Assembly (NCBI GenBank): GCA_025463165.1
Contig: JAOBAU010000337.1
Location: 1,073 to 65,072 of the forward strand
Source: Acidobacteriota bacterium
GTDB lineage: Bacteria; Acidobacteriota; Thermoanaerobaculia; Gp7-AA8
Direction of reading: 5' to 3'
Length of the DNA: 64,000 nt
In this document: one piece after another, positions 1-64,000 of the stretch
Layout: each line of letters begins with the position of its first letter
How positions within the stretch are numbered: the first letter of the stretch is position 1
Program-made: the position numbers and the translations under genes
Notes under the pieces: model-generated
Told to the model about the DNA's origin: nothing
What the model saw: the letters and a program-made list of their open reading frames with translations, nothing else
Databases searched by the model: none

Positions 1-90
1 GAGAGAATCGATCGCAGCGCCGGCGACACGCAGGCGCTCGTCCGCTATGCGTACGGGCAGCTCGACCAGCGCATCAGCAGGCTCGAATAG
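1..90 (+). CDS. 3' end of an upstream gene (partial, product unknown)
   Basis: The frame is open from the window edge to TAG at 88-90 (…LVRYAYGQLDQRISRLE*). No motif identified. Confidence 0.3.
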   Translation, partial: ERIDRSAGDTQALVRYAYGQLDQRISRLE

Positions 91-116
91 CCGCCTGCCG
101 CTTATCATCCTCGCGC

Positions 117-3100
117 ATGAAGCGTCTCCTCGCCTGCGCTCTCCTCCTTGCTTCCACCGCATTCGCGGATGTCGATCCCTCGCTCTTCGGCGAATTGCAC
201 TGGCGGCTGATCGGACCGTTTCGCGGCGGACGCGTGCTCGCCGTCAGCGGCGTGCCGGGCGAGCCGCAGCATTTCTACTTCGGTCACGTGAACGGCGGCG
301 TATGGGAAACGCGCGACGCCGGCCGCACATGGACGCCGATCTTCGATGACCAGCCGATCGGCTCGATCGGCGCACTCGCCATCGCGCCGTCAAATCCGAA
401 CGTGATCTACGCCGGCACCGGTGAAGCCGATATGCGCTCCGACATCGCCCAGGGCGACGGAATCTACAAATCTCTCGACGCCGGAAAAACCTGGACGCAC
501 GTCGGTCTGCGCGACTCGCAGCAGATCGGACGCATCACCATCGATCCTGCCGATCCGAACATCGTCTATGTCGCGGCACTCGGCCATCCGTACGGACCGA
601 ACGCCGAGCGCGGCGTCTTCCGCTCGCGCGACGGCGGCAAAACCTGGGCGCGCATTCTCAGCCGCAACGACAGCGACACCGGCGCGATCGATCTCGCGTT
701 CGAGCCCGGCAACGCGCGCGTGATCTACGCCGCGCTCTGGCAAACGCGCCGCACGCCGTGGAGCGTCTATCCGCCATCGAACGGACCGGGCAGCGGTCTC
801 TTCAAATCAACGGACGGCGGCGACACGTGGACGGAGCTGAAAGGAACCGGCCTGCCGGCAAAACCGGGACGGATCGGCATCGCCGTCGCGCCGTCCAATC
901 CGCGCCGCGTGTACGCGATCGTCGACGCCGAAGATGGCGGGATGTATCGCTCCGACGATGCCGGCGCAACGTGGATTCGCGCCGGCAGCGACGCGCGCGT
1001 CTGGAGCCGCGGCTGGTACTTCGGCGGCATCACCGTCGAACCGAAAGACGCCGACGTCGTCTACTCGTGCAACGTCAATCTCTTTCGCTCGAGCGATGCC
1101 GGAAAAACGTGGGCGCCGGTGAAAGGCGCGCCGGGCGGCGACGATTACCACTCACTCTGGATCGATCCGACCACTCCCTCCCGCCGCATCCTCGGCGTCG
1201 ATCAGGGAGCGGTCGTCTCCGTCAACGACGGCCGCACGTGGAGCAGCTGGTTCAATCAGCCGACCGGCCAGTTCTACCACGCGATCACCGACGACCGTTT
1301 CCCGTACCACGTCTACGGCGCGCAGCAGGATTCCGGCGCCGCCGGCATCCCGAGCCGCACGAACTCGTACGACGGCATCACGATGATGGAGTTCCGCGAG
1401 GTGACGGCCGGCGGCGAGAGCGACAACGTCGCGCCCGATCCGAAGGATCCCGAGATCATCTACGGCGGACGCGTCGAGAAACTCGACACGCGCACGCACC
1501 AGACACAGTCGGTCGATCCGACGATCGCGTATCCGGAGAACGATCGCCGCACGTGGACGCTGCCGCTCGTCTTCTCGCGCCGCGATCCGCGCGTCCTCTA
1601 CTTCTCGAATCAGCATCTCTTCCGCACCGAAGACGGCGGCAATCACTGGACGGTCATCAGTCCCGACCTGACGCGCGAAGCGCCCGGCGTGCCGTCGAAT
1701 CTCGACGCGGCCACCGCGGCGCTCTCGACCGGCAAACGTCCCGGCGTGATCTACGCCATCGCTCCGTCGCGCGTGGCCGACCGCGACCTCTGGGTCGGTA
1801 CCGACGACGGTCTGATCTGGCGGACGCGCGACGAGGGCGCGCACTGGACGAACATCACCCCGCCCGCACTGACCGCGTGGTCGAAGGTCGGCATCATCGA
1901 TACGTCGCACTTCGACGCCGAGACCGCGTACGCCGCCATCGATCGTCATCGCCTCGATGATTTCCGCCCGTACATTTATCGCACGCACGACGGCGGCAAA
2001 ACGTGGCAGGCGATCGCGAACGGGATTCCAAACGGCAGCTTCGTCAACGCGGTACGCGAGGATTCGGCGACGAAGGGACTTCTGTACGCCGGTACCGAGA
2101 AGGGTGTGTACGTTTCCTTCGACGACGGCGATCACTGGCAGTCATTGCAGAAGAACCTTCCGGTGACGTCGGTGCGTGACATCGACGTGCACGGCAACGA
2201 CGTCGTCATCGGCACGCACGGCCGCGGTTTCTGGGTCATGGATGACGTGACGCCGCTTCGCCAGCTCACCGCCGCGGCGGCAACCGGTCCGCTCCTGTTT
2301 AAGCCCGCAACGGCGGTCCGCGAGCGTCCCGCCGGGTTCACCGGCACGCCGATGCCGAAGGATGAAGCGATGGCGCCGAATCCGCCGAACGGTGCGTACA
2401 TCGATTACGTCCTTCGCACGTCACCGGCGCAGCCGCTGACGCTCGACATTCTCGACGACCACGACGTTCTCGTGCGACGCTACAGCAGCGCCGACGCCGC
2501 GCCGGTCGTCGATCCGGCGAAGCTGCGCACGGCGCCGGAATGGTTCGCCACTCCGTCAACACTGAAGACGTCCGCCGGCATGCATCGCTTCGTCTGGCCG
2601 ATCCGTTATCAAGCGCGCGCCGCCGGCAGCGGCGCATACGCGAACGGCGTCTGGGCGCCGCCCGGCAACTACAAAATCGTCCTCAACGTTGACGGCCAGC
2701 GGTTCACGCAACCGCTCACCATCGTTGCCGATCCGCGCGTGAAACTTCCCGTTTCCGCGTACGCGGAACAGTTCGCACTGGCGCGGCAGGTCGAGGAGTT
2801 GCAGGTTGCCGTCGCCGCCGCACTCGAAGAAGCATCGACGCTCGTGCCGAAACTGCGCACGCAGAAGAACGATTCGTTGACGGAGCGAGCGGTTGCGCTC
2901 TCCGACGTCAATCTGACCGAAGCGTGGTGGCTGCTCCCTTCATCGAAGACGAGCCTCCGCTTCGTCGACAACGCGCTCGAGAAACTCGCGGCCGTCGTCG
3001 ACGGCGCCGATGCCGCGCCGACCACCGACGCCCGCGAAAGCTGGGCCAGGCTGCAGCCGCTCGCCGCGAATGCGCTGCGGGCGTGGAAGGAGTTCGTCGT

Positions 3101-3119
3101 GACCGTGCCGAAGCCGTAA
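117..3119 (+). CDS. Secreted BNR/Asp-box repeat protein (sortilin/VPS10- or Ycf48-like beta-propeller), 1000 aa
   Basis: ATG at 117 and signal peptide MKRLLACALLLASTAFA. There are at least 10 S-x-D-x-G-x-T-W Asp-box/BNR motifs (SLDAGKTW, SRDGGKTW, STDGGDTW, SSDAGKTW, TEDGGNHW, THDGGKTW, and others). Confidence 0.8.
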   Translation: MKRLLACALLLASTAFADVDPSLFGELHWRLIGPFRGGRVLAVSGVPGEPQHFYFGHVNGGVWETRDAGRTWTPIFDDQPIGSIGALAIAPSNPNVIYAGTGEADMRSDIAQGDGIYKSLDAGKTWTHVGLRDSQQIGRITIDPADPNIVYVAALGHPYGPNAERGVFRSRDGGKTWARILSRNDSDTGAIDLAFEPGNARVIYAALWQTRRTPWSVYPPSNGPGSGLFKSTDGGDTWTELKGTGLPAKPGRIGIAVAPSNPRRVYAIVDAEDGGMYRSDDAGATWIRAGSDARVWSRGWYFGGITVEPKDADVVYSCNVNLFRSSDAGKTWAPVKGAPGGDDYHSLWIDPTTPSRRILGVDQGAVVSVNDGRTWSSWFNQPTGQFYHAITDDRFPYHVYGAQQDSGAAGIPSRTNSYDGITMMEFREVTAGGESDNVAPDPKDPEIIYGGRVEKLDTRTHQTQSVDPTIAYPENDRRTWTLPLVFSRRDPRVLYFSNQHLFRTEDGGNHWTVISPDLTREAPGVPSNLDAATAALSTGKRPGVIYAIAPSRVADRDLWVGTDDGLIWRTRDEGAHWTNITPPALTAWSKVGIIDTSHFDAETAYAAIDRHRLDDFRPYIYRTHDGGKTWQAIANGIPNGSFVNAVREDSATKGLLYAGTEKGVYVSFDDGDHWQSLQKNLPVTSVRDIDVHGNDVVIGTHGRGFWVMDDVTPLRQLTAAAATGPLLFKPATAVRERPAGFTGTPMPKDEAMAPNPPNGAYIDYVLRTSPAQPLTLDILDDHDVLVRRYSSADAAPVVDPAKLRTAPEWFATPSTLKTSAGMHRFVWPIRYQARAAGSGAYANGVWAPPGNYKIVLNVDGQRFTQPLTIVADPRVKLPVSAYAEQFALARQVEELQVAVAAALEEASTLVPKLRTQKNDSLTERAVALSDVNLTEAWWLLPSSKTSLRFVDNALEKLAAVVDGADAAPTTDARESWARLQPLAANALRAWKEFVVTVPKP

Positions 3120-3156
3120 CGCGTCGCGCGCGCCGCGAAGCGCTATCCTTCCGTCA

Positions 3157-5511
3157 TTGCGTTTATCGACGGGTACGAAACTCGGCGCGTACGAGGTGGT
3201 CGCTCCTCTCGGCGCAGGCGGCATGGGAGAGGTGTATCGCGCACACGACTCGCGCGTCGGCCGTGACGTCGCCATCAAAGTCCTGCCGCATCGGCTTGCC
3301 GCTGATGACGAAGCGCACGCGCGATTCCTTCGCGAAGCGAAAGCGATCGCGGCGATCTCGCATCCGAACATCCTCGCGCTCTACGAGTTCGAGCGCGAAG
3401 ACGACATCACCTACGTCGTCACGGAACTGCTCGAAGGCGAGACGCTGCGCGGCCTCATCGCCCGCGGTCCGATCTCATGGCGCCGCGCCGCGGAGATCGG
3501 CGCCTGCATCGCCGACGGTCTCTCGGCCGCGCACCTCAAAGGAATCATTCATCGCGACCTGAAACCGGAGAACGTTTTCATCACCAGTGATGGACGCGTC
3601 AAGATTCTCGACTTCGGCCTCGCCAAAGCGACGCCGCTGCAAACCGGCGGCGGCGACGTCAAAGCGACGGAAAAACTTCTCAGCGACGACATGCTGAGCG
3701 ACGAGTCGGTGATCGGCACGGTCGGCTACATGGCGCCCGAACAACTGCGCGGCCAGCTGGCAACGGCCGCGAGCGACATCTTCGCGCTCGGTTGCGTGCT
3801 CTACGAAGCGGTGGCCGGACGTCCGGCGTTCATCGCCGAGAGTCCGGTCGAGACGATGACTGCCGTACTTCGCGATGAGCTTCCCGAGCTCAGCGGCTCC
3901 GGCAAGCGCGTCCCGTACGAGTTGGAACGGATCATCCGCCGCTGCGTCGAAAAGAATGCCGAGGCGCGTTTCCAGTCCGCTCGCGACCTCGGGTTCGCGC
4001 TGCGTGCACTCGGCACCACGCCGATCGAGCGCGAATGGCTGCACTGGCCGCGCGCGTCACGCCGAAAGTTGATGATCGGCGCCGGCCTCGCCATCGCGGT
4101 GGTCGTCGCTATGATCGTTGCGACGTTGCTGCGTCAGCGCACCGAAGAAGCATCGCCCGTCGCGATCCGCTCGCTCGCCGTGCTGCCGTTCGACAACGCC
4201 AGCAAAGACGCCAACAACGAATACCTCAGCGACGGCATCACCGAATCGCTCATCAACGCGCTCTCGCAAATCCCCGAGCTCTCCGTCGTCTCGCGCACGT
4301 CGGTCTTCCGCTACAAAGGCAAAGAGACGCAGCCGATGGCGATCGCGAAAGAGCTGAAGGTGCAGGCGCTGCTGACCGGCCGCATCGTCAAGCCGGGCGA
4401 AGAGCTGATCATCAGCACGGAGTTGATCGACGGTCGCAACAATCGCCACCTGTGGGGCGAGCAATATCACACGAAGATGTCGGACCTCGCGGCGGTGCAG
4501 GCGACGATCTCACGACAGATTTCCGAACAGCTCCGCCTGCAGCTGAGCGGGCAGACGAAGAAGAACGTCGGCAAGCACTACACGGAAAACAGCGAGGCGT
4601 ATCGGCTCTATCTGCAGGGCCGCTACGAGTTGAACAAGCGCACCGGCGAATCGTTCGAGCGCGCCATCAACAACTTCAGCCAGGCGATCGCGCGCGATCC
4701 GAACTACGCGCTCGCATACGCCGGACTGGCCGACTGCTACATCCTGCAATCGATCTACAACGAGAGCCCGCCGTCGAAGGCGCTGCCGCTCGCGCGCGCC
4801 GCCGCCGATCGCGCCATCGAGCTCGATGATGAGCTGGCGGAAGCGCACACGTCGCGCGCCTACTTCCTGATGAATTTCGACAGCGATCTGAGCGCCGCGT
4901 CGAACGAGTTCGAGCGCGCGCTGGAGTTGAATCCGAATTACGCAACGGCGCGCCAGTGGTACAGCCGGCTGCTCGTGACGAGCGGACGATTCGACGAAGC
5001 GATCCGCGAGATTCGCCGTGCGGAGGAGCTCGATCCGCTGAGCCTCGTCATCATCGCCGAGACCGGCGGCGTCTACGCCGACAGCGGCCGGCTCGACGAA
5101 GCGGTCGCCGAATGCCGTCGCGCGCTCGACCTCGAACCGAACTTCCCGCTCGCGCATTACGTACTCGCCGGCGCGCTCCTCAAACAGAAAAGGTTCCCCG
5201 ACGCCATCCGTGAATCCGAAACCGCGTGGCGCCTCGGTATGGATCCGCGCAGCCTCGTTCGCCTCGGAGTTTCGTACGCCGCCGCCGGACGCCGCGATGA
5301 TGCGCTGCGCACGCTGGCCGATCTCGAAGCGCTTCGCGGCAAACGCTTCGTGCCGTCATACGGAATCGCGACACTCGAGCTCGCGCTCGGCCGCAACGAC
5401 GCCGCGCTCGCCCATCTTCGCGATGCGGCGAGGGAACTACCGCCCGGGCAGTACCAGCGAATCCTCGCGGAGGATCCGATGCTGGCGCCGCTGCGCGCCC
5501 GACTGCCATAG
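3157..5511 (+). CDS. Ser/Thr protein kinase with C-terminal TM, TolB-N-like module and TPR repeats
   Basis: Gly loop GAGGMGEVYRA, catalytic HRDLKPEN, DFG and APE motifs. A TM helix is followed by VLPFDN…DGITE and TPR repeats. The start is TTG at 3157; no in-frame ATG lies before the Gly loop. Confidence 0.85.
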   Translation: MRLSTGTKLGAYEVVAPLGAGGMGEVYRAHDSRVGRDVAIKVLPHRLAADDEAHARFLREAKAIAAISHPNILALYEFEREDDITYVVTELLEGETLRGLIARGPISWRRAAEIGACIADGLSAAHLKGIIHRDLKPENVFITSDGRVKILDFGLAKATPLQTGGGDVKATEKLLSDDMLSDESVIGTVGYMAPEQLRGQLATAASDIFALGCVLYEAVAGRPAFIAESPVETMTAVLRDELPELSGSGKRVPYELERIIRRCVEKNAEARFQSARDLGFALRALGTTPIEREWLHWPRASRRKLMIGAGLAIAVVVAMIVATLLRQRTEEASPVAIRSLAVLPFDNASKDANNEYLSDGITESLINALSQIPELSVVSRTSVFRYKGKETQPMAIAKELKVQALLTGRIVKPGEELIISTELIDGRNNRHLWGEQYHTKMSDLAAVQATISRQISEQLRLQLSGQTKKNVGKHYTENSEAYRLYLQGRYELNKRTGESFERAINNFSQAIARDPNYALAYAGLADCYILQSIYNESPPSKALPLARAAADRAIELDDELAEAHTSRAYFLMNFDSDLSAASNEFERALELNPNYATARQWYSRLLVTSGRFDEAIREIRRAEELDPLSLVIIAETGGVYADSGRLDEAVAECRRALDLEPNFPLAHYVLAGALLKQKRFPDAIRESETAWRLGMDPRSLVRLGVSYAAAGRRDDALRTLADLEALRGKRFVPSYGIATLELALGRNDAALAHLRDAARELPPGQYQRILAEDPMLAPLRARLP

Positions 5512-5529
5512 ACGTCCCAGCTGGCCGAC

Positions 5530-5552
5530 GTGGCGGGCGAAGCGCCCGCCAC
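5530..5552. terminator. GC-rich hairpin between convergent genes (possible bidirectional terminator)
   Basis: gtggcgggcg-aag-cgcccgccac is a 10-bp stem located between the kinase stop (5511) and the amidohydrolase stop (5648). There is no T-tract. Confidence 0.25.
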
Positions 5553-5647
5553 CACACCAGACCGAACGCGCGCGCAACCGTCCGGAATCGCTCCGCCGCG
5601 AAGCCGTCCACCGACGCTTGCGAACCAACGCAGCGGCGCGTCGCCGC

Positions 5648-8600
5648 CTATTCGCTCCAGAAGAAACGCGGCATCGTCTGCTGCGTCGGCCACTCCTTCG
5701 TCAGCGTTTCTCCTTCGTACACCTCGCCGTTTTTCACCACGTAGTGAATCTTCAGCGAGTTGTGGATGTCCTCCAGCGGATTCGCGTCGAGCACGATGAA
5801 GTCGGCGAGCTTGCCCGCTTCGATCGAGCCCAGGTCCGGCGCGAAACCGATCTTGTCGGCGGCGAGGATCGTTGACGCGCGCAGCGCTTCGTGCGGCGTC
5901 ATCGCCGTCATTCCCTTCGGCGCGCCCTCGCCCGCCATCGCCCAGAGCTCCCAGTGCGGACCGAAACCCTGCACCTGTCCGTGTGCACCGAGCGACACGT
6001 TTCCGCCCGCGCGCAGCACTTCCGCGACTCCGTGCGCGACGACCGGGAAGTGATACTCCGACGGATCGATCCACGGATGACGGCGCGCTTTCTCGTCGAT
6101 CACGAAGTGCGGCGTGAAACGGAGCAGCTTCGACATCTCATGCGGCACCATCGTCTGCCAGAGATACTGCTCGCCCCACGGACCGCCGTACGACACGATC
6201 AGCGTCGGCGTATAAAACGTTCCGGTCTTCGCGACGAACTGCACCACATCCTTCTGCAGCTCGACCGGCAGCGAATGCTCGAACGCCGTGAAGCCGTCCG
6301 CCGCCATCGTCAAATCCGAATTCAATTCGCCCGCGCCTTCAGCAGTCAGCAACATGTGCTCGAGCCGGCACGCCTCCGCGAACCACATCCGCTGCGCGCG
6401 GCCCGGCTGCTGATACACCTTGATCATTCGCGCGCCGTACGCCTTCATGCGGCGCACCTGACGGCGCGCGTCTTCGAGACTGTTCACTTCCGCGAAGACG
6501 TCTGTTTGCGCGCCGCCGTACAGCACGTCGCCCGATGAATAAACGCGCGGACCGACGAGGTGTCCGGACTCGACCATCTCCGCCTGCGCGAAAACGTCGA
6601 GCGACGGCGCGGACGGGTCGTACACCGTCGTCACACCGTAGGCGAGGTTCGCGACGTACTCCCATTTCGTGTCGGGAAAAATCTCGAAGCCGGAGTAATG
6701 AAGATGCGCGTGCGTGTCGATGAGTCCCGGGATGATCGTCTTCCCGCTCGCATCGAACTCCTTCGCCCCGGCCGGTGCGGCGAGATTCGCGCCGACCGCG
6801 GTGATGCGGTTGTCGCGCACCACGACGTCGGCGTTCTCCAGCACCTCATCGCCCTTCATCGTGACGACGCGCGCGTGACGCATCACGTACGAGCCCGACG
6901 GCGTCGCGCGCGGTTGCGTCAACGTGATGACGATCTTCTCCGACGGCGGAACCTTCAGCTTCTTCTCGTCGTCAGCGTCGTCCTTCTTCTTGTCTTTGTC
7001 GCTCTTCGACTTGTCGTTTCCTTCCTTCGCTTCTTTGACCTCGGCCTTCTTCTTCTGATCGTCGACGAACTTCAGCGCCGACGCGATCGGCAGCCGATGG
7101 AACGTGTTGCCGAGCGTCCACGTGATCGTTTTTCCGGCATCCGCCCACTCGACGTAACCGCCGGCCTCCTCGGAGAGACGCCACACCGGAACCGAGCCTT
7201 CCTTCAGCCCAACCTCCGGCGGATCCTTCATCACGATGCTCGGCAGCGCCGTCACGTAAACGTTGTCGCGCGACGTGAATGCAACCCACTGCTCGTCAGG
7301 CGACGGCACGAGATCGCCGATCGCCGGAAAGCGCAGCAGCCGCTTCTTGTCGGTGCCATCGAGGCGCACGGAAACGAGCTCGTTCTTCGGATCTTCTTTC
7401 GGCGACTTCGGCTCGATGAAATCGCGAATGTAAACGCGCGTGCCGTCGCTGCTCCACCACGTCTGCGGATGGAAGCGGAACGTGTCGGCGATCTTCACTG
7501 ACGTGATGTACGACGCGGCGCCGCCGCTCGCCGGCATCCACTTCACGTCGAACACGCTCTCCTCTTCCGGCTGGCGTCCGCGAAATTCGAGGCCGCTTCC
7601 CTGGATGAATGCGATCCGATCGCCGGTCGGCGAAAACTCGGGATTGATGTAGTGCCCGGCCACGGACGTCAACTTCTCCGGCGTCGCCGTCGCACCATCG
7701 GCCGGCATGCGCGCGCGCCAGATATGTCCGCCCTCGGCGTCGCTCCACGTCACGTACGAAAGCCACTGACCATCGGGCGAGATCGCCGGCGCGTATTCGC
7801 GACGCGGCGCTTTCGAATCATCGGCAGTCAGTCGCTGCGGCGCACCGGCAGCGGCGTTGCCCTTCAAACGTTGAATCCAGATCCGTCCGAACGCATCGAA
7901 AACGATCGCGCTCTGATCGGGCGACTGCACGGCCCAGCGCAGAATGCGCGCGCGCACCGGTCCGCTCTCGACGCGTTCCTGCCAAGCGACGCGCGGCGCG
8001 ACCGACTGCTCGACGTCGGCCGTGAATGGGATGATCTGCATCGCGCGCGTCGCGACGTCGAGGCGCGTCAGCTTTCCGTGGTTCGAGAAGAAAAGCGAGC
8101 GGCCGTCGGGCGCGAATGTGTACGCCGGCCACGCGTCCATCTGCGCGAAGCCTTCCTGCTCGTCGCGCGTCACGCCGCGCGCGAGAATGTGCTCGCCGCC
8201 GCTCTGCAGATCGCGCGAGACGAGCACCGTGTCGGCGTCGCGGCGGCTGACGAACGTCAACGTCTTTCCGTCCGGCGAAAGTTGCGGACGGACCGCGCCG
8301 CCGATGCCCGACGTCAGCTGCGTCGTCTCCGCCGTCTGGCGGTCGTAACGCTGAATCGCCCAAAGTCCGTGGGAAATGTCGGGCGTGTAGTTGAAGCGCC
8401 GCGAGCGCGCGGCGAAGTAGATGTAGCGGCCGTCCTTCGAGAAGATCGCGCCGGCGCCGTTGTTGAAATCATCCGAGTTGGTGAGCTTCACGCCCGAACC
8501 GCCGCGCACGTGGAAGATCCAGAGCTCGACCGGCGGAATGCCGCCGCGCTTCGCATCTTCTTTTCGCGCGACGATGTAGTTGCCGTCAGGCGACCAGCTC

Positions 8601-9019
8601 GGCGAGCGAACGTACGAGCCTTTCTCTTCGGTCAGCGCGCGCGCGTTTTTCCCGTCGGCGTCGATGAGCCAGATGTTGTCGATGCCGCCGCGATCGCTGA
8701 CGAACGCGATCGTTTTCCCATCGGGCGAATAGCGCGGACCCCAGTCGTACGCGGGACCTTTCGCAATCGCGGTCGCTTTGCCGCCGGCGACAGGGATCGT
8801 GTAGAGATCGCCGAGGAGATCGAAGAGGAGCGTGGAGCCATCAGGAGAAATGTCGACGGACGCCCACGTCGCTTCATCAACCGTGAAGGCGATCCTGCGC
8901 GCGTCGGGACGCGGATCGTTGATCTTTTCCGCGGGATCGAACGGCTTCTTCGCCGGCTCCTCTTTGGCGTGGACCAGTGCCGCAACGAGCAGCAGAGCGA
9001 TAACCGTCAGCTTCTTCAC
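5648..9019 (-). CDS. TolB-like WD40 beta-propeller fused to metal-dependent amidohydrolase, secreted, 1123 aa
   Basis: GTG start with AGGAGG 5 nt upstream and signal peptide MKKLTVIALLLVAALVHA. Repeated SPDG(K/S)T(I/L)AF propeller motifs. A K/D/E-rich linker precedes a C-terminal amidohydrolase with IIPGLIDTHAHLHYSG. Confidence 0.85.
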   Translation of the reverse strand: MKKLTVIALLLVAALVHAKEEPAKKPFDPAEKINDPRPDARRIAFTVDEATWASVDISPDGSTLLFDLLGDLYTIPVAGGKATAIAKGPAYDWGPRYSPDGKTIAFVSDRGGIDNIWLIDADGKNARALTEEKGSYVRSPSWSPDGNYIVARKEDAKRGGIPPVELWIFHVRGGSGVKLTNSDDFNNGAGAIFSKDGRYIYFAARSRRFNYTPDISHGLWAIQRYDRQTAETTQLTSGIGGAVRPQLSPDGKTLTFVSRRDADTVLVSRDLQSGGEHILARGVTRDEQEGFAQMDAWPAYTFAPDGRSLFFSNHGKLTRLDVATRAMQIIPFTADVEQSVAPRVAWQERVESGPVRARILRWAVQSPDQSAIVFDAFGRIWIQRLKGNAAAGAPQRLTADDSKAPRREYAPAISPDGQWLSYVTWSDAEGGHIWRARMPADGATATPEKLTSVAGHYINPEFSPTGDRIAFIQGSGLEFRGRQPEEESVFDVKWMPASGGAASYITSVKIADTFRFHPQTWWSSDGTRVYIRDFIEPKSPKEDPKNELVSVRLDGTDKKRLLRFPAIGDLVPSPDEQWVAFTSRDNVYVTALPSIVMKDPPEVGLKEGSVPVWRLSEEAGGYVEWADAGKTITWTLGNTFHRLPIASALKFVDDQKKKAEVKEAKEGNDKSKSDKDKKKDDADDEKKLKVPPSEKIVITLTQPRATPSGSYVMRHARVVTMKGDEVLENADVVVRDNRITAVGANLAAPAGAKEFDASGKTIIPGLIDTHAHLHYSGFEIFPDTKWEYVANLAYGVTTVYDPSAPSLDVFAQAEMVESGHLVGPRVYSSGDVLYGGAQTDVFAEVNSLEDARRQVRRMKAYGARMIKVYQQPGRAQRMWFAEACRLEHMLLTAEGAGELNSDLTMAADGFTAFEHSLPVELQKDVVQFVAKTGTFYTPTLIVSYGGPWGEQYLWQTMVPHEMSKLLRFTPHFVIDEKARRHPWIDPSEYHFPVVAHGVAEVLRAGGNVSLGAHGQVQGFGPHWELWAMAGEGAPKGMTAMTPHEALRASTILAADKIGFAPDLGSIEAGKLADFIVLDANPLEDIHNSLKIHYVVKNGEVYEGETLTKEWPTQQTMPRFFWSE

Positions 9020-9033
9020 GAAGGCCTCCTGTA

Positions 9034-9045
9034 TTTCCGGAAATT
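9034..9045. promoter_or_regulatory. Perfect 12-bp palindrome ATTTCCGGAAAT just upstream of the RBS of the amidohydrolase gene (candidate operator)
   Basis: Read directly in the sequence, 15-26 nt upstream of the GTG start at 9019. Confidence 0.25.
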
Positions 9046-9116
9046 GGGCGCAACGAGTGTAGCGGCGCGAAGAAACGCCCTTGTGAACAAATGGTGAGAG
9101 CGGTGACGGCGAACGC

Positions 9117-11387
9117 CTACGGCAACTCGAACGTGACGCTCTCGGCGCCGGGCGCGAGTGGCTCGCGCGGCGCGCCGGCGAACTGCGGCAACGCGAAGAA
9201 GTCGGTGCCGAGCCAGCGACTCAGGAGCTCGTCGGTCGTTGGCCCGAGGATGATTTCGATCGGGCCGGTTTGCGCGATGTCCGAGACGGCGAGCGGCCGC
9301 GCGTTGCGCACGACTGTTTGCATCCGGCGAAGAATCGCGTGCTGCGAAAACGCCGGCGCCGGAATGCGCAGGCCGCCGACGACGATGGCGATGTAGTGGT
9401 TGTCGGTCGAGTTGCCGCCGTGCAGCGCGACCTCGAAATTTCGCCGCTGCGCGTTTGGAAACTGCAGCGTCATCGTTGCGCCGCGCGCGACCGCGGGAGA
9501 GCGGAGAACCCACAGCGGATGCGATTGCGACACGACCGCGAGCGTCTCGTCCGCCTGATGCTCGCGCGCGTAAACGAACGTGCCGTCTGACGAAAGTTCG
9601 GCGTGCTCGGTCTCGACGCCCGAAGGTGAGAACCAGAGGATCGACGCGTTCTCGAACGCGATCGGCGAGACGATCAGCCCGCGTGATCCGCGGAGCGGCA
9701 TCATCTTCACATCGAGTTTTCGATGTTCCGACTTCGTCAGCGAGAACGGCTCGAGATCCTGCTTTTGATAGCCGGGCGCGCTGACGGTGATGCGCAGCTC
9801 GCGCTCGGGCAGCGAGCGAATCACGACCGACGATTCCTCCCCTTTTGCCGACACCGTGTGCGTCACGACCGGACGTCGCGGCAGCAGCTTCGACATGACG
9901 GAGTAGCGAACGGTCGCACCGGGGATTGCGAGTTGCGTGAACGTATCGGTGATGGTCAGCGTCAGCTCGTTGTCCGGAATCTCGATATCGAATCGCTGCG
10001 AGCGCGGCGCGTAACGATCGACGACCACGAACGCGCGCAGCGGATCGTCGCAGGCCGCGATGTTGATGACGTCGTCGGTCGCGAGCATGTGGTCGAGGGC
10101 CGCGCGATAGTTGCTCTTCTCGCGATGCGCGAAGCCGCGGCCGTTTCCCGCAAATCCAAGCGTCGCGTCTTTGCCGAGCGGCTCGCCGCCGAACGTGACG
10201 TCGCCATACACCTGGTCGTAACCGGCGACCAGCCGCAGGTTCTGAATCTGGAACGGCAGCGCGACGACGCCGCTCTCGATCGGCGGCAGGTTTCCGAACT
10301 TCAGCTCCGCGCGATACGTCGCCGGCGGCACACCATCGAGCGTCAAGGTTCCGTACAGCCGATCGGTGGCGAGAGTTTCGTGGCGAATGACCTGACACGA
10401 CGCTGAGTCAACCGTCCGTTCCGGAGGCTGCGGCGAGGGACAGCTGAGCAGCGAGAGCTCGAACTGCGGAGGTTTCGCGTTCGCGCTGTCGCAGTCAGGA
10501 ATGTCGCGACTGAGCTCGATGATGCCGTCATTCGCGCTCCAGTTGACGATGACGGTTGCGGCACCGCGCGCGACGAGCGGCTGCTCGTTGATCGTCACCG
10601 GCTGCGCGGCGACCTTCACTTTTTCTGCGGATGGCAGCCAGCTCCGTCCGGAGAGCTCCAGCTGCTTTTCACCGGCGGTCGCGATTCCGCGCAGCAACAC
10701 GAACGCGCCGTGCATCGTTTCGGGTGGCGGCAACGGTTCCGATTCATCGCCGCCTTTCAACGCGACGTGCGGCGACGCGATGTCGTGTGCGGCCGCGATG
10801 GCTTTGCGATCACTCTCCGGTACGGAGATCCACGTCATCACCGCGCTGCCACCGCCGGCGCGCGCGTCGAGCGATCGTCGTCCGCCCGCTTCGATCGCCG
10901 GCGTCGTGAATACAGCGGCCGGCGTGGAGCGATCGATGACGATCAGCCAGAGCGGCTCGCCAGCTGGAACGGACAAACTCTGCGTGCCGGCAGCGATCGG
11001 AAACGCGCTGCCGCTGCGCGTCGCGTAGACGATTCCGCCGCGGCCCGCGGGCAGCAACGGCGCGAGCGTCGCGGCGGAAGCGAGCGGCAAGGCGATTGCC
11101 GCGGGAGCGGCAGCACCATCGATCAATGTCACCGGCGACAACACGCCGTCCGCTCTCGCGAAAACGTTCCAGAGTCCCGGCGGAAAGGTCAGCGAACCGG
11201 CGGCCACGCACGTCAGTTCCTGCGACGCCAGCCAGCGGCGAAACGGGTTCTCGCCATCGCGCGCCGCGAAGCGGCAAACCTCGCCGCCGGCGAACGGCGC
11301 GCCATCACGCGTCAGGTGAACGGACGTCGCCGCGGCAGCAACATCCGTACAGACGAAGAACAGCAGCAATGCAGCGATTCGTCTCAC
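9117..11387 (-). CDS. Hypothetical secreted protein, 756 aa
   Basis: GTG start, signal peptide MRRIAALLLFFVCTDVAAA. Long ORF with coherent codon usage and no recognisable motif. Confidence 0.6.
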   Translation of the reverse strand: MRRIAALLLFFVCTDVAAAATSVHLTRDGAPFAGGEVCRFAARDGENPFRRWLASQELTCVAAGSLTFPPGLWNVFARADGVLSPVTLIDGAAAPAAIALPLASAATLAPLLPAGRGGIVYATRSGSAFPIAAGTQSLSVPAGEPLWLIVIDRSTPAAVFTTPAIEAGGRRSLDARAGGGSAVMTWISVPESDRKAIAAAHDIASPHVALKGGDESEPLPPPETMHGAFVLLRGIATAGEKQLELSGRSWLPSAEKVKVAAQPVTINEQPLVARGAATVIVNWSANDGIIELSRDIPDCDSANAKPPQFELSLLSCPSPQPPERTVDSASCQVIRHETLATDRLYGTLTLDGVPPATYRAELKFGNLPPIESGVVALPFQIQNLRLVAGYDQVYGDVTFGGEPLGKDATLGFAGNGRGFAHREKSNYRAALDHMLATDDVINIAACDDPLRAFVVVDRYAPRSQRFDIEIPDNELTLTITDTFTQLAIPGATVRYSVMSKLLPRRPVVTHTVSAKGEESSVVIRSLPERELRITVSAPGYQKQDLEPFSLTKSEHRKLDVKMMPLRGSRGLIVSPIAFENASILWFSPSGVETEHAELSSDGTFVYAREHQADETLAVVSQSHPLWVLRSPAVARGATMTLQFPNAQRRNFEVALHGGNSTDNHYIAIVVGGLRIPAPAFSQHAILRRMQTVVRNARPLAVSDIAQTGPIEIILGPTTDELLSRWLGTDFFALPQFAGAPREPLAPGAESVTFELP

Positions 11388-11425
11388 GCGCTGACTATAC
11401 GATTCGCGCGCGCGAAACGTTCCGC

Positions 11426-12043
11426 TCAGTGCTCCGGCGCCGTGCCCCAGATCTCCGTCAACCGCTGATCGCGGCCACAGTTGAATCTGTAGAACTTGTA
11501 CCGAACCGGATTCTTCTTGTAGTAGTCCTGGTGGTACTCCTCGGCTGGCCAGAATCGCGACGCCGCCACGATCTGCGTGGCGATCTTCTTCCCGAACTTC
11601 GCCTCGAGAGCTCGCTTCGATTCATCGGCGAGCCGCTTCTGCTCCGCGTCGTGCGTGAAGATCGCCGTGCGGTATTGCGCGCCGTGATCGCAGAACTGAA
11701 AGTTCACCGCGAACGGATCGACGTTGTGCCAGTAGATGTCGAGCAACTTCGCATACGAGACCTTCGCCGGGTCGTACGTGACTTCGACCGACTCCGCGTG
11801 ACCGGTGCCGCCTGCCGATACCTGTTCATACGACGGCTCCGGTTTCGGTCCGCCGGCATAACCGGAGACGACGCTGACGACGCCGGGCAGCCGCTCGAAC
11901 GGCGGCTCCATGCACCAGAAGCAGCCGCCGGCGAACGTCGCTTTCGCGAGCGCTGCCTTCGCCGCCGGTGCAGCGGGCGGTTGCGCTTTCGCGCAGAAGA
12001 CGGTGGCGAGGATGAGCAGGACCAGCGAGAAGCGTGTCTTCAT
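11426..12043 (-). CDS. msrA: Peptide methionine sulfoxide reductase MsrA (secreted form)
   Basis: GGCFWC active-site motif and HAESVEVTYDP… conservation. Signal peptide MKTRFSLVLLILATVFCAKA. ATG at 12043 preferred over TTG at 12055. Confidence 0.9.
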   Translation of the reverse strand: MKTRFSLVLLILATVFCAKAQPPAAPAAKAALAKATFAGGCFWCMEPPFERLPGVVSVVSGYAGGPKPEPSYEQVSAGGTGHAESVEVTYDPAKVSYAKLLDIYWHNVDPFAVNFQFCDHGAQYRTAIFTHDAEQKRLADESKRALEAKFGKKIATQIVAASRFWPAEEYHQDYYKKNPVRYKFYRFNCGRDQRLTEIWGTAPEH

Positions 12044-12085
12044 GTCGGAGCGCAACGCGGTCGTTTCGCTCTTTGTTTCGATGCG

Positions 12086-13462
12086 TCAGCGCGGCAGCAA
12101 ATGCTTCTGCACCTTCCCAAGCGCCGTCCGCGGGATCGAATCAACGCGGGCGAATCGGCGCGGCACTTTGAATGATGCGAGCTCGGCGCGGCAGATGCGC
12201 TCCAGCTCTGCTTCATCGAAGTCGCCGACGAGAAATGCGATCGGCACTTCGCCGCGCAGCTCGTCGGCGACTCCGGTGACGGCGGCTTCGCGTACGCCGG
12301 CTTGTTCGAGGAGCAGCTCTTCGATCTCGCGCGGATAGATGTTGAATCCGCCGGAGATGATCAGATCGCCGCGGCGGCCGAGGAGCGTGTAATAGCCGTC
12401 GGTGGAACGTTCGGCGAGATCGCCGGTGCGGAAGAAACCGTCTTCCGTGAACGATGCAGCGGTTGCTTCGGGACGGCGCCAGTAGCCGGCGAAGACGTTC
12501 GCTCCTTTCACTTCGAGCTCGCCATCGACGATGCGCGCGGCGATGCCGGGCAGCGGAAAGCCGACGGTGCCGGGACGCCGCTCGCCAACGTATGGATTGC
12601 TGAGATTCATGAACGTCTCGGTCATTCCGTAGCGTTCGAGAATGGCGTGACCGAACCGCTCGCGGAACTGCTCGAAGACGCGGGCGGGCAGCGGCGCGGA
12701 GCCGGAGACGAAAAGTCGCATCGTCGCGCCGATCGCGCGTGCCGCCTCAATCGGTGTCTCGAGCAGCCGGACATAGATCGTCGGCACGCCGAAAAAAAGC
12801 GTCGGCTGAAACTCGAGGAGCTCGTCGATGGCCGATCGATGATCGAAGCGTTCCAGCAGACGCAGGCGACAGCCGCTGATGAGCCATGTGTGCAAGCCGT
12901 TGCCGAGCGCGTGGATGTGAAAGAGCGGCAGCGCGAGCAGGAAACGATCGCGCTCGCCGATCTGCCACGCGGCGAGCAGGTTCACGGCATTCGCCGCGAA
13001 GTTGTCGTGCGTCAGCACCGCTCCTTTCGACGCGCCGGTCGTGCCGGACGTGTAGATGATCGCGGCCGGCGTCGGACCATCGAGCGATTCGCTCGGCCGC
13101 GAATCATCGGCGTGCGCAGCCTCATCCATCAGCGCCGGCAGCGACTGTTCATCGATCAGCACGCGCGGCTCCGCATCGCCGGTGATGTGCGCGATCTCGC
13201 GATCGCGATAAAGAATGTTGATCGGCACGAAGATGACGCCGAGCTTCACGCACGCGAGATAGATGTCGATCAGCTCGACGCGATTCGCGAGATAAACGCA
13301 GAGCCGATCGCCTTTGACGAAACCACGCGCGCGCAATGCGTTCGCGACGCGGTTGCTGCGCGATTCCAGCTCGCCGAACGTGAACGTGGTGCCGTTCCAT
13401 TCGAGCGCCGGCTCGTCGCAGCGCGCGATCAGCGAGAGGTCGAAGAGATGGAGCAGATGCAT
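12086..13462 (-). CDS. AMP-dependent synthetase/ligase (acyl-CoA or malonyl-CoA synthetase-like)
   Basis: AMP-binding motif IIYTSGTTGASKGAVLTH, plus YGMTE and GDL…DGY…GR motifs. ATG at 13462 (MHLLHLFDL). Confidence 0.85.
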   Translation of the reverse strand: MHLLHLFDLSLIARCDEPALEWNGTTFTFGELESRSNRVANALRARGFVKGDRLCVYLANRVELIDIYLACVKLGVIFVPINILYRDREIAHITGDAEPRVLIDEQSLPALMDEAAHADDSRPSESLDGPTPAAIIYTSGTTGASKGAVLTHDNFAANAVNLLAAWQIGERDRFLLALPLFHIHALGNGLHTWLISGCRLRLLERFDHRSAIDELLEFQPTLFFGVPTIYVRLLETPIEAARAIGATMRLFVSGSAPLPARVFEQFRERFGHAILERYGMTETFMNLSNPYVGERRPGTVGFPLPGIAARIVDGELEVKGANVFAGYWRRPEATAASFTEDGFFRTGDLAERSTDGYYTLLGRRGDLIISGGFNIYPREIEELLLEQAGVREAAVTGVADELRGEVPIAFLVGDFDEAELERICRAELASFKVPRRFARVDSIPRTALGKVQKHLLPR

Positions 13463-13511
13463 GCGCGAATCATCGCGCATGCACGACGGCTGTGGCATTC
13501 TCGTTTCCGCA

Positions 13512-13907
13512 ATGCGCGGGCCGTGCCGGTGGTGCAAAGGGGATGTGAGCGGACGCAGGCGGACGTTCTGTTCGGACGCGTGCGTTCACGAATGGCGGCT
13601 GCGCTCGAGCGGCTCGTATCTGCGCGAGTGCATCTTCGAGCGCGATCGCGGCATCTGCGCCATCTGCCGCATCGACACGGTTGCGCTGCGCCGCCGCATC
13701 CTGCGACTTCCCTTCGGACGGCGCATCATCGAGATGAAAGCGCTGCGCATCGTGAAGGGACGCAAGAGCTGGTGGGAAGCGGATCACATCGTGCCGGTCG
13801 TCGAAGGCGGCGATTCGAACCTCGACAACATCCGCACGCTGTGCGTGACCTGTCATCGCAACGTCACTGCTGAGTTGCGCGAGCGGCGGCTTCACTCCAC
13901 GCGATAG
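13512..13907 (+). CDS. HNH endonuclease (small, stand-alone)
   Basis: MRGPCRWCKG…CAICR…ADHIVPVVEGGDSNLDNIRTLCVTCH matches the HNH Cys/His and DH…N motifs. The start is uncertain (13479 or 13512). The 3' end overlaps the pbpC 3' end on the other strand. Confidence 0.7.
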   Translation: MRGPCRWCKGDVSGRRRTFCSDACVHEWRLRSSGSYLRECIFERDRGICAICRIDTVALRRRILRLPFGRRIIEMKALRIVKGRKSWWEADHIVPVVEGGDSNLDNIRTLCVTCHRNVTAELRERRLHSTR

Positions 13908-16186
13908 CGAATGCTGTCGCTGCGTCCGCCGTCGTCGACGACGACCAGCTGATGCGTGCCGCGTTTCGGCCGCAGAAACATCCGCTGCGATGGCACACCG
14001 GACGCGACGAGCACGCCGTCATCGAACCAGAAGAGTTGCGCGGCGTCGTTGGTCTGCGCGGTGAGCAGAATCTCCTGGAACTCGAGCGGCGCATCGCGGC
14101 GCAGGCGATACGGCGTCGCGCCATCGGGTGAAACGATTTTCGGCGGCGCATCCGTGGCGACGTCGCTGCATCGCTTCGCGAGCGGCGGCAGCGCTTCGAA
14201 CGGCTGCTCCTGCGCGCGCCACCACGCCACGAGCTCCGGCGGCTGCATTGTGACGATAATCGTCCGATGCGCGGTTTGCGCAACGCAATCGCCGGCCAGG
14301 CGTTCGCCGCTCTTCGCGTCGACGAGCACGGCGCGATGCAGCTCGCACGCGTGAAGGTGCGTCCGATCGGGGATGTATTCGACGCGCGTTCGCTCGCGAC
14401 AGAACTCGGTCGGCAGCTGATGGCTGATCGCACAAACCTCGATCGTCGAGATGCCGAGGCCGTCGGGACGGCGGAGATGGGCATCGCCTTCGATGGCGCG
14501 GAAGAGATCGAAGAGCAGCGGCGCGGCGAACTCGGAGCCCGACATTCCTTTCTGTCCGTGACCGTCGAAGTTGCCGGCCCAGACGCCGATCGCGTATCGC
14601 TCGGAAAATCCGACGCTCCACGCATCGCGATGTCCATACGACGTGCCGGTCTTCCACGCCACCGCCGGCATCTCCCGCGCCAGCTGCCACGCACGCGGCA
14701 TGTCCGGTCTCTTCACCTCGGCGAGGATGTCGGTCACGAGCGCGGTCGCCTCGCGCGAAAAGATTCGTGTGGGTTGTGTTTGTGCGCGGCGCAGCACGGT
14801 CGCCGGCCGATGCAGTCCGCCCTCAGCGAGCGTCGCGTAAAAATTCGTCAGGTCGACGAGCCGCACTTCACCCGCGCCGAGAATCAACGGCAATCCGTAA
14901 CGCGACGGATCGCGATCGATCGACGTCAGCCCACCGCGGCGCAGCAGCTTCACGAATTCTTCGACGCGCTCGCTCTGCAGCACGCGCACGGCCGGCGCAT
15001 TCAGCGATTGCACGAGCGCGTCGCGAACGGACACGCGTCCGCGATAGGTGCCGTCGTAGTTCTCGGGAACGTAGCCAGCGTAGTCGGTCGGGATATCGAG
15101 CAGATACGAATCGGGGATCAGCAGTCCGTCATCGAACGCCTTCGCGTAGAGGAACGGCTTGAGCGTCGAGCCGGGCGAGCGTCGCGCGGCGGCGCCATTG
15201 ACCTGTCCCTGACGCGCCGCCTCGAAGAATGACGCCGAGCCGACCATCGCCACGACTTCTCGCGTCCGGTTGTCGATAACGACGACCGCCGTCTGTCCGA
15301 CGCCGAACGCGCGCAGCGACGCGATGCGCGACGCCACCTGCTGTTCGGCGAGCCGCTGCACGCGGCGATCGAGCGTCGTGTAAACGCGCGCGCGGTCCCT
15401 CGCCTGCTGCACGGCGTAGTCGCAAAAGTGCGGCGCGATGAACGGCGGCTTGCGGCGTTCGATCGGCAGCGGCTGGCGCATCGCCTGTTCGATTTGTGCG
15501 GAGGAGAACGCGCCGCGATCGCGCAGCTGGCGAAGGACGCGGTCGCGTGCGCGCGTCGCGGTGACGTGATCGCGCAACGGATCGTAGCGATTGGGCGAGC
15601 GCGGAAGCGTCGTCAGAAACGCGATCTCGCCGAGCGAAAGTTGCGCCGGCGGCTTGCCGAAGTAGAGATACGCGGCCGCGCCGATCCCTTCGATGTTTGC
15701 GCCGTACGGCGCCATGTTCACGTACGCCTCGAGCAGCTCGCGGCGCGTGTGATGATGCACGAGCTGCAGCGCGCGAAATGCTTCGAGCAATTTCCCGCCG
15801 ACGGTGCGCGACTTCGGCTGCGACATCCGCGCGAGCTGCATCGGAATCGTCGACGCGCCGCTGACGATGCGACCCGCGCGAAGGTTGGAGATCGCCGCGC
15901 GGCCGATGGCGATCGGATTCACGCCGGGGTGCCGCCAGAACCACTGATCCTCCGACACGACCAGCGCGCGGATGAGCTCCGGCGGCAGCTCCTCGAGCGA
16001 CACCGGAATCCGCATCTTGTGATCGGCCGGCAGGATCATCCGAATCGGCTCACCGTCACGATCGAAGACGACCGTGGCCGGCGGCCGATGCAGCCGCGCT
16101 TCGGGAAATGGCGCGAAGAAATCGACGATCGCGAAGAGAAGAAAAGGAAGGACGATCGCCGCAACGACGATGACGAGCCTCTTCAT
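13892..16186 (-). CDS. pbpC: Penicillin-binding protein 1C (bifunctional transglycosylase/transpeptidase)
   Basis: ATG MKRLVIVVAAIVLPF with signal anchor. GT51 motifs EDQWFWRHPGVNP and GASTIPMQLAR, transpeptidase STLKPF. Conserved pairing with A2M. Confidence 0.85.
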   Translation of the reverse strand: MKRLVIVVAAIVLPFLLFAIVDFFAPFPEARLHRPPATVVFDRDGEPIRMILPADHKMRIPVSLEELPPELIRALVVSEDQWFWRHPGVNPIAIGRAAISNLRAGRIVSGASTIPMQLARMSQPKSRTVGGKLLEAFRALQLVHHHTRRELLEAYVNMAPYGANIEGIGAAAYLYFGKPPAQLSLGEIAFLTTLPRSPNRYDPLRDHVTATRARDRVLRQLRDRGAFSSAQIEQAMRQPLPIERRKPPFIAPHFCDYAVQQARDRARVYTTLDRRVQRLAEQQVASRIASLRAFGVGQTAVVVIDNRTREVVAMVGSASFFEAARQGQVNGAAARRSPGSTLKPFLYAKAFDDGLLIPDSYLLDIPTDYAGYVPENYDGTYRGRVSVRDALVQSLNAPAVRVLQSERVEEFVKLLRRGGLTSIDRDPSRYGLPLILGAGEVRLVDLTNFYATLAEGGLHRPATVLRRAQTQPTRIFSREATALVTDILAEVKRPDMPRAWQLAREMPAVAWKTGTSYGHRDAWSVGFSERYAIGVWAGNFDGHGQKGMSGSEFAAPLLFDLFRAIEGDAHLRRPDGLGISTIEVCAISHQLPTEFCRERTRVEYIPDRTHLHACELHRAVLVDAKSGERLAGDCVAQTAHRTIIVTMQPPELVAWWRAQEQPFEALPPLAKRCSDVATDAPPKIVSPDGATPYRLRRDAPLEFQEILLTAQTNDAAQLFWFDDGVLVASGVPSQRMFLRPKRGTHQLVVVDDGGRSDSIRYRVE

Positions 16187-19100
16187 CGCTTCCTCACAAT
16201 GAACACGCCTCTCTCCCCCACCGCATGATTGGCGCGCGCATACATCGCCTCGGCGAACAGCGGCTGCTGCTGAAACACGCCCGGTGTCACGGCGCGCAGC
16301 AGCGTATAGAACGTCAGCGCACCGGAGGCGGGAAGCTCGACGAAGTACAGCACCTGATCGTCGCGGATGTCGACGTTCGTGCACTCGCTGCCGTCGGTCA
16401 TCCACGGTAGTTTCTCCGTCGTCTTCAGCCGGGGATTCTCAACTTCCAGTCCGGCGGGGATGAGGTTCTGCACGACGACGTTGTCGAGCCGGCCGTTGAG
16501 ACTCTCGATCTTCATCGTGCAGATGAGCAGCTCGCCCTGCGTCACGCCGGTCGGATCGATCGGACTTCCATCACGCGTGTGCAGCTCGCGCGTGACGCGA
16601 ATGCCGGACGACTCCGGTTTGAATGCGGCCGCGGTCTTCACGCCGCGCGCGTCGAGCGAATAGAACGCGGCGCCGGACGTGTACGCGCCGTTCATCTTCA
16701 CGCGGATCGTTCCTTCACCTTGGATGTTGCGGAAGACAGCGGTGCGATTCTCGAACGTGCCGATGAGACGGTTGTCGAGGAAGACGGCACCGGAGTACGG
16801 CGGCATCGCTTTCTGATGTTTGATGAACTGGCCGAGCGCGAGCAGCGCGAACGCCGATTCCTGCGTCGTCCAGTACGGTTGCGCGGCATCGCGAGCGAGG
16901 CGCTCGACGAGCGGCGCGATGCGCGCGTCGTTCGGCGATGCGTCGAGGATCGCGAGCAGCAACATCGCCCGATTGCGGATCGCGGAGTCGAGGTTGTTGC
17001 CGGTGGTGCGCGCGACGTCATCGACGTCATGCAGTCCGCTGAGCAGCGTTTGAATGGCGACCGGATTGCCGACCGTCGCATACGCGGCGGCGAGCAGCGC
17101 GCGTCCTTCCGGATGAAGGTCGGACGCGTGATGCGCGCGGAGGAAATCCATGGTGCCGAGGTCCGGCTTGCCGGCGCGAGCGAGGATGTAGAGCTCGTAG
17201 ACGACGCGCTCCAGATCGAGCTCGTCGTAGTCGGATCGCGCCTTCGCATCGTTCGCGATGAACGCGAGCGCACGATCGTAGATCGGCGAGTCGACCGGAT
17301 GTCCGGCCCGGCGCGCCTCGACGAGGAAATGCGTCGCGTACGCGCTTCCCCACGGATAAACGTTCTGGCCGTACGGCCACATTGAAAAGCCGCCGGAGTA
17401 CGTCTGCATCGTGGCGAGTCGGCGAATTCCTTCGTGCACCATCGCGGTCGATTCGTTGTTGCGGAACGCGTCGGGATCGAGCTCCTTCGCGAGGTCGCTG
17501 AAGTAGATGAGCGGGAACACGCTCGACGTCGTTTGCTCGACGCAGCCGTACGGATAGTGCAGCAGATACTTCAGCTTTCCGCGGAAGCGGACGATCGGCA
17601 GCGGACTGACGACGAGTGTCCGTTCGACCGAGCCGGGAACGAACGGCTTCACGAGCTCGGGACGGAACGTCGCCGCGTTTTCCGTGAACGGTCCGGCCAC
17701 TTCGACAGTTTCGAGCGGCAGATCCCAGCGAACCGGCACGTCGAATTTCGCGGACGACTTTTCCCCGTTGCCTGACGCGGTTGCGGTGAAGACGATCTCT
17801 CCCGGCTGATGCGGCGCAGTCAGCGTGAAGTAGGCGGTCTTCTCAGTGGCGTTCGGAAGGTCAAGTTGTTGACGAACGGCTCCCGTCAGTTCGACGCTGA
17901 AGCGTCCGGCGCGGCCGGTGTCGTTGCGAACGGTGATCGGAATCGACACCTGATCGCCGACGCTGAGGAAGCGCGGCACGGTCGGCAGCAGCGTGATCGG
18001 ATCGTGGACGCGCACCATCGCTTCGCTGCTGCCGAAGCGGCGGCCGCGATGGACGACAGCCATCACGCGAATGCCTCCCTGAAAATCGGGGATCGCGAAC
18101 TCGGTGTGCACGCGGCCGTTCGCGTCGGCCTTCAGCGGTCCGGACCAGTACGAGACCGGCTTCGCGCGGCGGATCGAATCGGCGCGCACGTATTGCGCCT
18201 GCCCTTCTCCGCTCTCGCTGCCGCCGGCTGCCGCTTTCCCTTTCGGTTTCACCTCGGGGAGGAGCTGCGCGAAGATGTCGTATGTCGACGTGCCGAGGGC
18301 GAGCTTGCGATAGAACCATGAGAACGGATCGGCGGTCTTCTGCGCGATCAGTTGCAGGATTCCTTCGTCGACCGCGGCGATGGTGACGATGGCGCCCGGC
18401 TCGGCGGTGACGTCGATCGGCAGCGTGCGATTGGCGCGCAGTTCGGCCGGTGCTTTGATCGCGGGCGCGACGCGGTTCGCCGTGCGATCGACGTTGATCG
18501 GGATCGCGCCGAATGCGCGTCCCGCTTCGCCCGGCTCGAGATCGCCGGCGGTGCGAACGAGCGTCGCGGTGACGTAGCCGTTCGGACGGAGATCGGCGGT
18601 GATCGGGATGGAGATCTTCGCGCTGTTGCCGGCCAGCGTTTCGATGGAGATGTAGTGGATGCGATCGCGTTCGAGCGTGATCAGCAGCTTGCCGGCGAAC
18701 GGCGCCTTCACCTGCACGATCGCCGTGTCGCCCGGCGCGTACTCGTCCTTATCGAGCTCGAGCTGCAGGCGGCCGGGATTCTTCATCGCCCACGGCGAGT
18801 AGCCGCGGCCGCTCGCGTAGAACTCGACTTCTGCCGATGCGCCGGTCGCCGCGTCGGTGATGACGACGCGATACGAGCCGTATTCGCGCGGCGTGAAGAC
18901 GAACGAGCCGTGCGTCAGTCCGGCGGCGAGCGATTTCACCGCGACCTGCCGCGTCTCGCGCGTCGTCACGTAATCGTACGAACCGCTGCTCGAGCGGCGG
19001 AGCAGACAGTGCCAGCGATCTTCCATCAGCTCGGCGCGCAGCGTTCCGGCCGGCGACGGTTTTTCATCGTGGCCGACCGCGACCCACTCGAACGTTACGG

Positions 19101-21576
19101 CGCGGCCGGGATCGGGGTATTTGTCAGGATCACCGCCGCGGCGGATGCCGAGGTAGTAGGGAACGGGGTGCACCGGAACGTGTGCGATCGCGGAGACGCC
19201 GCGGCCGCCCTGTTCCTGCACGCGCGCAACGACGAGCGCTTCGAGCGACGATGGAACCTGGAGTCCGGCGGGAATGGCGAAGCGGAACTGTTTCGCGCCG
19301 GCGGCATCGAGCGCGCCGCTCTCGGTGGCCAGCTCGCGCGATTCGAATTTGCGATCGTTGTTCGCGAACGCGTAGCTCTCGAATCCGGTCGGCGTGAACT
19401 GCACCGGCATCAATCGCACGCGTGTTTCAACAGTGAGGTTCGCGGCCGGTGGACCAAAGAGATAGTTGCTGCCGACGTCGTAAATGAGGTCGTCGCCCGG
19501 CGACGCGGCTTTCGTCTTCGGCCGGATCTCGACCTTGATGCGATCGGGGACGAACTCCTCGACCTGGAAGCGATACGTGCCGATGACTTCCGTGCCGGCG
19601 ATGACGTCGAGCCGATGGTGGCCGGTGCGCGCGTACGGCGGAAGTTTGATCGTGAACGGCGCGACGCCGCCGTCGCCGATGGTGAGGCGCGTGCTTTCGC
19701 GCTCGTCGCTGCCGTCGAAATGTTTGGCGACGAGCGGCATTTGCGGTGGCGGTTGCAGCATCCGGTCGCGCACGACGGCGACGCCTTCGACGACTTCGCC
19801 GGGACGATAGATATCGCGCTCGGCGTAGACGAACGCGAAGTAGCCGGCGGCGGGCAGCTGATCGCCGGCGACGTCGAACGGCGAGATGTCGATCTGGCTC
19901 TTGTCGAAGTGGAGGAAGCTGTAGTCGCCACCTTTCTGCAGCGTGATGATCAGCGGCTTCTTTTTGCCGAGGATTTTGGTGAGCCCTTTGAGGTGGAAGA
20001 CGCCGCGCTCGTCGGTGCGGCCGGTTGCGAGCGTCTGGTTTTGCGTGCTGATCAGCGAGACCGCGGCGCCGTCGATCGGCGCGAGATCTTTGAACGACGA
20101 CGCCCATACGATCAGCTCGTCCTCCCCTTCTTTGGCGACGATGCCGATGTCTGTGATGAGAATCCAGCGAACGGACTGGTGATGCGCGTCGGCGACGGTG
20201 ACGCGATAGAGACCGGGCTCCGCCTTCTTCACGTACGGCTCGAGCGAGATCGTCGTTACGATCTTTTTGTTATGCGCTTTGCGCAAAGGCACGCGGCGGT
20301 AGGCGAGCCGATCGCCGAGCGACTCGGAGACGCCGGAGATCGAGACGTCGCTGTTCGGATCGACGTCGGCGTCCTCGTCGTATTCGTAGTTGTAGGAGCG
20401 GTAGTCGTACTGGTGCGTGAGCGCGAAGGCGATGTTGTTTCGATAGACGCGATCGACCGCGACCCAGGCTTCATCGACGTTCACGCTTTCGATGGCGACG
20501 TTTTTCCAGCCGCTGGCGGAGAGGAACATCCCTTCGCTCTGAAAGTCGAGCGAGTGCGCGAGATCGGGAAAGGTGACGTCGGCCGCGTAGCCGGCTTCGA
20601 GCGTGGCGTCGTCGGTGGCCGGCAGGCCTTTCGCGACGACGACGTGATACGCGCTGCCGGGCGTGAACGCGCCGATGAGCTGCAGGTCGTTCCCTTCGAC
20701 GCCGAGCTGGTACTTCACGGCCGGCGTGACGGTGACGAATTTCGAGGCGACGTCGGCAGCAACGGCTGACGACAGCTCGATGCGCAACGTCGACTCGTTC
20801 GTTCCCGATTTCCCTTCGACGTTGCGGACGACGAGCTTGTCGGACGAGCCGAGCTTCACCTCCTGCACGTAATCGTTTTGCAGGACGGAGCCGCGAATGC
20901 AGCCGGCCAGACCTTTCGAGATGACGAGCTTCAGCGTCCGCTCGCTGTTGCGCTTCTGCAGCGGGCGGCTGCGAAACGAAATGTCGGCGTTGCATCCCGG
21001 CGGCGAGGCGATCTCGAGCGGCTGATGCTCGTTGCCGTCGATCAGCTCGGCGCGCGTCACGAGCAGCTCGGGATTCACGTCGTAGTTGAGATAGATATCG
21101 CCCTGCAGCACGACGATGTGCCGCGCGGCGTCGATGACCTCTTCGTTGGTGACGATGGAACGGACGATCAGATCGTCGATGCGTACGCGCAGCTCGCCGT
21201 CGCCGCGAAAGCGCTGGCCGGCGGCGAGGAAGCGCGACTTGTTGAGCGTGATCGTGAATTGCGCGCCGGGGGCGAAACCGCCAGCCGGCTCGAAGCGGAG
21301 GACGTTGTTGGTGCGCCAGCGCCAGACGCCCTGCACGTGCGGATCGATGGTCGCCGGCGGCGGGATGACGACGCGGCCGGCCTGCGCGACGGAGACCGGG
21401 CGATCGAAGGTGATGTCGACCCAGGCGCGCTGGTTCCGATCGAGCTGCACGTCGAAGACGCCGATCGAGGAGTCATCGGCGGGAGCCGCGTTGTGCTGCA
21501 CCAACTGCGCGATGGCGGTCACGCCCGCGATGAACGCGAGCACGACGCCGAGAGCAATGAGATTTCGCCGTTCCAT
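16183..21576 (-). CDS. Bacterial alpha-2-macroglobulin family protein (thioester-containing), 1797 aa
   Basis: The size fits, and the thioester motif YPYGCVEQTTS (CxEQ) is present. N-terminal signal anchor. Stop TGA overlaps pbpC ATG (ATGA). Confidence 0.9.
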   Translation of the reverse strand: MERRNLIALGVVLAFIAGVTAIAQLVQHNAAPADDSSIGVFDVQLDRNQRAWVDITFDRPVSVAQAGRVVIPPPATIDPHVQGVWRWRTNNVLRFEPAGGFAPGAQFTITLNKSRFLAAGQRFRGDGELRVRIDDLIVRSIVTNEEVIDAARHIVVLQGDIYLNYDVNPELLVTRAELIDGNEHQPLEIASPPGCNADISFRSRPLQKRNSERTLKLVISKGLAGCIRGSVLQNDYVQEVKLGSSDKLVVRNVEGKSGTNESTLRIELSSAVAADVASKFVTVTPAVKYQLGVEGNDLQLIGAFTPGSAYHVVVAKGLPATDDATLEAGYAADVTFPDLAHSLDFQSEGMFLSASGWKNVAIESVNVDEAWVAVDRVYRNNIAFALTHQYDYRSYNYEYDEDADVDPNSDVSISGVSESLGDRLAYRRVPLRKAHNKKIVTTISLEPYVKKAEPGLYRVTVADAHHQSVRWILITDIGIVAKEGEDELIVWASSFKDLAPIDGAAVSLISTQNQTLATGRTDERGVFHLKGLTKILGKKKPLIITLQKGGDYSFLHFDKSQIDISPFDVAGDQLPAAGYFAFVYAERDIYRPGEVVEGVAVVRDRMLQPPPQMPLVAKHFDGSDERESTRLTIGDGGVAPFTIKLPPYARTGHHRLDVIAGTEVIGTYRFQVEEFVPDRIKVEIRPKTKAASPGDDLIYDVGSNYLFGPPAANLTVETRVRLMPVQFTPTGFESYAFANNDRKFESRELATESGALDAAGAKQFRFAIPAGLQVPSSLEALVVARVQEQGGRGVSAIAHVPVHPVPYYLGIRRGGDPDKYPDPGRAVTFEWVAVGHDEKPSPAGTLRAELMEDRWHCLLRRSSSGSYDYVTTRETRQVAVKSLAAGLTHGSFVFTPREYGSYRVVITDAATGASAEVEFYASGRGYSPWAMKNPGRLQLELDKDEYAPGDTAIVQVKAPFAGKLLITLERDRIHYISIETLAGNSAKISIPITADLRPNGYVTATLVRTAGDLEPGEAGRAFGAIPINVDRTANRVAPAIKAPAELRANRTLPIDVTAEPGAIVTIAAVDEGILQLIAQKTADPFSWFYRKLALGTSTYDIFAQLLPEVKPKGKAAAGGSESGEGQAQYVRADSIRRAKPVSYWSGPLKADANGRVHTEFAIPDFQGGIRVMAVVHRGRRFGSSEAMVRVHDPITLLPTVPRFLSVGDQVSIPITVRNDTGRAGRFSVELTGAVRQQLDLPNATEKTAYFTLTAPHQPGEIVFTATASGNGEKSSAKFDVPVRWDLPLETVEVAGPFTENAATFRPELVKPFVPGSVERTLVVSPLPIVRFRGKLKYLLHYPYGCVEQTTSSVFPLIYFSDLAKELDPDAFRNNESTAMVHEGIRRLATMQTYSGGFSMWPYGQNVYPWGSAYATHFLVEARRAGHPVDSPIYDRALAFIANDAKARSDYDELDLERVVYELYILARAGKPDLGTMDFLRAHHASDLHPEGRALLAAAYATVGNPVAIQTLLSGLHDVDDVARTTGNNLDSAIRNRAMLLLAILDASPNDARIAPLVERLARDAAQPYWTTQESAFALLALGQFIKHQKAMPPYSGAVFLDNRLIGTFENRTAVFRNIQGEGTIRVKMNGAYTSGAAFYSLDARGVKTAAAFKPESSGIRVTRELHTRDGSPIDPTGVTQGELLICTMKIESLNGRLDNVVVQNLIPAGLEVENPRLKTTEKLPWMTDGSECTNVDIRDDQVLYFVELPASGALTFYTLLRAVTPGVFQQQPLFAEAMYARANHAVGERGVFIVRKR

Positions 21577-21671
21577 GATGGCTTACATAAGAAAGCCCGA
21601 ATGGGGAACGGGAACGGCACAACAAAGGAAAGTGGATGCGCGCCTTGTGGCGGAATTGTGGCGGGCGCCAC

Positions 21672-21746
21672 GTCATCCTGAGCGCGGCGAAGGATCTCAG
21701 GATGGAGAGCGGCGCATTTGAGATCCTTCGCTGCGCTCAGGATGAC
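21672..21746. repeat. 27-bp inverted-repeat element (SAAKDL-type) with 21-nt loop
   Basis: Arms gtcatcctgagcgcggcgaaggatctc and gagatccttcgctgcgctcaggatgac have 26/27 complementarity. The element lies 5 nt after the mrp stop and about 95 nt upstream of the A2M start. Confidence 0.6.
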
Positions 21747-21750
21747 GGGA

Positions 21751-22863
21751 TTAGTGCGTATGCGCGTGATCGTGATCGTGATCGTGCGCGCCGTGCGTGT
21801 GACCTTCCATCCCCGCCTCAACCTGGGCGACGACCATCTGCGCGAGCGCTTCGAACGCTTTCGTGGCGGGTGAATCCGGGCGCAGCACGACGATCGGCTG
21901 GCCGCTGTCGCCGCCGACGACGACCTGCGGATCGATCGGAACTTCGCCGAGAAACGGCACGCCGAGCATTTCCGCGGTCTTCTTGCCGCCGCCGTGACCG
22001 AAGATCTCTTCGCGCTCGCCGCAGTGGCGGCAGATGAAGTAGCTCATGTTCTCGATGAGGCCGATGACGGGAACGTTCACTTTGCGGAACATCGCCAGCC
22101 CTTTGCGCGCATCGATGAGCGCAACGTCCTGCGGCGTGGTGACGACGACGGCGCCGGTGAGCGGCACCTTCTGCGTGAGCGTCAACTGCGCGTCGCCGGT
22201 GCCTGGCGGCAGATCGATGATCAGGAAATCGAGCACGCCCCACTTCACGTCGGTGAGGAACTGATCGAGCGCTTTCATCACCATCGGACCGCGCCAGATC
22301 ACCGGCGTGTCGGGATCGGTGATGAGGCCGAGCGACATCGTCTTGATGCCGTGGTTCTCCATCGGGATGATCTTCTCGTCGGTCTCGTCGATCTGCGGAC
22401 GTCCTTCGATGCCAAGCATCATCTGCTGCGACGGACCGTAGATATCGGCGTCGAGGAGACCGACGGTGTAGCCGAGGCGGCGGAGGGAGAGCGCGAGGTT
22501 CGTCGAGACGGTCGACTTACCGACGCCCCCCTTTCCGGATGCGACCGCAATCTTGTAGCGAACGCCTTCGAGAATGCCGCGCGCGCCGCCGGCCATGCCG
22601 GGAGCGGGCTGGTTGGTGCGCGGCGCGACCTGCAGCTGGACGTCGACGGTTTCCACTCCGGGCAGCGTGCGAACGGCGGCTTCGGCATCACGGCGCAGCG
22701 TGGCGCCGACGGAAGGATTCTCGGTCTGGAAGTTGATTGCGAATGAGACGTGGCCGCCGTCGACTTTCACGTCGCGGACGAAACCGAATGAGACGATGTC
22801 GCGCGAGAGGCCGGGAAAGCGGACCTTCTTCAGCGCTTCGAGCACTTCATCCTGACTGGGCAT
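21751..22863 (-). CDS. apbC: Fe-S cluster carrier ATPase Mrp/ApbC with N-terminal DUF59 and His-rich C-terminal tail
   Basis: Walker A KIAVASGKGGVGKST, CxxC (ICRHC) and C-terminal HTHGAHDHDHDHAHTH. ATG at 22863 (MPSQDEVLEAL). Confidence 0.9.
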   Translation of the reverse strand: MPSQDEVLEALKKVRFPGLSRDIVSFGFVRDVKVDGGHVSFAINFQTENPSVGATLRRDAEAAVRTLPGVETVDVQLQVAPRTNQPAPGMAGGARGILEGVRYKIAVASGKGGVGKSTVSTNLALSLRRLGYTVGLLDADIYGPSQQMMLGIEGRPQIDETDEKIIPMENHGIKTMSLGLITDPDTPVIWRGPMVMKALDQFLTDVKWGVLDFLIIDLPPGTGDAQLTLTQKVPLTGAVVVTTPQDVALIDARKGLAMFRKVNVPVIGLIENMSYFICRHCGEREEIFGHGGGKKTAEMLGVPFLGEVPIDPQVVVGGDSGQPIVVLRPDSPATKAFEALAQMVVAQVEAGMEGHTHGAHDHDHDHAHTH

Positions 22864-23599
22864 CTTGTTTCTCCTTCTGGAAGCGCTCGAATGAGTCGCG
22901 GATGATCGCGATCGCTTCGTCCGATGACGGCACGACGCGAATGACGTCGAGGTCGGTCGGACTGGCAAGCCCGCGCTCGATCATCGTCGCATTCATCCAG
23001 TCGAGCAGACCGGGCCACATTGTACCGACCAGGATCAGCGGATGCTGCTTCATGTGTTTGACCTGCAGGAGCTGCCAGACCATGAAGAGCTCGAGCGCCG
23101 TCCCGATGCCGCCCGGCATCACGATGAACGCGGAGGAGAGTCGGACGAAGTGATGCAGCCGCGAGAAAAACGTGCGGTGGCGAAAGACTTTGTCGACGAA
23201 CGGATTCGCCGATTCTTCGGTCGGCAGATGGATCGCGAGCCCGAATGATCGCGAGCTGCTTTCTTTCTGCCCTTCGACCGCGCCGGAGTTGGCCGCTTCC
23301 ATCAGTCCCGGCCCGCCGCCGGTGACGATGTCGACGCCCATCCGCGCCAGCTCGAAACTGAGCTTGCGGACCTCTTCGTAAATCGGATCGCCGCGCCGGA
23401 TGCGCGAGCTGCCGAAGATCGAGACGCGGTAATGCTCGACGCGGTCGGGCTGAATCTGATCGAGATCGTTGATCGTCTCCCAAAGCTGGTAGATGGCCTT
23501 GTCGAGAATGTGCGTCGGATCGACCGTCGGCCGGTTCTTCTTCGCTTCCGATTCTCGAAGAGCTTCCAGTTCGGGAGTGGTCGTGGTTGGCTTGGTCAT
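22847..23599 (-). CDS. LOG family protein (cytokinin riboside 5'-monophosphate phosphoribohydrolase-like, TIGR00730)
   Basis: GGGPGLMEA and PGGIGTALE motifs. Confidence 0.85.
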   Translation of the reverse strand: MTKPTTTTPELEALRESEAKKNRPTVDPTHILDKAIYQLWETINDLDQIQPDRVEHYRVSIFGSSRIRRGDPIYEEVRKLSFELARMGVDIVTGGGPGLMEAANSGAVEGQKESSSRSFGLAIHLPTEESANPFVDKVFRHRTFFSRLHHFVRLSSAFIVMPGGIGTALELFMVWQLLQVKHMKQHPLILVGTMWPGLLDWMNATMIERGLASPTDLDVIRVVPSSDEAIAIIRDSFERFQKEKQDAQSG

Positions 23600-23660
23600 C
23601 GTGAATACCGTCCCTGCTCCTGAGTGCTCGACGGCGAAGGAGCATGAACCGTGCTCAGGT

Positions 23661-24101
23661 TCAGAAGAGTTCCTCGGCCAGCGAGACGATGATGCCCGCC
23701 GGACCTCGCATGTAGCAGAGTCTGTACTTGTCTTCGTACTGCGCCACCTCGCCGACGAGCTCGGCGCCGATGGCGCGAAGGCGAGCGACCGTGTCGTCGA
23801 CGCTTTCGACGGTAAACATGACGCTCCGGAGACCCGGCGCGTTCGGCGGTGCGATTGCCGGTGAGAGCTCGATCAGCTCCGGATTCCGAAACTTCGTCAC
23901 TTCGAGCCGCCCGTGGCCGTCCGGAGTCCGCATCATGACGATGTCGGCCTGAACACCTTCGAGTGCGTTGATGCGGTCCACCCACGGACCCTCGACCGAC
24001 CCCTTGCCCTCGACGGTCATCCCGAGCGCGGTAAAGAAAGCAATCGCGCCTTCAAGGTCGTAGACGACGACGCTGATGTGGTCCAAACGCTTGATCGTCA
24101 T
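23661..24101 (-). CDS. VOC/glyoxalase-bleomycin resistance family protein
   Basis: LDHISVVVYDLEGAIAFF… VOC fold, 146 aa. Confidence 0.75.
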   Translation of the reverse strand: MTIKRLDHISVVVYDLEGAIAFFTALGMTVEGKGSVEGPWVDRINALEGVQADIVMMRTPDGHGRLEVTKFRNPELIELSPAIAPPNAPGLRSVMFTVESVDDTVARLRAIGAELVGEVAQYEDKYRLCYMRGPAGIIVSLAEELF

Positions 24102-24107
24102 ATCGCG

Positions 24108-24761
24108 CTACTTCGTGATCCAAACCTCTTTCGAATACTCGCGCAGCTTCGGCTCGGCGGCGTGGGCTTCCGCTTCGCCGGCGAATTTGACGCGCACTCG
24201 GTAGGTCGGTCCTTTGTCGTTCGTGCCGCGCTCGACGTATGCGGAGGTGAAACCGTGGTCGATCAGTTTGGCGGCGAGGGTTTCGGCGGTGTTCTTGTCG
24301 CCGGTGGAGAGAAGTTGCGCGTAGTACGGAACGGACGGCGTCGCGGGCGCGGCGGCGACCGGTGCAGGCTGCGGCGCGGCGATCGGTTTCGATGCTTCGA
24401 TCACGGTTGCGGTTGCGGCCGGCATTTCTGTCGATGGCGCTTCGGTCGTCGTCGGCGCGCTTTCGGTTGCGTGCGCGGTTGTCGTTGCATCTGCCGGCTT
24501 TTTGAAATCGTCGGCGTTGACGCCGAGCTCGACGATCGTGCCGCTGTTTTTCTTTGCGACAGCTGACGCTTCGGTGACGACGGCGGGCGCGGTGCGGACA
24601 ACCAGCCGTTCATCCGCCTGGCCTTTGCCGATCATCAGGCCAAAGGCGAACGATGCCGCGAGCGAGAGGAGCAGCAGGACGAACGCGACGAATGCCTGGC
24701 CGGCCGTCAGTGAAATTTCATAATGGGACTGATCGTCGGTGAGCACATCTTCAGACATCAC
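24108..24761 (-). CDS. SPOR domain-containing membrane protein (cell-division associated)
   Basis: TM helix FVAFVLLLLSLAASFAFGLMIG and an A/P/T-rich linker. C-terminal SPOR-like YYAQLLSTGDKNTAETLAAKL…YRVRV. Confidence 0.65.
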   Translation of the reverse strand: MMSEDVLTDDQSHYEISLTAGQAFVAFVLLLLSLAASFAFGLMIGKGQADERLVVRTAPAVVTEASAVAKKNSGTIVELGVNADDFKKPADATTTAHATESAPTTTEAPSTEMPAATATVIEASKPIAAPQPAPVAAAPATPSVPYYAQLLSTGDKNTAETLAAKLIDHGFTSAYVERGTNDKGPTYRVRVKFAGEAEAHAAEPKLREYSKEVWITK

Positions 24762-24780
24762 ACCCTCCCGTCTCGAACTT

Positions 24781-24877
24781 CATGCTGAGCGAAGCGAAGC
24801 ATCTCCGGTCCAGCAGCTGCGCAGTACGCCAACGTCACAGCTGCTGCACCATAGATCCTTCGCTTCGCTCAGGATAA
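24781..24877. repeat. Composite palindromic element, second copy of SAAKDL-type arms with nested inner hairpin
   Basis: Arms tgctgagcgaagcgaagcatc and gatccttcgcttcgctcagga. Inner palindrome cagcagctg…cagctgctg. Located between the lipoprotein stop and the SPOR gene start. Confidence 0.55.
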
Positions 24878-24879
24878 AC

Positions 24880-25548
24880 TCACTTGGCCGGCGGAGCGGC
24901 CGCGTTCCAGTTTGTGTGATAGACGACGCCGTTGTCAAAGTAGACGGCCGACGCTCCGCCGTCCTGTTTCGGATAGATCCAGACTGAATAGACGCGGCTG
25001 TTCTGCACGACCTGCTTGATCCAGTCCTCGCGCGGGACGCCGACCAGCTTGCGCACGTCGTCCTCTTTCATGCCGCTCTTCACGTTCGCGAACGACGCCA
25101 TCGCCACGTAGCGCCGCTTCTCGGCGGCGGCGATTCGCGCCAGCGCGTCGGCGTTCGACGGCTCGAACTGCAGCGCCTGGCGGTACTGTTCGATCGCGCG
25201 GTCGTAGCGCGACAGGACGTTCATGTACTGATCGCCGAGGATGATCTTCTCGTGTGCGAGCGCCTGCGAGGCGCGCGGGTCGCCGGTCCGCTCGTAATAC
25301 TCGGTCAGCTTGCGCATGAAGGCGTTGTACGGCTCTTCGATCTTCCGCGTGTTGTCGAGCACCAGCTCGATCTGCTGTTTGCGCGACGACGACGGCGACG
25401 GCACCGGCTGCGCTTTGCGCAACGTTTCCAGCCACTGCTGATCGGCGGCGATGAGGTTCCACTCCTTGTCGTTCGGCTTCGTCGGAATGGAAGGAGCGGT
25501 GGCGCAGGCGGAGGCGAAGAGCGCGATGGCGAGGAGGAGCTTTCTCAT
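24880..25548 (-). CDS. Lipoprotein, TPR-like helical, function unknown
   Basis: Lipobox LFASAC after MRKLLLAIA. 222 aa. Confidence 0.6.
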   Translation of the reverse strand: MRKLLLAIALFASACATAPSIPTKPNDKEWNLIAADQQWLETLRKAQPVPSPSSSRKQQIELVLDNTRKIEEPYNAFMRKLTEYYERTGDPRASQALAHEKIILGDQYMNVLSRYDRAIEQYRQALQFEPSNADALARIAAAEKRRYVAMASFANVKSGMKEDDVRKLVGVPREDWIKQVVQNSRVYSVWIYPKQDGGASAVYFDNGVVYHTNWNAAAPPAK

Positions 25549-25581
25549 GGACCGCTGGTTATTTTACATGACCCGCGATCG

Positions 25582-26688
25582 CTATCGCCGGAGCGCTTCC
25601 ACCAGTCGCACCACTTCCTTCTCCGCGCCGTCGCCGAACTCCGTCTTGATCTCGATGATCCAGCCGTAAAGCAGCTCGTTGAGCGCGGCGTGCACGATGG
25701 CTGCGCGGTCGTGCGAGCCGGAGGCGATCATGTTCGTCAGCAGCTGATCGAAATCGATCCGCCCTTCGTTGACGAGGTTCATGCCGGAGAGATACGGCAG
25801 CGTTTCCGGCGAGACGTGCAGGACGACGCGATCCATGAAGTCGTACGTGTGATCGCCGATCCGCTGAAAGACGAGGTTGAAGATTTTCTGGAACGCGGAG
25901 TTGTACTGCTCGACGATTCCTTCGAGCTCGTACTCGCTCGCCTCTTCGGCGCGTTTCACGTCGACGTCGGCGCTCTCCGCATCCTGCACAAGATTGACGG
26001 CGAGCAAACCCCACAGCGTGCGGCAGGTGACGAAGTTCGAGAGGTAGCTCTGCGCGCAGATCGCTTCAATCGTCCGCGGCTCGCGCATCAGTGAGAGGAC
26101 GTGCGTCTCTTCGTCCGACATCTCGAGGTGATAGCTGCGCGCGTCGACGCCGGGAACCTGTTCGAGAAGACGCGAGAGCCGGCCGAGGCCGCGCGAGATC
26201 AGCGACCAGAACTCGATGCCGGCGACGCCGTCGAGGATCAGCCGTTCCGTCGGGAGATTGAGTGAAAGGATCTCGTCAGGAAACTCGCTCGTGAACGACA
26301 GCGTGTAGCTGCCGCTGCGGTAACGCATCGAGCCGAGGACGATCGCGCTCGCCTGCTCTTCGACGGCTCGAATTAGTTCATCCGGATGCAGAAATCCCAT
26401 CTCGCAAAGGAGTGAGCCGATGCGACGCGATACGACCAGCTTTTCCATCGCTTCGTCGTACTGCTGGAGATTCAGCTCGCCCGATCGCAGCAGCACTTCG
26501 GCCAGCCCCATGTCGGGATCGGAGCTGGCGGCGGAGACGATGCGTCCTTCGGTGAAGTAGATCGTGTCGTTGCGGCCGATCGCTTCGAGAGAGACGATCG
26601 CCGTCTCCGCGCTGCGGACGAGCGAGCGGAAGAGATCGGGCACGGTCGTCTCGGCGAGTGTGCCCTGAATGGAAAGGTCGTCGGACAT
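25582..26688 (-). CDS. DUF4388 (PATAN-like) domain protein
   Basis: N-terminal LSIQGTLAETTVPDLFRSL is typical of DUF4388. ATG at 26688 preferred (gap of 13 nt after GGDEF stop). Confidence 0.6.
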   Translation of the reverse strand: MSDDLSIQGTLAETTVPDLFRSLVRSAETAIVSLEAIGRNDTIYFTEGRIVSAASSDPDMGLAEVLLRSGELNLQQYDEAMEKLVVSRRIGSLLCEMGFLHPDELIRAVEEQASAIVLGSMRYRSGSYTLSFTSEFPDEILSLNLPTERLILDGVAGIEFWSLISRGLGRLSRLLEQVPGVDARSYHLEMSDEETHVLSLMREPRTIEAICAQSYLSNFVTCRTLWGLLAVNLVQDAESADVDVKRAEEASEYELEGIVEQYNSAFQKIFNLVFQRIGDHTYDFMDRVVLHVSPETLPYLSGMNLVNEGRIDFDQLLTNMIASGSHDRAAIVHAALNELLYGWIIEIKTEFGDGAEKEVVRLVEALRR

Positions 26689-26701
26689 GGGAGCCCGAAG
26701 A

Positions 26702-28012
26702 TTACTCGCTGACGACCGGTTTTTGCGCATCCTCGACGGTGGCGATCCCGACCGCGTTCTTCGTCGTCGACTTCACGCGGTACATCGCCGCGTCCGCCTG
26801 GCGGATGAGCCCTTCCTTCGTCACGGCGTGCGCCGGATAGGTGGCGATGCCGAAGCTGGCGGTGATCGAGATCTCGACCGTCGCATCGAGTTGCAGCGGC
26901 AGCGCGGTCAGCGCTTTGCGGACGCGGTTCGCGACGAGCAGCGCCTGATCCTGATCGGTCTGCGGCAGGATGATGCAGAACTCGTCGCCGCCGAAGCGGA
27001 CGACTTTGTCGATGCCGCGCACCGCCGAGAGAATTCGCTTCGCCACTTCCTGCAGCGTGCGCGAGCCGGTCAGATGGCCGTAGAAGTTGTTGACCATCTT
27101 CAGGTCGTCGAGGTCGAGAAAGATGATGCTGAAGAGCGAGCCGTAGCGGCGCGAGCGCTCCATCTCCTCGTCGAGGTACGACTCGAAGAAGCGGCGGTTG
27201 TACGCCTTGGTGAGATCGTCGCGCATCGCCAGGTCGCGGCTGCGCGTCAGCTGATAGATGTTGCTGAGGACCTGGACGACGGCGGAGATGTAGCGGCCGA
27301 CGCTGCGGATCGTTTCGTCGTCGACCGGCAGCACGCCGGGCGGTTCGTCGCCGAGCGGCACGCGAATCACGCCGATCAGATCGTGCTCGACCTGCAGCGG
27401 AATGACGAGCAGCTTCATCTCGAGGTCCTGAGCGAACGAGAGGCCGGAGGCGAGCGCGCGCTGCAGGAGATCGGGCGGAATGCCGGGGAGGAACTCGCCG
27501 GTCTCGCGGTATTCGGGATCGTTCGAGAAGCTGACGACGTAACGCTCGAGCCGCGGATCATGGAGGAAGAGCGTGCCGCGCGCGAGCCCCAGGATGTTCA
27601 ACGCCGTGCGCGTGATCCGCTCGGAGACGGCGCCCGCTTCGACCATCGTCATCAGTTCCTGCACCTGCGACAGGTAGCTGATCTCCGCTTCGAGCTGTGC
27701 GGCGTGGATGGCGGTGTCGGCGAGATCGTTGGCGAAGAAGAGGTACTCGCCGGGATCGGCAAGGAAGACGTCGCGGCGAACGCGCATCTCTCCGTGACGG
27801 CGGCCGGATGGCGCGTCGGCGTCAGAAAGAATGATGCGCACGAGGCTCTTGCGAGGCGGCGGATCGATCTGCGCGTGCGAGTCGGAATCGATCAGCGCGA
27901 TCCGCGCGGTGTCGCGCGCGTCGCCATCCGGAGCGAAGGCGAGCGCCGGGCATAACCTGCGAAGATCGTCGACGACCTGGTGCCGTCCGCTGTAAACGCC
28001 GATGGTCTGCAT
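26702..28012 (-). CDS. GAF-GGDEF diguanylate cyclase
   Basis: RYGSLFSIIFLDLDDLKMVNNFYGH…RFGGDEFCIIL (GGDEF A-site). N-terminal GAF-like region. Confidence 0.85.
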   Translation of the reverse strand: MQTIGVYSGRHQVVDDLRRLCPALAFAPDGDARDTARIALIDSDSHAQIDPPPRKSLVRIILSDADAPSGRRHGEMRVRRDVFLADPGEYLFFANDLADTAIHAAQLEAEISYLSQVQELMTMVEAGAVSERITRTALNILGLARGTLFLHDPRLERYVVSFSNDPEYRETGEFLPGIPPDLLQRALASGLSFAQDLEMKLLVIPLQVEHDLIGVIRVPLGDEPPGVLPVDDETIRSVGRYISAVVQVLSNIYQLTRSRDLAMRDDLTKAYNRRFFESYLDEEMERSRRYGSLFSIIFLDLDDLKMVNNFYGHLTGSRTLQEVAKRILSAVRGIDKVVRFGGDEFCIILPQTDQDQALLVANRVRKALTALPLQLDATVEISITASFGIATYPAHAVTKEGLIRQADAAMYRVKSTTKNAVGIATVEDAQKPVVSE

Positions 28013-28030
28013 CTTTACGACCTAAGCGTT

Positions 28031-30274
28031 TCAGTTTACACCGCTTCGGCGGCGGCGAACGATGACGAGCGCGACGATGCAGGCAAGCGTCGCGAAGCTG
28101 ATGGCGCGTCCGGCGACGAACGATTCCGGCAGGTACGTGAGGCGAACGGAGTGCCGTCCGTGCGGAAGGTGGACGCCGAGAAATGCGTGGTTGGCGAGCT
28201 GGTAGCGAATGCGACGGCCGTCGACGTACGCGCGCCAGCCGTTCCACGCGGTTTGGGAAACGACGATCCAGCCGTCGCGTTCCATGTCGGCGTCGATGCG
28301 CCAGCCGAGCGTGCGCCGCTTCATCGACACGATCGTCCCCGGTCCGTTGTCGCGTTCGTGCGATGGGACGTCGGCAGCGAGCCACGAACGTTCGCCGAAA
28401 TCGGTCGCGCTCTGCATCTCCGCGAGCTCGTTTGGTGCATTGATGCGAACGTGTTTGGGGATGAATGCACGCGGGAGTGCGGCGGGATTTTCGATGAGCC
28501 GGCCGGTGCGATCGGCGGCCACTTCGCGCCAGCCGGGCGGAATCGGATCGCTCGCCTTCGTCAGCGCGAAGCGGACGTTCATCATCGCGAGGAACGGACG
28601 GGAGAGATCGTCGACGCGGTTGAACCACGGACCGATCCGCGCGCACCAGAGCGGATACGTTTCGGCGAGCGGACGAAAGGTCATCGCTTCGTAGCCGCGC
28701 GCGTCTTCGAGTCCGTAAAGCGTGGCGGTGTTCGGGAGGAAGGTCATGCCAGTGCCGACGATACGGAACGGCTCGCGGATGTCGGCGAGTGGCGCGAGAA
28801 TCGCGATCTTCGGGTAGGCGGCATCGCGTGCGTTCGCGGGATAAAGGAAGCCTTGTTCGAGCGTTCGCTGGATGAGGAGCGCGGCGAGGAGGATTCCCCC
28901 TTTACGCGGCATGAGCGCGACGGCGGCGAGCGGTGCTAATTCTGCGAAGAGGCGCAAGGATGCCCATGAGGGTGCGTCGTTGAGCACAAAACGGTTGGCG
29001 ACGAGGCTGGCGGCGCCGATGACAAGCAGCGCGATGACAAAAACAAAACGCGGCGCGTCGTCGCGTGCCGCAAGTGCGGCGAGCATCACGAGGCAAAACG
29101 CCGCCGCGAATGCGAGCCGCTCGTTGAGCGCGACGTCGAACAACGGCAGCGCATGCAACACCGTCGAGACCGGCGGCGCCTTGAGCGCGGCGAGCGCGCA
29201 AACGACGAACGCAATCGTGAAGAACCACTTCTCGCGCGAGCGGATCGTGAACGCACCGAGCAGCGCCAGCACGACGACAATGCTTCCCACCGCCATCCGC
29301 TCGTTTGGCAGATTGCGCAGCGCCGGCGCGCGCCACGTTCGTCCTTCGAGGAACGGAAAGAGATCGACCGCGGCACCGGCAGCGATTCGTTCGATGCGAT
29401 CGCTGCGCGCCGACGTCGCGTACACACGCTGACGAAACGCATGCTCCTCCGTCTGGCGCAACGCGTCGATCACCGGGAGCAGGTAGATCGCGGAGAGAGC
29501 CAGCGCGACGATTCCCGACACGATCGCGGTCACCGCCGCGCGCCGGCGATCGCTCGCAATCCACAACTCGAACACGCCATACGCCGCGCCGAACGCGATG
29601 ACATGCAGCAGCGACTCCGGATGTCCGCTCAGCGTCGCCAGCGTCAGCACGAGCATCAACAACATGCTGTTCGCGAACGACGGCGTGCGCACCGTTCGTC
29701 GTGTCGCGAGCAACAACGACGGCAGCAGCGCCCACGTCGCGCCGAGCGGCCACATCGCGAACGTCGACACAGGCGTCGACAACATCCAGCCGATCGCCGC
29801 GAAGAGCGCCGCCGCTTCACCGCATCCGAGCTCCGCGGCGAAGAGAAACGCGCCAAGCGACGCGAGAAACAACGTCAGATATGTCGAGATGTTGAAGCTC
29901 TCCGCCGCCGGCAGCAAACAGGCGATCCACGTGATGGGGCTGTACGCCGCCGGCTGCGCGGCCGCCGCGAGAATGTCGCCGCCGAGAATCGAGCGATTGA
30001 CCAGCGGCCACTCGCGATGCGCGAGCGATTCGCGCACCGCCGCCCGCCACGGAATCATCTGAAATGCGACGTCGAGCAGCACGCCGTTGTGCATCCCTCC
30101 GACGCCATTCGCATTCTTCATCCCGTGGAGTGGCTCGGTCATGTACGCCATCTCGATCGGCGCGACGAGCCGTCCGGTGAGCACTGCGCGGCCGGTCATC
30201 GCCAGAGGCAGAAACGCGAGCGCGATGAGGATTCGCGCGCGCGGCCGGCGGTGACATGATTCGCTCGTGCGCAT
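28031..30274 (-). CDS. YfhO-like polytopic membrane protein (putative GT-C glycosyltransferase)
   Basis: About 12 TM helices in the N-terminal two-thirds, a soluble C-terminal domain and a final TM AISFATLACIVALVIV, matching YfhO topology. Start ATG at 30274 or 30199. Confidence 0.55.
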   Translation of the reverse strand: MRTSESCHRRPRARILIALAFLPLAMTGRAVLTGRLVAPIEMAYMTEPLHGMKNANGVGGMHNGVLLDVAFQMIPWRAAVRESLAHREWPLVNRSILGGDILAAAAQPAAYSPITWIACLLPAAESFNISTYLTLFLASLGAFLFAAELGCGEAAALFAAIGWMLSTPVSTFAMWPLGATWALLPSLLLATRRTVRTPSFANSMLLMLVLTLATLSGHPESLLHVIAFGAAYGVFELWIASDRRRAAVTAIVSGIVALALSAIYLLPVIDALRQTEEHAFRQRVYATSARSDRIERIAAGAAVDLFPFLEGRTWRAPALRNLPNERMAVGSIVVVLALLGAFTIRSREKWFFTIAFVVCALAALKAPPVSTVLHALPLFDVALNERLAFAAAFCLVMLAALAARDDAPRFVFVIALLVIGAASLVANRFVLNDAPSWASLRLFAELAPLAAVALMPRKGGILLAALLIQRTLEQGFLYPANARDAAYPKIAILAPLADIREPFRIVGTGMTFLPNTATLYGLEDARGYEAMTFRPLAETYPLWCARIGPWFNRVDDLSRPFLAMMNVRFALTKASDPIPPGWREVAADRTGRLIENPAALPRAFIPKHVRINAPNELAEMQSATDFGERSWLAADVPSHERDNGPGTIVSMKRRTLGWRIDADMERDGWIVVSQTAWNGWRAYVDGRRIRYQLANHAFLGVHLPHGRHSVRLTYLPESFVAGRAISFATLACIVALVIVRRRRSGVN

Positions 30275-31043
30275 TGCCCAGCTTCTCCTTCCCGGCGCAT
30301 CGGAGTACGAGCGCAAATCGCAGCGGATCGACGCCGCGGCGCTGACCGCCGCCGGCTTCGAGCTCACCAGTGAAAACGAGGCAGACGTCGCGCACGTCTA
30401 CGGTCCCGATCCGCTCCCCGCTCTCCGCAAACTTCGCATCCCGTTCGTGGCGAACGCCCGGCCACGAAACAGCTGGTGGTTTCGCGCGCCCGAACCGGCC
30501 GCCGTCATCTCACCATTGAAAGACTCCGCGCACTTCGTCCCGGAGGCAATCGACGATCTCTACTTCGCCGAGCGCATCCCTCGCCCACCCGACGGCCGCT
30601 ATCGCCTCGGCAGTACGCATCGCGCCGGCATTCACCAAATCATCGACCTGACTTTGCACCGGCTGCATCGATTTCGCGACGATATCGACTGGCTTATCTT
30701 CGATCATCCGCCAACGCTGGATGAGCTTGGCGGCCTCGACGCGTGGGTCGATCCCGCCGCGGCGAGCACCGACTTCGACGGCTTCGTCGCCGAGGCGCTC
30801 GCCGCGGGACTCGCGGTCGTCGCGACGCGCACTGCCATCAATTTGCAGCGGACGGAAAAAGGTCGGACCGCGCTGTTGGTACCGTACGATCCGAACGAGC
30901 TCACTCATGCGATACTAGCCGCCCTGTTCAAGGCCGAGGTCCACCGTCCCAGGATCGACGCGGCGCGACAGACCATCTCGAAGTTCCGCGCGAAACACCG
31001 GGTCCGAACCCTCGCGCGGATCTACGAAAACCTGGGCCAATGA
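30267..31043 (+). CDS. Glycosyltransferase family 4-like (short or degenerate N-terminal domain)
   Basis: C-terminal GT4 signature FVAEALAAGLAVVATRTAINLQRTEKGRTALLVPYDPNELTHAILAAL. GTG start at 30267 overlaps the divergent YfhO start, so boundaries are uncertain. Confidence 0.5.
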   Translation: MRIAQLLLPGASEYERKSQRIDAAALTAAGFELTSENEADVAHVYGPDPLPALRKLRIPFVANARPRNSWWFRAPEPAAVISPLKDSAHFVPEAIDDLYFAERIPRPPDGRYRLGSTHRAGIHQIIDLTLHRLHRFRDDIDWLIFDHPPTLDELGGLDAWVDPAAASTDFDGFVAEALAAGLAVVATRTAINLQRTEKGRTALLVPYDPNELTHAILAALFKAEVHRPRIDAARQTISKFRAKHRVRTLARIYENLGQ

Positions 31044-32281
31044 CCGATTTCTCCGATCTCCCCAACCCGCAGCGGCGTGCTCTCGATCTCGTCCGGGAAG
31101 TCGCGGCCGAAAAGGAATGCCGCCCATATCTCGTCGGCGGTCCTGTCCGCGATCTCCTCCTCGGCCGTCACTCCATCGATGTCGACGTCACCCTCGAGGA
31201 CGGCAGCTCCACGCTTGCACGCGCGCTCGCAAAACGGCTCAACGGCCGCGTGCGCTCGTTCCCGCAGTTCCTGACGTACAAAGTGTCCGCGGAGGGATTG
31301 CCGGAAATCGACATCGCCACCGCGCGAAAAGAGCGCTATCGCAAACCGGGCGCGCTGCCGACCGTCACCGCCGGCCGGCTGAAGGACGATCTGCTGCGCC
31401 GCGACTTCTCCATGAACGCGCTGGCGATGGATCTCGTCACCGGCTCGATGCATGATCCTGCACACGGCGAGCAGGATATCCGCACCGGTGTGATCCGCGT
31501 CCTGCACGATCAAAGCTTCCTCGACGACCCGACGCGCATCTTTCGCGCGCTCCGTTTCGCCGGCCGCCTCGGCTTCACGCTCGATCCGCATACCGATGCG
31601 CTGCTTCGCGTCGCCATCGCCGGCGGCGCGCTCGGCTTCATCTCGCGCGAACGCATCTGGCGTGAGCTCTTCCTCGCGATGGAAGAAGAAGGTGCGCCGA
31701 AAGTACTGACAATGCTCCGCGGCTCAGGCGCCCTCGACGTGCTCTTCGGCGAGAGCGGCGGCCAGCCGCCGTCGGCAGCGCTGCTCGAACAGGTTCGCGA
31801 TCAGGTCGCGTCGAATCCGGAGCTCGATCGCGAAGTGCTTTACACCGCGGCGCTGCTGCATGGAACGGAGCCGACCGTCGCACAACTCGAAGGCTCCGGC
31901 TTCTCACAGAAGCGCGCACGCAACGTGCTGCAGATCGCACGCGAGCTGCCGCGCTACGAGCGCGCTCTCGCCGAACTCGTTTCCGATCGCCAGCGCTTCC
32001 GCCTCTACAAGAGCGTGTCGCGCGAGCTGCTCAGCATTCTTTCGGCGCGTCGTCCCGAGGAACAGGAGCACGTCGCGCGCTATCACGACTACGTGAAGTT
32101 CAAGCTTCCGCTGCGCGGAAACGATCTCGAAGTGCCGCTCGGACCGCACGTCGCGAAGGCGCTGGAGCGGACGCGCGAAGCGGTGTTCAGCGGCGAGATC
32201 GATGCGGGTGAAGCGCGCTCGTTTGCGCGCGAGATGGCGATCAAGTACCTTAGCCACGAACAGCCATCCGACTCGAAATGA
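31040..32281 (+). CDS. cca: tRNA nucleotidyltransferase (CCA-adding enzyme)/poly(A) polymerase family
   Basis: LVGGPVRDLLLGRHSIDVDV head-domain motif, plus RRDFSMNALA. ATGA overlap with upstream gene. Confidence 0.8.
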   Translation: MTDFSDLPNPQRRALDLVREVAAEKECRPYLVGGPVRDLLLGRHSIDVDVTLEDGSSTLARALAKRLNGRVRSFPQFLTYKVSAEGLPEIDIATARKERYRKPGALPTVTAGRLKDDLLRRDFSMNALAMDLVTGSMHDPAHGEQDIRTGVIRVLHDQSFLDDPTRIFRALRFAGRLGFTLDPHTDALLRVAIAGGALGFISRERIWRELFLAMEEEGAPKVLTMLRGSGALDVLFGESGGQPPSAALLEQVRDQVASNPELDREVLYTAALLHGTEPTVAQLEGSGFSQKRARNVLQIARELPRYERALAELVSDRQRFRLYKSVSRELLSILSARRPEEQEHVARYHDYVKFKLPLRGNDLEVPLGPHVAKALERTREAVFSGEIDAGEARSFAREMAIKYLSHEQPSDSK

Positions 32282-33123
32282 TCGCGCAACCGCAGCGCAG
32301 CTCCACGTTCGCCGCCATCGCATTCGCGATCTTCCTCCCCTCCTCTTCAGCGCTCGCGCAGGTTCCCGAAGCGCCGAAGGACGAGCCGCCGCACGACATC
32401 AACATGGTCGATGAAGCGCCGATCAGCGGCGCAATCGCGGTGCCGATCACGGAGCGCGATCGGAAGCGGCTGCGGAAGTACGAGATCCCGGAGCTGGTCG
32501 GCAGCCGTCAGGCGCTCGGCTCGCAGCTCATCGACGGCGAGCTGCCGAAGCCGATCGTGGACTATCGCGTCCATTCGAGCGACGTCGATCAGCGCCTCTC
32601 GATTTTCGAAGGCGGCCTCGTCGTCATCAACATCACCGGCGCCGGCGCGACGATGCGCAAGAAAGTGATCATTCCGGCCGATGCGCTGCACAACTACCTC
32701 GTGAAGTTGTCGCCGGATGCGCTGCAGATGATGGCGCAGCGCGAGCTCGTCGATCCGGCGCGCAACCGTCGCGGCTCGCTGCGGATTTACGACGGCGAGC
32801 ATCAGCCGGTGGAACGGCTGTTCGATCCGATGTCGGCGCTGCCGAAACCGCTCGCCGATCTGGTCCTGCCGCTCGACGATCTGCTGCGCGCCATCACCGA
32901 GGATCGGACGGTGACGAACAGCGTGGCGAAGTACGAACCGCGGGTCGGCGATCGTCTCGTCGGCGACGATCAGAAGATCTATCGCATCGACCGCGTCAAA
33001 GGCGAAGGCGAAGACGCCGTCGTTCTGCTGCACTGCGAAGGGCAGCCGACGTCGATGTACATCGCGAAGAAAGACCTCGCGAACTACTTCATCGGCAAGC
33101 CGCGAGGGACGACGAAGGAATGA
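32278..33123 (+). CDS. Hypothetical secreted protein
   Basis: Signal peptide MIAQPQRSSTFAAIAFAIFLPSSSALA. ATGA overlap with cca. Confidence 0.55.
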   Translation: MIAQPQRSSTFAAIAFAIFLPSSSALAQVPEAPKDEPPHDINMVDEAPISGAIAVPITERDRKRLRKYEIPELVGSRQALGSQLIDGELPKPIVDYRVHSSDVDQRLSIFEGGLVVINITGAGATMRKKVIIPADALHNYLVKLSPDALQMMAQRELVDPARNRRGSLRIYDGEHQPVERLFDPMSALPKPLADLVLPLDDLLRAITEDRTVTNSVAKYEPRVGDRLVGDDQKIYRIDRVKGEGEDAVVLLHCEGQPTSMYIAKKDLANYFIGKPRGTTKE

Positions 33124-33133
33124 CCGCGCGCTG

Positions 33134-33685
33134 ATGCCCGCGCTTCGCATCACCGCCGGAACGCTCCGCGGTCGCCGCGTTCCCGTTCCTCTGCGCGACG
33201 TCCGTCCGACTTCCGAGCGCGCTCGCCAGGCGTTCTTCGACATCATCGGCACGCGCATCAACGGCGCGCGCTTTCTCGATCTCTTCGCCGGCAGCGGCAT
33301 CTTCTCGTTCGAAGCGGTATCGCGCGGCGCGGCGTCGGCGACGGCCGTCGATCAATCTCGAAAGAATGCGGCGGAGATCGAGCGCGTCGCCGCCGAGTTT
33401 CATGCCGACGTAAAGCCGGTCGTATCCGATGCGCTGACGGCCGCGCGCCGCGTCGATGGAACGTTCGACGTCATCTACGCCGATCCGCCGTATGACTGGG
33501 ATCGATACGATGAGCTGCTCGGCGCGATCGATCGCGGCTATCCGCTCGATGACGATGCGATCGTCGCCATCGAGCATCGCCGCAACACCACTCCCTTCAC
33601 CGCCGAAACGACGCGGCTGCAATTCGAGCGGCGCGCGGAGTACGGCGAGGTCTGGATCAGTTTCTGGGAACGCACTCCGCAATAG
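33134..33685 (+). CDS. rsmD: 16S rRNA (guanine966-N2)-methyltransferase RsmD
   Basis: SAM motif LDLFAGSG and DPPY motif, 183 aa. Confidence 0.85.
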   Translation: MPALRITAGTLRGRRVPVPLRDVRPTSERARQAFFDIIGTRINGARFLDLFAGSGIFSFEAVSRGAASATAVDQSRKNAAEIERVAAEFHADVKPVVSDALTAARRVDGTFDVIYADPPYDWDRYDELLGAIDRGYPLDDDAIVAIEHRRNTTPFTAETTRLQFERRAEYGEVWISFWERTPQ

Positions 33686-33707
33686 CGAAGGCAGAGAAGG
33701 ACAATTG

Positions 33708-34682
33708 ATGGAACTCACGTTAGACGAACAGGGCTCGCACGTACTCTTCGGCAACCACGACGAAAACCTCCGAATGCTCGAGGATGCGTTCGACGTGAAG
33801 ATCTCTTCGCGCGGCAACGAGGTCTTCGTCCAGGGAGCGGCCGATCGCGCGGCGGCAGTCGAAAAGCTGCTCAGCGAAATGCAGCAGCTCATCGAGCAGG
33901 GATATCCGCTCAAACGCTCCGACGTCGCCACCGGCGTGCGCGTACTGCGTGATCGTCCGGAAGCGAACCTCGTCGATTTCTTCACCGACGATTCAATCGC
34001 GCCGGCGGTGAAGCGCGCCGTCACGCCGCGCAACATGGCGCAGAAGCTCTACCTGCAATCGATCCAGGATTTCGACATCACGTTCGCCATCGGACCGGCC
34101 GGCACCGGCAAGACGTTTCTCGCCGTCGCCGTCGCCGCCGCCGCGCTCGCGGAGCGCAGCGTGAAGCGCGTCATCCTCTGCCGGCCGGCGGTCGAAGCGG
34201 GCGAGCGCCTCGGCTTCCTTCCCGGCGACATCGCCGAGAAAGTGAATCCGTACCTCCGTCCGCTCTATGACTCGCTCTACGACATCATCGGTATCGAGAA
34301 GGTCGAGAAGATGATGGAGAAGAACGTGATCGAGATCGCGCCGCTGGCGTTCATGCGCGGCCGCACACTCAACGACGCATTCATCATTCTCGATGAAGCG
34401 CAGAACACGACTCCCGAGCAGATGAAGATGTTCCTCACCCGCCTCGGCTTCGGCTCGAAAGCGGTCGTCACCGGCGACGTGACGCAGGTCGATCTGCCGG
34501 AAGGGAAAAAATCGGGACTGCGCGAGGCGCGGCTGATTCTCGACGGCGTCGAAGGTATCAAGTTCTTCGACTTCAACGAGCGCGACGTCGTCCGCCACCC
34601 GCTCGTTGCCAAGATCGTCGTCGCCTACGACAAGGTCGACAAAGCGAACGCCGCGGCGAAATCAGCGGCGGCGAGATTCTGA
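33708..34682 (+). CDS. phoH: PhoH family ATPase
   Basis: Walker A GPAGTGKTF and conserved RPAVEAGERLGFLPGD. Confidence 0.9.
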   Translation: MELTLDEQGSHVLFGNHDENLRMLEDAFDVKISSRGNEVFVQGAADRAAAVEKLLSEMQQLIEQGYPLKRSDVATGVRVLRDRPEANLVDFFTDDSIAPAVKRAVTPRNMAQKLYLQSIQDFDITFAIGPAGTGKTFLAVAVAAAALAERSVKRVILCRPAVEAGERLGFLPGDIAEKVNPYLRPLYDSLYDIIGIEKVEKMMEKNVIEIAPLAFMRGRTLNDAFIILDEAQNTTPEQMKMFLTRLGFGSKAVVTGDVTQVDLPEGKKSGLREARLILDGVEGIKFFDFNERDVVRHPLVAKIVVAYDKVDKANAAAKSAAARF

Positions 34683-35113
34683 TGAATGTCGAAGTGACCG
34701 GCGGCGCGATCCCCCGCTTCAGCCGCCGCGAGATCATGGCGTTCACGCGCAAGGTGCTGATCGCGGTCGACCAGCGCGACCGCGACGTCTCCATCGCCTT
34801 CGTCGACGACGAATCGATGAAGACGCTCAATCGGCAGTTCCGCAAAAAGAACAAGACGACGGACGTCCTGACGTTCCCCGCCGATGACTCCTACGCCGAT
34901 CCCGCCAACAAAAACCGCCCGCTCGGCGACATCGTCATCTCGCTCGAACAAGCCCGCCGCCAGGCCGCGGACGAAAAGCATTCGCTGGCGACCGAAGTCC
35001 GCTACCTGATCCTGCACGGAGTCATTCACGCGCTCGGCTACGACCACGAGACGGATGACGGCGAGATGAACGCGCTGGAGGTGAAAGTGCGAGGGAAGGT
35101 GGGGCTGGAGTGA
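34682..35113 (+). CDS. ybeY: rRNA maturation endoribonuclease YbeY
   Basis: HGVIHALGYDH zinc motif. One-nucleotide stop/start overlap with phoH. Confidence 0.9.
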   Translation: MNVEVTGGAIPRFSRREIMAFTRKVLIAVDQRDRDVSIAFVDDESMKTLNRQFRKKNKTTDVLTFPADDSYADPANKNRPLGDIVISLEQARRQAADEKHSLATEVRYLILHGVIHALGYDHETDDGEMNALEVKVRGKVGLE

Positions 35114-35218
35114 CGGCGATCGAGGAAAAACGTGCGCCGAGCCTTGGGCAACCTGCGCGCCGGCCCGTGGCCGGTTGGCCCGAAATGACCGATCATCGTC
35201 CCAGCACCGTAGCGCGCG

Positions 35219-35794
35219 GTGCGTACGATGCTGGCCATGAACGACGCAAACACCGCACTTCTCGTCATTGACGTTCAGGACTCCTTCAAGGTCGGCGCGA
35301 ACTGGTCGCGGCGCAGCTCGCCCCGTTTTGAGGAAAACATCTCCGCTCTCATTCGCGAGTTTCGCGAGAGCGGGCGGCCGATCTTCTTCATCCTGCACAT
35401 CGACAACGATCCCGGTTTTCGGCGCGGCGACGCGGAGCTGAAGCTCATGGACTTCGTCGACTTCCGCGAAGGCGATCCGCTCCTCTGCAAAACGACGCGC
35501 AACGCGTTCACGAGCACCGATCTGCAGGCGCGGCTCGATGCGCTCGGCGTCCGGCGCGTCGTCATCACCGGAATCCAGACCGAGCAGTGTTGCGAAACGA
35601 CGGCCCGGGTGGCCGCCGATCTCGGATATGAGGTCGATTTCGTCACCGAGGCGACGATGACGTTTCCGATCGCGCATGATGGCGACGTGTTGTCGACGGA
35701 TGAGATCATTCGCCGGACGGAGTTCGTGCTTCGCAATCGTTTCGCGCGCATCGTCACAACGGAAGAGCTGACGGGGGCGTTATCGGCGACGTAG
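35219..35794 (+). CDS. Isochorismatase-family cysteine hydrolase
   Basis: ALLVIDVQ…ITGIQTEQCCETTARVAADLGY. Alternative starts at 35228 or 35237. Confidence 0.8.
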   Translation: MRTMLAMNDANTALLVIDVQDSFKVGANWSRRSSPRFEENISALIREFRESGRPIFFILHIDNDPGFRRGDAELKLMDFVDFREGDPLLCKTTRNAFTSTDLQARLDALGVRRVVITGIQTEQCCETTARVAADLGYEVDFVTEATMTFPIAHDGDVLSTDEIIRRTEFVLRNRFARIVTTEELTGALSAT

Positions 35795-35841
35795 TTTTTC
35801 TCCTCCTGCCGGAGGTCGAGCTGCTCGACGTCGCCGGACCG

Positions 35842-36705
35842 ATGCAGGCGTTTCATGAGACGCGCCGCTACAAGGTCCGGAGCTGTTCGACGCGCGATCG
35901 CATTCGCACCGATCAGGGGCTGTGGCTGGCCGACCTCGAGCCGCTCCCCGACGTCGGCGAAGGCGACATCGTCGTCGTCCCCGGCATGCCCTTCGCGGCG
36001 ACGTCACGCGTCGACCGCGCCGCCGTTCGATGGCTCAAAACGTCCGCCGATCGCGGCGCGGAGATCACCTCCGTCTGCACCGGCGCCTTCATCCTCGGCT
36101 ACGCCGGACTGCTCGACGGCCGCCGCTGCACGACGCACTGGTCGCGCACGACCGAGCTCGCGCGACTCTTCCCCGCCGCGCGCGTGCTGACCAATCGTCT
36201 CTTCATCAGCGACGGCGCGATCACGACGAGCGCCGGCATCGCGTCGGGCATCGACATGGCGCTGGCCATCATCGAACGTCGCGATGGTCCGCTCGCCGCG
36301 GCCACCGTCGCGCGTGAGATGGTCGTCTACATCCGCCGCGACGGCGCGCACGATCAGGAAAGCGTCTATCTCGATTACCGAACGCACCTGCAGCCGGGCA
36401 TTCATCGCGTGCAGGACGCCCTGACGCGCAATCCCGGCGAGAAGTCGTCGCTCGATTCGCTGGCGTCGCTGGCCGGGATGAGCACGCGCAACCTCACGCG
36501 TGTCTTTCGCCAGTCGACCGGCATCTCGATCAAGGAGTTCACGACGCGCGTACGGCTGGAGCTCGCCCGAAGTCTGCTGCACGATCCGACCACCACGATC
36601 GAAGCGATCGCGAACGCGTGCGGTTTCGAATCGGCGCGTCAGTTCCGGCGCGTCTGGAGCGACGCGCACGGCGTTCCGCCATCGATTACGATGCGCGGCG
36701 CATGA
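35842..36705 (+). CDS. AraC-family transcriptional regulator with N-terminal DJ-1/PfpI-like domain
   Basis: SVCTGAFILGYAGLLDG (DJ-1 nucleophile elbow) and a C-terminal AraC HTH. The reading frame is open upstream to about 35791 (VVFLLLPEVELLDVAGP), so the true start is probably a non-ATG codon upstream of 35842. Confidence 0.75.
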   Translation: MQAFHETRRYKVRSCSTRDRIRTDQGLWLADLEPLPDVGEGDIVVVPGMPFAATSRVDRAAVRWLKTSADRGAEITSVCTGAFILGYAGLLDGRRCTTHWSRTTELARLFPAARVLTNRLFISDGAITTSAGIASGIDMALAIIERRDGPLAAATVAREMVVYIRRDGAHDQESVYLDYRTHLQPGIHRVQDALTRNPGEKSSLDSLASLAGMSTRNLTRVFRQSTGISIKEFTTRVRLELARSLLHDPTTTIEAIANACGFESARQFRRVWSDAHGVPPSITMRGA

Positions 36706-37355
36706 CGCCCCGCATCAAGATCTGCTGCATCGCCAGCGTCGACGAAGCGCGCATGGCCATTGATGCCGGCGCATCCGCGCTGGGACTCGTATCGCGGATG
36801 CCGAGCGGTCCCGGTGTCATCGATGAAGCGGCCATCGCGGCGATCGCCGATCGTGTCCCGCCGCCGATCGCGACGTTCCTGCTGACCTGCGAACAGGAAG
36901 CGAGCGCGATCATCGCGCAGCAGCGCCGCTGCCGCACCAACACAATCCAGATTTGCGATCGGCTCGAGCGCGGCACGTACCGCGAGCTGCGCGACGCGCT
37001 TCCCGGCATCGCTATCGTCCAGGTCGTCCACGTGCGCGGCGAGGAGTCGATCGACGAAGCGCGCCGCGTCGCGGAAGAGGTCGACGCCATCCTGCTCGAC
37101 TCCGGTAATCAGTCGCTGGCGGTGAAAGAGCTCGGCGGCACCGGCCGGACGCACGACTGGACGATCAGCGCGCGGATTCGCGAAGCGATCTCCGTCCCGC
37201 TCTTTCTCGCAGGCGGCCTGAACGCGCAGAACGTCGCCGAAGCGATCCGCATCGTGCAGCCGTTCGGACTCGATCTCTGCAGCAGCGTGCGAACGAACGG
37301 CGCGCTCGATGAGGTGAAGCTGCGCGCGTTCATCGCCGCCGCTACTTCCGCGTGA
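36702..37355 (+). CDS. trpF: Phosphoribosylanthranilate isomerase
   Basis: MTPRIKICCIAS…LFLAGGLN. ATGA overlap with the AraC gene. Confidence 0.8.
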   Translation: MTPRIKICCIASVDEARMAIDAGASALGLVSRMPSGPGVIDEAAIAAIADRVPPPIATFLLTCEQEASAIIAQQRRCRTNTIQICDRLERGTYRELRDALPGIAIVQVVHVRGEESIDEARRVAEEVDAILLDSGNQSLAVKELGGTGRTHDWTISARIREAISVPLFLAGGLNAQNVAEAIRIVQPFGLDLCSSVRTNGALDEVKLRAFIAAATSA

Positions 37356-38562
37356 CCGTCGTGCCGTGGAACATCTGCACGTCGCTCTTCAGCGATTCCT
37401 TCGCTTTCGCGTCGTCCTTCAGATACGCGTCCCAGAACGTCAGCGCCGCCATCCGGATCCTGCTGAAGATGCTGCGATCGCCGCCGGCGACGGGACGCTC
37501 GCGCGTGTCGGTCTGGAACGACGTCGAGTCGGGACCGTACGGATCGGGCGGACGCTGTCCGGTCGGGTAATCGGGAAAGTTGCGCGTCGTCACTTCGCCC
37601 GCCTGGAGCGGCATCGTCAGTCCGGCGAACGACATATGCCGCGCCCCTTCGATGAAGACGAGGTACTTGTCGCCGGCCGGCGAATTCTCGAACGCCGCGC
37701 GCCGCCAGTCAGGCGTCTCACCCTCGGCGCCGGTATCGCGCGAGCCGGTCATGAACATCGCCGGCACCTTCACGTTGCGGAATGACTCCGCGGTCAGATT
37801 CTGCGGACCGCCGACGCCCTGCGGCGACATCGCCACGATGGCGCGAACGCGCGGATCGTATGCACCGACCGACTGCTCGCCCGACGTCTTCGCGCCGCCG
37901 ACCAGCATCGCCGTGAACGCGCCGTATGAATGGCCGCCGACGCCGATCCTGTTGTGATCGATCTTCCCCTGCAGCTCCGGATAACGGCGCTCAATGTCAT
38001 CGAGCGAGTCGATGATGAACGTCACGTCGCGCAGCCGATCGCGCCACTGCGGTTCCCTCTGGTTCTGCCACACCGCCTCGGCGGTCTGCAGCGTCTGCTC
38101 GCGCCGATCGCGCTCTTCGCGCTGCATCTGGCGATTGCCGTTCCGCCCCTGCTTCTGCTGATCCTGTCGCTCCGCGCGACGTTCTTCGAGCCGATCGCGC
38201 ATCAGCTCGCGCAGCGCGCCGGCGTCGGCATGCGACGGTCGCGCGACGATGTAACCGTAGCTCGCCCAGTACGCCGCCAGCCCTTCGTAACCGCTGCTCG
38301 ACGCGCCATAGCCATGCGAAAAAATGATCAGCGGAAACGGGCCGACGCCTCGCGTCGGATACTCGATGTTCAGCGTCAGATCGCGATTGCGCTGCGCGTC
38401 GTGCAGCAGCGCCGCGGGAATCACGCCGACCGGCGACGAACCGCTCTCGGAGCTGTAACGGATCGACTGCGTCGGCACCGGCGGCGGCTCCGTTTTCTTC
38501 GGCGCGTTCGAAGCGCAGGCAGCGATGGCGATGGCGACGAGTGCAATGGCTGAGCGTTTCAT
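37342..38562 (-). CDS. Alpha/beta hydrolase lipoprotein (PAF-acetylhydrolase/dienelactone hydrolase-like)
   Basis: Lipobox IAIAACAS, nucleophile elbow GGHSYG, and an R/E/Q-rich insert. Confidence 0.7.
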   Translation of the reverse strand: MKRSAIALVAIAIAACASNAPKKTEPPPVPTQSIRYSSESGSSPVGVIPAALLHDAQRNRDLTLNIEYPTRGVGPFPLIIFSHGYGASSSGYEGLAAYWASYGYIVARPSHADAGALRELMRDRLEERRAERQDQQKQGRNGNRQMQREERDRREQTLQTAEAVWQNQREPQWRDRLRDVTFIIDSLDDIERRYPELQGKIDHNRIGVGGHSYGAFTAMLVGGAKTSGEQSVGAYDPRVRAIVAMSPQGVGGPQNLTAESFRNVKVPAMFMTGSRDTGAEGETPDWRRAAFENSPAGDKYLVFIEGARHMSFAGLTMPLQAGEVTTRNFPDYPTGQRPPDPYGPDSTSFQTDTRERPVAGGDRSIFSRIRMAALTFWDAYLKDDAKAKESLKSDVQMFHGTTVTRK

Positions 38563-38572
38563 GACTGGAACC

Positions 38573-39439
38573 TCATACGTCTTTCGTGCCCGACTCGCTG
38601 AATGCGGCGGGATAACTGCCGAAGAATCGGACCACTTCGCACATTTCGCGCAGGTGATCGATGGCGCGCGCCACGTTCGGCTCGGCGGCGTCGCCGGCCA
38701 GATCGACATAGAACGCGTACTCCCACGGACGTCCTTCGATCGGCCGCGACTCGATCTTCGTCAGATCGATGTCGCGCAGCGCGAACGCCGCCAGCGCGCG
38801 AAACAGCGAGCCCGGCTTATTCGGCGCGACGAACATCAGCGACGTCTTGCGCGGCCCGTGCGATTCGATGCGCGACGCCGACGCTTCCGGCCTCAGCAGC
38901 AGGAAACGCGTGTAGTTGCGATGATGATCTTCGAGTCCTTCGGCGAGGATGTCCGCGCCGTAGATCGCGGCGGAACCGGCAGCAGCGATGGCCGCTTCAT
39001 CGCCGCGCGCCTGCTCGACGACCATCCGCACGCTGCCGGCCGTGTCGTCGGCAGCGATCGCTTCGATCGTGCCGCGATGCGCGGCGAAGAATCGCTGGCA
39101 TTGCGCGAGCGCGACCGGATGCGAGTAGACGCGGCGCACGTCGGCGAGCGTCGTGCCGCGCGGCGCGATCAGCGCGTGTGCGATTCGCAGCAGCACCTCT
39201 CCGGCGATCGTGAGCTTCGCCGTGGCGAGCAGCTCGAAATTGCGCAGCACCGAACCGGCCAGCGTGTTCTCGATCGGGATCACTGCTGCTTCCGCTCGTG
39301 CTTCGGCCACCGCGGCGAAGACGTCCTCGAAAGTGCGACACGGCAGGACGTCGATGGAGTCGCCGAGGAGTTTGCGGGCGGCTTCTTCGCTGAAGGCGCC
39401 GCGCTCACCCTGAAATGCGATCGGAGACATCGCGCGCAT
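38573..39439 (-). CDS. pheA: Prephenate dehydratase
   Basis: IAFQGERGAFSE N-terminus, ESRP motif and a C-terminal ACT domain. Confidence 0.85.
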   Translation of the reverse strand: MRAMSPIAFQGERGAFSEEAARKLLGDSIDVLPCRTFEDVFAAVAEARAEAAVIPIENTLAGSVLRNFELLATAKLTIAGEVLLRIAHALIAPRGTTLADVRRVYSHPVALAQCQRFFAAHRGTIEAIAADDTAGSVRMVVEQARGDEAAIAAAGSAAIYGADILAEGLEDHHRNYTRFLLLRPEASASRIESHGPRKTSLMFVAPNKPGSLFRALAAFALRDIDLTKIESRPIEGRPWEYAFYVDLAGDAAEPNVARAIDHLREMCEVVRFFGSYPAAFSESGTKDV

Positions 39440-39487
39440 CGTACCGTCATCTGGACGATCGCCGCGCCGAGTCCGTATCCAAAGGCG

Positions 39488-40498
39488 ATGAGAAGCCTTC
39501 GATTGCTGTCGCTCCTGCCGGCCGCGCTGCTCTTCGCGTCGTCACTGCTCGCGGAGGACGTGACGTACTCGATCTCGCCGGCGATCGGACCGTCGCTCGG
39601 CAGAACGCCGGTGACGGTGAAGGGAATCTTCGGCACCTGGCAGTACGGATTGATCTTCGGCGGGATCGGCGTACCGGCGACACGCATCGACGAGCACACG
39701 CTCGTCGCATCGGCGCCCGCGCATCCGGCGGGAACGGTCGACGTGGGGATCTTCGAATACGACATCGGCATTTCGACCGGACTGAAGTACACGTTCGTCG
39801 ACGTTGGACCGAGCAGCCACTTCGAGCGCCTCCTCCTGCCGATCTTCATGCCGCCCGCGCGCGGCCTGTTCGGTTCCGAGTTTCATTCGGAGCTGCGCGC
39901 CGCGGTTCCAAACGCGGCCGGACCGATCTCGCTTTTCGGCGCCGCCTGGCCGTTCAGTTCGAGCAGCGATCCGGCGATCACGCTGCAATCCGGCAGCGAC
40001 GCGACGCTCATCCGCGACGAGTCGGACTTCAACGGCAACCCCGGGCGCTTCGTTTTTGTCGAGAAGGACTCCTTCGACATCCTCGGTTTGAACCTGCGTG
40101 CCTTCGACGTCTCGCGCAATGCGCAAACGTTCGGGACCGAGATTCCGATCGTGCACGAGCGCGAATTCAGCCAGACGCTCATCACCTTCCCCGGCGTGCC
40201 GATCGATTCGCGCTTCCGGACGACGCTGCGCATTTACGCGGCCGAGCCGGGGACCGTGCGGGTGACCGTCGGAACGCAAACGTTCAACGTGACGCTGCGG
40301 CCCGGGGGGAATCAGTACGAGCCGGCATACGCGTCGTTCAGCGACTTTCCGATCGGCAGCGGAGGCTCGACGAACGTCACGGTCGAGCCGTTGATCCTCT
40401 ACTTCAGTCCGGTCGTATTCGGCCCGCCGGTCTGGGCGTTTCTGACCATCACGAACAACGACACGCAGCAGATCACGACGATGTCGCCGCATCGGTAG
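39488..40498 (+). CDS. Hypothetical secreted protein with N-terminal IPT/TIG-like Ig domain
   Basis: Signal peptide MRSLRLLSLLPAALLFASSLLA. SISPAIGPSLGRTPVTVKG…FGG…VDV resembles IPT/TIG. Confidence 0.55.
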   Translation: MRSLRLLSLLPAALLFASSLLAEDVTYSISPAIGPSLGRTPVTVKGIFGTWQYGLIFGGIGVPATRIDEHTLVASAPAHPAGTVDVGIFEYDIGISTGLKYTFVDVGPSSHFERLLLPIFMPPARGLFGSEFHSELRAAVPNAAGPISLFGAAWPFSSSSDPAITLQSGSDATLIRDESDFNGNPGRFVFVEKDSFDILGLNLRAFDVSRNAQTFGTEIPIVHEREFSQTLITFPGVPIDSRFRTTLRIYAAEPGTVRVTVGTQTFNVTLRPGGNQYEPAYASFSDFPIGSGGSTNVTVEPLILYFSPVVFGPPVWAFLTITNNDTQQITTMSPHR

Positions 40499-40532
40499 TC
40501 GTCCGGAGCGACGTACACTTTGCACGTCGCCG

Positions 40533-42686
40533 ATGACCGAGAAAATCCGCCGCTACACGCTCAAACGAGCGCCGAAACCACAGAAGCAATATCGCGTTCA
40601 GTACGAGAACGAGCTGAACTCCGAGCAGCTCGACGTCGTCATGGCCGGCGAAGGTCCGCTGCTCGTCATCGCCGGCGCCGGCAGCGGGAAAACGCGCGCG
40701 CTCACCTATCGCGTTTCGCGTCTCATTGAAGACGGCGTCGATCCCTCCGAGATCCTGCTGCTCACGTTCACCAACAAAGCGTCGCGCGAGATGCTGAGCC
40801 GCGTCGAGCAGCTCGTCACCATCGACACGCGGCGCATCTGGGGCGGCACGTTTCACTCGATCGGCAACCGCCTCTTGCGCCAGCACGCGGCGACGATCGG
40901 CTATCGCCCGAGCTTCTCGATTCTCGACGCCGAAGACGCCAAAGAGATGATGGAATCAGCCATCTCCTCGCTCGGGATCAAGACGCTCGAAAAGCGTTTC
41001 CCGAAGGGCGACGTGCTGCTCGACATCTACTCCTTTCTGATCAACACGCGCACGCCGCTGGAGCTCCATCTCGAGCAGAACTTCCCGCATTTCGCAATCT
41101 ACAAGGAGGAGATGATCAACGTTTTCCGCGCCTACAAAGAGCGGAAGCGCGAAGCCAACGCCATGGACTTCGACGATCTCCTCGTCAACTGGAAACTGCT
41201 CCTCGAAGAACACGCCGACGTCGGCGAAGCGCTCAAGCGGCGCTTCCGCTACATCCTCGTCGATGAGTACCAGGACACGAACAAGCTGCAGGCGGAAGTC
41301 GTCGATGGAATGGCATCCGTCCGCGGAAACGTGATGGTGGTCGGCGACGATGCGCAGTCGATCTATTCGTTCCGCGGCGCGTCGTTCGAAAACATCATCA
41401 CCTTCCCGCTGCGCTTTCCCGAGACGAAGATCTACAAGCTCGAAGTGAACTACCGCTCGACGCGACAGATTCTCGAGCTCGCCAACCGCTCCATCGCCAA
41501 CAACCGTTTTCAATTTCGGAAAGAGCTGCAGGCGGTGCGCGGCGACGGACCGGAGCCGGCGGTCGTCGGCGTCGACGACGTCTTCGAGCAGGCGAACTTC
41601 ATCGCACAGCGAATCCTCGAGCTCCGCGACGAAGGCGAATCGCTCGGCGAGATCGCCGTGCTTTATCGCTCGCACTATCAGTCGCTCGAACTGCAGATGG
41701 AGTTGTCGCGCCGGCTGATCCCGTACGAGATTCGATCGGGCGTCCGCTTCTTCGAACAGGCGCACATCAAAGACGTCATCGCATATCTGAAGATCGTCGT
41801 GAACGGCCGCGACGAGCTGTCGTGGAAGCGGGTGCTGAAGCTCTATCCGAAAGTCGGCGAGAAGACGGCGGCGGAAGTGTGGGCGAAGATCTCGAAGGCC
41901 GGCGATCCGCTCGATGCGTTTCTTCGCGGCGCTGGCCCCTCACCCGGCCTTCGGCCACCCTCTCCCGGCGGGAGAGGGGCTGGGGGTGAGGGGCGCGGCA
42001 TATCCGCAAGTCTCCAATCGCTGAGAAGCATCCTGCAGCTGATCGGCAGCGAATCGATGCAGCACAATCCCTCGGAGACGATCCGGCTGATCGTCGAGCG
42101 CGGCTACGGAGATTACGCGCGCGCGAAGTTCCCGAACGCGCAGGCGCGGCTCGACGACCTCGAACAACTCTCGCAATACGCGCTGCGCTACGACGGCGTC
42201 GGCGCATTCCTCGAGGAGGTCGCGCTCGCGAATCCGCTGGCCGGTGAGGATGTCGCGGTCGTCGGCCCGGAGGATGAAAAGATCGTCTTGTCGAGCGTGC
42301 ACCAGGCGAAGGGGCTGGAGTGGCGGATCGTCTTTCTCCTCGGGCTCGCCGACGGACGCTTTCCGTCGGCGCGCGCGCTGCGCGTTCCGGGCGGCATCGT
42401 TCGCGTGAAGCCGAATGAAGTGCACGCCGCCTTCGAATTGACCAGCGCGCTGATGGAGGTTCCCGGTGGGGAGCCGGTCGCCGAGCACGAGATCATCATT
42501 CCCGGCGAGGAAGAAGAGCGGCGCCTTTTCTACGTCGCCATCACCCGCGCAAAGCAGGAGCTCTATCTCGTCTTTCCGGTGATGGCGCGCGATCGCGGCG
42601 GCATGGACGTGCTGATGGAACCGTCGCGGTTCATCCGCGAGCTGCCGGGCGAGGTTTACGAGAAGTGGGTGATCGGCAACGAGTAG
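40533..42686 (+). CDS. uvrD: ATP-dependent DNA helicase UvrD/PcrA family
   Basis: Motif I AGAGSGKT, motif II VDEYQDTN and LTFTNKA. Full SF1 layout, 717 aa. Contains an in-frame PG-rich insert (see the 41935-41994 repeat). Confidence 0.9.
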   Translation: MTEKIRRYTLKRAPKPQKQYRVQYENELNSEQLDVVMAGEGPLLVIAGAGSGKTRALTYRVSRLIEDGVDPSEILLLTFTNKASREMLSRVEQLVTIDTRRIWGGTFHSIGNRLLRQHAATIGYRPSFSILDAEDAKEMMESAISSLGIKTLEKRFPKGDVLLDIYSFLINTRTPLELHLEQNFPHFAIYKEEMINVFRAYKERKREANAMDFDDLLVNWKLLLEEHADVGEALKRRFRYILVDEYQDTNKLQAEVVDGMASVRGNVMVVGDDAQSIYSFRGASFENIITFPLRFPETKIYKLEVNYRSTRQILELANRSIANNRFQFRKELQAVRGDGPEPAVVGVDDVFEQANFIAQRILELRDEGESLGEIAVLYRSHYQSLELQMELSRRLIPYEIRSGVRFFEQAHIKDVIAYLKIVVNGRDELSWKRVLKLYPKVGEKTAAEVWAKISKAGDPLDAFLRGAGPSPGLRPPSPGGRGAGGEGRGISASLQSLRSILQLIGSESMQHNPSETIRLIVERGYGDYARAKFPNAQARLDDLEQLSQYALRYDGVGAFLEEVALANPLAGEDVAVVGPEDEKIVLSSVHQAKGLEWRIVFLLGLADGRFPSARALRVPGGIVRVKPNEVHAAFELTSALMEVPGGEPVAEHEIIIPGEEEERRLFYVAITRAKQELYLVFPVMARDRGGMDVLMEPSRFIRELPGEVYEKWVIGNE
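41935..41994. repeat. Nested GC-rich palindromic element inserted in-frame within uvrD
   Basis: cccctcaccc…ccctctccc-ggc-gggagaggg…gggtgagggg. Encodes AGPSPGLRPPSPGGRGAGGEGRG. Confidence 0.4.
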
Positions 42687-42716
42687 CGGTCGCGGCTGCT
42701 ACACTTTGACGCATCC

Positions 42717-43772
42717 ATGAACAAGCGCGCCTTTGCTGTCGCCGGTCTCTGTCTGTTCATCGTCGTCACGCTCGCGGCGCAGACCGCGCCGGCGCCACCG
42801 ATGCCGGTCTTTCCGCGCGTCGTGAAAGCGACCGGCTACGGCCCGGGCGGCACCGCCGGTCTCGGCCACCGACTGGTCGTCGACATCGAGAACTTCCCGT
42901 CGCTGCTCGAGAAATCGGGCGGCTGCGACGGCATCGTCCTCTTCATCAACGACCTGCCGATGGCCGGCGTGAAACCGGTTTCGTGCGATGAGACGAGCGG
43001 CCGCGTCCACTTCATCCTCGATCGCGATCCGTCCAACCAGAAGAACGACATGGTCTGGCACACGCTGCTCGGCAGCCCGACGAGCTATGTGCGCGAAGCG
43101 AAGGTCAGCGTCGGACCGAATGAATCGACCGTCTATCCGTCATCGAAGACGTTCCGGCTTTTCATCATTCCGCGCGTCATGCTCTTCATCTTCTTCATCC
43201 TGTTCATCGTGACGCTGGCGATCTTCGTTCACCTCTGCCGGAAGACGAGTATCATCCGCAGCCCGGTCGTCGCGCCGCCCGGCTCGCTGCCGCCGTACAG
43301 CCTGTCGCGGTTTCAGATGGCGTTCTGGTTCTTCCTCGTCATCGCCGGTTATGTCTTCATGTGGATGATCACCGACGAGCTCGACACCATCACCGAATCG
43401 ATCCTCGCGCTGATCGGCATCGGCGCCGGCACCGCGCTCGGCGCGGCGATGATCGATGCGCCGCCCGGCGCCGGCCAGCCCGCTCCGCCGCCGTCACCGT
43501 CGAAGGGATTTCTTCACGACATGCTCACCGACGACAACGGCGGCGTCAGCTTCCACCGCTTTCAGATGTTCGCGTGGACCATGATCCTCGGCATCATCTT
43601 CCTGACCTCCGTCTACAAGCAGCTGGCGATGCCGGAGTTCAGCGCAACGCTTCTCGGTCTGATGGGCGTTTCCTCCGGCACCTACCTCGGCTTCAAGTTC
43701 CCCGAGAAGAAGAACGAACAGCTCGTCGCGTCGGGTCAGCTGCCGCCGCAAACACCGCCGGAAGCGAAGTAG
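42717..43772 (+). CDS. Hypothetical membrane protein (signal peptide, periplasmic domain, 4 TM with internal 2x repeat)
   Basis: Signal peptide MNKRAFAVAGLCLFIVVTLAA. Repeats SLSRFQMAFWFF… and SFHRFQMFAWTM…. Confidence 0.6.
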   Translation: MNKRAFAVAGLCLFIVVTLAAQTAPAPPMPVFPRVVKATGYGPGGTAGLGHRLVVDIENFPSLLEKSGGCDGIVLFINDLPMAGVKPVSCDETSGRVHFILDRDPSNQKNDMVWHTLLGSPTSYVREAKVSVGPNESTVYPSSKTFRLFIIPRVMLFIFFILFIVTLAIFVHLCRKTSIIRSPVVAPPGSLPPYSLSRFQMAFWFFLVIAGYVFMWMITDELDTITESILALIGIGAGTALGAAMIDAPPGAGQPAPPPSPSKGFLHDMLTDDNGGVSFHRFQMFAWTMILGIIFLTSVYKQLAMPEFSATLLGLMGVSSGTYLGFKFPEKKNEQLVASGQLPPQTPPEAK

Positions 43773-43794
43773 CTCGCGTTAGACTCCCGCGCGC

Positions 43795-44481
43795 ATGCGT
43801 CTCCTCCTGATCTCGTCCTCCACCGTTCACGGACACGGCTACCTCGATCACGCCATCCCCGACATCGCGCGAATCCTCGGTACGCGCAAGCGCGTCGGCT
43901 TCGTGCCGTACGCCCTCGCCGGTCACCTCGGATACACGGTTCAGCTGCACGAACGGCTTTCACAGATCGGAGCCGAGGTGACGATGATCGCGACGCCGGA
44001 AGACGTCCGTTCCGTCGAAGCGATTTTCACCGGCGGCGGCAACACCTTTCGCCTGCTGAAAGCTCTTTACGATCGCGCGCTGCTCGAGCCGATTCGCGAC
44101 GCGGTCAGGAACGGGCTGCCCTACATTGGCACGAGCGCCGGCACGAACATCGCCGCGCCGACGATCAGGACGACGAACGACATGCCGATCGTCGAGCCGC
44201 CGTCATTCAACGCGTTCGGCTTCGTTCGCTATCAAATCAATCCGCACTATCTCGATGCCGAGCCGTCGACGACACACATGGGCGAGACGCGCGAAGAGCG
44301 CATCATGCAGTTTCACGAAGAGAACGACACGCCGGTGGTCGGCCTGCGCGAAGGAGCGCAGCTCCTCGTGGAGAACGGCTCGACGACGCTGGCGGGCGAT
44401 CGTCCGGCGCGGATTTTCCGTCGCGGCCAGGAACCGGTGGAGGTCGAGCCGGGTGCGACGCTCGATCGCTATCTCGACTGA
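43795..44481 (+). CDS. pepE: Dipeptidase E (peptidase S51, alpha-aspartyl dipeptidase)
   Basis: MRLLLISSS…YIGTSAGTNIA (S51 Ser nucleophile context). Confidence 0.8.
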   Translation: MRLLLISSSTVHGHGYLDHAIPDIARILGTRKRVGFVPYALAGHLGYTVQLHERLSQIGAEVTMIATPEDVRSVEAIFTGGGNTFRLLKALYDRALLEPIRDAVRNGLPYIGTSAGTNIAAPTIRTTNDMPIVEPPSFNAFGFVRYQINPHYLDAEPSTTHMGETREERIMQFHEENDTPVVGLREGAQLLVENGSTTLAGDRPARIFRRGQEPVEVEPGATLDRYLD

Positions 44482-45008
44482 ATACGCGTCGCGCATTCGC
44501 CGACGCTGCCGCAGACGGTCGTGATCATCCCGCCGTTGACGAGGAAGACCTGCGGCGTCTTCGAGTACTTCGTCCGCACTTCCGGTGCGAGCGATTCCGG
44601 CGTGCGAAAAACGAGACCGGCGACGTCGAGTCGTTTCGCGAATGCGGCCGTCTCCGCTTCGTTCCCGGTGCTGACGATCACCGGCGGGACCGCTTTCGAC
44701 AACGGCAGCGCGCGCAACTCGCCTGCCGCTTCCTCGCACGTGCCGCAATTCGGATCGACGACGAGGACGAGCTGCCGTCCGCGCGGCGCCTGCGACGGCG
44801 TCATGACGGTGCCGTTCGGCGAGACGAGACCGCCGAACTCGAAGCGCTCGCCGGGATGAAAGACGCGCGACGACGCCATGCGCCGCGACTGTTCGAGCGC
44901 GATGCGCAGCCCCGCGTTCTCCCGCCGCAACATCACGTTGGACCAGATCAGCAGGACCATCGCGACGACGACGGCGAGTTCGAGAAGACGGAGCGGAAGG
45001 TTCTTCAT
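44469..45008 (-). CDS. Membrane-anchored thioredoxin-fold protein (TlpA-like thiol:disulfide oxidoreductase)
   Basis: TM anchor LELAVVVAMVLLIW. Active-site-like VVDPNCGTCEE (CxxC) and a second CGSVGEC. ATG at 45008, with an alternative TTG at 45092. Confidence 0.55.
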   Translation of the reverse strand: MKNLPLRLLELAVVVAMVLLIWSNVMLRRENAGLRIALEQSRRMASSRVFHPGERFEFGGLVSPNGTVMTPSQAPRGRQLVLVVDPNCGTCEEAAGELRALPLSKAVPPVIVSTGNEAETAAFAKRLDVAGLVFRTPESLAPEVRTKYSKTPQVFLVNGGMITTVCGSVGECATRIQSR

Positions 45009-45060
45009 GGAAGGATTACGGAGGAGCGCCGCGCCGAGGCGGCGCTCCTCGCGGAGATCA

Positions 45061-45348
45061 TTAGCAGCTGGCGACGAACCACTGGCCGGCAACCGCGTCG
45101 TAGTACGACTGGTTGCAGTAGCTGCCGCCGTTGGAGCACGACTCGCCGTACTGAATCCACCACTGGCTGGTCACGCCGCCGCGGTAGATCGGGCCGTTGC
45201 AGGTGACATATCGGTAGCCCACTTCGTCGGTGAATGTTCCGTCGGAGTAGTAGTACGTCTCCGAGGAATTGGACGGCAGCGAATACGCAACGGTGGTGAT
45301 CGAGGCAACGAGCAGCGACAGCATTAGCGCCAGACGAAAACGTTTCAT
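45061..45348 (-). CDS. Small secreted Cys-rich protein, paralog A (95 aa)
   Basis: Signal peptide MKRFRLALMLSLLVASITTVAYS. RBS aaGGAAGaatcccc-ATG. Four Cys and Tyr/Trp-rich. Paralogous to 45457-45756. Confidence 0.65.
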   Translation of the reverse strand: MKRFRLALMLSLLVASITTVAYSLPSNSSETYYYSDGTFTDEVGYRYVTCNGPIYRGGVTSQWWIQYGESCSNGGSYCNQSYYDAVAGQWFVASC

Positions 45349-45456
45349 GGGGATTCTTCCTTAAGGGATGGGATTTGACGACTCCCGAATGGTACCTGAA
45401 CGGCCTTATGTCCGACACTGAAAAGTGTCAGTATGTCCGGACGGCGGACACGGCCG

Positions 45457-45756
45457 TTAGCCGTTCCAGTCGCAGGCCTCGCGCTCCCAGCGATGGGCGA
45501 CCTCGTCGTAATACCAGCGGTTGCAGAGAGTTCCGCTGCTGTCGCAGTCGTATTCGTACTGGATGAAGTACGAGGTGTGCATCCCGGTCTGCTCGATGTT
45601 GTTCTCACAATCGATGTAGCGATAGCCGACCTGCGTGGTGTAGGTGATGTCGGTGTAATAGAAGGTTTCGAGGGCGGCGTGCTGAAACGAGTTAGCGACG
45701 GTGGCTGACGCGGCGACGAGCAGCAGCAGAATGGCGGTAACGCGAAGTCGTTGCAT
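45457..45756 (-). CDS. Small secreted Cys-rich protein, paralog B (99 aa)
   Basis: Signal peptide MQRLRVTAILLLLVAASATVANS. RBS GAGGAAGatccc-ATG. Aligns with paralog A across ET.YY.D.T.T..VGYRY..C…IQY…C…G..CN..YYD.VA..W….C. Confidence 0.65.
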   Translation of the reverse strand: MQRLRVTAILLLLVAASATVANSFQHAALETFYYTDITYTTQVGYRYIDCENNIEQTGMHTSYFIQYEYDCDSSGTLCNRWYYDEVAHRWEREACDWNG

Positions 45757-45881
45757 GGGATCTTCCTCGCTCGCTTGAATTTGACTGCGGGCGGAATGAT
45801 ATCCGCGTCACGCTTCATTAGCTAAGTCCGGCCGCAAACAATCAGCAACGGTCGCGCGCGTAGAATCATCCGATCTCAGTA

Positions 45882-46817
45882 ATGGGTGAATCGGCGCGCG
45901 ACGAAGGATTTCTCGAACGGCTGATCGGCGACGGCCGGGCGCTGATCAAGCTGCTCGCACTGGCGCTGATCGGCTCCGGCGTCTTCGTGCTGTTCCAGGC
46001 GGCGACCGGCCACTTTCTGCCGCACGACACCGCCTGGCTCGGCATGACCGCGCAGCAGCTCTGCACGTCGCACGGCTGCCGCATCGTCCACTTCATGATG
46101 CACGACCGCGTTTCGTTCGGCGGCGTGCTGATCGCCATCGGTGTGATGTATCTCTGGCTCGCCGAGTTTCCGCTGCGTCGCGGGGAAACGTGGGCGTGGT
46201 GGGCACTGGCCGCAAGCGCCGCCGCCGGTTTCCTCAGCTTCCTCACCTACCTCGGATACGGCTATCTCGACACGTGGCACGGCGCGGCGACGCTCGCACT
46301 GTTGCCGCTCTTCGCATCAGCGCTTTACCGAACGCGCGCGCTGCGTCTCAATCGCGTGCTGATCGCACCGTTCGACTTCCGCACGCGCGCCGGCGTCGGA
46401 CGAATGCTGCTCATCGCGACGACGACCGGCATCATCGCCGCCGGCCTGACGATCATGACCGTCGGTATGACGGCCGTCTTCGTGCCGCAGGATCTCGAAT
46501 TCATGCGCATCACACGCGCTGAACTGCAGCAGCACAGCGCTCGATTGATTCCGCTCATCGCGCACGACCGCGCCGGCTTCGGCGGCGCGCTCGTTTCGTG
46601 CGGCGTGGCGATGCTCTTCGCCGTGCTGTACGGAACGCCGTCGCGCAATCTCCGGCAGGCGCTGGCGATCGCCGGAACGGCCGGCTTCGCGACCGCCGTC
46701 GGCATTCATCCACTGATCGGCTACACGAACGCGACGCATCTCGGACCGGCGGTGTTCGGCTGCGTGGTCTTCGCGATCGGACTCGCGCTTGTGCAGCTGG
46801 GCCGCGTCCGCGCTTAG
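45882..46817 (+). CDS. Hypothetical polytopic membrane protein (about 8 TM, internal duplication)
   Basis: Duplicated halves contain HFMMHDRVSFGGVLIAIGVMYLW and LIAHDRAGFGGALVSCGVAMLF. Loop CTSHGC. Start uncertain. Confidence 0.55.
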   Translation: MGESARDEGFLERLIGDGRALIKLLALALIGSGVFVLFQAATGHFLPHDTAWLGMTAQQLCTSHGCRIVHFMMHDRVSFGGVLIAIGVMYLWLAEFPLRRGETWAWWALAASAAAGFLSFLTYLGYGYLDTWHGAATLALLPLFASALYRTRALRLNRVLIAPFDFRTRAGVGRMLLIATTTGIIAAGLTIMTVGMTAVFVPQDLEFMRITRAELQQHSARLIPLIAHDRAGFGGALVSCGVAMLFAVLYGTPSRNLRQALAIAGTAGFATAVGIHPLIGYTNATHLGPAVFGCVVFAIGLALVQLGRVRA

Positions 46818-49090
46818 AGCCCGATGCGCCGCTCGATCGAGCGCATCCGCAGATCGCCGCGAATCGAATCGAAGTGCGGATCGACGCCGATCCGAATCAG
46901 CCACGGCGATCGTTCTTCGACGGAGCGCAGCAGGTAATCGAACGCGGCATCGGCATCGCCGGCGCCGGCCCACGCCAGCGCGAGATCGTAGACGGAGACG
47001 AACTCGTGCTTCGATCGTTCTTCCAGCGCGCGAATGATCGCGATGGCGTCGTCGCGGCGTCCCGCGCGTCCGCGCACTGACGCGAGCACCGCAAGGACGT
47101 ACGAGCTCGGATAGATCGCGGCCACGCGTTCGAGCTGCACGAGCGCGAGCTCGAAATCGCCGCGCGCGGCGAGCACCTGGCCGATCGCGAACTGCACCCA
47201 GATGAAGTCCGGATCGATCTGCCGCGCCTTCTCCAGCATCGTCAGCGCCGCGTCGAAATCGCGGTCGTAGTAGAGCGGCCACGCCGATTCGGTATTGATC
47301 GCCAGTGAGAGCGGATCGAGCTCGCGCGCCAGCGCCATCTGCGCCGCCGCCTCGCGAAAGCGCCGCCGAACGGTGAGCAGCCACGCGTACCAGTGATGCG
47401 CGGTGGCGTAGTTCGGATTCAACTCCAGAGCGCGCTGAAACGACGACTCCGCGCCCGTCCAGTCCCAGTCGAACCAGCACTTGGTGAACGCCAGCGATGC
47501 ATGCGCCTCGGCGAGCGAGTCGTCGATCTCCAGCGCGCGCGTTGCGGCCAGCTTCGCTTTCGGCAGCGCGTCACGCGGCGGAATCGCGCTGTACGTCGTC
47601 AGCAGGTTGTAGCAGTCGGCAAGTCCGACGTACGCGCGCGCATAAAGCGGATCGTGCTCGATGGCCTGATCGAACAGCTCGATGGCGCGACGGAAACCGT
47701 CCGCCGTCCTCTTGTTCCACTGATAGCGGCCGCGCAGAAACAGTTGATACGCCTCCGGGTTTTCCGTGTGGCGCTTGTGCAGCTTCTTCCGATCGGCGCC
47801 GGTCAGCTTCACGCGCAGCTTCTCCGCGATCCGTTCGGCGATCTCTTCCTGAACGGCGAAGATGTCGGAGAAACGCAGATTAAAACGCTCGCCCCAGATC
47901 TGCGCGTTGTCGGAAACCTCGACCAGTTCCGCCTGGATGCTCAGCGATTCGCGGACCTGATGAATGGCGCCGGTCAGCACCGTCTTCACGCCGAGCTCGC
48001 GGCCGACCGTCTGCGGATCGGCGTCGATTCCTTTGTAGCGAAACACGGTGCCGCGCGCGATCACGCGCAGCTTCGGCAAACGCGCCAGCTTGTTGATGAC
48101 GCTCTCCGTGATTCCATCGATCAGGTAGTCGGCGCCAGGATCGCGCGAGCCGTTCGCGAACGGAATGACGGCGATCGATTTCCCGCGCGGTTTCGTCTTC
48201 GTCGGCGCAACCGAACCGGAGTCGCTGCGGATGGCGCGCAACGCGAACGCGAGATCGCGCGCCGACTGAAATCGCTCCGCCGGATTCTTCTCGAGGCAGC
48301 GCGAGATGACGCGCTGCAGATCGTACGGAATGTGGCGTCCGGAATGTTCGAGCGCCGGCGGATCGTCGTTGAGAATCGCCGCCATCGTTTCGATGAGACT
48401 GGAGCGGCCGAAGGCGCGGCGTCCCGTCACCATCTCGTACAGCACGCAGCCGAGCGAGAAGATGTCGGTCGCGGAATCGAGGGCGCGGCCGGAAAGCTGT
48501 TCGGGCGACATATAGCCGATCGTCCCGACGACGTTCTCCGGCGGATGCTCGAGCGCATTCGTGGCGGTGTCGTCGTTGTTGCCGCCCGGCGACGCGGCGG
48601 CGCGAATGACGGCGAGGCCGAAGTCGAGGATCTTCACCTGTCCGTCGGCGAGCACGAAGATGTTCTCCGGCTTCAGATCGCGATGGATGATCTGCTTCGC
48701 ATGCGCGGCCGCCAGTCCGTCACAAACCGCGGCGCCGATCTCGGCGGTCTTCGCCCACGGTATCGCCGCGGACGCGATTCGTTCCCGCAGTGGCTCGCCG
48801 ATCAGGAGCTCGGTGACGATGAACGCCCGCTCGCCGTCGTGATCGAGCTCGAAGATCGAGAGAATGTTCGGATGCGACAGCGCCGCAATGGCCTTCGCCT
48901 CGGTGGTAAAGCGCTCGAACGTTTCCTCGCTGTTCACCACTTCGGGAATCAGGACCTTGATCGCCACGAAGCGACCGAGGCGGGTGTCGACGGCGCGGTA
49001 GACCTCACCCATTCCGCCGGAACCGATGAGATCGACGATCTCGTACGGTCCGAGGCGGCTGTTCGCGGCAAGCGGCATGTGCGGCGACAT
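46814..49090 (-). CDS. Ser/Thr protein kinase with TM, TolB-N-like module and TPR repeats (paralog of 3157-5511)
   Basis: GSGGMGEVYRA, HRDLKPEN, DFG, then TM, then AVIPFANGS…DGITES and TPR. ATG at 49090 or 49078. Confidence 0.85.
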   Translation of the reverse strand: MSPHMPLAANSRLGPYEIVDLIGSGGMGEVYRAVDTRLGRFVAIKVLIPEVVNSEETFERFTTEAKAIAALSHPNILSIFELDHDGERAFIVTELLIGEPLRERIASAAIPWAKTAEIGAAVCDGLAAAHAKQIIHRDLKPENIFVLADGQVKILDFGLAVIRAAASPGGNNDDTATNALEHPPENVVGTIGYMSPEQLSGRALDSATDIFSLGCVLYEMVTGRRAFGRSSLIETMAAILNDDPPALEHSGRHIPYDLQRVISRCLEKNPAERFQSARDLAFALRAIRSDSGSVAPTKTKPRGKSIAVIPFANGSRDPGADYLIDGITESVINKLARLPKLRVIARGTVFRYKGIDADPQTVGRELGVKTVLTGAIHQVRESLSIQAELVEVSDNAQIWGERFNLRFSDIFAVQEEIAERIAEKLRVKLTGADRKKLHKRHTENPEAYQLFLRGRYQWNKRTADGFRRAIELFDQAIEHDPLYARAYVGLADCYNLLTTYSAIPPRDALPKAKLAATRALEIDDSLAEAHASLAFTKCWFDWDWTGAESSFQRALELNPNYATAHHWYAWLLTVRRRFREAAAQMALARELDPLSLAINTESAWPLYYDRDFDAALTMLEKARQIDPDFIWVQFAIGQVLAARGDFELALVQLERVAAIYPSSYVLAVLASVRGRAGRRDDAIAIIRALEERSKHEFVSVYDLALAWAGAGDADAAFDYLLRSVEERSPWLIRIGVDPHFDSIRGDLRMRSIERRIGL

Positions 49091-49152
49091 TGTACGGGCG
49101 AGCACGGGACGAAATCCCGCCGCGCTTTCGTGCGTTGGAGGTGTTCGCCGCG

Positions 49153-49464
49153 ATGCTGCCGATTCCCGAGCTCGATGAGGCGCCAGTCGCCGAACAGAAG
49201 GAAAAAACCGAGGAGCCAAAGCTCTTCCGGGTGCTCCTCCACAACGATGACTACACGACGATGGAGTTCGTCGTCTACGTGCTGCAGTCGGTCTTCAACC
49301 TCGACGAGGAGAAGGCCATTCAGGTGATGCTGAACGTCCACGTGAAAGGGATCGGCGTCGCCGGCGTTTACACATACGAGATCGCGGAGATGAAAGTAAC
49401 GCGCGCGACCGAGCTCGCCCGCGAAAACGAATTTCCGTTGTTGTGCACGATGGAACGAGAATGA
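49153..49464 (+). CDS. clpS: ATP-dependent Clp protease adaptor ClpS
   Basis: LFRVLLHNDDYTTMEFVVYVLQSVF…AIQVMLNVHVKGIGVAGVYTYEIAE, 103 aa. Confidence 0.85.
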   Translation: MLPIPELDEAPVAEQKEKTEEPKLFRVLLHNDDYTTMEFVVYVLQSVFNLDEEKAIQVMLNVHVKGIGVAGVYTYEIAEMKVTRATELARENEFPLLCTMERE

Positions 49465-49466
49465 AG

Positions 49467-49541
49467 GTGCTGAGTGCAGAGTGCTAAGTGCTGAGTAGAG
49501 GCGAATTTCGCACTCAGCACTCTGCACTCAGCACTCAGCAC
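49467..49541. repeat. Heptamer-repeat hairpin (GCTGAGT units) between clpS and clpA
   Basis: Left arm gtgctgagtgcagagtgctaagtgctgagt, 14-nt loop, right arm cactcagcactctgcactcagcactcagcac. Confidence 0.6.
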
Positions 49542-49560
49542 CCGGTCAACACGTAAGCCA

Positions 49561-51798
49561 ATGATCGCCAAACAACTACAAAAAACCTTCGAATACGCGC
49601 TGAACGATGCGATGCGGCGGCGTAATGAATATGTGACGCTCGAGCATTTGCTGTTTGCGCTGCTGCATGACTCCGATGCGATCGAGGTTGTGCGGGCGTG
49701 TGGTGGTGACGTCGATCTGTTGCGCAAGCAGCTTGATGACTTCATGACCAAGCATTACGAGAGCGTGCCGGATGATGGCGAGGTTGAGCCGGTGCTGACG
49801 GCGATGCTGCAGCGCGTCATTCAGTACGCGCAGCTGCACGCGCAGAGCTCGGGGCGCAAAGAGGTCGATTCGGGGCAGATGCTGGCGGCGCTTTATCAGG
49901 CCGAGCGGTCGCAGGCGGTTTACCTGCTTCGCAGTGAAGGGGTGAACAAGCTCGACGTCCTCAACTACCTCGCGCACGGCATCGGAAAGGATTCGCCGTC
50001 GCCTGATTTCACGCCGGCGGGCGCCGACGAGGAGTCGGCTGCGCCGTCGAAAGATCCGCTGAAAACGTATGCGGTCGATCTCATCGAGCGCGCGAAGAAT
50101 GGCGAGATCGATCCGCTCATCGGACGCTCGGCCGAACTGGAACGGACCATCCAGATTCTCTGCCGGCGACGCAAGAACAATCCGCTCTTCGTCGGAGAGC
50201 CTGGTGTTGGCAAGACCGCCATCGCCGAAGGACTCGCGCTGAAGATTCAGCGCGGCGAAGTGCCCGCGGTGCTCAAAGACGCGCAGGTCTGGTCGCTCGA
50301 CATGGGCTCGCTGCTCGCCGGGACGAAGTACCGCGGCGAGTTCGAGCAGCGCCTCAAGTCGGTCATTCACGAACTGACCGAAACGAAGCGCGACACGATT
50401 CTCTTCATCGACGAGATTCATACGATCGTCGGAGCCGGCGCCGTCAGCGGCGGCACGATGGACGCGTCGAACATCATCAAACCGGCGCTGGCCAGCGGGA
50501 AGCTGCGCTGCATCGGCTCGACGACGTACGCGGAATACAAAGCATCGTTCGAACGCGATCGCGCACTCGCCCGCCGCTTCCAGAAAATCGAAGTCGGCGA
50601 GCCGTCGATCCCCGAGACGATCGAGATTCTGCGCGGCCTGAAGGGCTACTACGAAACGCACCATCAGGTGACGTTCACCGACAGCGCGCTCGAGCTCGCG
50701 GCCGAGCTGTCGGCGAAATACATCAACGATCGTCATCTCCCCGACAAAGCGATCGACGTGCTCGACGAAGCGGGCGCCCGCGCCCGAATGCTCCGCATCG
50801 CCGACTCGACGGAAGTCGACGTCATCGGCATCCACGAAGTCGAGCAGGTCGTCTCGAAGATGGCGAAGATTCCGCCACGCACCGTCGCCGTCAACGAGAA
50901 GGAACGGCTGCGCGAGCTCGACTCCGATCTGCGCAAGGTGATCTTCGGCCAGGATCACGCCATCAAACAGCTCGTCGCCGCCATCAAAATCTCCCGCTCC
51001 GGCCTCGGCAATCCCGGCCGTCCCGTCGGCTCGTTCCTCTTCTCCGGACCGACCGGCGTCGGCAAGACTGAGCTCGCCAAACAGCTCGCCGCCGCGCTCG
51101 GCGTCGAGTTCATCCGCTTCGACATGAGCGAGTACATGGAGCCGCACACCGTGTCGCGTCTCATCGGCGCGCCGCCGGGATACGTCGGCTTCGATCAGGG
51201 CGGATTGCTCACCGACGCCATCATCCGCACGCCGTATGCGGTGCTCGTGCTCGATGAGATCGAGAAAGCGCATCCGTCGCTCTTCTCGATCATGCTGCAG
51301 GTGATGGATCACGCCACTCTGACCGACAACAACGGCAAGAAAGCCGACTTCCGCAACGTCGTCGTGATCATGACCACGAACGTCGGCGCGCGCGAGCTGA
51401 GCGACGAGTCGATGGGCTTCCGCAACAACGCCGGCAGCGGCAAAGGACGCGGTGCGATCGAAAGAACATTCGCGCCGGAGTTCCGCAATCGTCTCGACGC
51501 GTGGATCGCCTTCGATCCGCTCGCCTTCTCGACAATCGAACAGGTCGTCGACAAGTTCATCGCAGAGCTGGCGACGCAGCTCGCCGTGAAAGACGTGACG
51601 ATCGAGCTCACGGAACCAGGCCGCGCGTGGCTCGCGAAGCATGGCTACGATCGCGCGTTCGGCGCGCGTCCGATGGCGCGACTCATTCACGCGAAGATCA
51701 AGGAGCCGCTCGTCGATGCGGTGCTGTTCGGCGCGCTGCAGAACGGCGGACACGTCGTCGTGAGTGCGGAGGGCGATGAGCTGAGGCTCGCGTATTGA
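49561..51798 (+). CDS. clpA: ATP-dependent Clp protease ATP-binding subunit ClpA
   Basis: N-domain, two AAA+ modules (GEPGVGKT and GPTGVGKT), 745 aa. No middle domain, so ClpA rather than ClpB. Confidence 0.9.
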   Translation: MIAKQLQKTFEYALNDAMRRRNEYVTLEHLLFALLHDSDAIEVVRACGGDVDLLRKQLDDFMTKHYESVPDDGEVEPVLTAMLQRVIQYAQLHAQSSGRKEVDSGQMLAALYQAERSQAVYLLRSEGVNKLDVLNYLAHGIGKDSPSPDFTPAGADEESAAPSKDPLKTYAVDLIERAKNGEIDPLIGRSAELERTIQILCRRRKNNPLFVGEPGVGKTAIAEGLALKIQRGEVPAVLKDAQVWSLDMGSLLAGTKYRGEFEQRLKSVIHELTETKRDTILFIDEIHTIVGAGAVSGGTMDASNIIKPALASGKLRCIGSTTYAEYKASFERDRALARRFQKIEVGEPSIPETIEILRGLKGYYETHHQVTFTDSALELAAELSAKYINDRHLPDKAIDVLDEAGARARMLRIADSTEVDVIGIHEVEQVVSKMAKIPPRTVAVNEKERLRELDSDLRKVIFGQDHAIKQLVAAIKISRSGLGNPGRPVGSFLFSGPTGVGKTELAKQLAAALGVEFIRFDMSEYMEPHTVSRLIGAPPGYVGFDQGGLLTDAIIRTPYAVLVLDEIEKAHPSLFSIMLQVMDHATLTDNNGKKADFRNVVVIMTTNVGARELSDESMGFRNNAGSGKGRGAIERTFAPEFRNRLDAWIAFDPLAFSTIEQVVDKFIAELATQLAVKDVTIELTEPGRAWLAKHGYDRAFGARPMARLIHAKIKEPLVDAVLFGALQNGGHVVVSAEGDELRLAY

Positions 51799-52472
51799 GC
51801 GAGGGGCGTTCCCGCTTCCCCTCTCCCCGCAAGTCGCGCAGCGACGTGATCGCCATCGGCGACGACCTTCGGGTCGAAACGCTGCGCGACGCCTATCGTC
51901 ACGGCATCTTTCCCTGGCCGCACGAAGACTATCCGCTGCCGTGGTTCTCACCGCGGAAACGAACGCTGCTCTTTTTCGATGAGCTGCACGCCGGCCGCTC
52001 CCTGCGCAAAGCCATTCGCCGCGCGCCGTACACCTTCACGATCGATCGCGACTTCGCGAGCGTCATTCGCGCGTGCGGTGAAGCGGAGCGACCGGAACAG
52101 GACGGGACGTGGATCGAGCCACGCATCATCGATGCGTACATTCGCCTGCACGAAGCGGGTGACGCGCACAGCATCGAAGCGTGGGATGGCGACGAGCTCG
52201 CCGGCGGTCTCTACGGCATCGACGCGGGCGGCGTCTTCACCGGCGAGAGCATGTTCCATCGCCGCAATGACGCGTCGAAGCTCGCACTGCTGTTTCTCGT
52301 CGATCACCTGAGCGCGCGCGGCGCGGCGTTCCTCGATTGTCAGGTGATGACGCCGCACGTCGGCGCGCTCGGCGCGCGCGAAGTACCGCGCGCGCGCTTC
52401 CTCGATCTGCTCGAGGAAGCGCAGAGCGCCGACATCACGCTGTTCCCGCCGTCAGCCGGCGACGAGCGATAG
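51795..52472 (+). CDS. aat: Leucyl/phenylalanyl-tRNA--protein transferase
   Basis: GIFPWP…PLPWFSPRKR…GGLYG…GESMF motifs. ATGA overlap with clpA. Confidence 0.85.
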   Translation: MSEGRSRFPSPRKSRSDVIAIGDDLRVETLRDAYRHGIFPWPHEDYPLPWFSPRKRTLLFFDELHAGRSLRKAIRRAPYTFTIDRDFASVIRACGEAERPEQDGTWIEPRIIDAYIRLHEAGDAHSIEAWDGDELAGGLYGIDAGGVFTGESMFHRRNDASKLALLFLVDHLSARGAAFLDCQVMTPHVGALGAREVPRARFLDLLEEAQSADITLFPPSAGDER

Positions 52473-53897
52473 CGTCTCGATCCCGCCGGCGCGGCAGCGA
52501 TCGCTCCACACCACGTCGGTCAGCTCTCCATTCGTCAGTTGCGGAACGATCGAGAACGGCTCGATCGACTGGCCGTCTTTCTCGAACACGACCGAGCGTC
52601 CGGGGCCGGTGTCGCACGACCAGCCATCCGCGTACAGACGAGACGCGAGCGCGCAGCCGAGGATGAGGGCGGCTTCGTCGTTGCGGCGGGCGTAGGGGAC
52701 TTCGCGCAGCGTCAGCTTGTCGATGAACGCCGGCAGCTCGCGGACGACCTGCGGCAGCGACGACGGCGTCACGCCGAGCAACGCTTTCGCATGTTCCGCG
52801 CTGCGCGACTGCCATTGCGGGAGATAGACCTTGATGGCCGCCTCTTCCCACGCCACCTGTTCGAGCGACGTGGCGCGATCGGGCGCGAGACTGCGCAACA
52901 GCGCCAGCTCGGCGGCGGAGAGGTCGCGCAGCAGTGATGACGCAAGCCGCGCATCGTCGGTGCTCACTTCTTCAGGTAGCGCCTTCAGCGCTTCGACGCG
53001 TTCGCGCAGCGGCGGATGGCTGTCGAAGACGTCGGACTTCCCTTCGCGCAGCTCGTGATCGACGGCATCGCGCACCGCATCGGCGAAGTGCGTGACGAAA
53101 CGCGAGAAGCCGTTTGCGATCGGCGGACGATAGCCGGAGCCGAGGAGCGGCACGACTTCCTGCGACCAGTAAGTGCCGTAGGCGACGGCGGCGCCGTGCA
53201 CCGCCATCAACGCGCCGGCGGCGGCGCGCGGTCCGGCGATCGTTGCGGCGAGCCGATCGGCAGCAAGTTCCTGCGCGCGCGAGATCGCCTGCGTCACGCG
53301 CAGAAAAAATCGGCCATACCAGAGAAACGGCTTGTGCAGGAAGCCCTGCGAGGAAAGGTTCTCGATCGTTCGTCCGATCGCTTCGCGCGTCCGATAGATG
53401 AGCGGCCCGAGCTTCGTGTCGCCGCCGTGATAGTGGCCGAACTCGTGCGCGACGATGGCGCGGAATTGCGAGATCGTCACCGCTTCCAGCAGCGGCAATC
53501 CGAGTCCCATGACGCGCCGGCTGCCGAAGCCCATCACGCCGCCGCGCTGCATCACCCACGCGTTGACGTCGCCGACGAGATAGACGTCGGCAGGCATCTC
53601 CTGTTCTGACTTCGTCGCGACCTCGCTCAGCACCGCGAAGAGCTCCGGATGCTCGCTCTCCGTCAGCCGCGGACCTGGCGCTTCGAACTTGTCGCGGCGC
53701 GGCACGATCGACCAGAGGATCGCCAGCGCCGCGACGACGCAGAGGATGGTCGGTCGCAGATAAAGCTCGTGCGCCCACATCACTTCCGCGTAGACGAAAA
53801 AGAAGAGCGCGCCGGCGAGAGCGAATGCCAGCGCGTAGAAGCCGAACATCAGCAGTACCGCAAGGACTGCGCGTCGCTTCAGCGAGTTGTCGGGCAT
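52452..53897 (-). CDS. M48-family zinc metallopeptidase (HtpX-like), membrane
   Basis: HEFGH motif and N-terminal TM helices. Confidence 0.8.
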   Translation of the reverse strand: MPDNSLKRRAVLAVLLMFGFYALAFALAGALFFFVYAEVMWAHELYLRPTILCVVAALAILWSIVPRRDKFEAPGPRLTESEHPELFAVLSEVATKSEQEMPADVYLVGDVNAWVMQRGGVMGFGSRRVMGLGLPLLEAVTISQFRAIVAHEFGHYHGGDTKLGPLIYRTREAIGRTIENLSSQGFLHKPFLWYGRFFLRVTQAISRAQELAADRLAATIAGPRAAAGALMAVHGAAVAYGTYWSQEVVPLLGSGYRPPIANGFSRFVTHFADAVRDAVDHELREGKSDVFDSHPPLRERVEALKALPEEVSTDDARLASSLLRDLSAAELALLRSLAPDRATSLEQVAWEEAAIKVYLPQWQSRSAEHAKALLGVTPSSLPQVVRELPAFIDKLTLREVPYARRNDEAALILGCALASRLYADGWSCDTGPGRSVVFEKDGQSIEPFSIVPQLTNGELTDVVWSDRCRAGGIETLSLVAG

Positions 53898-53953
53898 GGA
53901 CGATTATAGACGCCGTTCGAGAGCGTATATTCGCGGCACAAGGAGTCGAAATC

Positions 53954-55042
53954 ATGCCCACTCTCTCGCGTCGCGCCTTCGCGCAACTGGTCGGCGCCGG
54001 TGCCGCCGCTGCTGCGCTGCCAATGCCCTCACTGCTCGCCGCGCCGCCGCGCGAATCGGTCGTCCGACTGAGCGCCAACGAGAATCCGTACGGTCCCTCG
54101 CCCGCCGCACTCGCCGCGATTCGCGACGCGCTGCCGCTGGCGTGGCGCTATCCCGATGAAGCGGCGGAACAGCTCGCCGAAACGATCGCCCATCTCCACG
54201 GCGTTCCCGTAAATCACATCCTCCCAGGCGACGGTTCGAGCGAGATTCTCAAGCTCGCGGCGCTCGCATTCACGGGACGCGATCGCAAGCTGGCGATGGC
54301 GGTACCGGCGTTCGAAGCGATCGGACTTTACGCGCGTGCGGGCGGCGTCGAGGTCGCGACGGTTCCGCTCGATCGGCATTACGCGCACGATCTCGCCGCA
54401 TTAGCGGCGACGAACGCGTCGCTGATCTACATCTGCAATCCGAACAATCCGACCGGCTCGATCACGCCGTCGTCATCGATGCGTTCGTTCCTCGAGACGT
54501 TGCCGGCGACTTCCATCGCACTCGTCGACGAGGCGTATCACCACTACGCCGGCAGCAGCGATTACGAAAGCGTCGCGGCGCTGGTGAAGTCGCGGCCGAA
54601 CCTCATCGTGGCGCGGACGTTCTCGAAGATCTACGGCATGGCCGGCCTCCGCTGCGGCTACGCGATCGCGCAGCCGGATTTGATTCGCAGCATGGAAGCG
54701 CAGGCGCAGTGGGACTCGCTGAACATTCTCGCGCTGGCGGCCGCACGCGCATCGCTCGGCGACACGCAGCACGTCGCTGAAGGAAAACGGCGCAACCGCG
54801 AAACTCGCGACGCGCTCGTCGCGTCAATGAAGGACATGGGCCACGATGTGATTCCGTCGCAAACGAACTTCGTCATGATCGATACCGGCCGCGACGTGAA
54901 GCCGCTGATCGGCGCGCTGCGCGGCCGCGGCGTGCAGGTCGGGCGACTCTTTCCCGCGCTGCCGCATCACCTGCGCGTCACGATCGGCAAGCCGCCGCAG
55001 ATGGAGCGTTTCGTCGATGCGTTCCGCGCGGTGACCGCATGA
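53954..55042 (+). CDS. Tat-exported class I/II aminotransferase (histidinol-phosphate aminotransferase family)
   Basis: Twin-arginine signal MPTLSRRAFAQLVGAGAAAAALP. NENPYGPSP…YICNPNNPTG…TFSKIYGMAGLRCGY (PLP Lys). AGGAG RBS. Confidence 0.8.
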   Translation: MPTLSRRAFAQLVGAGAAAAALPMPSLLAAPPRESVVRLSANENPYGPSPAALAAIRDALPLAWRYPDEAAEQLAETIAHLHGVPVNHILPGDGSSEILKLAALAFTGRDRKLAMAVPAFEAIGLYARAGGVEVATVPLDRHYAHDLAALAATNASLIYICNPNNPTGSITPSSSMRSFLETLPATSIALVDEAYHHYAGSSDYESVAALVKSRPNLIVARTFSKIYGMAGLRCGYAIAQPDLIRSMEAQAQWDSLNILALAAARASLGDTQHVAEGKRRNRETRDALVASMKDMGHDVIPSQTNFVMIDTGRDVKPLIGALRGRGVQVGRLFPALPHHLRVTIGKPPQMERFVDAFRAVTA

Positions 55043-56262
55043 AGAAACTGCTGATCATCGCCGCGATCGTCGCCGTACTCGTCGCGCTGATCTGGTTCAG
55101 CGCGGCGCAATATCTCAACTCCACCGCCGTCACCGCTGCCCAAACGCGCTGGCCCAACAACCTCGGCACCGCCGACGACATCGCGCGCCACTTCCCCGCT
55201 CACGGAGATAACGAGACGGCAACGCAGGTCGTCGCGCTGGCAAAGCCGCTCGGCGTCCGCTTCGACGATCGCGGAACGGAGCCGGAGATTCAGACGATTC
55301 GCCCGGCGATGTCGCAACATCTGGCGCACGTCATCAGCACCGATGGTGATGCAGTCGATGCGCCGCCGGCGCCGCTTGCGCAATGGCTCACGCAACATGC
55401 GGCCGACATTCGTGCGCTGCAGCAGCAACTCGTCACGCACGACGCGCCGCAGTGGGCCGTCGATGCCGACACGCTGATCGAGGCGCCGATGCCGCGGCTC
55501 GTCTCGCAAATGGATCTCTTCCGCGTGCTCGCGCTCGACGCGCTCGAACAGCATCGCGCCGGCAACGACGCGCTGGCGTGGGAAGACCAGCACGCGTCGT
55601 GGAAGCTCGCGCAGGGACTCGCCGCGCGGCCGGAGCTGATCTCGCAACTCATCGGCATCGCCGGCGCGCGGCTCGCGAACGGCGTGGCAGCGAAACTCTC
55701 GGCACCGGCGCCGGCGTGGCGTCACGAACTGGCATCGTTCGACTTCGGCAACGCCGCCGTTGCGTCGCTGGCGTACGAAGCGACGCACAGCTGGCGTTAC
55801 GTTCGCCGCTATCCGGCCGGTGAGCCGGATGACGACAAGCTGCGGAATCGCGGACGAGAATTCATCGGCATCATCCTCGCGCCCTATCGCCGTCATCGCG
55901 CCGGCATCGCACTCGAACAACAGCGCCGACTGGCGATGGAGCTCGCATCGCTCAGCGCGTGCGATCCGCATCCGCGCACACCGCAGGGAACCCCGAATCT
56001 CGCCGAAGCATGGCGACGCATCGGCCGGTTCCGCGCGGAAGTCGAAGGAGTCGAGAAACTCCTCGCGCTGAAAGCGGCGCGGGCGCGAAGCGGAACGTGG
56101 CCGGAGTCGATGCCGTCGATCGCCGGCTCATCGTGCAGCGACGGCAGCTGGCAGTATCAGCGCGCCGCCGACGGCTCGATGTCACTCGCGTTCAGCAAAC
56201 CGATTCCGGTCGCGCACGCGCAGACGACGGTGGTGCCGCTGGTGTTCAGGTACGGGAAGTAA
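55039..56262 (+). CDS. Hypothetical secreted/anchored protein (407 aa)
   Basis: N-terminal MKKLLIIAAIVAVLVALIWF. ATGA overlap with the aminotransferase gene. Confidence 0.55.
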   Translation: MKKLLIIAAIVAVLVALIWFSAAQYLNSTAVTAAQTRWPNNLGTADDIARHFPAHGDNETATQVVALAKPLGVRFDDRGTEPEIQTIRPAMSQHLAHVISTDGDAVDAPPAPLAQWLTQHAADIRALQQQLVTHDAPQWAVDADTLIEAPMPRLVSQMDLFRVLALDALEQHRAGNDALAWEDQHASWKLAQGLAARPELISQLIGIAGARLANGVAAKLSAPAPAWRHELASFDFGNAAVASLAYEATHSWRYVRRYPAGEPDDDKLRNRGREFIGIILAPYRRHRAGIALEQQRRLAMELASLSACDPHPRTPQGTPNLAEAWRRIGRFRAEVEGVEKLLALKAARARSGTWPESMPSIAGSSCSDGSWQYQRAADGSMSLAFSKPIPVAHAQTTVVPLVFRYGK

Positions 56263-56345
56263 TGAGGCATGGGGTATGAGGTATGAGTAAAGGCAAAGGC
56301 ATCTACTCATGCCTCATGCCTCATGCCTCATTACTCATGCCTCAC
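56259..56345. repeat. Heptamer-repeat hairpin (CATGAGG units) spanning the stop codons of convergent genes
   Basis: gtaatgaggcatggggtatgaggtatgagtaaagg … ctactcatgcctcatgcctcatgcctcattactcatgcctcac. Confidence 0.55.
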
Positions 56346-56863
56346 AACACAATCGTGTACGCCAGCGTCGTCATGTCTTTCATCCGATCGAGATAGACGT
56401 GGCCGTCGGTGTGGTCGATCTCGTGCTGGAAGATGCGCGCGGTGAAGCCTTCGACTTCGACCGTGACCGCATCGCCATCGTGATCGATGCCGCGGACGCG
56501 GAGCTTCTTCCAGCGCGAGACGTCGCCGCCGAGGAACGGAACGCTGAGGCAGCCTTCCCAGTCATTGATTTTCTCGTCGCCGATCGGCTCGTACGTCGCG
56601 TTGAACAGCACGCCGGCGCCGACCGTTTTCACACCGCGACGTTTCGCGACGCGTTCCTGCACTTCATAAACATAGATGCGCATCGGCAGATGAATCTGCG
56701 GGCCGGCAAGGCCGACGCCTTCGTAGGCGTGCATCGTTTCGATCATGTCGTCGACGAGCGAGCGGAACTTCCCCGCTTTGATGTCCGCGACTTCGACGTC
56801 GCTCGCCTTCTGGCGCAAAACGGGATGGCCGAGCCGCGCCACTTTCAGAATCGACATCGTCAA
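56342..56863 (-). CDS. def: Peptide deformylase
   Basis: GVGLAGPQI, EGCLSVP and QHEIDH motifs. Confidence 0.9.
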   Translation of the reverse strand: MTMSILKVARLGHPVLRQKASDVEVADIKAGKFRSLVDDMIETMHAYEGVGLAGPQIHLPMRIYVYEVQERVAKRRGVKTVGAGVLFNATYEPIGDEKINDWEGCLSVPFLGGDVSRWKKLRVRGIDHDGDAVTVEVEGFTARIFQHEIDHTDGHVYLDRMKDMTTLAYTIVL

Positions 56864-58059
56864 ACCTCCGTAATGAGCGGCATACGCCGCATCGCCATCG
56901 CGATTGAGAACGCGGTAATCGTCAGCACCGCGCCGCCGTAAAACGCGCCGCGTGCCTGGGCGAGATCGTAAAGAAATCCGGTGGCGATCGGTCCGAGAAA
57001 TCGCGCCAGCGAGCCGATGCCGGATGCCAGTCCGAGCATCGAGCCCTGTTCATCGGCCGAGGTCACTTTCGACAGCAGCGCGGTCAATGACGGGTACGTC
57101 AGTCCCTGGCCGATGGCGATGAAGAACGCGACCGCGTAGAGACCTCGCACATCCCACAAACTCGGCACGGCGAGAAAGCCGATGGTGAACGACGCGGCGC
57201 CGATCGCGACGAGGGTCCGTTCGCCGAGCCATTTCGATAGTCGTCCGATCAGCCCGCCCTGGATGACAGCGACAATCACACCCATGAAGAGAAACCAGTG
57301 CGCCATGTCGCGCTGCCGGAATTGAAAGCGATCGCGCGCGTGCAGCGTGACGCTCGTCTCCATGCCGGAGACGGCGAAGAGCGTGAGGAAAAGTCCGGCG
57401 ATGATCGCGCCGAGGATGGCGCGGGAGAGCATCGCATTCCAGACGCGCTTGTCGAATTGCGGCGGAACCTTGCTCCGTACCGTTGCATTCCGCGGACGCG
57501 ATTCGGCGAGGACGAAGAAGGCGACCGCGAGAGCGATGAACGAGAGCGACGCGGCGACGATGCCGGGCAGCAGGTTGCCGTGCATGCCGTGATGCGAGCC
57601 GTACTCGCCGAGGAAACCGCTGAGCGGCGGACCGAGAATGAACCCCATGCCGAACGCGGCGCCGATCGCTCCCATCCCCTTCGCGCGATTCTCGGGCGTG
57701 GTGATGTCGGCGATGTACGCCTGCGCGGTGCCGATGTTCGCGCCGCCCGCGCCGGCGATGACGCGCGAGATGAAGAGCAGCAACAAACTGCGCGCGAATC
57801 CGAAGAGCAGGTAGCCGACGCAGCTCGCCGTGAGACTGATGAGAATCACCGGCCGCCGTCCGATCCGATCGGAGAGCCGCCCCCAAACGGGCGCAAAGAA
57901 AAACTGCATGATCGAATACACACCGACCACCGCTCCGACCATCACCCCGCTCGCGTGATACTCCCGCGCATAGAAGGAAAGGAACGGGATGACCATCCCG
58001 AACCCGATGAGGTCGATGAAGACGGTGAGGAAGAGAACGCCGAGGGAGGGGCGGTGCAC
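56860..58059 (-). CDS. MFS transporter
   Basis: 12 TM. GRLSDRIGRRPV (MFS motif A). GTG start. Confidence 0.85.
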   Translation of the reverse strand: MHRPSLGVLFLTVFIDLIGFGMVIPFLSFYAREYHASGVMVGAVVGVYSIMQFFFAPVWGRLSDRIGRRPVILISLTASCVGYLLFGFARSLLLLFISRVIAGAGGANIGTAQAYIADITTPENRAKGMGAIGAAFGMGFILGPPLSGFLGEYGSHHGMHGNLLPGIVAASLSFIALAVAFFVLAESRPRNATVRSKVPPQFDKRVWNAMLSRAILGAIIAGLFLTLFAVSGMETSVTLHARDRFQFRQRDMAHWFLFMGVIVAVIQGGLIGRLSKWLGERTLVAIGAASFTIGFLAVPSLWDVRGLYAVAFFIAIGQGLTYPSLTALLSKVTSADEQGSMLGLASGIGSLARFLGPIATGFLYDLAQARGAFYGGAVLTITAFSIAMAMRRMPLITEV

Positions 58060-58082
58060 GGCGGGAGAGTATAGAGGCAGTA

Positions 58083-58153
58083 CTGAGGACTGAGGACTGA
58101 GGACTGAGTGAGGCCGGCGCGAAGCGACTCAGTCCTCAGTCCTCAGTCCTCAG
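58083..58153. repeat. Heptamer-repeat hairpin (CTGAGGA x3) in divergent intergenic region
   Basis: ctgaggactgaggactgaggactgagt - 16 nt - gactcagtcctcagtcctcagtcctcag, with perfectly complementary arms. Confidence 0.6.
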
Positions 58154-58170
58154 CACTTACACTGTCGGGC

Positions 58171-58857
58171 GTGCGCCCCCGCCTCGCGTTGTTCGACATC
58201 GACGGCACGCTGATCACCGATGGCGGTGTCTCGCGCGAAGCGTATGGCGAAGCGCTGACGCTCGTGTATGGCTACGAAGGCGATCTCGGACGCTACGATT
58301 TTTCGGGACGTACCGATCCGCAGATCACGCACATGGTGCTCGGCGACGCGGGATTTCCTGCGGCGACGATCGACGAGCGGATGAGCGAGCTTTGGCGGCA
58401 TTACCTCGCCGGGCTGGCGCGCAATGCGTCGTCGGGACGCGTGCGGATGCTCGACGGGATTCGTCAGCTGCTCGAAGCGCTGGTGTCGATCGATGAAGTA
58501 ACCCTCGGGCTGGTCACCGGCAACATCGAGCCGGGCGCGCGGCTCAAGCTCGGCGGCGTCGGATTGAATTCGTACTTTCCGTTCGGCGCGTTCGGCAGCG
58601 ATTCGCAGAAGCGCGAGGAGTTGCCGCCGATCGCCGTCGCGCGCGCGTCGGCATCGAACGGTCATCGCTTCAATGGACGCGACGTCGTCATCATCGGCGA
58701 TTCGATTTACGACGTTCGCTGCGGCGTGCCGCATGGCGCGACGACGATCGCCATCGCGTCGGGACGAACGTCCGCAGAGCTGCTGCGCGCCGAGAATCCC
58801 GATCACTTCTTCATGAGCGCGGCCGACGACGGCGTGCTGGAAGCGATCGCAGGCTGA
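58171..58857 (+). CDS. HAD-family hydrolase
   Basis: LALFDIDGTL (motif I), GLVTGN, IGDSIYD. GTG start at 58171 preferred, since the 58108 ATG lies inside the hairpin repeat. Confidence 0.75.
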   Translation: MRPRLALFDIDGTLITDGGVSREAYGEALTLVYGYEGDLGRYDFSGRTDPQITHMVLGDAGFPAATIDERMSELWRHYLAGLARNASSGRVRMLDGIRQLLEALVSIDEVTLGLVTGNIEPGARLKLGGVGLNSYFPFGAFGSDSQKREELPPIAVARASASNGHRFNGRDVVIIGDSIYDVRCGVPHGATTIAIASGRTSAELLRAENPDHFFMSAADDGVLEAIAG

Positions 58858-58870
58858 CTACAATGCGTTC

Positions 58871-59410
58871 ATGACCGTCGCCGCATCGCGAATCCGGCTC
58901 ATCGTCTCCGACGTCGACGGCGTCTGGACCGACGGCCGCATCATCTACGCCGGCGACTCGCTCGAAGTGAAAGAGTTCAACGTCCGCGACGGCCTCGGCG
59001 CAAAGCTCGCGCAGAAAGCCGGCGTCATCGTCGCGCTGCTGACGAGCCGCAGCTCGCTGGCGCTCGAACGCCGCGCGCGCGAGCTCGGAATTGTCGAGCT
59101 TCATCAGGGCGCCGCGAACAAACTCGAAGAGCTCGAACGGATCGCCACCAAGCTCGTTCTCTCCCTCGATCAGGTCCTCTACCTCGGCGACGATCTCCCC
59201 GACCTCGCCCCGATACTGCACGCCGGCCTCTCCGCCGCTCCCGCCGACGCCGCGCCGGAAGTACACGCGGCCGCAACGTGGAAGCTCGACGCCGCCGGCG
59301 GACGAGGCGCGTTTCGCGAGGTGGTCGAGCGCCTCCTGCGCGAGCGCGGCGACTGGGACGCGATCGTCCGCGAGTTTCAGCGCGGCCGACCGCAGGGCGC
59401 GAGCATCTAG
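58871..59410 (+). CDS. kdsC: 3-deoxy-D-manno-octulosonate 8-phosphate phosphatase (KdsC, HAD)
   Basis: LIVSDVDGVWTDGRIIY…YLGDDLPD. Confidence 0.8.
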   Translation: MTVAASRIRLIVSDVDGVWTDGRIIYAGDSLEVKEFNVRDGLGAKLAQKAGVIVALLTSRSSLALERRARELGIVELHQGAANKLEELERIATKLVLSLDQVLYLGDDLPDLAPILHAGLSAAPADAAPEVHAAATWKLDAAGGRGAFREVVERLLRERGDWDAIVREFQRGRPQGASI

Positions 59411-60681
59411 TTCGCGACGCGCTCCACGCCCATCGGCCATTCGCCGCGAAGGAACTGCCGAATCGCGGCGAAGACGACCGCCGGCTCGTCGATCCACACC
59501 GCGTGCGCGGCGTGCGGCACCGTTAGCAGTCGCGCGTTCGGAAGCGCGCGCGCCCAGTCGCGGCCGCCGTCGTATGGCGCGTTGCGATCGAACGTGCCGT
59601 GAATCGTCAGCACCGGCATCGCGATCTTCGCGAGCTGCGTCGGTGAGAGATCGACGGCGACGATCGATGGCCAGAGCTGGTTGAAATGGCGATCGAGTCG
59701 GGCAGGCGCTTCGTTGGCGAGCTCGCAGGTGGAGCGAAGCCTCGACGCGTGCGACGGATCGCCGACCAACTGATGGCTGGTGACGTCCCACGCCGCGGCG
59801 CAGGTGTCGGTCGACGCCTTCGCGGCGACGCCGCTGTCGTCATTCGTATGCGCGGCGAACTTCAGCGATGCGTTGCGCGCCACCGGCGCGAGTTGCACGA
59901 CGCGCGCGACGTGCTCGGGATGTTCGGACGCGTACATCGCGACCATCTTGCCGAGGTAGGACCAGCCGACGGGAATGACGCGATCGACGTTGAAGTGGCG
60001 GCGGACGGCTTCGAAATCTTTCACGTCCTGCTGAATCGTCACCGAGTCGAGCTTGTCGAGTGACGCGGAGCGTCCGCGGTTGCGCGGATCGTACGAGATG
60101 ACGGTGGCGACGTCGGCGAGCGCGCGGAAATCGTCGAAGAGCATCGCGCCGAACGGGACGATGAGCGTCACCGGCGAGGAGCCGATTTTCTGAAAGTGTA
60201 ATTTCACGCCGTCGTCGGTGACGACGTCGCCTTCCGTGAACGGCTCGACGTTTTCGGCGAGACAGGCGGCCGGAGAGCCGGGACCATCGAAGAGAACTTT
60301 CCATGCGCCGTCCGGCTGTCGCAACCAGATCGACGAGTAGTTGCCGATGTGATGCGCGTTCGCGTCGAAGACCGGACCGGTGGAGAGTCCGATCGTGCCG
60401 GCGGCGTTCGTGACGACGCGCTCCGGCGTCCAGCTGAACGGCGCAACCGGTCCGGCGAAGAAGCGCGACCAGCGTTCGACGACTGCCGCTTTGCCGGCGA
60501 GCGTCTTCGCGGAAAGGAACGTGGCGTCGTCGAGCACGAAGGAGAAGAACTTCGCGGAATCGCGATCGGCGAACGCTTTCGCGAAGGCGATCTCGCCCGC
60601 GCGCACTTCATCAGCGTGCGATTGCGCGAATGCGGACGTGGCGGCGAGTAGCGCGAGGAGGACGGCGACGACTTTTTGCAT
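59407..60681 (-). CDS. Secreted alpha/beta hydrolase with N-terminal SnoaL/NTF2-like domain
   Basis: Signal peptide MQKVVAVLLALLAATSAFA. Nucleophile elbow VGWSYLG. Confidence 0.7.
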   Translation of the reverse strand: MQKVVAVLLALLAATSAFAQSHADEVRAGEIAFAKAFADRDSAKFFSFVLDDATFLSAKTLAGKAAVVERWSRFFAGPVAPFSWTPERVVTNAAGTIGLSTGPVFDANAHHIGNYSSIWLRQPDGAWKVLFDGPGSPAACLAENVEPFTEGDVVTDDGVKLHFQKIGSSPVTLIVPFGAMLFDDFRALADVATVISYDPRNRGRSASLDKLDSVTIQQDVKDFEAVRRHFNVDRVIPVGWSYLGKMVAMYASEHPEHVARVVQLAPVARNASLKFAAHTNDDSGVAAKASTDTCAAAWDVTSHQLVGDPSHASRLRSTCELANEAPARLDRHFNQLWPSIVAVDLSPTQLAKIAMPVLTIHGTFDRNAPYDGGRDWARALPNARLLTVPHAAHAVWIDEPAVVFAAIRQFLRGEWPMGVERVAN

Positions 60682-60758
60682 CGGGCCAGAGTAGCGGCTC
60701 GCGCCGGCGCCGCTGTTTGCGAACCGGCGCGAAGCGGTGACGAAACGCGAACGCGCCG

Positions 60759-61418
60759 TCAGCCGCCGGTTACACGCGCGTACGTCGCGTAATCGGCGAC
60801 GGCCGGATCGCCGCAATCGAATGGCGGCCGCGGGTGATATTGCACGATGAGCTGCGTCGCTTTCGCGATCCCTTCATCGCCGGTGATGAGCGCGATCAAT
60901 TCGAGCGTGCCATCGAGCGATGACGCGACGCCGCCGGTCGTGAAGCGATTGCGATCGCGGACGAATCGCGGATAGCCGTTCACGACCTTCACGTTTTTGT
61001 TCGCCTTCAGTTCATCGAGCGCCGCCCAATGCGTCGTCGCCTGGTAACCGTCGAGCAGTCCCGCCGCGCTGAGGATCACCGCTCCGGTGCAGACCGCCGC
61101 GACCCATGTCGCCTTCTTCGCCTGCTGTTTGATGAACGCGAGAAAGTCGGCGTCGCCGGTGGCCGCGGAGACGTCCTGCGCGCCGGGCACGAGCAGCACA
61201 TCGAGTTGTTTGTTTGCGTAATCGGCGAACGTCGCCATCGGCGTCAGCAGCAACTTCTGTCCGCTCACGACCGGCTCGCACGTCTTCGCGAGCAGCACGG
61301 TGTCGAGTGTGTTGCCGCTCCAGAACTGATTCACGCGGCTGAGCATGTCCCACGGACCGGCGACGTCGATCAGATCAACGTTCGGGAAAATCGGTACGCC
61401 CACGCGGATGGTCTTCAT
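60759..61418 (-). CDS. DJ-1/PfpI family protein
   Basis: AAVCTGAVILSAAGLLDG (Cys nucleophile elbow). ATG at 61418 (MKTIRVGVPIF). Confidence 0.8.
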   Translation of the reverse strand: MKTIRVGVPIFPNVDLIDVAGPWDMLSRVNQFWSGNTLDTVLLAKTCEPVVSGQKLLLTPMATFADYANKQLDVLLVPGAQDVSAATGDADFLAFIKQQAKKATWVAAVCTGAVILSAAGLLDGYQATTHWAALDELKANKNVKVVNGYPRFVRDRNRFTTGGVASSLDGTLELIALITGDEGIAKATQLIVQYHPRPPFDCGDPAVADYATYARVTGG

Positions 61419-61436
61419 GACACCTCTTTTATCGCT

Positions 61437-61548
61437 GGTCCTGAGTCCTGAGTCCTTAGTCCTGAGTGCTCGACCCACGGCGCGATGAGCATCGCGAACG
61501 CGAAGCGTCACTCAGGACTCAGGACCAAGGACTCAGGACTAAGGACTC
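61437..61548. repeat. Heptamer-repeat hairpin (TCCTGAG units) with nested inner palindrome
   Basis: ggtcctgagtcctgagtccttagtcctgagtg … cactcaggactcaggaccaaggactcaggactaaggactc. Inner cgcgatg-ag-catcgcg. Confidence 0.55.
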
Positions 61549-61552
61549 GCTT

Positions 61553-62776
61553 CTAAATCACGATCGTTTCGTGAATCGGCTTGTTTTCCCAGAACCGTTT
61601 GATCGACAGCGGTGCGCAGTCGAGCGTTCGATATTCGCCGAACATCATCACTTCCGCGAGCGCGAGGCCGGCGGCCGGCGCTTCCATCGCGCCGTGGCCG
61701 GAGAAGCCGGTGGCGAAGACGAGATTGCGGTAGTGCGGATGCTCGCCGAAGACGGCGTTGTGATCGACGGCGTTCGTGTCGTAGAGACCGCCCCACATCG
61801 ACATCAGGCGGCAGCGCTCCATCCCCGGCACGCGCTCCTGCAGGATGTAATTGATCTTCTCCTCGTAATACGTCGCGTCGGCCGTGACGTCGTAACCGGC
61901 CGGCGTGTCGGGATCGGCGCGGCCGATGAGGAGGTTCGGTCCCTCCGGACGAAAGTAGATGCCGTCGTCGATGATCGTCATCGGGATCCGCTCGAAGCCT
62001 TCGATCGGCGGGAAGTTGGTGATGTAGAGCATCCGCTTCAGCGGAATGACCGGCGGCAGGTCGTCGCCGGTGATGCCGGAATGTTCGAGCAGCTCGTTCG
62101 TCCATGCGCCGGCGGCGATGAGGATCTTTTCGCTGGCGAGGAACGTCCCGTCTTCGAGCTCGACCCCTTCGTACACGCCATCTTTGATGCGCAGTTTCTT
62201 CACCGCGGTTCGAAGGCGCAGCTCGGCGCGACCGTTCATCAGCTCCAGCCCGCGCTCGAAATATCCCTGCGCCGCGGCGGACGGATCGAAGCTGCCGCAG
62301 TCGGGGCCGAAGACGCCGCCGGCGATCGGCTTCATCTGCAGCAGCTCGTTCACGTCGGGATCGATGTGATCGATTCCCGCTTTCAGGCCGGGCACTTTCT
62401 TCTCGACTTCCTCCGGGCTGAGGAACTCGATGCGCACGCCGTTCTTCGCCCACTCCTCGCCGAACGTTTTCGCGCTTTCGTAGTTCTCCGCGTATTGGCA
62501 GAAGAGATAGCCGCGCTGATCGAAGCCGATCGGGAACTGCAGCTCATCCTGAAACTGCGCCAGCTTTTTGATCGAGTAGCTGGTCAGGCGCATGTTGATC
62601 GGCGTTGTCCAGATGTTGCGGAAGCCGCCGGCCGAAAGCGCGGTCGATCCTTTCGACAATGCATCTTCGCGCTCGAGGACGAGGACGCGTCCCTGGTAGC
62701 CGAGTTTCCCCAGGTGGTAGAGGGCGGATCCGCCGATGATGCCGCCGCCGATGATGATCAGGTCGTGTTCGGGCAC
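61553..62776 (-). CDS. FAD-dependent oxidoreductase (DAO family, sarcosine/glycine oxidase-like)
   Basis: Dinucleotide-binding DLIIIGGGIIGGS. GTG start with AAGGAG 5 nt upstream. Confidence 0.8.
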   Translation of the reverse strand: MPEHDLIIIGGGIIGGSALYHLGKLGYQGRVLVLEREDALSKGSTALSAGGFRNIWTTPINMRLTSYSIKKLAQFQDELQFPIGFDQRGYLFCQYAENYESAKTFGEEWAKNGVRIEFLSPEEVEKKVPGLKAGIDHIDPDVNELLQMKPIAGGVFGPDCGSFDPSAAAQGYFERGLELMNGRAELRLRTAVKKLRIKDGVYEGVELEDGTFLASEKILIAAGAWTNELLEHSGITGDDLPPVIPLKRMLYITNFPPIEGFERIPMTIIDDGIYFRPEGPNLLIGRADPDTPAGYDVTADATYYEEKINYILQERVPGMERCRLMSMWGGLYDTNAVDHNAVFGEHPHYRNLVFATGFSGHGAMEAPAAGLALAEVMMFGEYRTLDCAPLSIKRFWENKPIHETIVI

Positions 62777-62786
62777 GGTCACTCCT

Positions 62787-63530
62787 TCAGATGGCTTTTG
62801 CGACCGCGACAGCGCAGAGCTTCGCGGCGTGCTGGCGAACGAGCGCATCGGCGCATGCGCGCAATGTCTCGCCGGTGGTGCAGACGTCGTCGACGATGAG
62901 GATGTTGCGCTCGTTCGCGCGCGGCGATGCGGTGAACGCGCCGCGAACGTTTGCGCGGCGGTCGTCGCGCGCAAGCGTCGACTGCGTGGTTCGCTCGACG
63001 CGTTTCTCAAGCAGCAGCTCGCAGCGGATGCCGAGCCGTTTCGCGAGCGCTCGCGCGATCAGTTCCGCCTGGTTGTAGCCGCGGCGGCGCAGCTTGGTGC
63101 GGTGCATCGGAACGGGGACGATCGCGTCGAACGCGAAGTCTCCGCGCGAAGCCAGCGTCTCGTGCAGCAGTTCCGCGAGCGGCTCGGCGAGGAAATCGTG
63201 TCGCGCGAACTTCAGCGCGTGCAGCACGCGTTCGAGCGAGCCGCGATAGATGCCCCACGCATCGCACCAGTCGAGCGGTAGCGGCTCGCGCAGACAATCG
63301 ACGCAGAGAAAAACGCCGTCGGCGCCGCTGACCGGCAGCGCGCACGAGCGGCACTTCATCGACGTCAGTCGCGGAAGCAACCTCCAGCACGAATCGCAGC
63401 ACGACGCGGTGCGCGCGCGCCACGGCAACTCAGCACCGCAGGCGACGCACGACGCATGGAGCACGAGCCGCGCCGCTTCGGCACCGAGAGAGGTCAGCGT
63501 GCGAACCACACCGCTTTGCACGGGCGACAT
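62787..63530 (-). CDS. comF: ComF family protein (phosphoribosyltransferase domain, N-terminal Cys zinc-finger)
   Basis: CVACG…CDSCW…CRSC…CVDC and the PRTase motif ILIVDDVCTTGETL. Confidence 0.75.
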   Translation of the reverse strand: MSPVQSGVVRTLTSLGAEAARLVLHASCVACGAELPWRARTASCCDSCWRLLPRLTSMKCRSCALPVSGADGVFLCVDCLREPLPLDWCDAWGIYRGSLERVLHALKFARHDFLAEPLAELLHETLASRGDFAFDAIVPVPMHRTKLRRRGYNQAELIARALAKRLGIRCELLLEKRVERTTQSTLARDDRRANVRGAFTASPRANERNILIVDDVCTTGETLRACADALVRQHAAKLCAVAVAKAI

Positions 63531-63591
63531 TGTATGGCGGCGTAACGCGCGGCGCCTCTCATACGTACTACTCGACGAAAGGAACGCTCGA

Positions 63592-63620
63592 TTGAATCGA
63601 TTCAGTCGATTGCGTATAGT
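63592..63620 (+). promoter_or_regulatory. Sigma70-like promoter TTGAAT-N17-TATAGT for a leaderless ATG at 63628, overlapping three 9-bp-phased TCGATT repeats
   Basis: -35 at 63592-97, -10 at 63615-20, ATG 8 nt downstream. tcgattgaa/tcgattcag/tcgattgcg direct repeats contain the palindrome GAATCGATTC. Confidence 0.35.
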
Positions 63621-63627
63621 CCGCGCC

Positions 63628-64000
63628 ATGAAAAAACCGGCCCTGCTGCTCATCGTTCTCGCCTTCGGTGCCTTCCCTGCTTTTGCTCAGGTGTATCAGG
63701 GCGCCAACTCCGAATTCGGCGTGATGTTCGGCGGCGCCAAGCGCCTCGCCAGCGGGAAAGAGACGGCCGCCAACGGTGAGACGACGGAGCCGCTCGCGCC
63801 GCTGCGCAATACCGGCTTCAGCTTCCGCAACTCTGTCAAGGAAATCTACTACTCGGTCAACATCGAGCCCGACACGCGCTTCAAGGTGAAGCTCGGCGAG
63901 ATCGACACGCCGATCAGTTTCGAAGCGCGTCCGACCGGCAGCACCGCTTCGGTGCGACACAACTACGCCGATGGCACGATTCAGCACGTCGACGGGATCA
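63628..64000 (+). CDS. Hypothetical secreted protein (5' partial, runs off the window)
   Basis: Signal peptide MKKPALLLIVLAFGAFPAFA. Open to the window end. Confidence 0.5.
   Translation, partial: MKKPALLLIVLAFGAFPAFAQVYQGANSEFGVMFGGAKRLASGKETAANGETTEPLAPLRNTGFSFRNSVKEIYYSVNIEPDTRFKVKLGEIDTPISFEARPTGSTASVRHNYADGTIQHVDGI

Follow-up and report, generated by a model that had tools for sequence, protein, structure and literature searches.

A Type I alpha-2-macroglobulin gene overlapping pbpC in an Acidobacteriota genome: a probable thioester protease trap with a PBP1C partner

The closest described counterparts of the locus reported here are E. coli ECAM (YfhM) and the Salmonella alpha-2-macroglobulin Sa-A2M (PDB: 5a42, 4rtd, 4ziq, 4u48). 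Bait cleavage followed by thioester-dependent covalent trapping has been described for the monomeric ECAM (PMC4498604, PMC3328433, PMC5764988, PMC7864068), and linkage of A2M genes to pbpC is documented in other bacteria (PMC4498604, PMC5764988, PMC3328433). The notion of a "defence plus repair" partnership between the two proteins is a hypothesis attributed to Budd et al. 2004. [quoted passage not shown] Eukaryotic alpha-macroglobulins, TEPs, and complement C3/C4/C5 have the MG-BRD-CUB-TED-CTMG fold and thioester chemistry in common with the bacterial proteins, but they are secreted, often oligomeric, and equipped with a larger bait region, and they are without the bacterial N-terminal MG0/NIE-type domains (PMC12939704). 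Our literature search found no paper joining Acidobacteria, macroglobulin, and penicillin-binding.

Within the 64,000-nucleotide window analyzed here (the whole stretch of DNA, with positions counted from its first letter), ORF calling and translation delineate an ATG-started A2M gene of 1797 aa at 16183..21576, followed by a pbpC gene of 764 aa at 13892..16186; both genes, their domains, and the region upstream are on the minus strand, and positions 13892 and 21576, given in an earlier note made from the sequence, are the exact outer limits of the pair. The first gene is identified by its ORF, nine Pfam domains, PDB matches, and an identical NCBI protein, and the second by TIGR02073, Pfam, and catalytic motifs. 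The locus is very probably a two-gene operon for a Type I A2M and then PBP1C, that is, for a thioester protease trap with a pbpC partner. At the junction (16183..16195; ...AGG AAG CGA TGA AG...), the A2M stop codon (TGA, 16183-16185) overlaps the pbpC start codon (ATG, 16184-16186) to form the ATGA at 16183-16186 that the note had described, and a Shine-Dalgarno-like GAGGAA (16190-16195) lies 3 nt 5' of the ATG; the two proteins are probably made from one transcript by coupled translation. A GTG-started, 837-aa version of pbpC beginning at 16405 was rejected: all it adds is an Arg-rich stretch that lies across the A2M frame and is matched by no homologue or profile.

The upstream intergenic region (21577..21750) is presumed to hold the operon promoter, which is inferred and not located because a sigma-70 scan gave no consensus match. 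It includes a 29-nt inverted-repeat hairpin at 21671-21747, directly after the Mrp/ApbC gene (97% complementary; folding energy -78 kcal/mol, z -8.8). Terminator-like sites numbered 6, against 6.3 expected from shuffles. The neighbors are Mrp/ApbC upstream and pbpC, HNH, AMP-binding ligase, and MsrA genes downstream, with pbpC as the sole operon partner of the A2M gene and no mag-like genes among the neighbors of the pair. The window contains no second A2M or PBP1C copy, and no tRNA genes were found in it.

The sequence comes from a metagenome-assembled genome (MAG), and one could suppose decay or mis-assembly of the genes, with a coupling that is only an accident of GC-rich sequence. Such artefacts do arise among A2M homologues: an apparent 2637-aa A2M-PbpC fusion (P0069) was rejected when its C-terminal 800 residues, rich in Arg, Ala, Pro, and Gly, proved to be an out-of-frame read-through of pbpC. 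In the present case, however, both ORFs are full length relative to homologues and profiles and all catalytic and structural motifs are intact, in agreement with the note's description of an intact gene; the same type of junction occurs in other phyla; and GC at third codon positions in the called A2M frame is 0.83 (second positions, 0.45), which favors the minus-strand frame over long antisense ORFs. Decay or mis-assembly is effectively refuted.

Pfam finds in the A2M protein, in canonical order, bMG2, bMG3, MG2, bMG5, bMG6, A2M_BRD, A2M, TED_complement, and bMG10 (nine domains, bMG2 scoring just under its cut-off), so that both the MG-domain series and the thioester domain, the elements that the note had singled out for a profile search, are present. 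A PDB search matches residues 308-1794 to 4u48, 5a42, and 4rtd (Salmonella A2M and E. coli YfhM/ECAM) with E about 1e-90, the alignment beginning at aa 308, which corresponds to ECAM chain residue about 96-113. The trap body (aa 250-921; 18814..20829), delimited by Pfam and by AF2 secondary structure and pLDDT, runs in the order MG0-like, bMG2/NIE-like, bMG3, MG2, bMG5, and bMG6, with an acidic disordered loop at aa 389-410 in the bMG2/NIE-like domain; MG beta-sandwich domains are also seen in the AF2 models. The domain order, starting at the MG0 equivalent and ending with the C-terminal MG domain, is that of ECAM and Sa-A2M, and the AF2 model of aa 925-1797 has these two as its best fold matches (E 1e-57 to 1e-55), with an identity of only about 24% in a structure-based alignment of the C-terminal half. 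Identity to the eukaryotic alpha-macroglobulins, TEPs, and complement proteins is about 13-16%.

The NCBI homology search returned a 100% identical protein, the MAG "hypothetical protein" JWO97_3498 [Acidobacteria bacterium], and the closest relatives are from Thermoanaerobaculia/Acidobacteriota MAGs of soil and sediment, which bears out the Acidobacteria-like origin proposed in the note. Many homologues carry the JGI name "YfaS (alpha-2-macroglobulin family)". This is a generic COG name and not a subtype assignment; membership in Type II (MagD/YfaS) is ruled out by the CVEQ motif together with the lack of mag-like neighboring genes.

The thioester domain (aa 1332-1589; 16810..17583) is helical, with 13 helices in the AF2 model. 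Its TED_complement match is weak (26.5 bits; cut-off, 22); the ECAM TED aligns along the length of the domain, and the best folds matched are ECAM 5a42 (E 1.8e-57) and SaA2M 4u48. As reported earlier, the thioester motif YPYGCVEQ can be read directly at aa 1341-1348 (17533..17556), within HYPYGCVEQTTS, and it supplies Cys1345 and Gln1348. Residues Y1341, P1342, G1344, C1345, E1347, and Q1348 do not vary across 26 homologues, and CxEQ is present in 115 of the 120 homologues among the matches listed, four of the five exceptions being truncated proteins of 1082-1301 aa. The C-terminal MG domain (bMG10/CTMG, aa 1658-1780; 16237..16605; bMG10, 85.8 bits), the putative lid of the thioester, carries RDDQ at 1738-1741 and EAMY at 1776-1779. 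These are the counterparts of the RDDR and EXMY motifs, whose roles in thioester shielding have been described (PMC4498604). Among the 26 homologues, R1738, M1778, and Y1779 are invariant and D1739, D1740, and E1776 nearly so; YPYGC-x-EQ, RDD, and E-x-M-Y are kept down to 24% identity, whereas RDDR ends in Gln in this protein and its four nearest aligned relatives, and in Arg in the others. By analogy with ECAM, the acidobacterial protein would form the thioester and trap covalently after bait cleavage. The note had equated the thioester-containing type with the protease-trapping variety; this goes too far, because the thioester-less Type II MagD also traps a protease, non-covalently (PMC5764988), and Type I is better called the covalent trap.

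The bait-region domain is recognized by A2M_BRD at aa 937-1076 (90 bits; cut-off, 22.7). AF2 gives pLDDT <50 at aa 1076-1139 (fragment residues 152-215; 18160..18351), the only long disordered stretch of the aa 925-1797 model. In the alignment to ECAM that the note had proposed as a check on the bait, this stretch falls on Arg923-Leu942 and Phe947-Asn963, segments that in ECAM are disordered or re-dock after elastase cleavage (PMC4498604). We predict from the model and the alignment that aa 1076-1139 form an exposed, flexible bait loop within the bait-region domain. Within the clade, the bait was expected to show the lowest conservation in the protein, but it does not: variation is greatest at the N-terminus, in a loop near aa 185, and in the acidic loop at aa 389-410, and in the bait only ∼17 residues vary, in a core at about aa 1110-1127 (KPKGKAAAGGSESGEGQA) whose flanks, LLPEV before it and QYVRADSIRRAKPV right after it, are well conserved in relatives. 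The conserved flanks can be accounted for by what happens in ECAM, where the distal part of the bait, once cut, docks onto the C-terminal MG domain (PMC4498604).

The N-terminus differs from that of the enteric proteins. The Kyte-Doolittle profile (19-residue window) has its maximum, 2.33, at aa 7-25, the sole such segment in the protein, and AF2 places a helix at aa 3-29 (21490..21570), followed by an AxA-like APA at aa 31-33. ECAM and Sa-A2M also have an N-terminal export signal, but theirs is anchored through a lipobox Cys, whereas here there is a hydrophobic helix of roughly 21 residues, no lipobox, and no Cys within the first 190 residues. The helix is an export signal and probably also an uncleaved inner-membrane anchor. 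When 83 relatives from the clade, 43-74% identical to the query over most of its length, were scanned for a lipobox pattern, only one (P0073) had a plausibly placed site; a second candidate, VVAC in P0015, sits inside the hydrophobic helix and was rejected. Homologues from Bacteroidota and Xanthomonas do have lipoboxes, and those from Acidobacteriota, Desulfovibrionales, Poribacteria, and Planctomycetota have TM-type helices; the lipobox marks the characterized members and not the entire family. Between the helix and the MG0-like domain, AF2 and a weak Pfam match (Big_5, aa 53-114) indicate two membrane-proximal beta-sandwich domains, aa 37-132 and 138-242 (20851..21468), about 200 aa that ECAM and Sa-A2M do not have. 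For aa 1-480, modeled by AF2 at a mean pLDDT of 82, the best fold match is ECAM MG0-NIE-MG1 (4zjg), which covers only 246 alignment columns of the 480-residue model, and the two-extra-domain N-terminus is common to many non-proteobacterial homologues.

The two added Ig-like domains would suit an adhesive or structural stalk in the envelope, and the fold matches of the A2M model extend to TEP1, CD109, and complement C3/C5, as they might if the thioester served to tag surfaces or macromolecules in the manner of insect TEPs and complement C3. We consider either role very improbable: the bacterial protease-trapping A2Ms are by far the best matches, conservation extends to the bait-region domain and to the CTMG motifs specific to traps, Pfam detects no anaphylatoxin or C345C domain, and the single N-terminal helix, with no outer-membrane or secretion signal, points to the periplasm.

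The second gene is pbpC, encoding a PBP1C orthologue with predicted activity. Its product scores 708.7 bits against the NCBIfam TIGR02073 PBP_1c equivalog model (cut-off, 494.2; aa 33-763 of 764), which upholds the earlier assignment to a PBP1C-type bifunctional enzyme, and Pfam reports Transgly (170 bits), Transpeptidase (63.7 bits), and BiPBP_C (60.3 bits). Like E. coli PBP1C, it belongs to the class A PBPs: a TM helix at the N-terminus (aa 4-22; hydrophobic maximum 2.93 at aa 4) is followed by a GT51 domain (aa 46-221), a transpeptidase domain (aa 300-518), and the PBP1C-specific BiPBP_C (aa 674-760), and the catalytic motifs are kept: EDQWFWRHPG (79), GASTI (110), STLK (340), SLN (394), and KTG (512). 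The enterobacterial-specific model PRK11240 gives 484 bits, far under its cut-off of 1121, and the protein is therefore a distant orthologue of E. coli PBP1C.

The note had called the A2M-PbpC linkage established, which the literature cited above confirms. In a survey of 65 related loci with enough flanking DNA, the linkage recurs in 46, drawn from many phyla, when pbpC is counted within 4 kb of the A2M gene. It lies immediately downstream in 33 loci, as it does in E. coli and Salmonella, and in about 10 of these 33 a 4-nt overlap is possible; a 74%-identical relative has a 1-nt overlap, and in relatives of 74% and 62% identity the A2M-pbpC pair alone is retained in both contexts. In the remaining 19 loci, some of the closer ones (L004-L006) among them, pbpC is absent from the surrounding 4 kb, and the partnership is therefore not obligatory.

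A linkage so tight, and often overlapping, could also reflect a physical complex, with the A2M a real thioester trap but a housekeeping one, directed at proteases that the cell itself secretes or keeps in its periplasm, or acting as a partner or regulator of PBP1C-dependent peptidoglycan synthesis. An interaction between the C-terminal region of ECAM and PBP1c has been suggested (PMC3328433), the organism is not host-associated and its nearest relatives are soil and sediment MAGs, and with both flanks of the bait core so well conserved only ∼17 residues are free to vary. Yet the conservation after the bait is explained by post-cleavage docking (PMC4498604), nearby pbpC is missing from the 19 loci just mentioned, and the operon contains no cognate protease gene. 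We regard the housekeeping role as unlikely and favor a defensive trap with a pbpC partner.

Modeled on the E. coli and Salmonella proteins, such a trap would work as follows. Both A2M and PbpC would be exported via their N-terminal hydrophobic helices, which are most likely kept as inner-membrane anchors, so that a stalk of beta-sandwich domains would carry A2M in the periplasm. A foreign endopeptidase entering the periplasm would cleave the bait loop (about aa 1076-1139), which is predicted to be exposed and disordered; the freed loop segment would push the C-terminal MG domain off the thioester domain; and the uncovered Cys1345-Gln1348 thioester would react with a lysine on the protease surface, leaving the protease covalently tethered. 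The glycosyltransferase and transpeptidase of PBP1C, encoded on the same transcript, would be supplied for peptidoglycan repair after the breach, a role that others have put forward as a hypothesis. For a MAG of a free-living type of acidobacterium, it is not obvious that the classical hypothesis carries over in its "host protease" part; the proteases trapped would be those made by competitors or predators, or by the cell itself.

The acidobacterial A2M departs only modestly from its E. coli and Salmonella counterparts. With these it shares the disordered bait loop, the helical TED with YPYGC-x-EQ, and the CTMG motifs E-x-M-Y and RDD; it has CVEQ in place of CLEQ and RDDQ in place of RDDR, and it comes from a free-living-type acidobacterium where theirs are from enteric hosts. 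One may speculate that the ∼1800-aa "long form", with a TM helix in place of a lipid and two extra Ig-like domains, is a functionally distinct class of Type I A2M, dominant outside Proteobacteria and aimed at the proteases of microbial competitors or predators in non-host-associated soil bacteria, but we hold this to be doubtful. If true, the longer stalk would carry the trap away from the inner membrane and closer to the peptidoglycan or outer membrane, and the class would argue against the original picture of bacterial A2Ms, that of colonization factors directed at host proteases.

The protein is a new, uncharacterized representative of the well-known A2M-pbpC system and, the pairing being well described elsewhere, the observation is correct but ordinary; its importance beyond annotation is small, and it opens no new question. 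The labels "hypothetical" (NCBI) and "YfaS" (JGI, the name of the thioester-less subtype) can be replaced by "Type I alpha-2-macroglobulin, PBP1C-linked". The pair is kept across many phyla, mostly in environmental bacteria and often with a stop/start overlap, and the enteric lipoprotein form is not the sole variant: at least two exist, differing in anchoring and length. The survey mildly supports a general envelope-protection role over a host-specific one.

The alpha-2-macroglobulin (A2M) gene (16183..21576, minus strand, ATG start) encodes 1797 residues, and its translation contains HYPYGCVEQTTS, with Cys1345 and Gln1348. The 3′ end reads AGG AAG CGA TGA AG, the TGA stop codon (16183-16185) sharing three bases with the ATG (16184-16186) of the adjoining PBP1C gene, pbpC, in an ATGA overlap, and GAGGAA (16190-16195) is found 3 nt ahead of this ATG. 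The earlier note's description of the pair (i.e., a 1797-residue reading frame, a thioester motif, and an ATGA overlap) is thus exact as read in the sequence. From the overlap and the internal Shine-Dalgarno-like site, we infer that A2M and pbpC are translationally coupled. Codon-position GC (GC3 0.83, GC2 0.45) favors the minus-strand A2M frame over long antisense ORFs.

In its ATG form, pbpC ends at 13892 (minus strand) and encodes 764 residues; a longer, GTG-started form from 16405 was rejected, since its extra part is Arg-rich, overlaps the A2M frame, and is unmatched by profiles or homologues. The predicted product is an intact PBP1C orthologue, scoring 708.7 bits over aa 33-763 against the NCBIfam equivalog TIGR02073 (PBP_1c; cut-off 494.2), with Pfam matches to Transgly (aa 46-221), Transpeptidase (aa 300-518), and the PBP1C-specific BiPBP_C (aa 674-760), an N-terminal hydrophobic helix (aa 4-22), and the motifs EDQWFWRHPG, GASTI, STLK (340), SLN (394), and KTG (512).

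The HMM search of A2M proposed in the earlier note detected both the MG series and the thioester domain (TED). The Pfam matches run from bMG2 (aa 345-458, slightly under its cut-off) through bMG3 (aa 474-573), MG2 (aa 581-672), bMG5 (aa 678-804), bMG6 (aa 810-921), the bait-region domain A2M_BRD (aa 937-1076, 90 bits), the A2M domain (aa 1143-1230), and TED_complement (aa 1332-1446, weak, over its cut-off) to bMG10 (aa 1658-1780). Among solved structures, the top match is Salmonella A2M (Sa-A2M; 4u48, E 1.1e-90), followed by E. coli YfhM (ECAM; 5a42, 4ziq, and 4rtd) at about 1e-89, all over query residues 308-1794. When the C-terminal 738 residues are aligned residue by residue, YPYGCVEQT, IRDDQV, and EAMY correspond to YPYGCLEQT, FRDDRF, and ESMY in ECAM, where these residues form the hydrophobic pocket and the lock between the TED and the C-terminal MG domain (CTMG) that shield the thioester, and also re-bind the cleaved bait (Fyfe et al., PMC4498604). 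Across 26 aligned sequences, down to 24% identity, Y1341, P1342, G1344, C1345, E1347, Q1348, R1738, M1778, and Y1779 are invariant and D1739, D1740, and E1776 almost so, and every full-length relative in the 43-74% identity set keeps YPYGC-x-EQ. The CTMG motif RDDR, which in ECAM hydrogen-bonds with the TED as well as with the bait after cleavage (PMC4498604), reads RDDQ in A2M (aa 1738-1741, window 16360-16371), as it does in the four closest aligned relatives (P0002, P0004, P0010, and P0022); more distant clade members, like ECAM, have Arg.

For the bait, the earlier note had suggested an alignment to ECAM. There, Arg923-Leu942 is disordered after elastase cleavage and the next segment, Phe947-Asn963, docks onto the CTMG (PMC4498604); both segments align with A2M about aa 1093-1135 (numbering from the thioester offset). 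An AlphaFold2 (AF2) model of aa 925-1797 (13-sequence alignment, mean pLDDT 76.8) has 13 helices in the TED (aa 1332-1589), a beta domain at the C-terminus, and a sole long low-confidence stretch, aa 1076-1139 (fragment residues 152-215). The model is closest in fold to ECAM (5a42, E 1.8e-57) and Sa-A2M (4u48, 1.7e-55); the next matches, to frog and human A2M-family proteins, CD109, TEP1, and complement C3/C5, are far weaker. Hypervariability had been expected along the entire bait, but its flanks, LLPEV and Q(Y/F)VR..(S/G)IRR.KPV, are conserved in the clade; only about 17 residues, KPKGKAAAGGSESGEGQA, vary among clade relatives. Conservation of the distal bait is consistent with the docking role known in ECAM.

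The N-terminus sets A2M apart from ECAM and Sa-A2M, both deposited as lipoproteins (PDB molecule names): A2M is without a lipobox, a feature that marks the enterobacterial members and not the family. The protein begins with MERRN followed by about 21 hydrophobic residues (Kyte-Doolittle 2.33 over aa 7-25, its sole hydrophobic segment of such kind), and its first cysteine is residue 195 or later. When 83 relatives (43-74% identity across most of the query) were scanned, a lipobox pattern was found in two, plausibly placed in P0073 and lying within the hydrophobic helix ("VVAC") in P0015. The A2M helix is followed by an APA (aa 31-33) at which signal peptidase I could cut; the length of the helix favors its being kept as an anchor. 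The predicted anchoring type tracks taxonomy: Bacteroidota and Xanthomonas homologues carry lipoboxes, and those of Acidobacteriota, Desulfovibrionales, Poribacteria, and Planctomycetota carry TM-type helices.

An AF2 model of the first 480 residues (15 sequences, mean pLDDT 82) has a helix (aa 3-29) joined by a short disordered segment to four beta-sandwich domains (aa 37-132, 138-242, 250-335, and 342-474). Because its best structural match, the ECAM MG0-NIE-MG1 fragment 4zjg, covers only 246 columns of the 480 residues, and the ECAM sequence alignment begins no earlier than residue 308, the two leading domains (about 200 aa) are extra, which accounts for the 1797 residues of A2M compared with the roughly 1640-residue ECAM and Sa-A2M chains. 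In the genome survey, homologues from Bacteroidota, Poribacteria, Planctomycetota, and other groups begin to match the query at about residue 40-80, and alpha- and gammaproteobacterial ones only at about residue 280-310; as judged from these alignments, the long form is common to other genomes and not peculiar to that of the window. The fourth sandwich domain (aa 342-474), equivalent to NIE/bMG2, carries an acidic, Tyr-rich disordered loop, THQYDYRSYNYEYDEDADVDPNSDV (aa 389-410, window 20347-20412; AF2 pLDDT 35-39), the least conserved A2M stretch among clade relatives after the N-terminus.

A pattern scan with one genome per species gave 80 loci with A2M relatives, each of which was searched with the window's PbpC. 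Linkage was found in 46 of the 65 informative loci, flanks being too short to judge in the other 15. pbpC lies directly downstream on the same strand in 33 of the 80 loci, about 10 of these, from several phyla, allowing a 4-nt start/stop overlap, and it was scored as upstream on the same strand in 3, of which at least one, L067, probably has pbpC downstream and was misassigned by the script. It was absent in 19, each flanked by 2.3 kb or more on either side. In 10 loci, all from Bacteroidota (Chitinophagaceae and relatives; L018, L021, L024, L025, L028, L029, L031, L033, L046, and L064), pbpC is upstream and divergent, 360-900 nt from A2M; here linkage is retained and operon structure is not. 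A 74%-identical relative retains the entire neighborhood (GGDEF, DUF4388, TPR, SPOR, Mrp, A2M, pbpC, and, converging on it, an HNH gene; A2M and pbpC overlap by 1 nt), whereas a 62% relative retains only A2M and pbpC, 316 nt apart, among different neighbors; the pair is therefore the conserved unit. One relative of 2637 residues (P0069) looks like an A2M-PbpC fusion, a reading we rejected: its last ~800 residues are Arg/Ala/Pro/Gly-rich, pbpC having been read through out of frame in a GC-rich genome, and mark it as a gene-calling or assembly artefact.

Upstream of A2M, 174 nt away, is a gene for a Mrp/ApbC-type Fe-S ATPase. Downstream, a small HNH endonuclease gene (about 13512-13907, plus strand; Pfam HNH, E 4.9e-10) converges on pbpC and overlaps its final 16 nt, as in the 74%-identical relative (L081, 13691-14047), so that this arrangement is conserved at that identity. 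Given the upstream gap with its repeat and the convergent HNH gene, the operon would consist of two genes. The repeat (21671-21747) is a 29-nt inverted repeat, 97% complementary (CGTCATCCTGAGCGCGGCGAAGGATCTCA and its complement, 19-nt loop), in a region with a folding energy of -78 kcal/mol (z -8.8). About 3 kb off, another intergenic gap (24784-24873) has a second, related pair of arms, and the window holds four repeat-arm matches where 0.01 would be expected. The repeat resembles a REP-type intergenic palindromic element; with no U-tract after it, it is not a canonical terminator. Elsewhere in the window, a two-AAA-domain Clp-type ATPase gene (49561-52472, plus strand; Clp_N, AAA, AAA_2, ClpB_D2-small) is directly followed, with overlapping ends, by one for a leucyl/phenylalanyl-tRNA-protein transferase; the two resemble an N-degron pathway gene pair and have no relation to A2M-pbpC. 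Two paralogous-looking Ser/Thr protein kinases with C-terminal TPR arrays (3157-5511, plus strand; 46814-49219, minus strand) and a 1123-residue PD40 beta-propeller/amidohydrolase protein (5648-9019, minus strand) are of kinds typical of Acidobacteriota genomes.

At the level of sequence, then, the locus displays every testable feature of a Type I (thioester-containing) bacterial A2M with PBP1C, the lipobox alone being missing. A2M contains CVEQ and does not lie in a mag operon, so it is not of Type II (MagD/YfaS). The thioester assignment of the earlier note holds; its equation of this type with the protease-trapping variety is too strong, since MagD traps protease without a thioester (PMC5764988). 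Public labels are uninformative or misleading as to subtype: the identical protein is already in NCBI as "hypothetical protein," and many thioester-containing, pbpC-linked homologues in JGI bear the generic COG name [quoted passage not shown] whereas E. coli YfaS is a thioester-less Type II protein.

By homology, A2M should act as ECAM does: an intruding endopeptidase would cut the bait, freeing the TED from the CTMG and uncovering the thioester, and the protease would be caught covalently via a lysine, a step needed for inhibition by monomeric ECAM (PMC7864068, PMC4498604). Co-expression with PBP1C would fit the "periplasmic defence and repair" hypothesis, credited to Budd et al. (2004) in passages of PMC4498604, PMC3328433, and PMC5764988, an experimental test of which was not found in the literature surveyed. 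The source and its nearest relatives are MAGs from the environment (Acidobacteria, Thermoanaerobaculia; isolate-name prefixes SMAG and MFD), so the likely targets are other microbes' proteases and not those of a host. The A2M-pbpC locus is a new, uncharacterized instance of a well-known system, and its A2M belongs to an architectural variant that we did not find discussed in the structural literature surveyed, long-form, putatively helix-anchored, and widespread.

Follow-up and report, generated by a model that had tools for sequence, protein, structure and literature searches.

A conserved GGDEF-PATAN gene pair and an apparently accessory YfhO-family gene at an acidobacterial locus

Gene content and arrangement of the locus

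The window analyzed here is a 64-kb stretch of DNA from a Thermoanaerobaculia MAG (Acidobacteriota). On its minus strand, genes for a YfhO-family GT-C membrane glycosyltransferase, a soluble diguanylate cyclase and a PATAN protein lie in tandem, and a short GT4-like gene is transcribed divergently from them (Table 1). A first-pass annotation had described these four genes; all four open reading frames are real and lie where it placed them, and we read the same short spacers between the three minus-strand genes. It had named terminators between the genes as a sign of separate transcription, and a search for terminator-like sites placed none in the 18-nt or the 13-nt gap (in total it returned 7 sites against 6.5 expected, which is chance level). 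Judged from the sequence, co-transcription of the three genes is plausible, and the YfhO gene is probably co-transcribed with the cyclase gene. The minus-strand array also runs beyond the end given at first pass, to a TPR lipoprotein gene after a 33-nt gap, a SPOR protein gene and further genes. Topology prediction gives the lipoprotein a hydrophobic segment at its N-terminus and the SPOR protein a transmembrane (TM) segment at residues 24-42. Further along, the same-strand array extends into unrelated housekeeping genes (LOG, Mrp/ApbC), and in relatives unrelated genes are inserted at several of its points, such as a 737-aa repeat protein (L014) and a GNAT gene (L013).

Table 1. Positions of the genes, spacers and motifs in the 64-kb window
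Feature	Position	Strand	Size or residues	Basis
SPOR protein, single-pass membrane, C-terminal SPOR (peptidoglycan-binding)	24108-24761	-		PF05036, 38 bits (cut-off 21)
TPR lipoprotein, lipobox LFASAC	24880-25548	-	222 aa	TPR_11, 27.6 bits (cut-off 26.8)
PATAN (DUF4388/PatA_N) protein	25582-26688	-	368 aa	PF14332, 61 bits (cut-off 25)
Alpha-clip, MshEN-like pair of helical hairpins	26353-26508	-	residues 61-112	motif and profile matches
Spacer, GGDEF stop to PATAN start	26689-26701	-	13 nt	sequence read
Soluble diguanylate cyclase	26702-28012	-	436 aa	PF00990, E=4e-44; TIGR00254, 163 bits
I-site RGID, 5 residues, A-site GGDEF	26978-27019	-	R332-D335; G341-F345	alignment
Spacer, YfhO stop to GGDEF start	28013-28030	-	18 nt	sequence read
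YfhO-family GT-C membrane glycosyltransferase	28031-30274 (maximal ORF to 30367)	-	747 aa (maximal 778 aa)	
Short GT4-like protein	30267-31043	+	258 aa	Glyco_trans_1_4, 28.0 bits (cut-off 27), residues 167-220 only

The assignment of the YfhO protein to the GT-C glycosyltransferases is borne out by its profile match, predicted topology and predicted fold. It scores 68.9 bits against PF09586 (Pfam cut-off 28.5) and is predicted to have about 13 TM segments followed by a soluble domain of about 250 residues and a C-terminal TM segment. The top PDB fold matches of its AF2 model (pLDDT 84, pTM 0.87) are all GT-C proteins (ArnT, E=1.8e-6, then AftD, AftA, STT3 and PglB). Additionally, an Asp in the first periplasmic loop (D68) does not vary across 28 homologues. 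The length of 778 residues given at first pass holds for the maximal ORF, but the ATG at 30274, which is preceded by AAGGAG at a distance of 10 nt and leaves TM1 intact, gives the shorter protein. With this ATG, the divergent starts overlap by 8 bp as had been claimed, the GT4-like gene beginning with GTG at 30267. However, because the NCBI copy of the YfhO protein (P0001) is annotated as 722 aa from M57, a residue within TM1, and 42-48 nt separate the called YfhO and GT4-like starts in relatives, the overlap is uncertain. Alternative YfhO starts exist, and the earlier caution about the boundaries at 30267/30274 was well placed.

PF09586 is also the family of the YfhO-type GT-C proteins of Firmicutes (B. 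subtilis CsbB/YfhO, the Listeria GtlB-type LTA/WTA glycosylation systems and S. mutans PgfM1/PgfM2). The window protein shares with them the GT-C fold and an architecture in which numerous TM segments are combined with a large domain outside the cytoplasm and a C-terminal TM segment, and the PgfM2 and PgfM1 models give weak matches to its C-terminal region. Unlike these systems, it belongs to a diderm member of the Acidobacteriota without teichoic acids, and we found no GT2 (CsbB/GtrB-like) donor synthase adjacent to it, whereas a paralogue in L006 has one. Its NCBIfam equivalog scores are far under the cut-offs (45 versus 1500).

The cyclase has a GGDEF domain preceded by a GAF-like middle region and by an N-terminus that by eye resembles a degenerate receiver, and topology prediction gives the protein no TM segment. 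It had been annotated as a GAF-GGDEF protein, of which the GGDEF part is firm and the GAF part weak: the GAF_3 match (E=0.004, 17.9 bits) is under the cut-off of 27, and a profile of the N-terminal half reaches the Nlh1 GAF structure at E=0.09. A GAF-like middle region is probable, if weakly supported. The integrity of the I-site and A-site had been proposed as a check; both are intact, and an alignment shows them to be invariant in seven orthologues. Cyclases subject to product inhibition, such as PleD, have this same spacing of five residues between RxxD and GGDEF.

The cyclase and PATAN genes in related contigs

Among the four genes first described, only the cyclase and PATAN genes stay together as a conserved pair when related contigs of these soil Acidobacteria are compared. 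In 41 of 57 informative contigs the gene immediately upstream of PATAN is an orthologous GGDEF gene, usually across a gap of 10-130 nt, and the adjacency persists to about 65% protein identity. Because the other 16 contigs have no orthologous GGDEF neighbor, the pairing is not obligatory. One relative (L014) carries, in place of the usual gene, a GGDEF gene that is not orthologous (29% identity) and is transcribed divergently from PATAN. Conservation around the cyclase extends to the PATAN protein and then to the TPR lipoprotein and SPOR protein: among 60 contigs with at least 1 kb downstream of the PATAN gene, 47 have the TPR gene downstream on the same strand (32 directly and 15 after an inserted gene), and in relatives the SPOR gene usually comes after the TPR gene.

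It could be argued that none of the genes are functionally tied and that they are adjacent only because a compact genome has kept an inherited order. The continuation of the array into housekeeping genes and the unrelated insertions in relatives fit such an explanation. Nevertheless, we regard it as very improbable given that the pair is retained so widely and to such divergence, that a different GGDEF gene has replaced the usual one in L014, and that the PATAN protein carries an insertion homologous to a c-di-GMP-binding module.

The alpha-clip insertion of the PATAN protein

The DUF4388/PATAN-type assignment made at first pass is confirmed by PF14332. Although the maximal ORF spans 25582-26730(-), homologues begin MSD(D/E)LSIQG and the true start is almost certainly the ATG at 26688. 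The family shares 68-97% identity across the Thermoanaerobaculia and has 3999 relatives at E<=1e-3. That 151 residues fall on 118 PF14332 profile positions points to an insertion in the PATAN domain; this alpha-clip is followed, after the rest of the domain, by a helical C-terminal domain of about 190 residues. We consider the insertion the more interesting point of the locus.

MshEN domains bind c-di-GMP via two 24-residue motifs (PMC5013675, the source of the motif definition). The second motif of the alpha-clip (R89-Q112, RIGSLLCEMGFLHPDELIRAVEEQ, 26353-26424) is perfect and fits the strict MshEN consensus; its key residues (R, G, the Leu residues and Q) are invariant in 25 PATAN family members, and the motif regex matches once in the six-frame window versus 0 in 200 shuffles. 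Profile comparison points the same way. The top PDB matches of an alpha-clip profile built from the family only are PilF (1.4e-3) and MshE (5HTL, 3.9e-3), and an unselected profile of distant PATAN alpha-clips matches PilF at 4e-16 and MshE at 2.5e-9, with 14 of 14 matches to MshEN/GSPII domains. By these measures the alpha-clip, a pair of helical hairpins, is a homologue of the four-helix bundle with which MshEN domains bind c-di-GMP, such as those of V. cholerae MshE, T. thermophilus PilF and PilB (profile E 1e-3 to 1e-16). In contrast to MshEN, the element sits inside a PATAN domain, with neither an MshEN_C subdomain nor an ATPase, and its first motif (G61-K83/L84) is degenerate: it is one residue shorter and lacks the Arg, Gly and hydrophobic positions (R9, G11 and I19 of MshE are G61, A63 and E71 here). 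The AF2 model of the protein is poor in this region. Because motif I has no equivalents of R9, G11 and I19, c-di-GMP binding by the PATAN protein is doubtful. Still, homology to MshEN and a perfect, invariant motif II, even with motif I degenerate, make it plausible that GGDEF and PATAN form a cyclase-effector pair.

Alternatively, the PATAN protein may not sense c-di-GMP. The alpha-clip would then be structural or protein-binding, as is assumed for PatA-type regulators; PATAN would act upstream of the cyclase, as a scaffold or in localization, or both would act on one envelope target, with c-di-GMP read by receptors encoded elsewhere. Such a role is possible, though on the unlikely side. G61 and E71, in place of MshE R9 and I19, are invariant in the family, comparably small motif changes abolish binding in PilF GSPII-A and XpsE, the NCBIfam model NF053729 reaches 22 bits, short of its cut-off of 38, and the 16 contigs described above lack the cyclase neighbor. 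Furthermore, PATAN is known as a membrane-directed, protein-protein output domain: a PatA-type regulator binds PilB1 and PilC and is membrane-localized, and the PatA-type alpha-clip is similar to the N-terminal part of T2SS/T4P ATPases (bioRxiv 10.1101/2021.06.11.447907). On the other hand, every c-di-GMP-contacting residue of motif II is strictly conserved, two different GGDEF genes came to adjoin the PATAN gene, and a dimer with two copies of one intact half-site could hold a symmetric ligand. The window protein resembles the PatA-type regulators (Synechocystis PixE/PixG/LsiR, Anabaena PatA, M. xanthus SgnC) in having a PF14332 PATAN domain with an alpha-clip insertion, and one cyanobacterial member, Slr1594, shares a transcript with an EAL gene (bioRxiv 10.1101/2021.06.11.447907). 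The window protein differs from them in having the helical C-terminal domain instead of a receiver domain, and there are no type IV pilus genes near its gene, whose neighbors encode the GGDEF cyclase, TPR lipoprotein and SPOR protein.

The YfhO gene and a layered reading of the locus

The YfhO gene is distributed quite differently from the GGDEF-PATAN pair. A comparison of neighborhoods, proposed at first pass, supports that pair (41/57) but places YfhO before GGDEF in only 5 of the 38 contigs with this position visible; the preceding gene is GT4-like in 30 and another in 3. The contigs counted in these comparisons include near-duplicates and are not independent lineages. Where the GT4-like gene abuts GGDEF it is divergent, typically at 31-53 nt. 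In one relative (L001) with 96-97% identical flanking genes, YfhO has been removed by an internal deletion of about 2.15 kb between short direct repeats, leaving the 5'-most 13-19 or so codons and the last 16 or so, with both the 18-nt spacer and the start of GGDEF retained. In L011/L016 the gene is split over two reading frames. YfhO changes much faster than the neighboring genes (69-89% identity to relatives versus 89-98% for CCA, GGDEF and PATAN), and YfhO relatives sharing 45-49% identity occur in other, unrelated gene contexts. Sequence comparison thus marks YfhO as an optional, accessory and dispensable gene of the locus.

As for the GT4-like protein, its short or degenerate N-terminal domain had been recognized at first pass: by profile the family, 255-300 aa in length, aligns to PimA over the C-terminal Rossmann half only (E=1e-5, PimA 256-367). 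Of the EX7E motif the first Glu is not retained (T168 in the window), while D169, D171 and E176 are invariant, and the donor-binding motifs are atypical. The gene heads an operon continuing with the CCA-adding enzyme (31040-32281), a hypothetical gene, RsmD, PhoH and YbeY, and this operon is conserved in relatives with or without YfhO. This speaks against counting it as part of a YfhO-cyclase system.

These data bear directly on the claim that all four genes form one system in which c-di-GMP controls glycosylation of envelope polymers or exopolysaccharide. In its favor are the tight spacing with no terminator in the gaps, a genuine GT-C enzyme, and the precedent of E. coli NfrB-DgcJ, a glycosyltransferase under local c-di-GMP control, exerted by a dedicated diguanylate cyclase via its MshEN domain (PMC8669469). 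The locus resembles it in combining genes for a cyclase, an MshEN-type motif and a glycosyltransferase. However, the MshEN-like element of the window lies in a separate PATAN protein with one half-site degenerate, the glycosyltransferase is GT-C rather than GT2 and has no receptor domain, and the three-gene association is not conserved (5/38 contigs). A unit of this kind is also at odds with the absence of YfhO from the site in 30 of 38 contigs, its deletion or frameshifting in relatives and the separate GT4-like operon. Also against it, a Pfam search found no c-di-GMP receptor domain in the YfhO protein, which diverges fast and has relatives in unrelated contexts; neither a polyprenyl-phosphate sugar synthase (GT2) partner nor an EPS cluster was found in the 64-kb window. 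We consider the claim unlikely. All components belong to known families, and because YfhO is an optional add-on, deleted in a near-identical relative, we conclude that the locus is ordinary rather than a dedicated second-messenger-controlled glycosylation system.

Instead, we favor, with moderate confidence, a reading in two layers, an old conserved signaling operon and a young accessory YfhO gene. The old layer would be a Thermoanaerobaculia-wide operon of a soluble, product-inhibitable cyclase, PATAN, a TPR lipoprotein and a SPOR membrane protein, transcribed divergently from the housekeeping-type operon headed by the GT4-like gene. Here the cyclase would make c-di-GMP on a signal read by its receiver-like and GAF-like N-terminal region, with the RxxD site limiting output. 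The PATAN protein could be a local effector or partner of the cyclase, its PATAN domain serving, by analogy with cyanobacterial PatA-type regulators, as an output module that binds membrane machinery, most likely envelope or division-associated partners encoded downstream. The young layer would be YfhO, placed between the operon promoter region and the cyclase gene in the sub-lineage of the window; the direction, insertion over ancestral presence with many losses, is assigned by parsimony with no rooted species tree. The enzyme would independently move sugar from a polyprenyl-phosphate donor to an acceptor at the outer face of the inner membrane, and may share only transcription with the signaling genes. 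Members of two or more YfhO sub-lineages, one being the window clade with L040 and L068 and another L054 with L031, do lie beside the module, which lends the single-system claim some support. This exceeds what pure hitch-hiking would predict and leaves room for a loose, lineage-specific link of YfhO to the GGDEF-PATAN module.

Gene layout and protein families

All four ORFs named in the first-pass annotation are present in the window, which has a G+C content of 62-67% and is closest, among public sequences, to MAGs of the class Thermoanaerobaculia (Acidobacteriota). Every component of the locus belongs to a known family: the assignments to YfhO, GGDEF, DUF4388 and Glyco_trans_1_4 are backed by Pfam and NCBIfam, each above its cut-off.

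Genes of the locus, in window coordinates
Feature	Coordinates	Strand	Position
YfhO-family protein	28031-30367 maximal ORF (778 aa); likely start ATG 30274 (747 aa)	minus	
GGDEF protein, 436 aa	26702-28012	minus	18 nt after YfhO
DUF4388/PATAN protein, 368 aa	25582-26688, start ATG 26688	minus	13 nt after GGDEF
GT4-like gene, 258 aa	30267-31043, start GTG 30267	plus	

We take ATG 26688 as the true PATAN start because every homologue opens with MSD(D/E)LSIQG. For YfhO, ATG 30274 has AAGGAG 10 nt upstream and leaves the first transmembrane (TM) helix whole; the NCBI copy of the protein starts 25 codons further in, within that helix. The divergent starts overlap by 8 bp only if YfhO begins at ATG 30274. 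No terminator-like hairpin was found in the 18-nt or 13-nt spacer; seven hairpins were detected across 8.5 kb, as many as shuffled sequence would give. The promoter scan, which is uninformative for Acidobacteriota, gave no sigma-70-like site.

The YfhO protein matches PF09586 in two stretches (68.9 bits against a cut-off of 28.5, E=4e-19), and its homologues bear the name YfhO at NCBI and JGI. Hydropathy places ~13 TM segments in residues 1-500, followed by a soluble region of ~250 residues (500-750) and a C-terminal TM segment. A phmmer search against PDB sequences returned no match, and a fold search was used in its place. The AF2 model, built with 28 homologues, is confident (pLDDT 84, pTM 0.87), and the top solved structures found with it by Foldseek are all GT-C enzymes: ArnT scored best (E=1.8e-6, TM 0.56), with further matches to AftD, AftA, STT3, PglB, DPY19, EmbA/B and PMT. 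GT-C enzymes use a conserved acidic residue of the first extracytoplasmic loop as catalytic base. D68 of YfhO (747-aa numbering), in the first periplasmic loop after TM1, is invariant in the 28 homologues and D100 is nearly so; D68 is a candidate for the counterpart of the catalytic Asp of ArnT or PglB. HMM, topology and fold agree with the proposed placement of the 778-aa protein in the YfhO/GT-C group. Because both the HMM and the fold search returned matches, the alternative that it lies outside these families does not hold.

The cyclase had been described as a GAF-GGDEF protein. Its GGDEF half is secure (PF00990, E=4e-44; TIGR00254, 163 bits against a cut-off of 37). An RxxD I-site lies five residues upstream of the GGDEF A-site and, since the whole RGID-KVVRF-GGDEF stretch is invariant among orthologues, the active site and the product-inhibition site both look intact. 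The protein is soluble, with no TM segment. The GAF half is less certain: Pfam GAF_3 reaches 17.9 bits where the cut-off is 27, and a profile built on residues 1-255 matched the GAF domain of Nlh1 (4g3k) at E=0.09. These two weak matches on the same residues suggest a GAF-like fold.

A conserved cyclase-PATAN module and its neighbours

We classified 80 metagenomic contigs with PATAN orthologues by tblastn, together with the earlier loci; the figures that follow count contigs, some of them near-duplicates, and not independent lineages. Where at least 1.5 kb upstream of PATAN was available, an orthologous cyclase lay directly upstream in 41 of 57 contigs, and 16 had no orthologous cyclase at that place. 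Downstream, a TPR lipoprotein gene follows PATAN in 47/60 contigs, directly in 32 and past an inserted gene in 15, and the SPOR gene follows the TPR gene. The gene beyond the cyclase was visible in 38 contigs. In 30 of these the GT4-like gene and the cyclase are directly divergent, with a spacer of typically 31-53 nt; YfhO lies between the two in five (three in the window's close clade, plus contigs L040 and L054), and something else takes that position in three. Contig L014 carries a non-orthologous membrane GGDEF gene (29% identity, AGDEF) divergent from its PATAN gene, which makes a second, independent cyclase-PATAN adjacency. The best-supported reading of the locus is a conserved cyclase-PATAN-TPR-SPOR module, maintained in an uncultured, abundant soil class, and we infer that the PATAN protein is likely a local partner or effector of the cyclase.

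YfhO behaves differently from its neighbours. It is missing from a related contig, L001, whose flanking proteins are 96-97% identical to those of the window; there the GT4-like gene is directly divergent from GGDEF-PATAN-TPR-SPOR-LOG-Mrp. DNA comparison shows that L001 retains the ~13-19 5'-most YfhO codons and the last ~16, along with the 18-nt spacer and the start of the cyclase, and has lost ~2.15 kb (window ~28081 to ~30216-30236) between the short direct repeats ATCGCGCTCGC and ATCGTCGCGCTCG. Three other close relatives keep YfhO at the site, at 89% (L010), 79% (L009) and 69% (L011) identity, the last broken over two reading frames. Within this clade YfhO diverges much faster than the neighbouring genes, which are 89-98% identical. 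The window and L001 are thus a natural YfhO-plus/YfhO-minus pair of near-identical genomes, and they show the glycosyltransferase to be dispensable.

We dropped the idea that YfhO is limited to one narrow clade, as the 80-contig sample has it beside the module in L040, L054, L068 and L031. A neighbor-joining tree of 123 YfhO proteins, rough in that it includes partial sequences and carries no support values, groups the window's clade with L040 and L068, where the YfhO-GGDEF pair is rearranged. L054 and L031 pair up elsewhere in the tree; the L031 YfhO gene is divergent and directly beside PATAN, without the cyclase. Other YfhO proteins of the larger clade that includes all of these occur in unrelated contexts, as do homologues of 45-49% identity on long contigs. 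One of the latter, on L006, adjoins a GT2; a GT2 beside YfhO is the classical CsbB-YfhO arrangement. Judged by these comparisons, YfhO is an accessory gene at this locus, with a sporadic association (~1 contig in 8) that apparently arose, or was reshuffled, on more than one occasion. Such repeated association is the sole point for a loose functional link with the module. In the window's sub-lineage, YfhO sits promoter-proximally and is probably co-transcribed with the cyclase.

The first-pass annotation had inferred envelope glycosylation or exopolysaccharide modification under second-messenger control, which would be a new way to regulate a GT-C enzyme. The comparative data do not bear this out. 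With YfhO at the site in 5/38 contigs and deleted in a near-identical relative, the locus lacks the conserved co-occurrence of glycosyltransferase and signalling genes that marks c-di-GMP-controlled polysaccharide systems. Moreover, in systems such as BcsA-PilZ, Alg44, PelD and NfrB-MshEN the glycosyltransferase is fused to a receptor domain or forms a complex with one, whereas Pfam finds no domain other than YfhO in the protein studied here. A tblastn search of the whole 64 kb with a single query, the GT2 beside the L006 YfhO paralogue, detected no CsbB/GtrB-type partner, and no paralogues of the four genes were found within the window. Pfam annotation covered ~1-36.7 kb; the annotated neighbours include an alpha-2-macroglobulin/PBP1C pair, a kinase, MsrA and similar, and no EPS cluster or pilus genes were found among them. 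As a conserved entity, c-di-GMP-controlled glycosylation is not supported.

The GT4-like gene encodes a member of a large family of Thermoanaerobaculia proteins, 255-300 aa in length. Glyco_trans_1_4 matches residues 167-220 only (28.0 bits against a cut-off of 27), and the family profile matched only the C-terminal Rossmann half of PimA (256-367, E=1e-5). GT4 enzymes have two full Rossmann-like domains (~350-400 aa) and an EX7E motif, which this 258-aa protein does not. At the place of the first EX7E Glu, which varies in the family, this protein has T168, and AIN stands where the GG loop would be; D169, D171 and E176 do not vary. The protein is GT4-related, with uncertain catalytic competence. 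The gene heads a divergent operon with a CCA-adding enzyme (4-bp start-stop overlap), a hypothetical protein, RsmD, PhoH and YbeY, whether YfhO is present or absent. Of the original description, a GT4-like protein with a short N-terminal domain stands, and a link to YfhO is not supported.

The GT4-like gene is 70-87% identical in L001, L009, L010 and L011, where the adjacent CCA enzyme is 92-97% identical, and the L001 copy lies below every Pfam threshold. Together, the GT4-like and YfhO genes make the region of the divergent starts a local hotspot of rapid change.

The alpha-clip of the PATAN protein

PF14332 matches residues 22-172 of the PATAN protein on 118 profile positions (61.4 bits against a cut-off of 25). 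The match contains an insertion of ~30-50 residues, a pair of helical hairpins at residues 61-112 that corresponds to the alpha-clip. That this element of PATAN domains resembles the N-terminal part of T2SS/T4P ATPases was described earlier (Makarova et al. 2006, as cited in bioRxiv 10.1101/2021.06.11.447907).

c-di-GMP-binding MshEN domains have two tandem 24-residue motifs, RLGxx(L/V/I)(L/V/I)xxG(L/V/I)(L/V/I)xxxxLxxxLxxQ, separated by a 5-residue spacer (Wang et al., PMC5013675). Within the alpha-clip, motif II (R89-Q112, RIGSLLCEMGFLHPDELIRAVEEQ) fits this strict consensus, and none of its key positions varies among 25 family members; a six-frame translation of the window contains the pattern once, 200 shuffles 0 times. 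Motif I does not fit. It is one residue shorter than the consensus and degenerate, with G61 for MshE R9, A63 for G11, an invariant E71 for I19 and K/R83 at the Gln position. Comparable substitutions abolish c-di-GMP binding in XpsE and PilF GSPII-A. NF053729, the NCBI model for an MshE-related c-di-GMP motif, scores 22.1 bits on the insertion, below its cut-off of 38.

Profile searches against the PDB connect the alpha-clip to these domains. A family-only profile found T. thermophilus PilF (1.4e-3) and V. cholerae MshE 5HTL (3.9e-3), and its top four matches were all GSPII/MshEN. Our first alpha-clip profile was biased because its segments were picked with an MshEN regex; we reran the search with segments of distant PATAN relatives chosen by similarity and not by motif, and obtained similar results (PilF 4e-16, MshE 2.5e-9, PilB 7.6e-8; 14/14 matches to MshEN/GSPII). 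Both halves open with RLG in most of these relatives. The profile matches indicate that the alpha-clip is homologous to solved MshEN/GSPII domains. Single-sequence phmmer with the PATAN protein against the PDB gave PilF alone, at E=0.21. The AF2 model of the protein (25 sequences, 68-97% identity) has a pLDDT of 65 overall and below 50 across residues 58-105, that is, the alpha-clip, and a fold search with it returned nothing at E<=0.001.

Many distant PATAN relatives (P0370-P0510) are 700-1000 aa long with two PATAN modules and an MshEN-like 24-mer in each, near residues 96 and 338. In the first module, both halves usually carry RLG; in the second, the first half usually has G-L-(V/I), as it does in the window's protein.

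With one motif of two intact, canonical c-di-GMP binding by the PATAN protein is uncertain, and no report of a PATAN domain binding c-di-GMP was found in the literature searched. It is conceivable that a dimer binds c-di-GMP through two intact half-sites. One extended scheme, which we consider improbable, is that the alpha-clip is a working half-site, that two copies clamp one symmetric c-di-GMP molecule from the dedicated neighbouring cyclase, that the dimer switches a TPR/SPOR envelope or division module in Thermoanaerobaculia, and that YfhO paralogues were recruited into the operon at least twice. If so, envelope glycosylation would be a lineage-specific output of the same signal. The PATAN domain, widespread with its thousands of relatives, many of them carrying two modules, would then have a ligand assigned to it. 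The MshEN-type motif directly beside a c-di-GMP synthase offers a concrete, cheap binding test of whether PATAN domains read c-di-GMP.

Other genes of the window and related contigs

The TPR lipoprotein (24880-25548, minus strand) has the lipobox LFASAC, and its C-terminal ~70 residues look BamE/SmpA-OmlA-like by eye, with Pfam silent. Between the SPOR and LOG genes lies a 146-aa ORF (23661-24101, minus strand), glyoxalase/VOC-like by eye. L001, L002 and L009 lack it there, so it is another small lineage-specific insertion in the same array. L014 has a 737-aa gene (8108-10321) between PATAN and TPR; we considered it as another GT-C enzyme and rejected this, as it encodes a secreted protein of ELWxxDGT-type repeats with no Pfam match.

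Further along the minus strand (13892-21576), a bacterial alpha-2-macroglobulin (1797-aa ORF, MG/A2M/TED) is followed by a PBP1C-type penicillin-binding protein (Transgly, Transpeptidase and BiPBP_C); the two are the classical A2M-PbpC gene pair. At the left end of the window (117-5511, plus strand) are genes for a Sortilin/BNR-repeat protein and a Ser/Thr kinase-TPR protein. In the loci L007/L008 (10420-16369) a YfhO paralogue is flanked by genes of these two types, and so the sequence just beyond the window might contain a further YfhO gene.

Follow-up and report, generated by a model that had tools for sequence, protein, structure and literature searches.

A putative two-gene cassette pairs DUF6289 small exported proteins with an anchored thioredoxin-like protein in Thermoanaerobaculia

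Introduction

Gram-positive bacteriocin systems and the maturation of methylamine dehydrogenase offer well-known cases of oxidoreductases dedicated to a single exported client. In the latter case MauD, an anchored thioredoxin-like protein, is needed for maturation of the small disulfide-rich periplasmic protein MauA, the small subunit of the enzyme. To our knowledge, single-client oxidoreductases of this sort have rarely been documented in Acidobacteriota.

Among the bacteriocin systems, maturation of a co-encoded bacteriocin that contains disulfides has been proposed for PedC, and reported for BlpG and BdbA, all CXXC proteins of the thioredoxin superfamily (PMC4919988). Here we describe a locus within a stretch of 64,000 nucleotides (the window) from an Acidobacteriota bacterium of the Thermoanaerobaculia, in which two small genes, A and B, are followed by a gene encoding a thioredoxin-like protein (here denoted the enzyme; Table 1). 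The putative cassette resembles pediocin PA-1 (PedC), thermophilin 13 (BlpG) and sublancin 168 (BdbA/BdbB) in that a CXXC accessory protein is co-operonic with a small exported product. However, those systems are Gram-positive and use ABC-transporter export, double-glycine leaders and immunity genes, the likeness to PedC being one of description, whereas the window cassette would rely on a Sec signal peptide in a diderm and has a 70-residue acidic, predicted beta-protein as its client, with no linked transporter or immunity gene.

The enzyme itself is closest to the TlpA/ResA/CcmG(DsbE)/FetE/SdbA class, with which it shares an N-terminal anchor, a CxxC motif opening helix 1 and a cis-Pro loop, as well as a thioredoxin fold bearing the N-terminal hairpin extension (F-x-F-x-L...G...V-L-V-V-x-P-x-C-x-x-C). 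It differs from that class in its sequence, which is only 10-20% identical, in having no proline in the CxxC motif and in an extra invariant C-terminal CX5C motif. The genetic partner of the enzyme is a DUF6289 protein, whereas members of the TlpA/ResA class are partnered with cytochrome c, CoxB, ScoI or an iron-uptake system. What is new here is the conserved two-gene cassette of a DUF6289 gene and a thioredoxin-like gene; its value lies in annotation and in a modest hypothesis, and it neither represents a new kind of system nor overturns current understanding.

Table 1. Features of the locus, in window coordinates.
Feature	Position	Strand	Description
Thioredoxin-like gene	44469..45008	minus	179 aa; predicted N-terminally anchored thioredoxin-fold protein, TlpA/ResA-like; from alignment, model and Foldseek
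Intercistronic stem-loop	45021..45050	minus	between B stop and thioredoxin-like start; inverted repeat
Small gene B	45061..45348	minus	95-aa Sec-type precursor; from ORF and sequence
A-B spacer	45349..45456	minus	108 nt; B leader and RBS, structured region including GACACTTTTCAGTGTC; structure z -3.1
Small gene A	45457..45756	minus	99-aa Sec-type precursor; DUF6289-like core and predicted C-terminal disulfide hairpin; from ORF and sequence
Divergent intergenic region	45757..45881	.	125 nt; A leader and RBS, presumed operon promoter
Polytopic membrane protein	45882..46817	plus	311 aa, internally duplicated, 2x HDRxxFGG; neighbour, outside the cassette

Results and Discussion

Two small paralogous genes are assigned to the DUF6289 family

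A preliminary description of this DNA had pointed out two ORFs with Sec signals and four conserved Cys. Both are present: the A protein (NCBI record MCU1230640, annotated 'hypothetical protein') and the B protein are 43% identical across 95 residues (E 8e-29), with the four Cys aligned. Hydropathy analysis of each detected a single N-terminal hydrophobic segment, residues 6-24, followed by A-x-S; this pattern, together with its conservation across the family, points to signal peptides on both. The acidic, aromatic-rich character noted earlier was borne out by the mature parts, with pI 4.35 for A and 4.05 for B, 21% aromatic residues and no Lys. Orthologues of A, B and the thioredoxin-like gene in L001 are 89-98% identical (88% amino acid identity for the A protein), and the corresponding dN/dS values of 0.17, 0.04 and 0.30 indicate that all three are real coding genes, which are under purifying selection. 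A is the faster-evolving duplicate, changing at ~7 times the rate of B at non-synonymous sites. The orthologues adjacent to the thioredoxin-like gene in L045, L002, L003, L050 and L051 are B-like and not A-like (65-80% identical to B, 43% to A), a comparison that marks B as the putative ancestral copy. The tandem duplication is limited to the window's own lineage, and only one small gene is present in L045, L002, L003, L034 and L082; hence the 'protein pair' of the preliminary description is not a defining feature.

The family, which had not been recognised before, is Pfam DUF6289 (PF19806), and profile comparison assigns A and B to it as diverged members. A scored 21.8 bits (E 2.3e-4) and B 22.6 bits (E 1.3e-4), both below the 27.3-bit gathering threshold, and the alignment of each covers positions 3-43 of the 43 in the model. 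Searching with a profile of A, B and P0001 collected 162 cluster representatives at E<=1e-3. Of the relatives found in this way 136 were scanned; 106 of them matched PF19806 at E<=1e-3, the best at 4.2e-12, and it was the only family to appear; precomputed family tables also give PF19806 for orthologues of A and B. The DUF6289 core consists of a signal peptide followed by E-x-YYSDxTYTxxVGxxxxxCxGxxxxxGxxTxYxxxxxxxC, with two Cys. In the family alignment (B numbering) G44 and C50 are invariant and D36, G58 and C71 are conserved at 90% or more, while conserved His or Met metal ligands and cofactor-attachment motifs are absent from the core. The first and second Cys lie 21-22 residues apart in 128 of 144 members. 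Of 145 members, 128 have an even number of Cys, which argues for structural disulfides. DUF6289 comprises small proteins, predicted to be exported, with a one-disulfide core and variable Cys-paired tails.

Unlike the Pfam model, A and B have at the C-terminus an additional predicted beta-hairpin that holds a second Cys pair, C..(W/Y)..G.W....C, a feature they have in common with a minority DUF6289 subtype. The AlphaFold2 model of B (pLDDT 89.9) contains six beta-strands and, judging from the strand limits, places C78 opposite C95 in the register of the last hairpin. The disulfide connectivity of B would then be C50-C71 in the core and C78-C95 stapling the C-terminal beta-hairpin. A literature and database search found no assigned function, solved structure or dedicated paper for DUF6289. 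Genomes may hold several unlinked copies (in SMAG_U1354, for example, L012, L043 and L047), and soil competitors and predators, namely Myxococcota, Lysobacteraceae, Acidobacteriota and Massilia, are over-represented among the organisms that carry the family. Elsewhere in DUF6289, subtypes are accompanied by different exported proteins, conserved and co-oriented with them: a PLAT-domain protein at six loci and a beta-helix protein at three.

The downstream gene encodes an anchored thioredoxin-like protein

The ORF of the enzyme begins with ATG at 45008, 52 nt beyond the B stop. The protein has a single TM segment by hydropathy (residues 8-26), CGTC at residue 88, CGSVGEC (the CX5C motif) at residue 166 and a putative cis-Pro in TPQVF, in agreement with the membrane-anchored protein with CGTC and CGSVGEC previously described at this position. 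An alignment of seven homologues showed that C88, C91, P152, C166 and C172 are invariant, and CGTC aligns to CGHC of PDI A4. The proline usual in CxxC is absent across homologues, which have CGTC, CGSC, CSVC, CESC or CDAC. None of the Pfam or NCBIfam thioredoxin families (Thioredoxin_2, Redoxin, AhpC-TSA, MauD and others) matched at threshold, the best scores being 13.5 bits for Thioredoxin_2 (cut-off 27) and 12 bits, E 0.1, for MauD (cut-off 188.6). The AlphaFold2 model (pLDDT 74.7) has a predicted thioredoxin fold; a Foldseek search with it gave 189 PDB matches (E<=1e-3), among which FetE, ResA, TlpA, SdbA, DsbE and Etrx ranked highest, with E values from 2e-6 to 6e-5. Like the enzyme, MauD is an anchored thioredoxin-like protein and it is the best NCBIfam match; with a score so far below threshold, no mau genes nearby and a client unrelated to MauA, the enzyme is not a MauD member.

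The DUF6289 gene and the thioredoxin-like gene form a portable cassette

The preliminary description had raised the possible co-occurrence of the small gene with a TlpA-like gene. Among homologues of the enzyme with readable upstream DNA, a DUF6289 gene lies directly upstream on the same strand in 10 of 10; this set consists of the window, L001, L045, L002, L003, L050, L051, L034 and L082, together with L004/L005, which are duplicates of L003. The homologues fall into three divergent lineages, mutually only ~25% identical, all of which keep the TM helix, CxxC, cis-Pro and CX5C. Their active-site motifs are CGTC, CESC and CDAC, with L034 and L082 retaining the motifs, and their DUF6289 partners have four, two and eight Cys, the partner in L034 having a single disulfide (two Cys). 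The two genes are separated by 22-52 nt, or in L034 overlap stop to start in TGATG.

The flanks vary: PepE and the polytopic membrane protein in one context, A2M/PBP and a cytochrome-like protein in another, AraC and a histidine kinase in a third, and others besides, giving at least five different genomic contexts. No third gene is conserved with the cassette across the contexts examined. Conservation of the pairing in evolution argues that the link between the two genes is functional and not incidental, and the comparison identifies a conserved, portable two-gene cassette of a DUF6289 gene and a thioredoxin-like gene, with the first gene duplicated here. Conversely, this enzyme is present at only three of 122 pattern-found DUF6289 loci, suggesting that most family members fold without a private oxidoreductase.

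Between B and the enzyme gene lies a stem-loop with arms GAGGAGCGCCGC and GCGGCGCTCCTC that form 12 bp around a 6-nt loop, with no U-tract (MFE -30.7 kcal/mol, z -2.5). It is not a dispersed repeat within the window. It is retained in L001, L045, L002, L003, L050 and L051 with only G-U changes; these six relatives show no compensatory pairs. The element could be a DNA-level site instead of an RNA structure.

A candidate client and its oxidoreductase in one operon

We lean towards a reading, which we regard as somewhat probable, in which the operon encodes exported DUF6289 client(s) and a dedicated TlpA/ResA-like thiol-disulfide oxidoreductase. A and B would be Sec-exported, all-beta DUF6289 proteins of ~8-9 kDa, each with one disulfide in the core and another that staples the C-terminal beta-hairpin. 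The enzyme would be tethered in the inner membrane by its N-terminal helix with the CxxC domain in the periplasm, an orientation predicted by analogy, and would act there on the DUF6289 protein leaving the Sec translocon, forming or proof-reading its disulfides. The GC-rich stem-loop would probably lower expression of the enzyme relative to the client, or stabilise the upstream message, giving much client and little catalyst. We infer the enzyme-substrate relation, oxidation or isomerisation in place of reduction, and the role of the stem-loop; the single disulfide in L034 and the predicted sequential connectivity of B leave no obvious need for an isomerase. Neither DsbB/VKOR nor DsbD/CcdA was identified as a redox partner. 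Since Sec export takes a protein no further than the periplasm in a diderm, we consider the mature DUF6289 protein more likely to be a binding protein of the periplasm or cell surface than a toxin that is released. Of the earlier proposal of secreted disulfide-type proteins with a dedicated oxidoreductase, the conserved co-operonic pairing, the exported-type paralogues and the anchored thioredoxin fold stand, and the membrane partner and the protein pair do not; its suggested bacteriocin, signalling or adhesin role is speculative.

An unlikely alternative is that the enzyme keeps the Cys of the DUF6289 protein reduced, or that the latter is not a client but a stoichiometric subunit or specificity adaptor. 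Most of the nearest folds belong to TlpA/ResA/CcmG-class reductases, and the invariant second pair, C166/C172, is located at the beta5-alpha4 junction, which in thioredoxins borders the active-site groove. The PLAT-domain and beta-helix partners of other subtypes hint that DUF6289 proteins act with a protein encoded downstream, and the overlapping stop and start codons of L034 point to equimolar synthesis, but in the window-type cassette the conserved stem-loop argues against 1:1 expression. The even Cys parity points to structural disulfides, the core offers neither metal ligands nor a cofactor site, and no DsbD/CcdA gene is linked. It is very unlikely, in our judgement, that the thioredoxin-like domain is cytoplasmic (N-out, C-in), acting before export or on another target, with the DUF6289 linkage reflecting regulation or a pre-export function; one possibility would be a four-Cys metal or Fe-S site formed by CxxC and CX5C. 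Four Cys are indeed invariant, and in variants of glutaredoxin and thioredoxin the loss of the CxxC proline permits Fe-S binding. A hand count of K+R on the N- and C-terminal flanks of the TM helix, which is ambiguous for the positive-inside rule, gave ~2 against 3-5 in the window type, as this topology would predict, 4 against 4 in L034 and 5 against 3 in L082, where the N-flank is the more positive. All N-terminally anchored proteins among the close structural relatives are extracytoplasmic, and a cytoplasmic domain has no obvious role on a Sec client, which must remain unfolded.

The client-oxidoreductase reading must also be set against one in which DUF6289 proteins are released, bacteriocin-like antimicrobials, the enzyme is a PedC-type maturation and/or immunity protein and A is a diversified second toxin, which we hold to be quite unlikely. 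The pairing of a structural gene with a CXXC accessory gene has its precedent in PedC, BlpG and BdbA; the proteins are small, of exported type and predicted to be disulfide-bonded, their tails vary greatly, one genome can hold several unlinked copies, and the enrichment in soil competitors and predators fits as well. The faster change of A is also consistent with diversification, but its dN/dS of 0.17 is purifying and not diversifying. The proteins are acidic (pI ~4) and not cationic, Sec export would leave them in the periplasm, and the cassette has no conserved association with a transporter, T2SS, lysis gene or recognisable immunity gene; searches of PADLOC, Pfam bacteriocin families and solved bacteriocin folds gave no matches. 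Carried further, and just as improbable, DUF6289 would be a widespread, structurally new group of Sec-exported, disulfide-stapled effectors of soil diderms, in which variable Cys-rich tails set specificity (antimicrobial, or inhibitor/immunity), A, duplicated recently and diverging fast, is a new specificity emerging and the Thermoanaerobaculia cassette is the first Gram-negative counterpart of PedC/BdbA. If this effector reading were true, the cassette would be the first Gram-negative 'private oxidoreductase' maturation system of that kind.

Upstream regions and the divergent membrane protein

The RBS of A is AGGAAGATCCCATG (AGGAAGATCCC-ATG) and that of B is AGGAAGAATCCCCATG (AGGAAGAATCCCC-ATG), apparently duplicated from that of A. 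Near-identical 5' regions had been described for the two genes; both strings exist, with their assignment swapped, and the similarity upstream reaches ~40 nt beyond the RBS, including GTCAAAT. The hairpin GACACTTTTCAGTGTC reported in the A-B spacer is present at 45414-45429 but is not conserved in the close relative L001. The operon promoter presumably lies in the divergent intergenic region, where a scan for the sigma-70 consensus, the one promoter class that it covers, returned no sites.

The internal duplication previously described for the divergent membrane protein, with HDRxxFGG in each repeat, was recovered: the repeats are 29% identical (E 3e-12), and the motif reads HDRVSFGG (residue 74) in the first and HDRAGFGG (residue 228) in the second. 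Six strong segments stand out in the hydropathy profile, two of them in repeat 1 and four in repeat 2; two weaker segments in repeat 1, suggested by eye and by symmetry with repeat 2, make eight helices plausible. The protein matched no Pfam or NCBIfam family and has more than 4197 homologues, being ~70% identical across Thermoanaerobaculia. The proposal that it is the membrane partner of the small proteins did not hold, and it was rejected as a cassette member, since the cassette occurs without the gene in L002, L003 and L034 (the L082 contig is too short to tell) and a fatty-acid desaturase gene immediately precedes that of the membrane protein in three other Thermoanaerobaculia.

An operon of two exported cysteine proteins and a thioredoxin-like protein

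The window derives from an Acidobacteriota MAG of Thermoanaerobaculia type. The preliminary description of this region placed two tandem paralogous small genes (A and B) upstream of a thioredoxin-like ORF, with a membrane protein divergent from them, and every one of these features is present in the sequence. Proteins A and B share 43% identity (E 8e-29) and four aligned Cys, and their mature forms are acidic (pI 4.35 and 4.05, respectively), 21% aromatic and devoid of Lys. Comparison with the 88–98% identical orthologues on a metagenome contig (L001) gave dN/dS values of 0.17 (A), 0.04 (B) and 0.30 (thioredoxin-like gene), a constraint indicating that all three are real genes. The proposed duplication of the RBS is real as well, although the two strings had been swapped between the genes; the A/B similarity reaches ~40 nt 5' of the start codons. 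No sigma-70 promoter was found, and the single terminator-like site lies within the enzyme coding region, at chance frequency. PADLOC and NCBIfam yielded nothing meaningful.

The tandem duplication is recent and local: L045, which is syntenic with the window as far as the 8-TM, kinase and ClpA genes, carries a single B-like gene, and four other loci (L002, L003, L034 and L082) have one small gene each. With dN of 0.065 for A versus 0.009 for B, A is the derived copy and the faster-evolving one.

Coordinates of the features in the window and in related loci
Feature	Locus	Position	Strand	Remarks
Small gene A	window	45457-45756	minus	99 aa; NCBI 'hypothetical protein' JWO97_3524
A-B spacer	window			108 nt
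Small gene B	window	45061-45348	minus	95 aa; NCBI 'hypothetical protein' JWO97_3523
Gap, B to thioredoxin-like gene	window			52 nt
Stem-loop	window	45021-45050		between B stop and enzyme start
Thioredoxin-like gene	window	44469-45008	minus	ATG at 45008; 179 aa; NCBI 'hypothetical protein' JWO97_3522
CX5C pair	window	44493-44513	minus	residues 166-172
8-TM membrane protein	window	45882-46817	plus	divergent; 311 aa; two HDRxxFGG motifs
pepE	window	43795-44481	plus	dipeptidase; 3' overlap 44469-44481
Predicted membrane protein	window	42717-43772	plus	351 aa
Signal-peptide protein	L002	5126-5614	plus	162 aa
Desaturase + 8-TM genes	L053	3193-4924
Desaturase + 8-TM genes	L055	3195-4942
Desaturase + 8-TM genes	L056	675-2422
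6-Cys DUF6289 subtype	L015	1518-3461
6-Cys DUF6289 subtype	L049	2-1716
6-Cys DUF6289 subtype	L069, L078, L101, L118
6-Cys DUF6289 subtype	L019	510-2720
6-Cys DUF6289 subtype	L095, L132
Two-frame stretch	L027	2240-2561
Two-frame stretch	L075	3209-3790
Two-frame stretch	L099	3804-4140
Two-frame stretch	L109	670-991
Two-frame stretch	L126	1-814

The small proteins are members of DUF6289

The family of the small proteins had not been recognised. Their sole Pfam match is DUF6289 (PF19806), covering nearly the full 43-position model at 21.8 and 22.6 bits, below the gathering threshold of 27.3. A word-indexed search with protein A returned one close relative only; the family was reached once 1.84 billion cluster representatives were searched exhaustively (E<=1e-3) with an HMM built from A, B and one close relative. 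This search retrieved 162 proteins, so homologues of the small ORFs exist, and 106 of the 136 relatives scanned singly matched PF19806, with no other family among them, which identifies the small proteins as DUF6289. A literature search found nothing on DUF6289 or PF19806, and PDB sequence searches with the small-protein profiles gave no match.

The ~145 shorter matches that we examined (57–160 aa) have a common architecture: a signal peptide, which often ends in ...A-x-A/S and then LP; a core, E-x-YYSDxTYTxxVGxxxxxCxGxxxxxGxxTxYxxxxxxxC; and a variable tail. The number of Cys from the core onward is even in 128 of 145 (2 Cys, n=40; 4, n=33; 6, n=48; 8, n=6), and the two core Cys are spaced by 21–22 residues in 128 of 144 members. 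This parity and spacing read as the signature of extracytoplasmic disulfide-bonded proteins, in which the tails would add Cys pairs to a one-disulfide core. The window proteins are of the 4-Cys subtype, with the tail C..(W/Y)..G.W....C. An AlphaFold2 model of B from a 136-sequence alignment (pLDDT 89.9) has six beta-strands after the signal helix, and its strand limits place C78 opposite C95 in the last hairpin. From these limits and the modular Cys pattern we infer the disulfides C50-C71 and C78-C95.

Two large proteins that the HMM search returned were not accepted as relatives: P0130 (1402 aa, 19 stretches) is repetitive, junk-like sequence, and P0144 (661 aa) is an Ig-like repeat protein that has only a WYSDATFTT-type motif in common with the family. 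The seven repeats of P0144, with AEWYSDATFTTSVGNGNN...TYYVRFEGTC, echo the DUF6289 core motif, probably as a convergent beta-hairpin motif and not by homology.

A rare anchored thioredoxin-like protein is always encoded next to DUF6289

None of the curated families in Pfam and NCBIfam reaches threshold for the thioredoxin-like protein. A single hydrophobic helix stands at its N-terminus; a CGTC motif at residue 88 aligns with the active-site CGHC of PDI A4, and CGSVGEC follows at residue 166. Its AlphaFold2 model (pLDDT 74.7) has 189 matching PDB chains at E<=1e-3, the top matches being FetE, ResA, TlpA, SdbA, DsbE and Etrx, all of them N-terminally tethered extracytoplasmic oxidoreductases. 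As modelled, the protein is an anchored thioredoxin-fold protein of the TlpA/ResA type. C88, C91, the cis-Pro P152 (TPQVF), C166 and C172 are invariant among seven aligned homologues. We also noticed that the CX5C pair, at the beta5-alpha4 junction, is invariant across three divergent enzyme lineages, and that proline is absent from every CxxC variant of these lineages.

The family is rare, with seven clusters found by word-indexed search, and at all loci with readable upstream DNA a DUF6289 gene lies immediately 5' on the same strand. These contexts comprise the window with L001 and L045 (one synteny group), L002, L003 (of which L004 and L005 are duplicates), and L050 with L051, and their flanking genes vary. 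Scanning with a degenerate DNA pattern that describes the DUF6289 core identified 44 genome and 78 metagenome loci. When the ORFs of these loci were searched locally with an HMM of the enzyme, two further, much more distant pairs emerged. At L034 the enzyme is 25% identical and carries CESC, its start overlaps the stop of the partner gene (TGATG), and the partner has 2 Cys only; at L082 the enzyme carries CDAC and its DUF6289 partner 8 Cys. Both enzymes retain the anchor, the CxxC, the cis-Pro and the CX5C. The gene-neighbourhood check suggested in the preliminary description thus showed, from the enzyme side, co-occurrence of the TlpA-like gene with a DUF6289 gene in 10 of 10 cases. These cover three divergent lineages of the enzyme and tails of three types, which suggests that the DUF6289 core, common to all of them, is the part that matters. 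From the client side, the enzyme is present at only 3 of the 122 pattern-found loci; other thioredoxin-like neighbours were sought beside other DUF6289 genes and none was found, and a metagenome scan with the enzyme alignment confirmed nothing.

The hairpin reported in the A-B spacer is there in sequence, but it is not conserved even in L001. Between the B stop and the enzyme start we found a perfect 12-bp GC-rich stem-loop that six related loci, with proteins only 63–72% identical, have retained. It varies by G-U changes only, with zero compensatory pairs, and has no U-tract; it is not a dispersed repeat, and Rfam detected no known RNA in 44300-46000.

A proposed operon of client and private oxidoreductase

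We lean towards reading the operon as an exported DUF6289 client with a private oxidoreductase. Sec would carry the DUF6289 protein or proteins across the inner membrane, the tethered thioredoxin-like domain would form or check their disulfides in the periplasm, and the intercistronic stem-loop could plausibly set a high client:enzyme ratio. MauD serves the small subunit of methylamine dehydrogenase, and the DUF6289 cassette can be likened to that pair. It also resembles the bacteriocin accessory oxidoreductases PedC, BlpG and BdbA/B, a comparable arrangement in which a CXXC enzyme is proposed (PedC) or reported (BlpG, BdbA) to serve a co-encoded exported client (PMC4919988). Against the client reading, most DUF6289 proteins are without such an enzyme, and the L034 partner, with one disulfide, has no need of an isomerase. 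A reductive or stoichiometric partnership between the two proteins, which appears unlikely, would agree with the conserved exported downstream partners of other DUF6289 subtypes (PLAT-domain proteins at 6 loci, beta-helix proteins at 3).

That the small proteins are bacteriocin-like toxins, served by an accessory or immunity protein, seems a somewhat poorer explanation still: no secretion or immunity gene is linked to the cassette, and because of this and of Sec export in a diderm we favour a periplasmic or surface role for the mature DUF6289 protein. The flanking-charge rule gives no clear orientation of the enzyme in the membrane, which also counts against the client reading. A cytoplasmic enzyme domain with a four-Cys site is improbable. 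The components of the proposed client-oxidoreductase operon, a function-less DUF and the thioredoxin superfamily, are known, as is the type of system. The novelty lies in the specific and strictly conserved pairing of DUF6289 with the oxidoreductase, in an additional invariant CX5C pair of the enzyme and in the intercistronic stem-loop with its conservation, and the chief value of the cassette is as a handle on the uncharacterised DUF6289 family.

Neighbouring genes and other DUF6289 loci

The divergent 8-TM protein is internally duplicated as described, its halves being 29% identical (E 3e-12). It has >4197 homologues, is ~70% identical across the class and belongs to no Pfam or NCBIfam family. 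The idea that it is a membrane partner of the small proteins did not hold: the cassette loci L002, L003 and L034 lack the gene, and in three other Thermoanaerobaculia genomes it lies directly 3' of a fatty-acid desaturase (PF00487) gene, with a gap of 0–4 nt or an overlap. This suggests a lipid-desaturation partner, the desaturase neighbour being missing in the window's lineage. Its adjacency to the cassette is lineage-specific synteny, and we judge the gene not to belong to the cassette.

On the other side, the thioredoxin-like gene and the convergent pepE (assigned by PepE match, 264 bits) overlap by 13 nt at their 3' ends, leaving no space for a terminator between them, and the overlap is the same in L001 and L045. 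The 351-aa predicted membrane protein encoded nearby has a signal-like N-terminus and a Pro-rich linker, with no Pfam/NCBIfam match. At L002, the gene just 5' of the DUF6289 gene encodes a protein that has a signal peptide and several Cys and belongs to no Pfam family; the other cassette contexts did not show it.

The 6-Cys DUF6289 subtype, with the tail ...CPANICDS..F.C, is accompanied by partners of its own, conserved and co-oriented, on the downstream side: a secreted FN3/PLAT-domain protein of ~500 aa or a secreted right-handed beta-helix protein of ~616 aa. Acting together with an exported protein encoded downstream may be general among DUF6289 proteins. A recurrent 'downstream ORF' at five loci, 3' of another 4-Cys DUF6289 gene on several Thermoanaerobaculia contigs, was rejected as a protein: it is conserved DNA open in two frames, of non-coding or repeat type, and looks non-coding by its sequence. 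The Rfam search, which covered L075, gave no family, and the five loci yielded neither a tRNA nor a tmRNA. Tandem repeats, each unit spanning about seven to eight codons, follow the stretch in L075 and L126.
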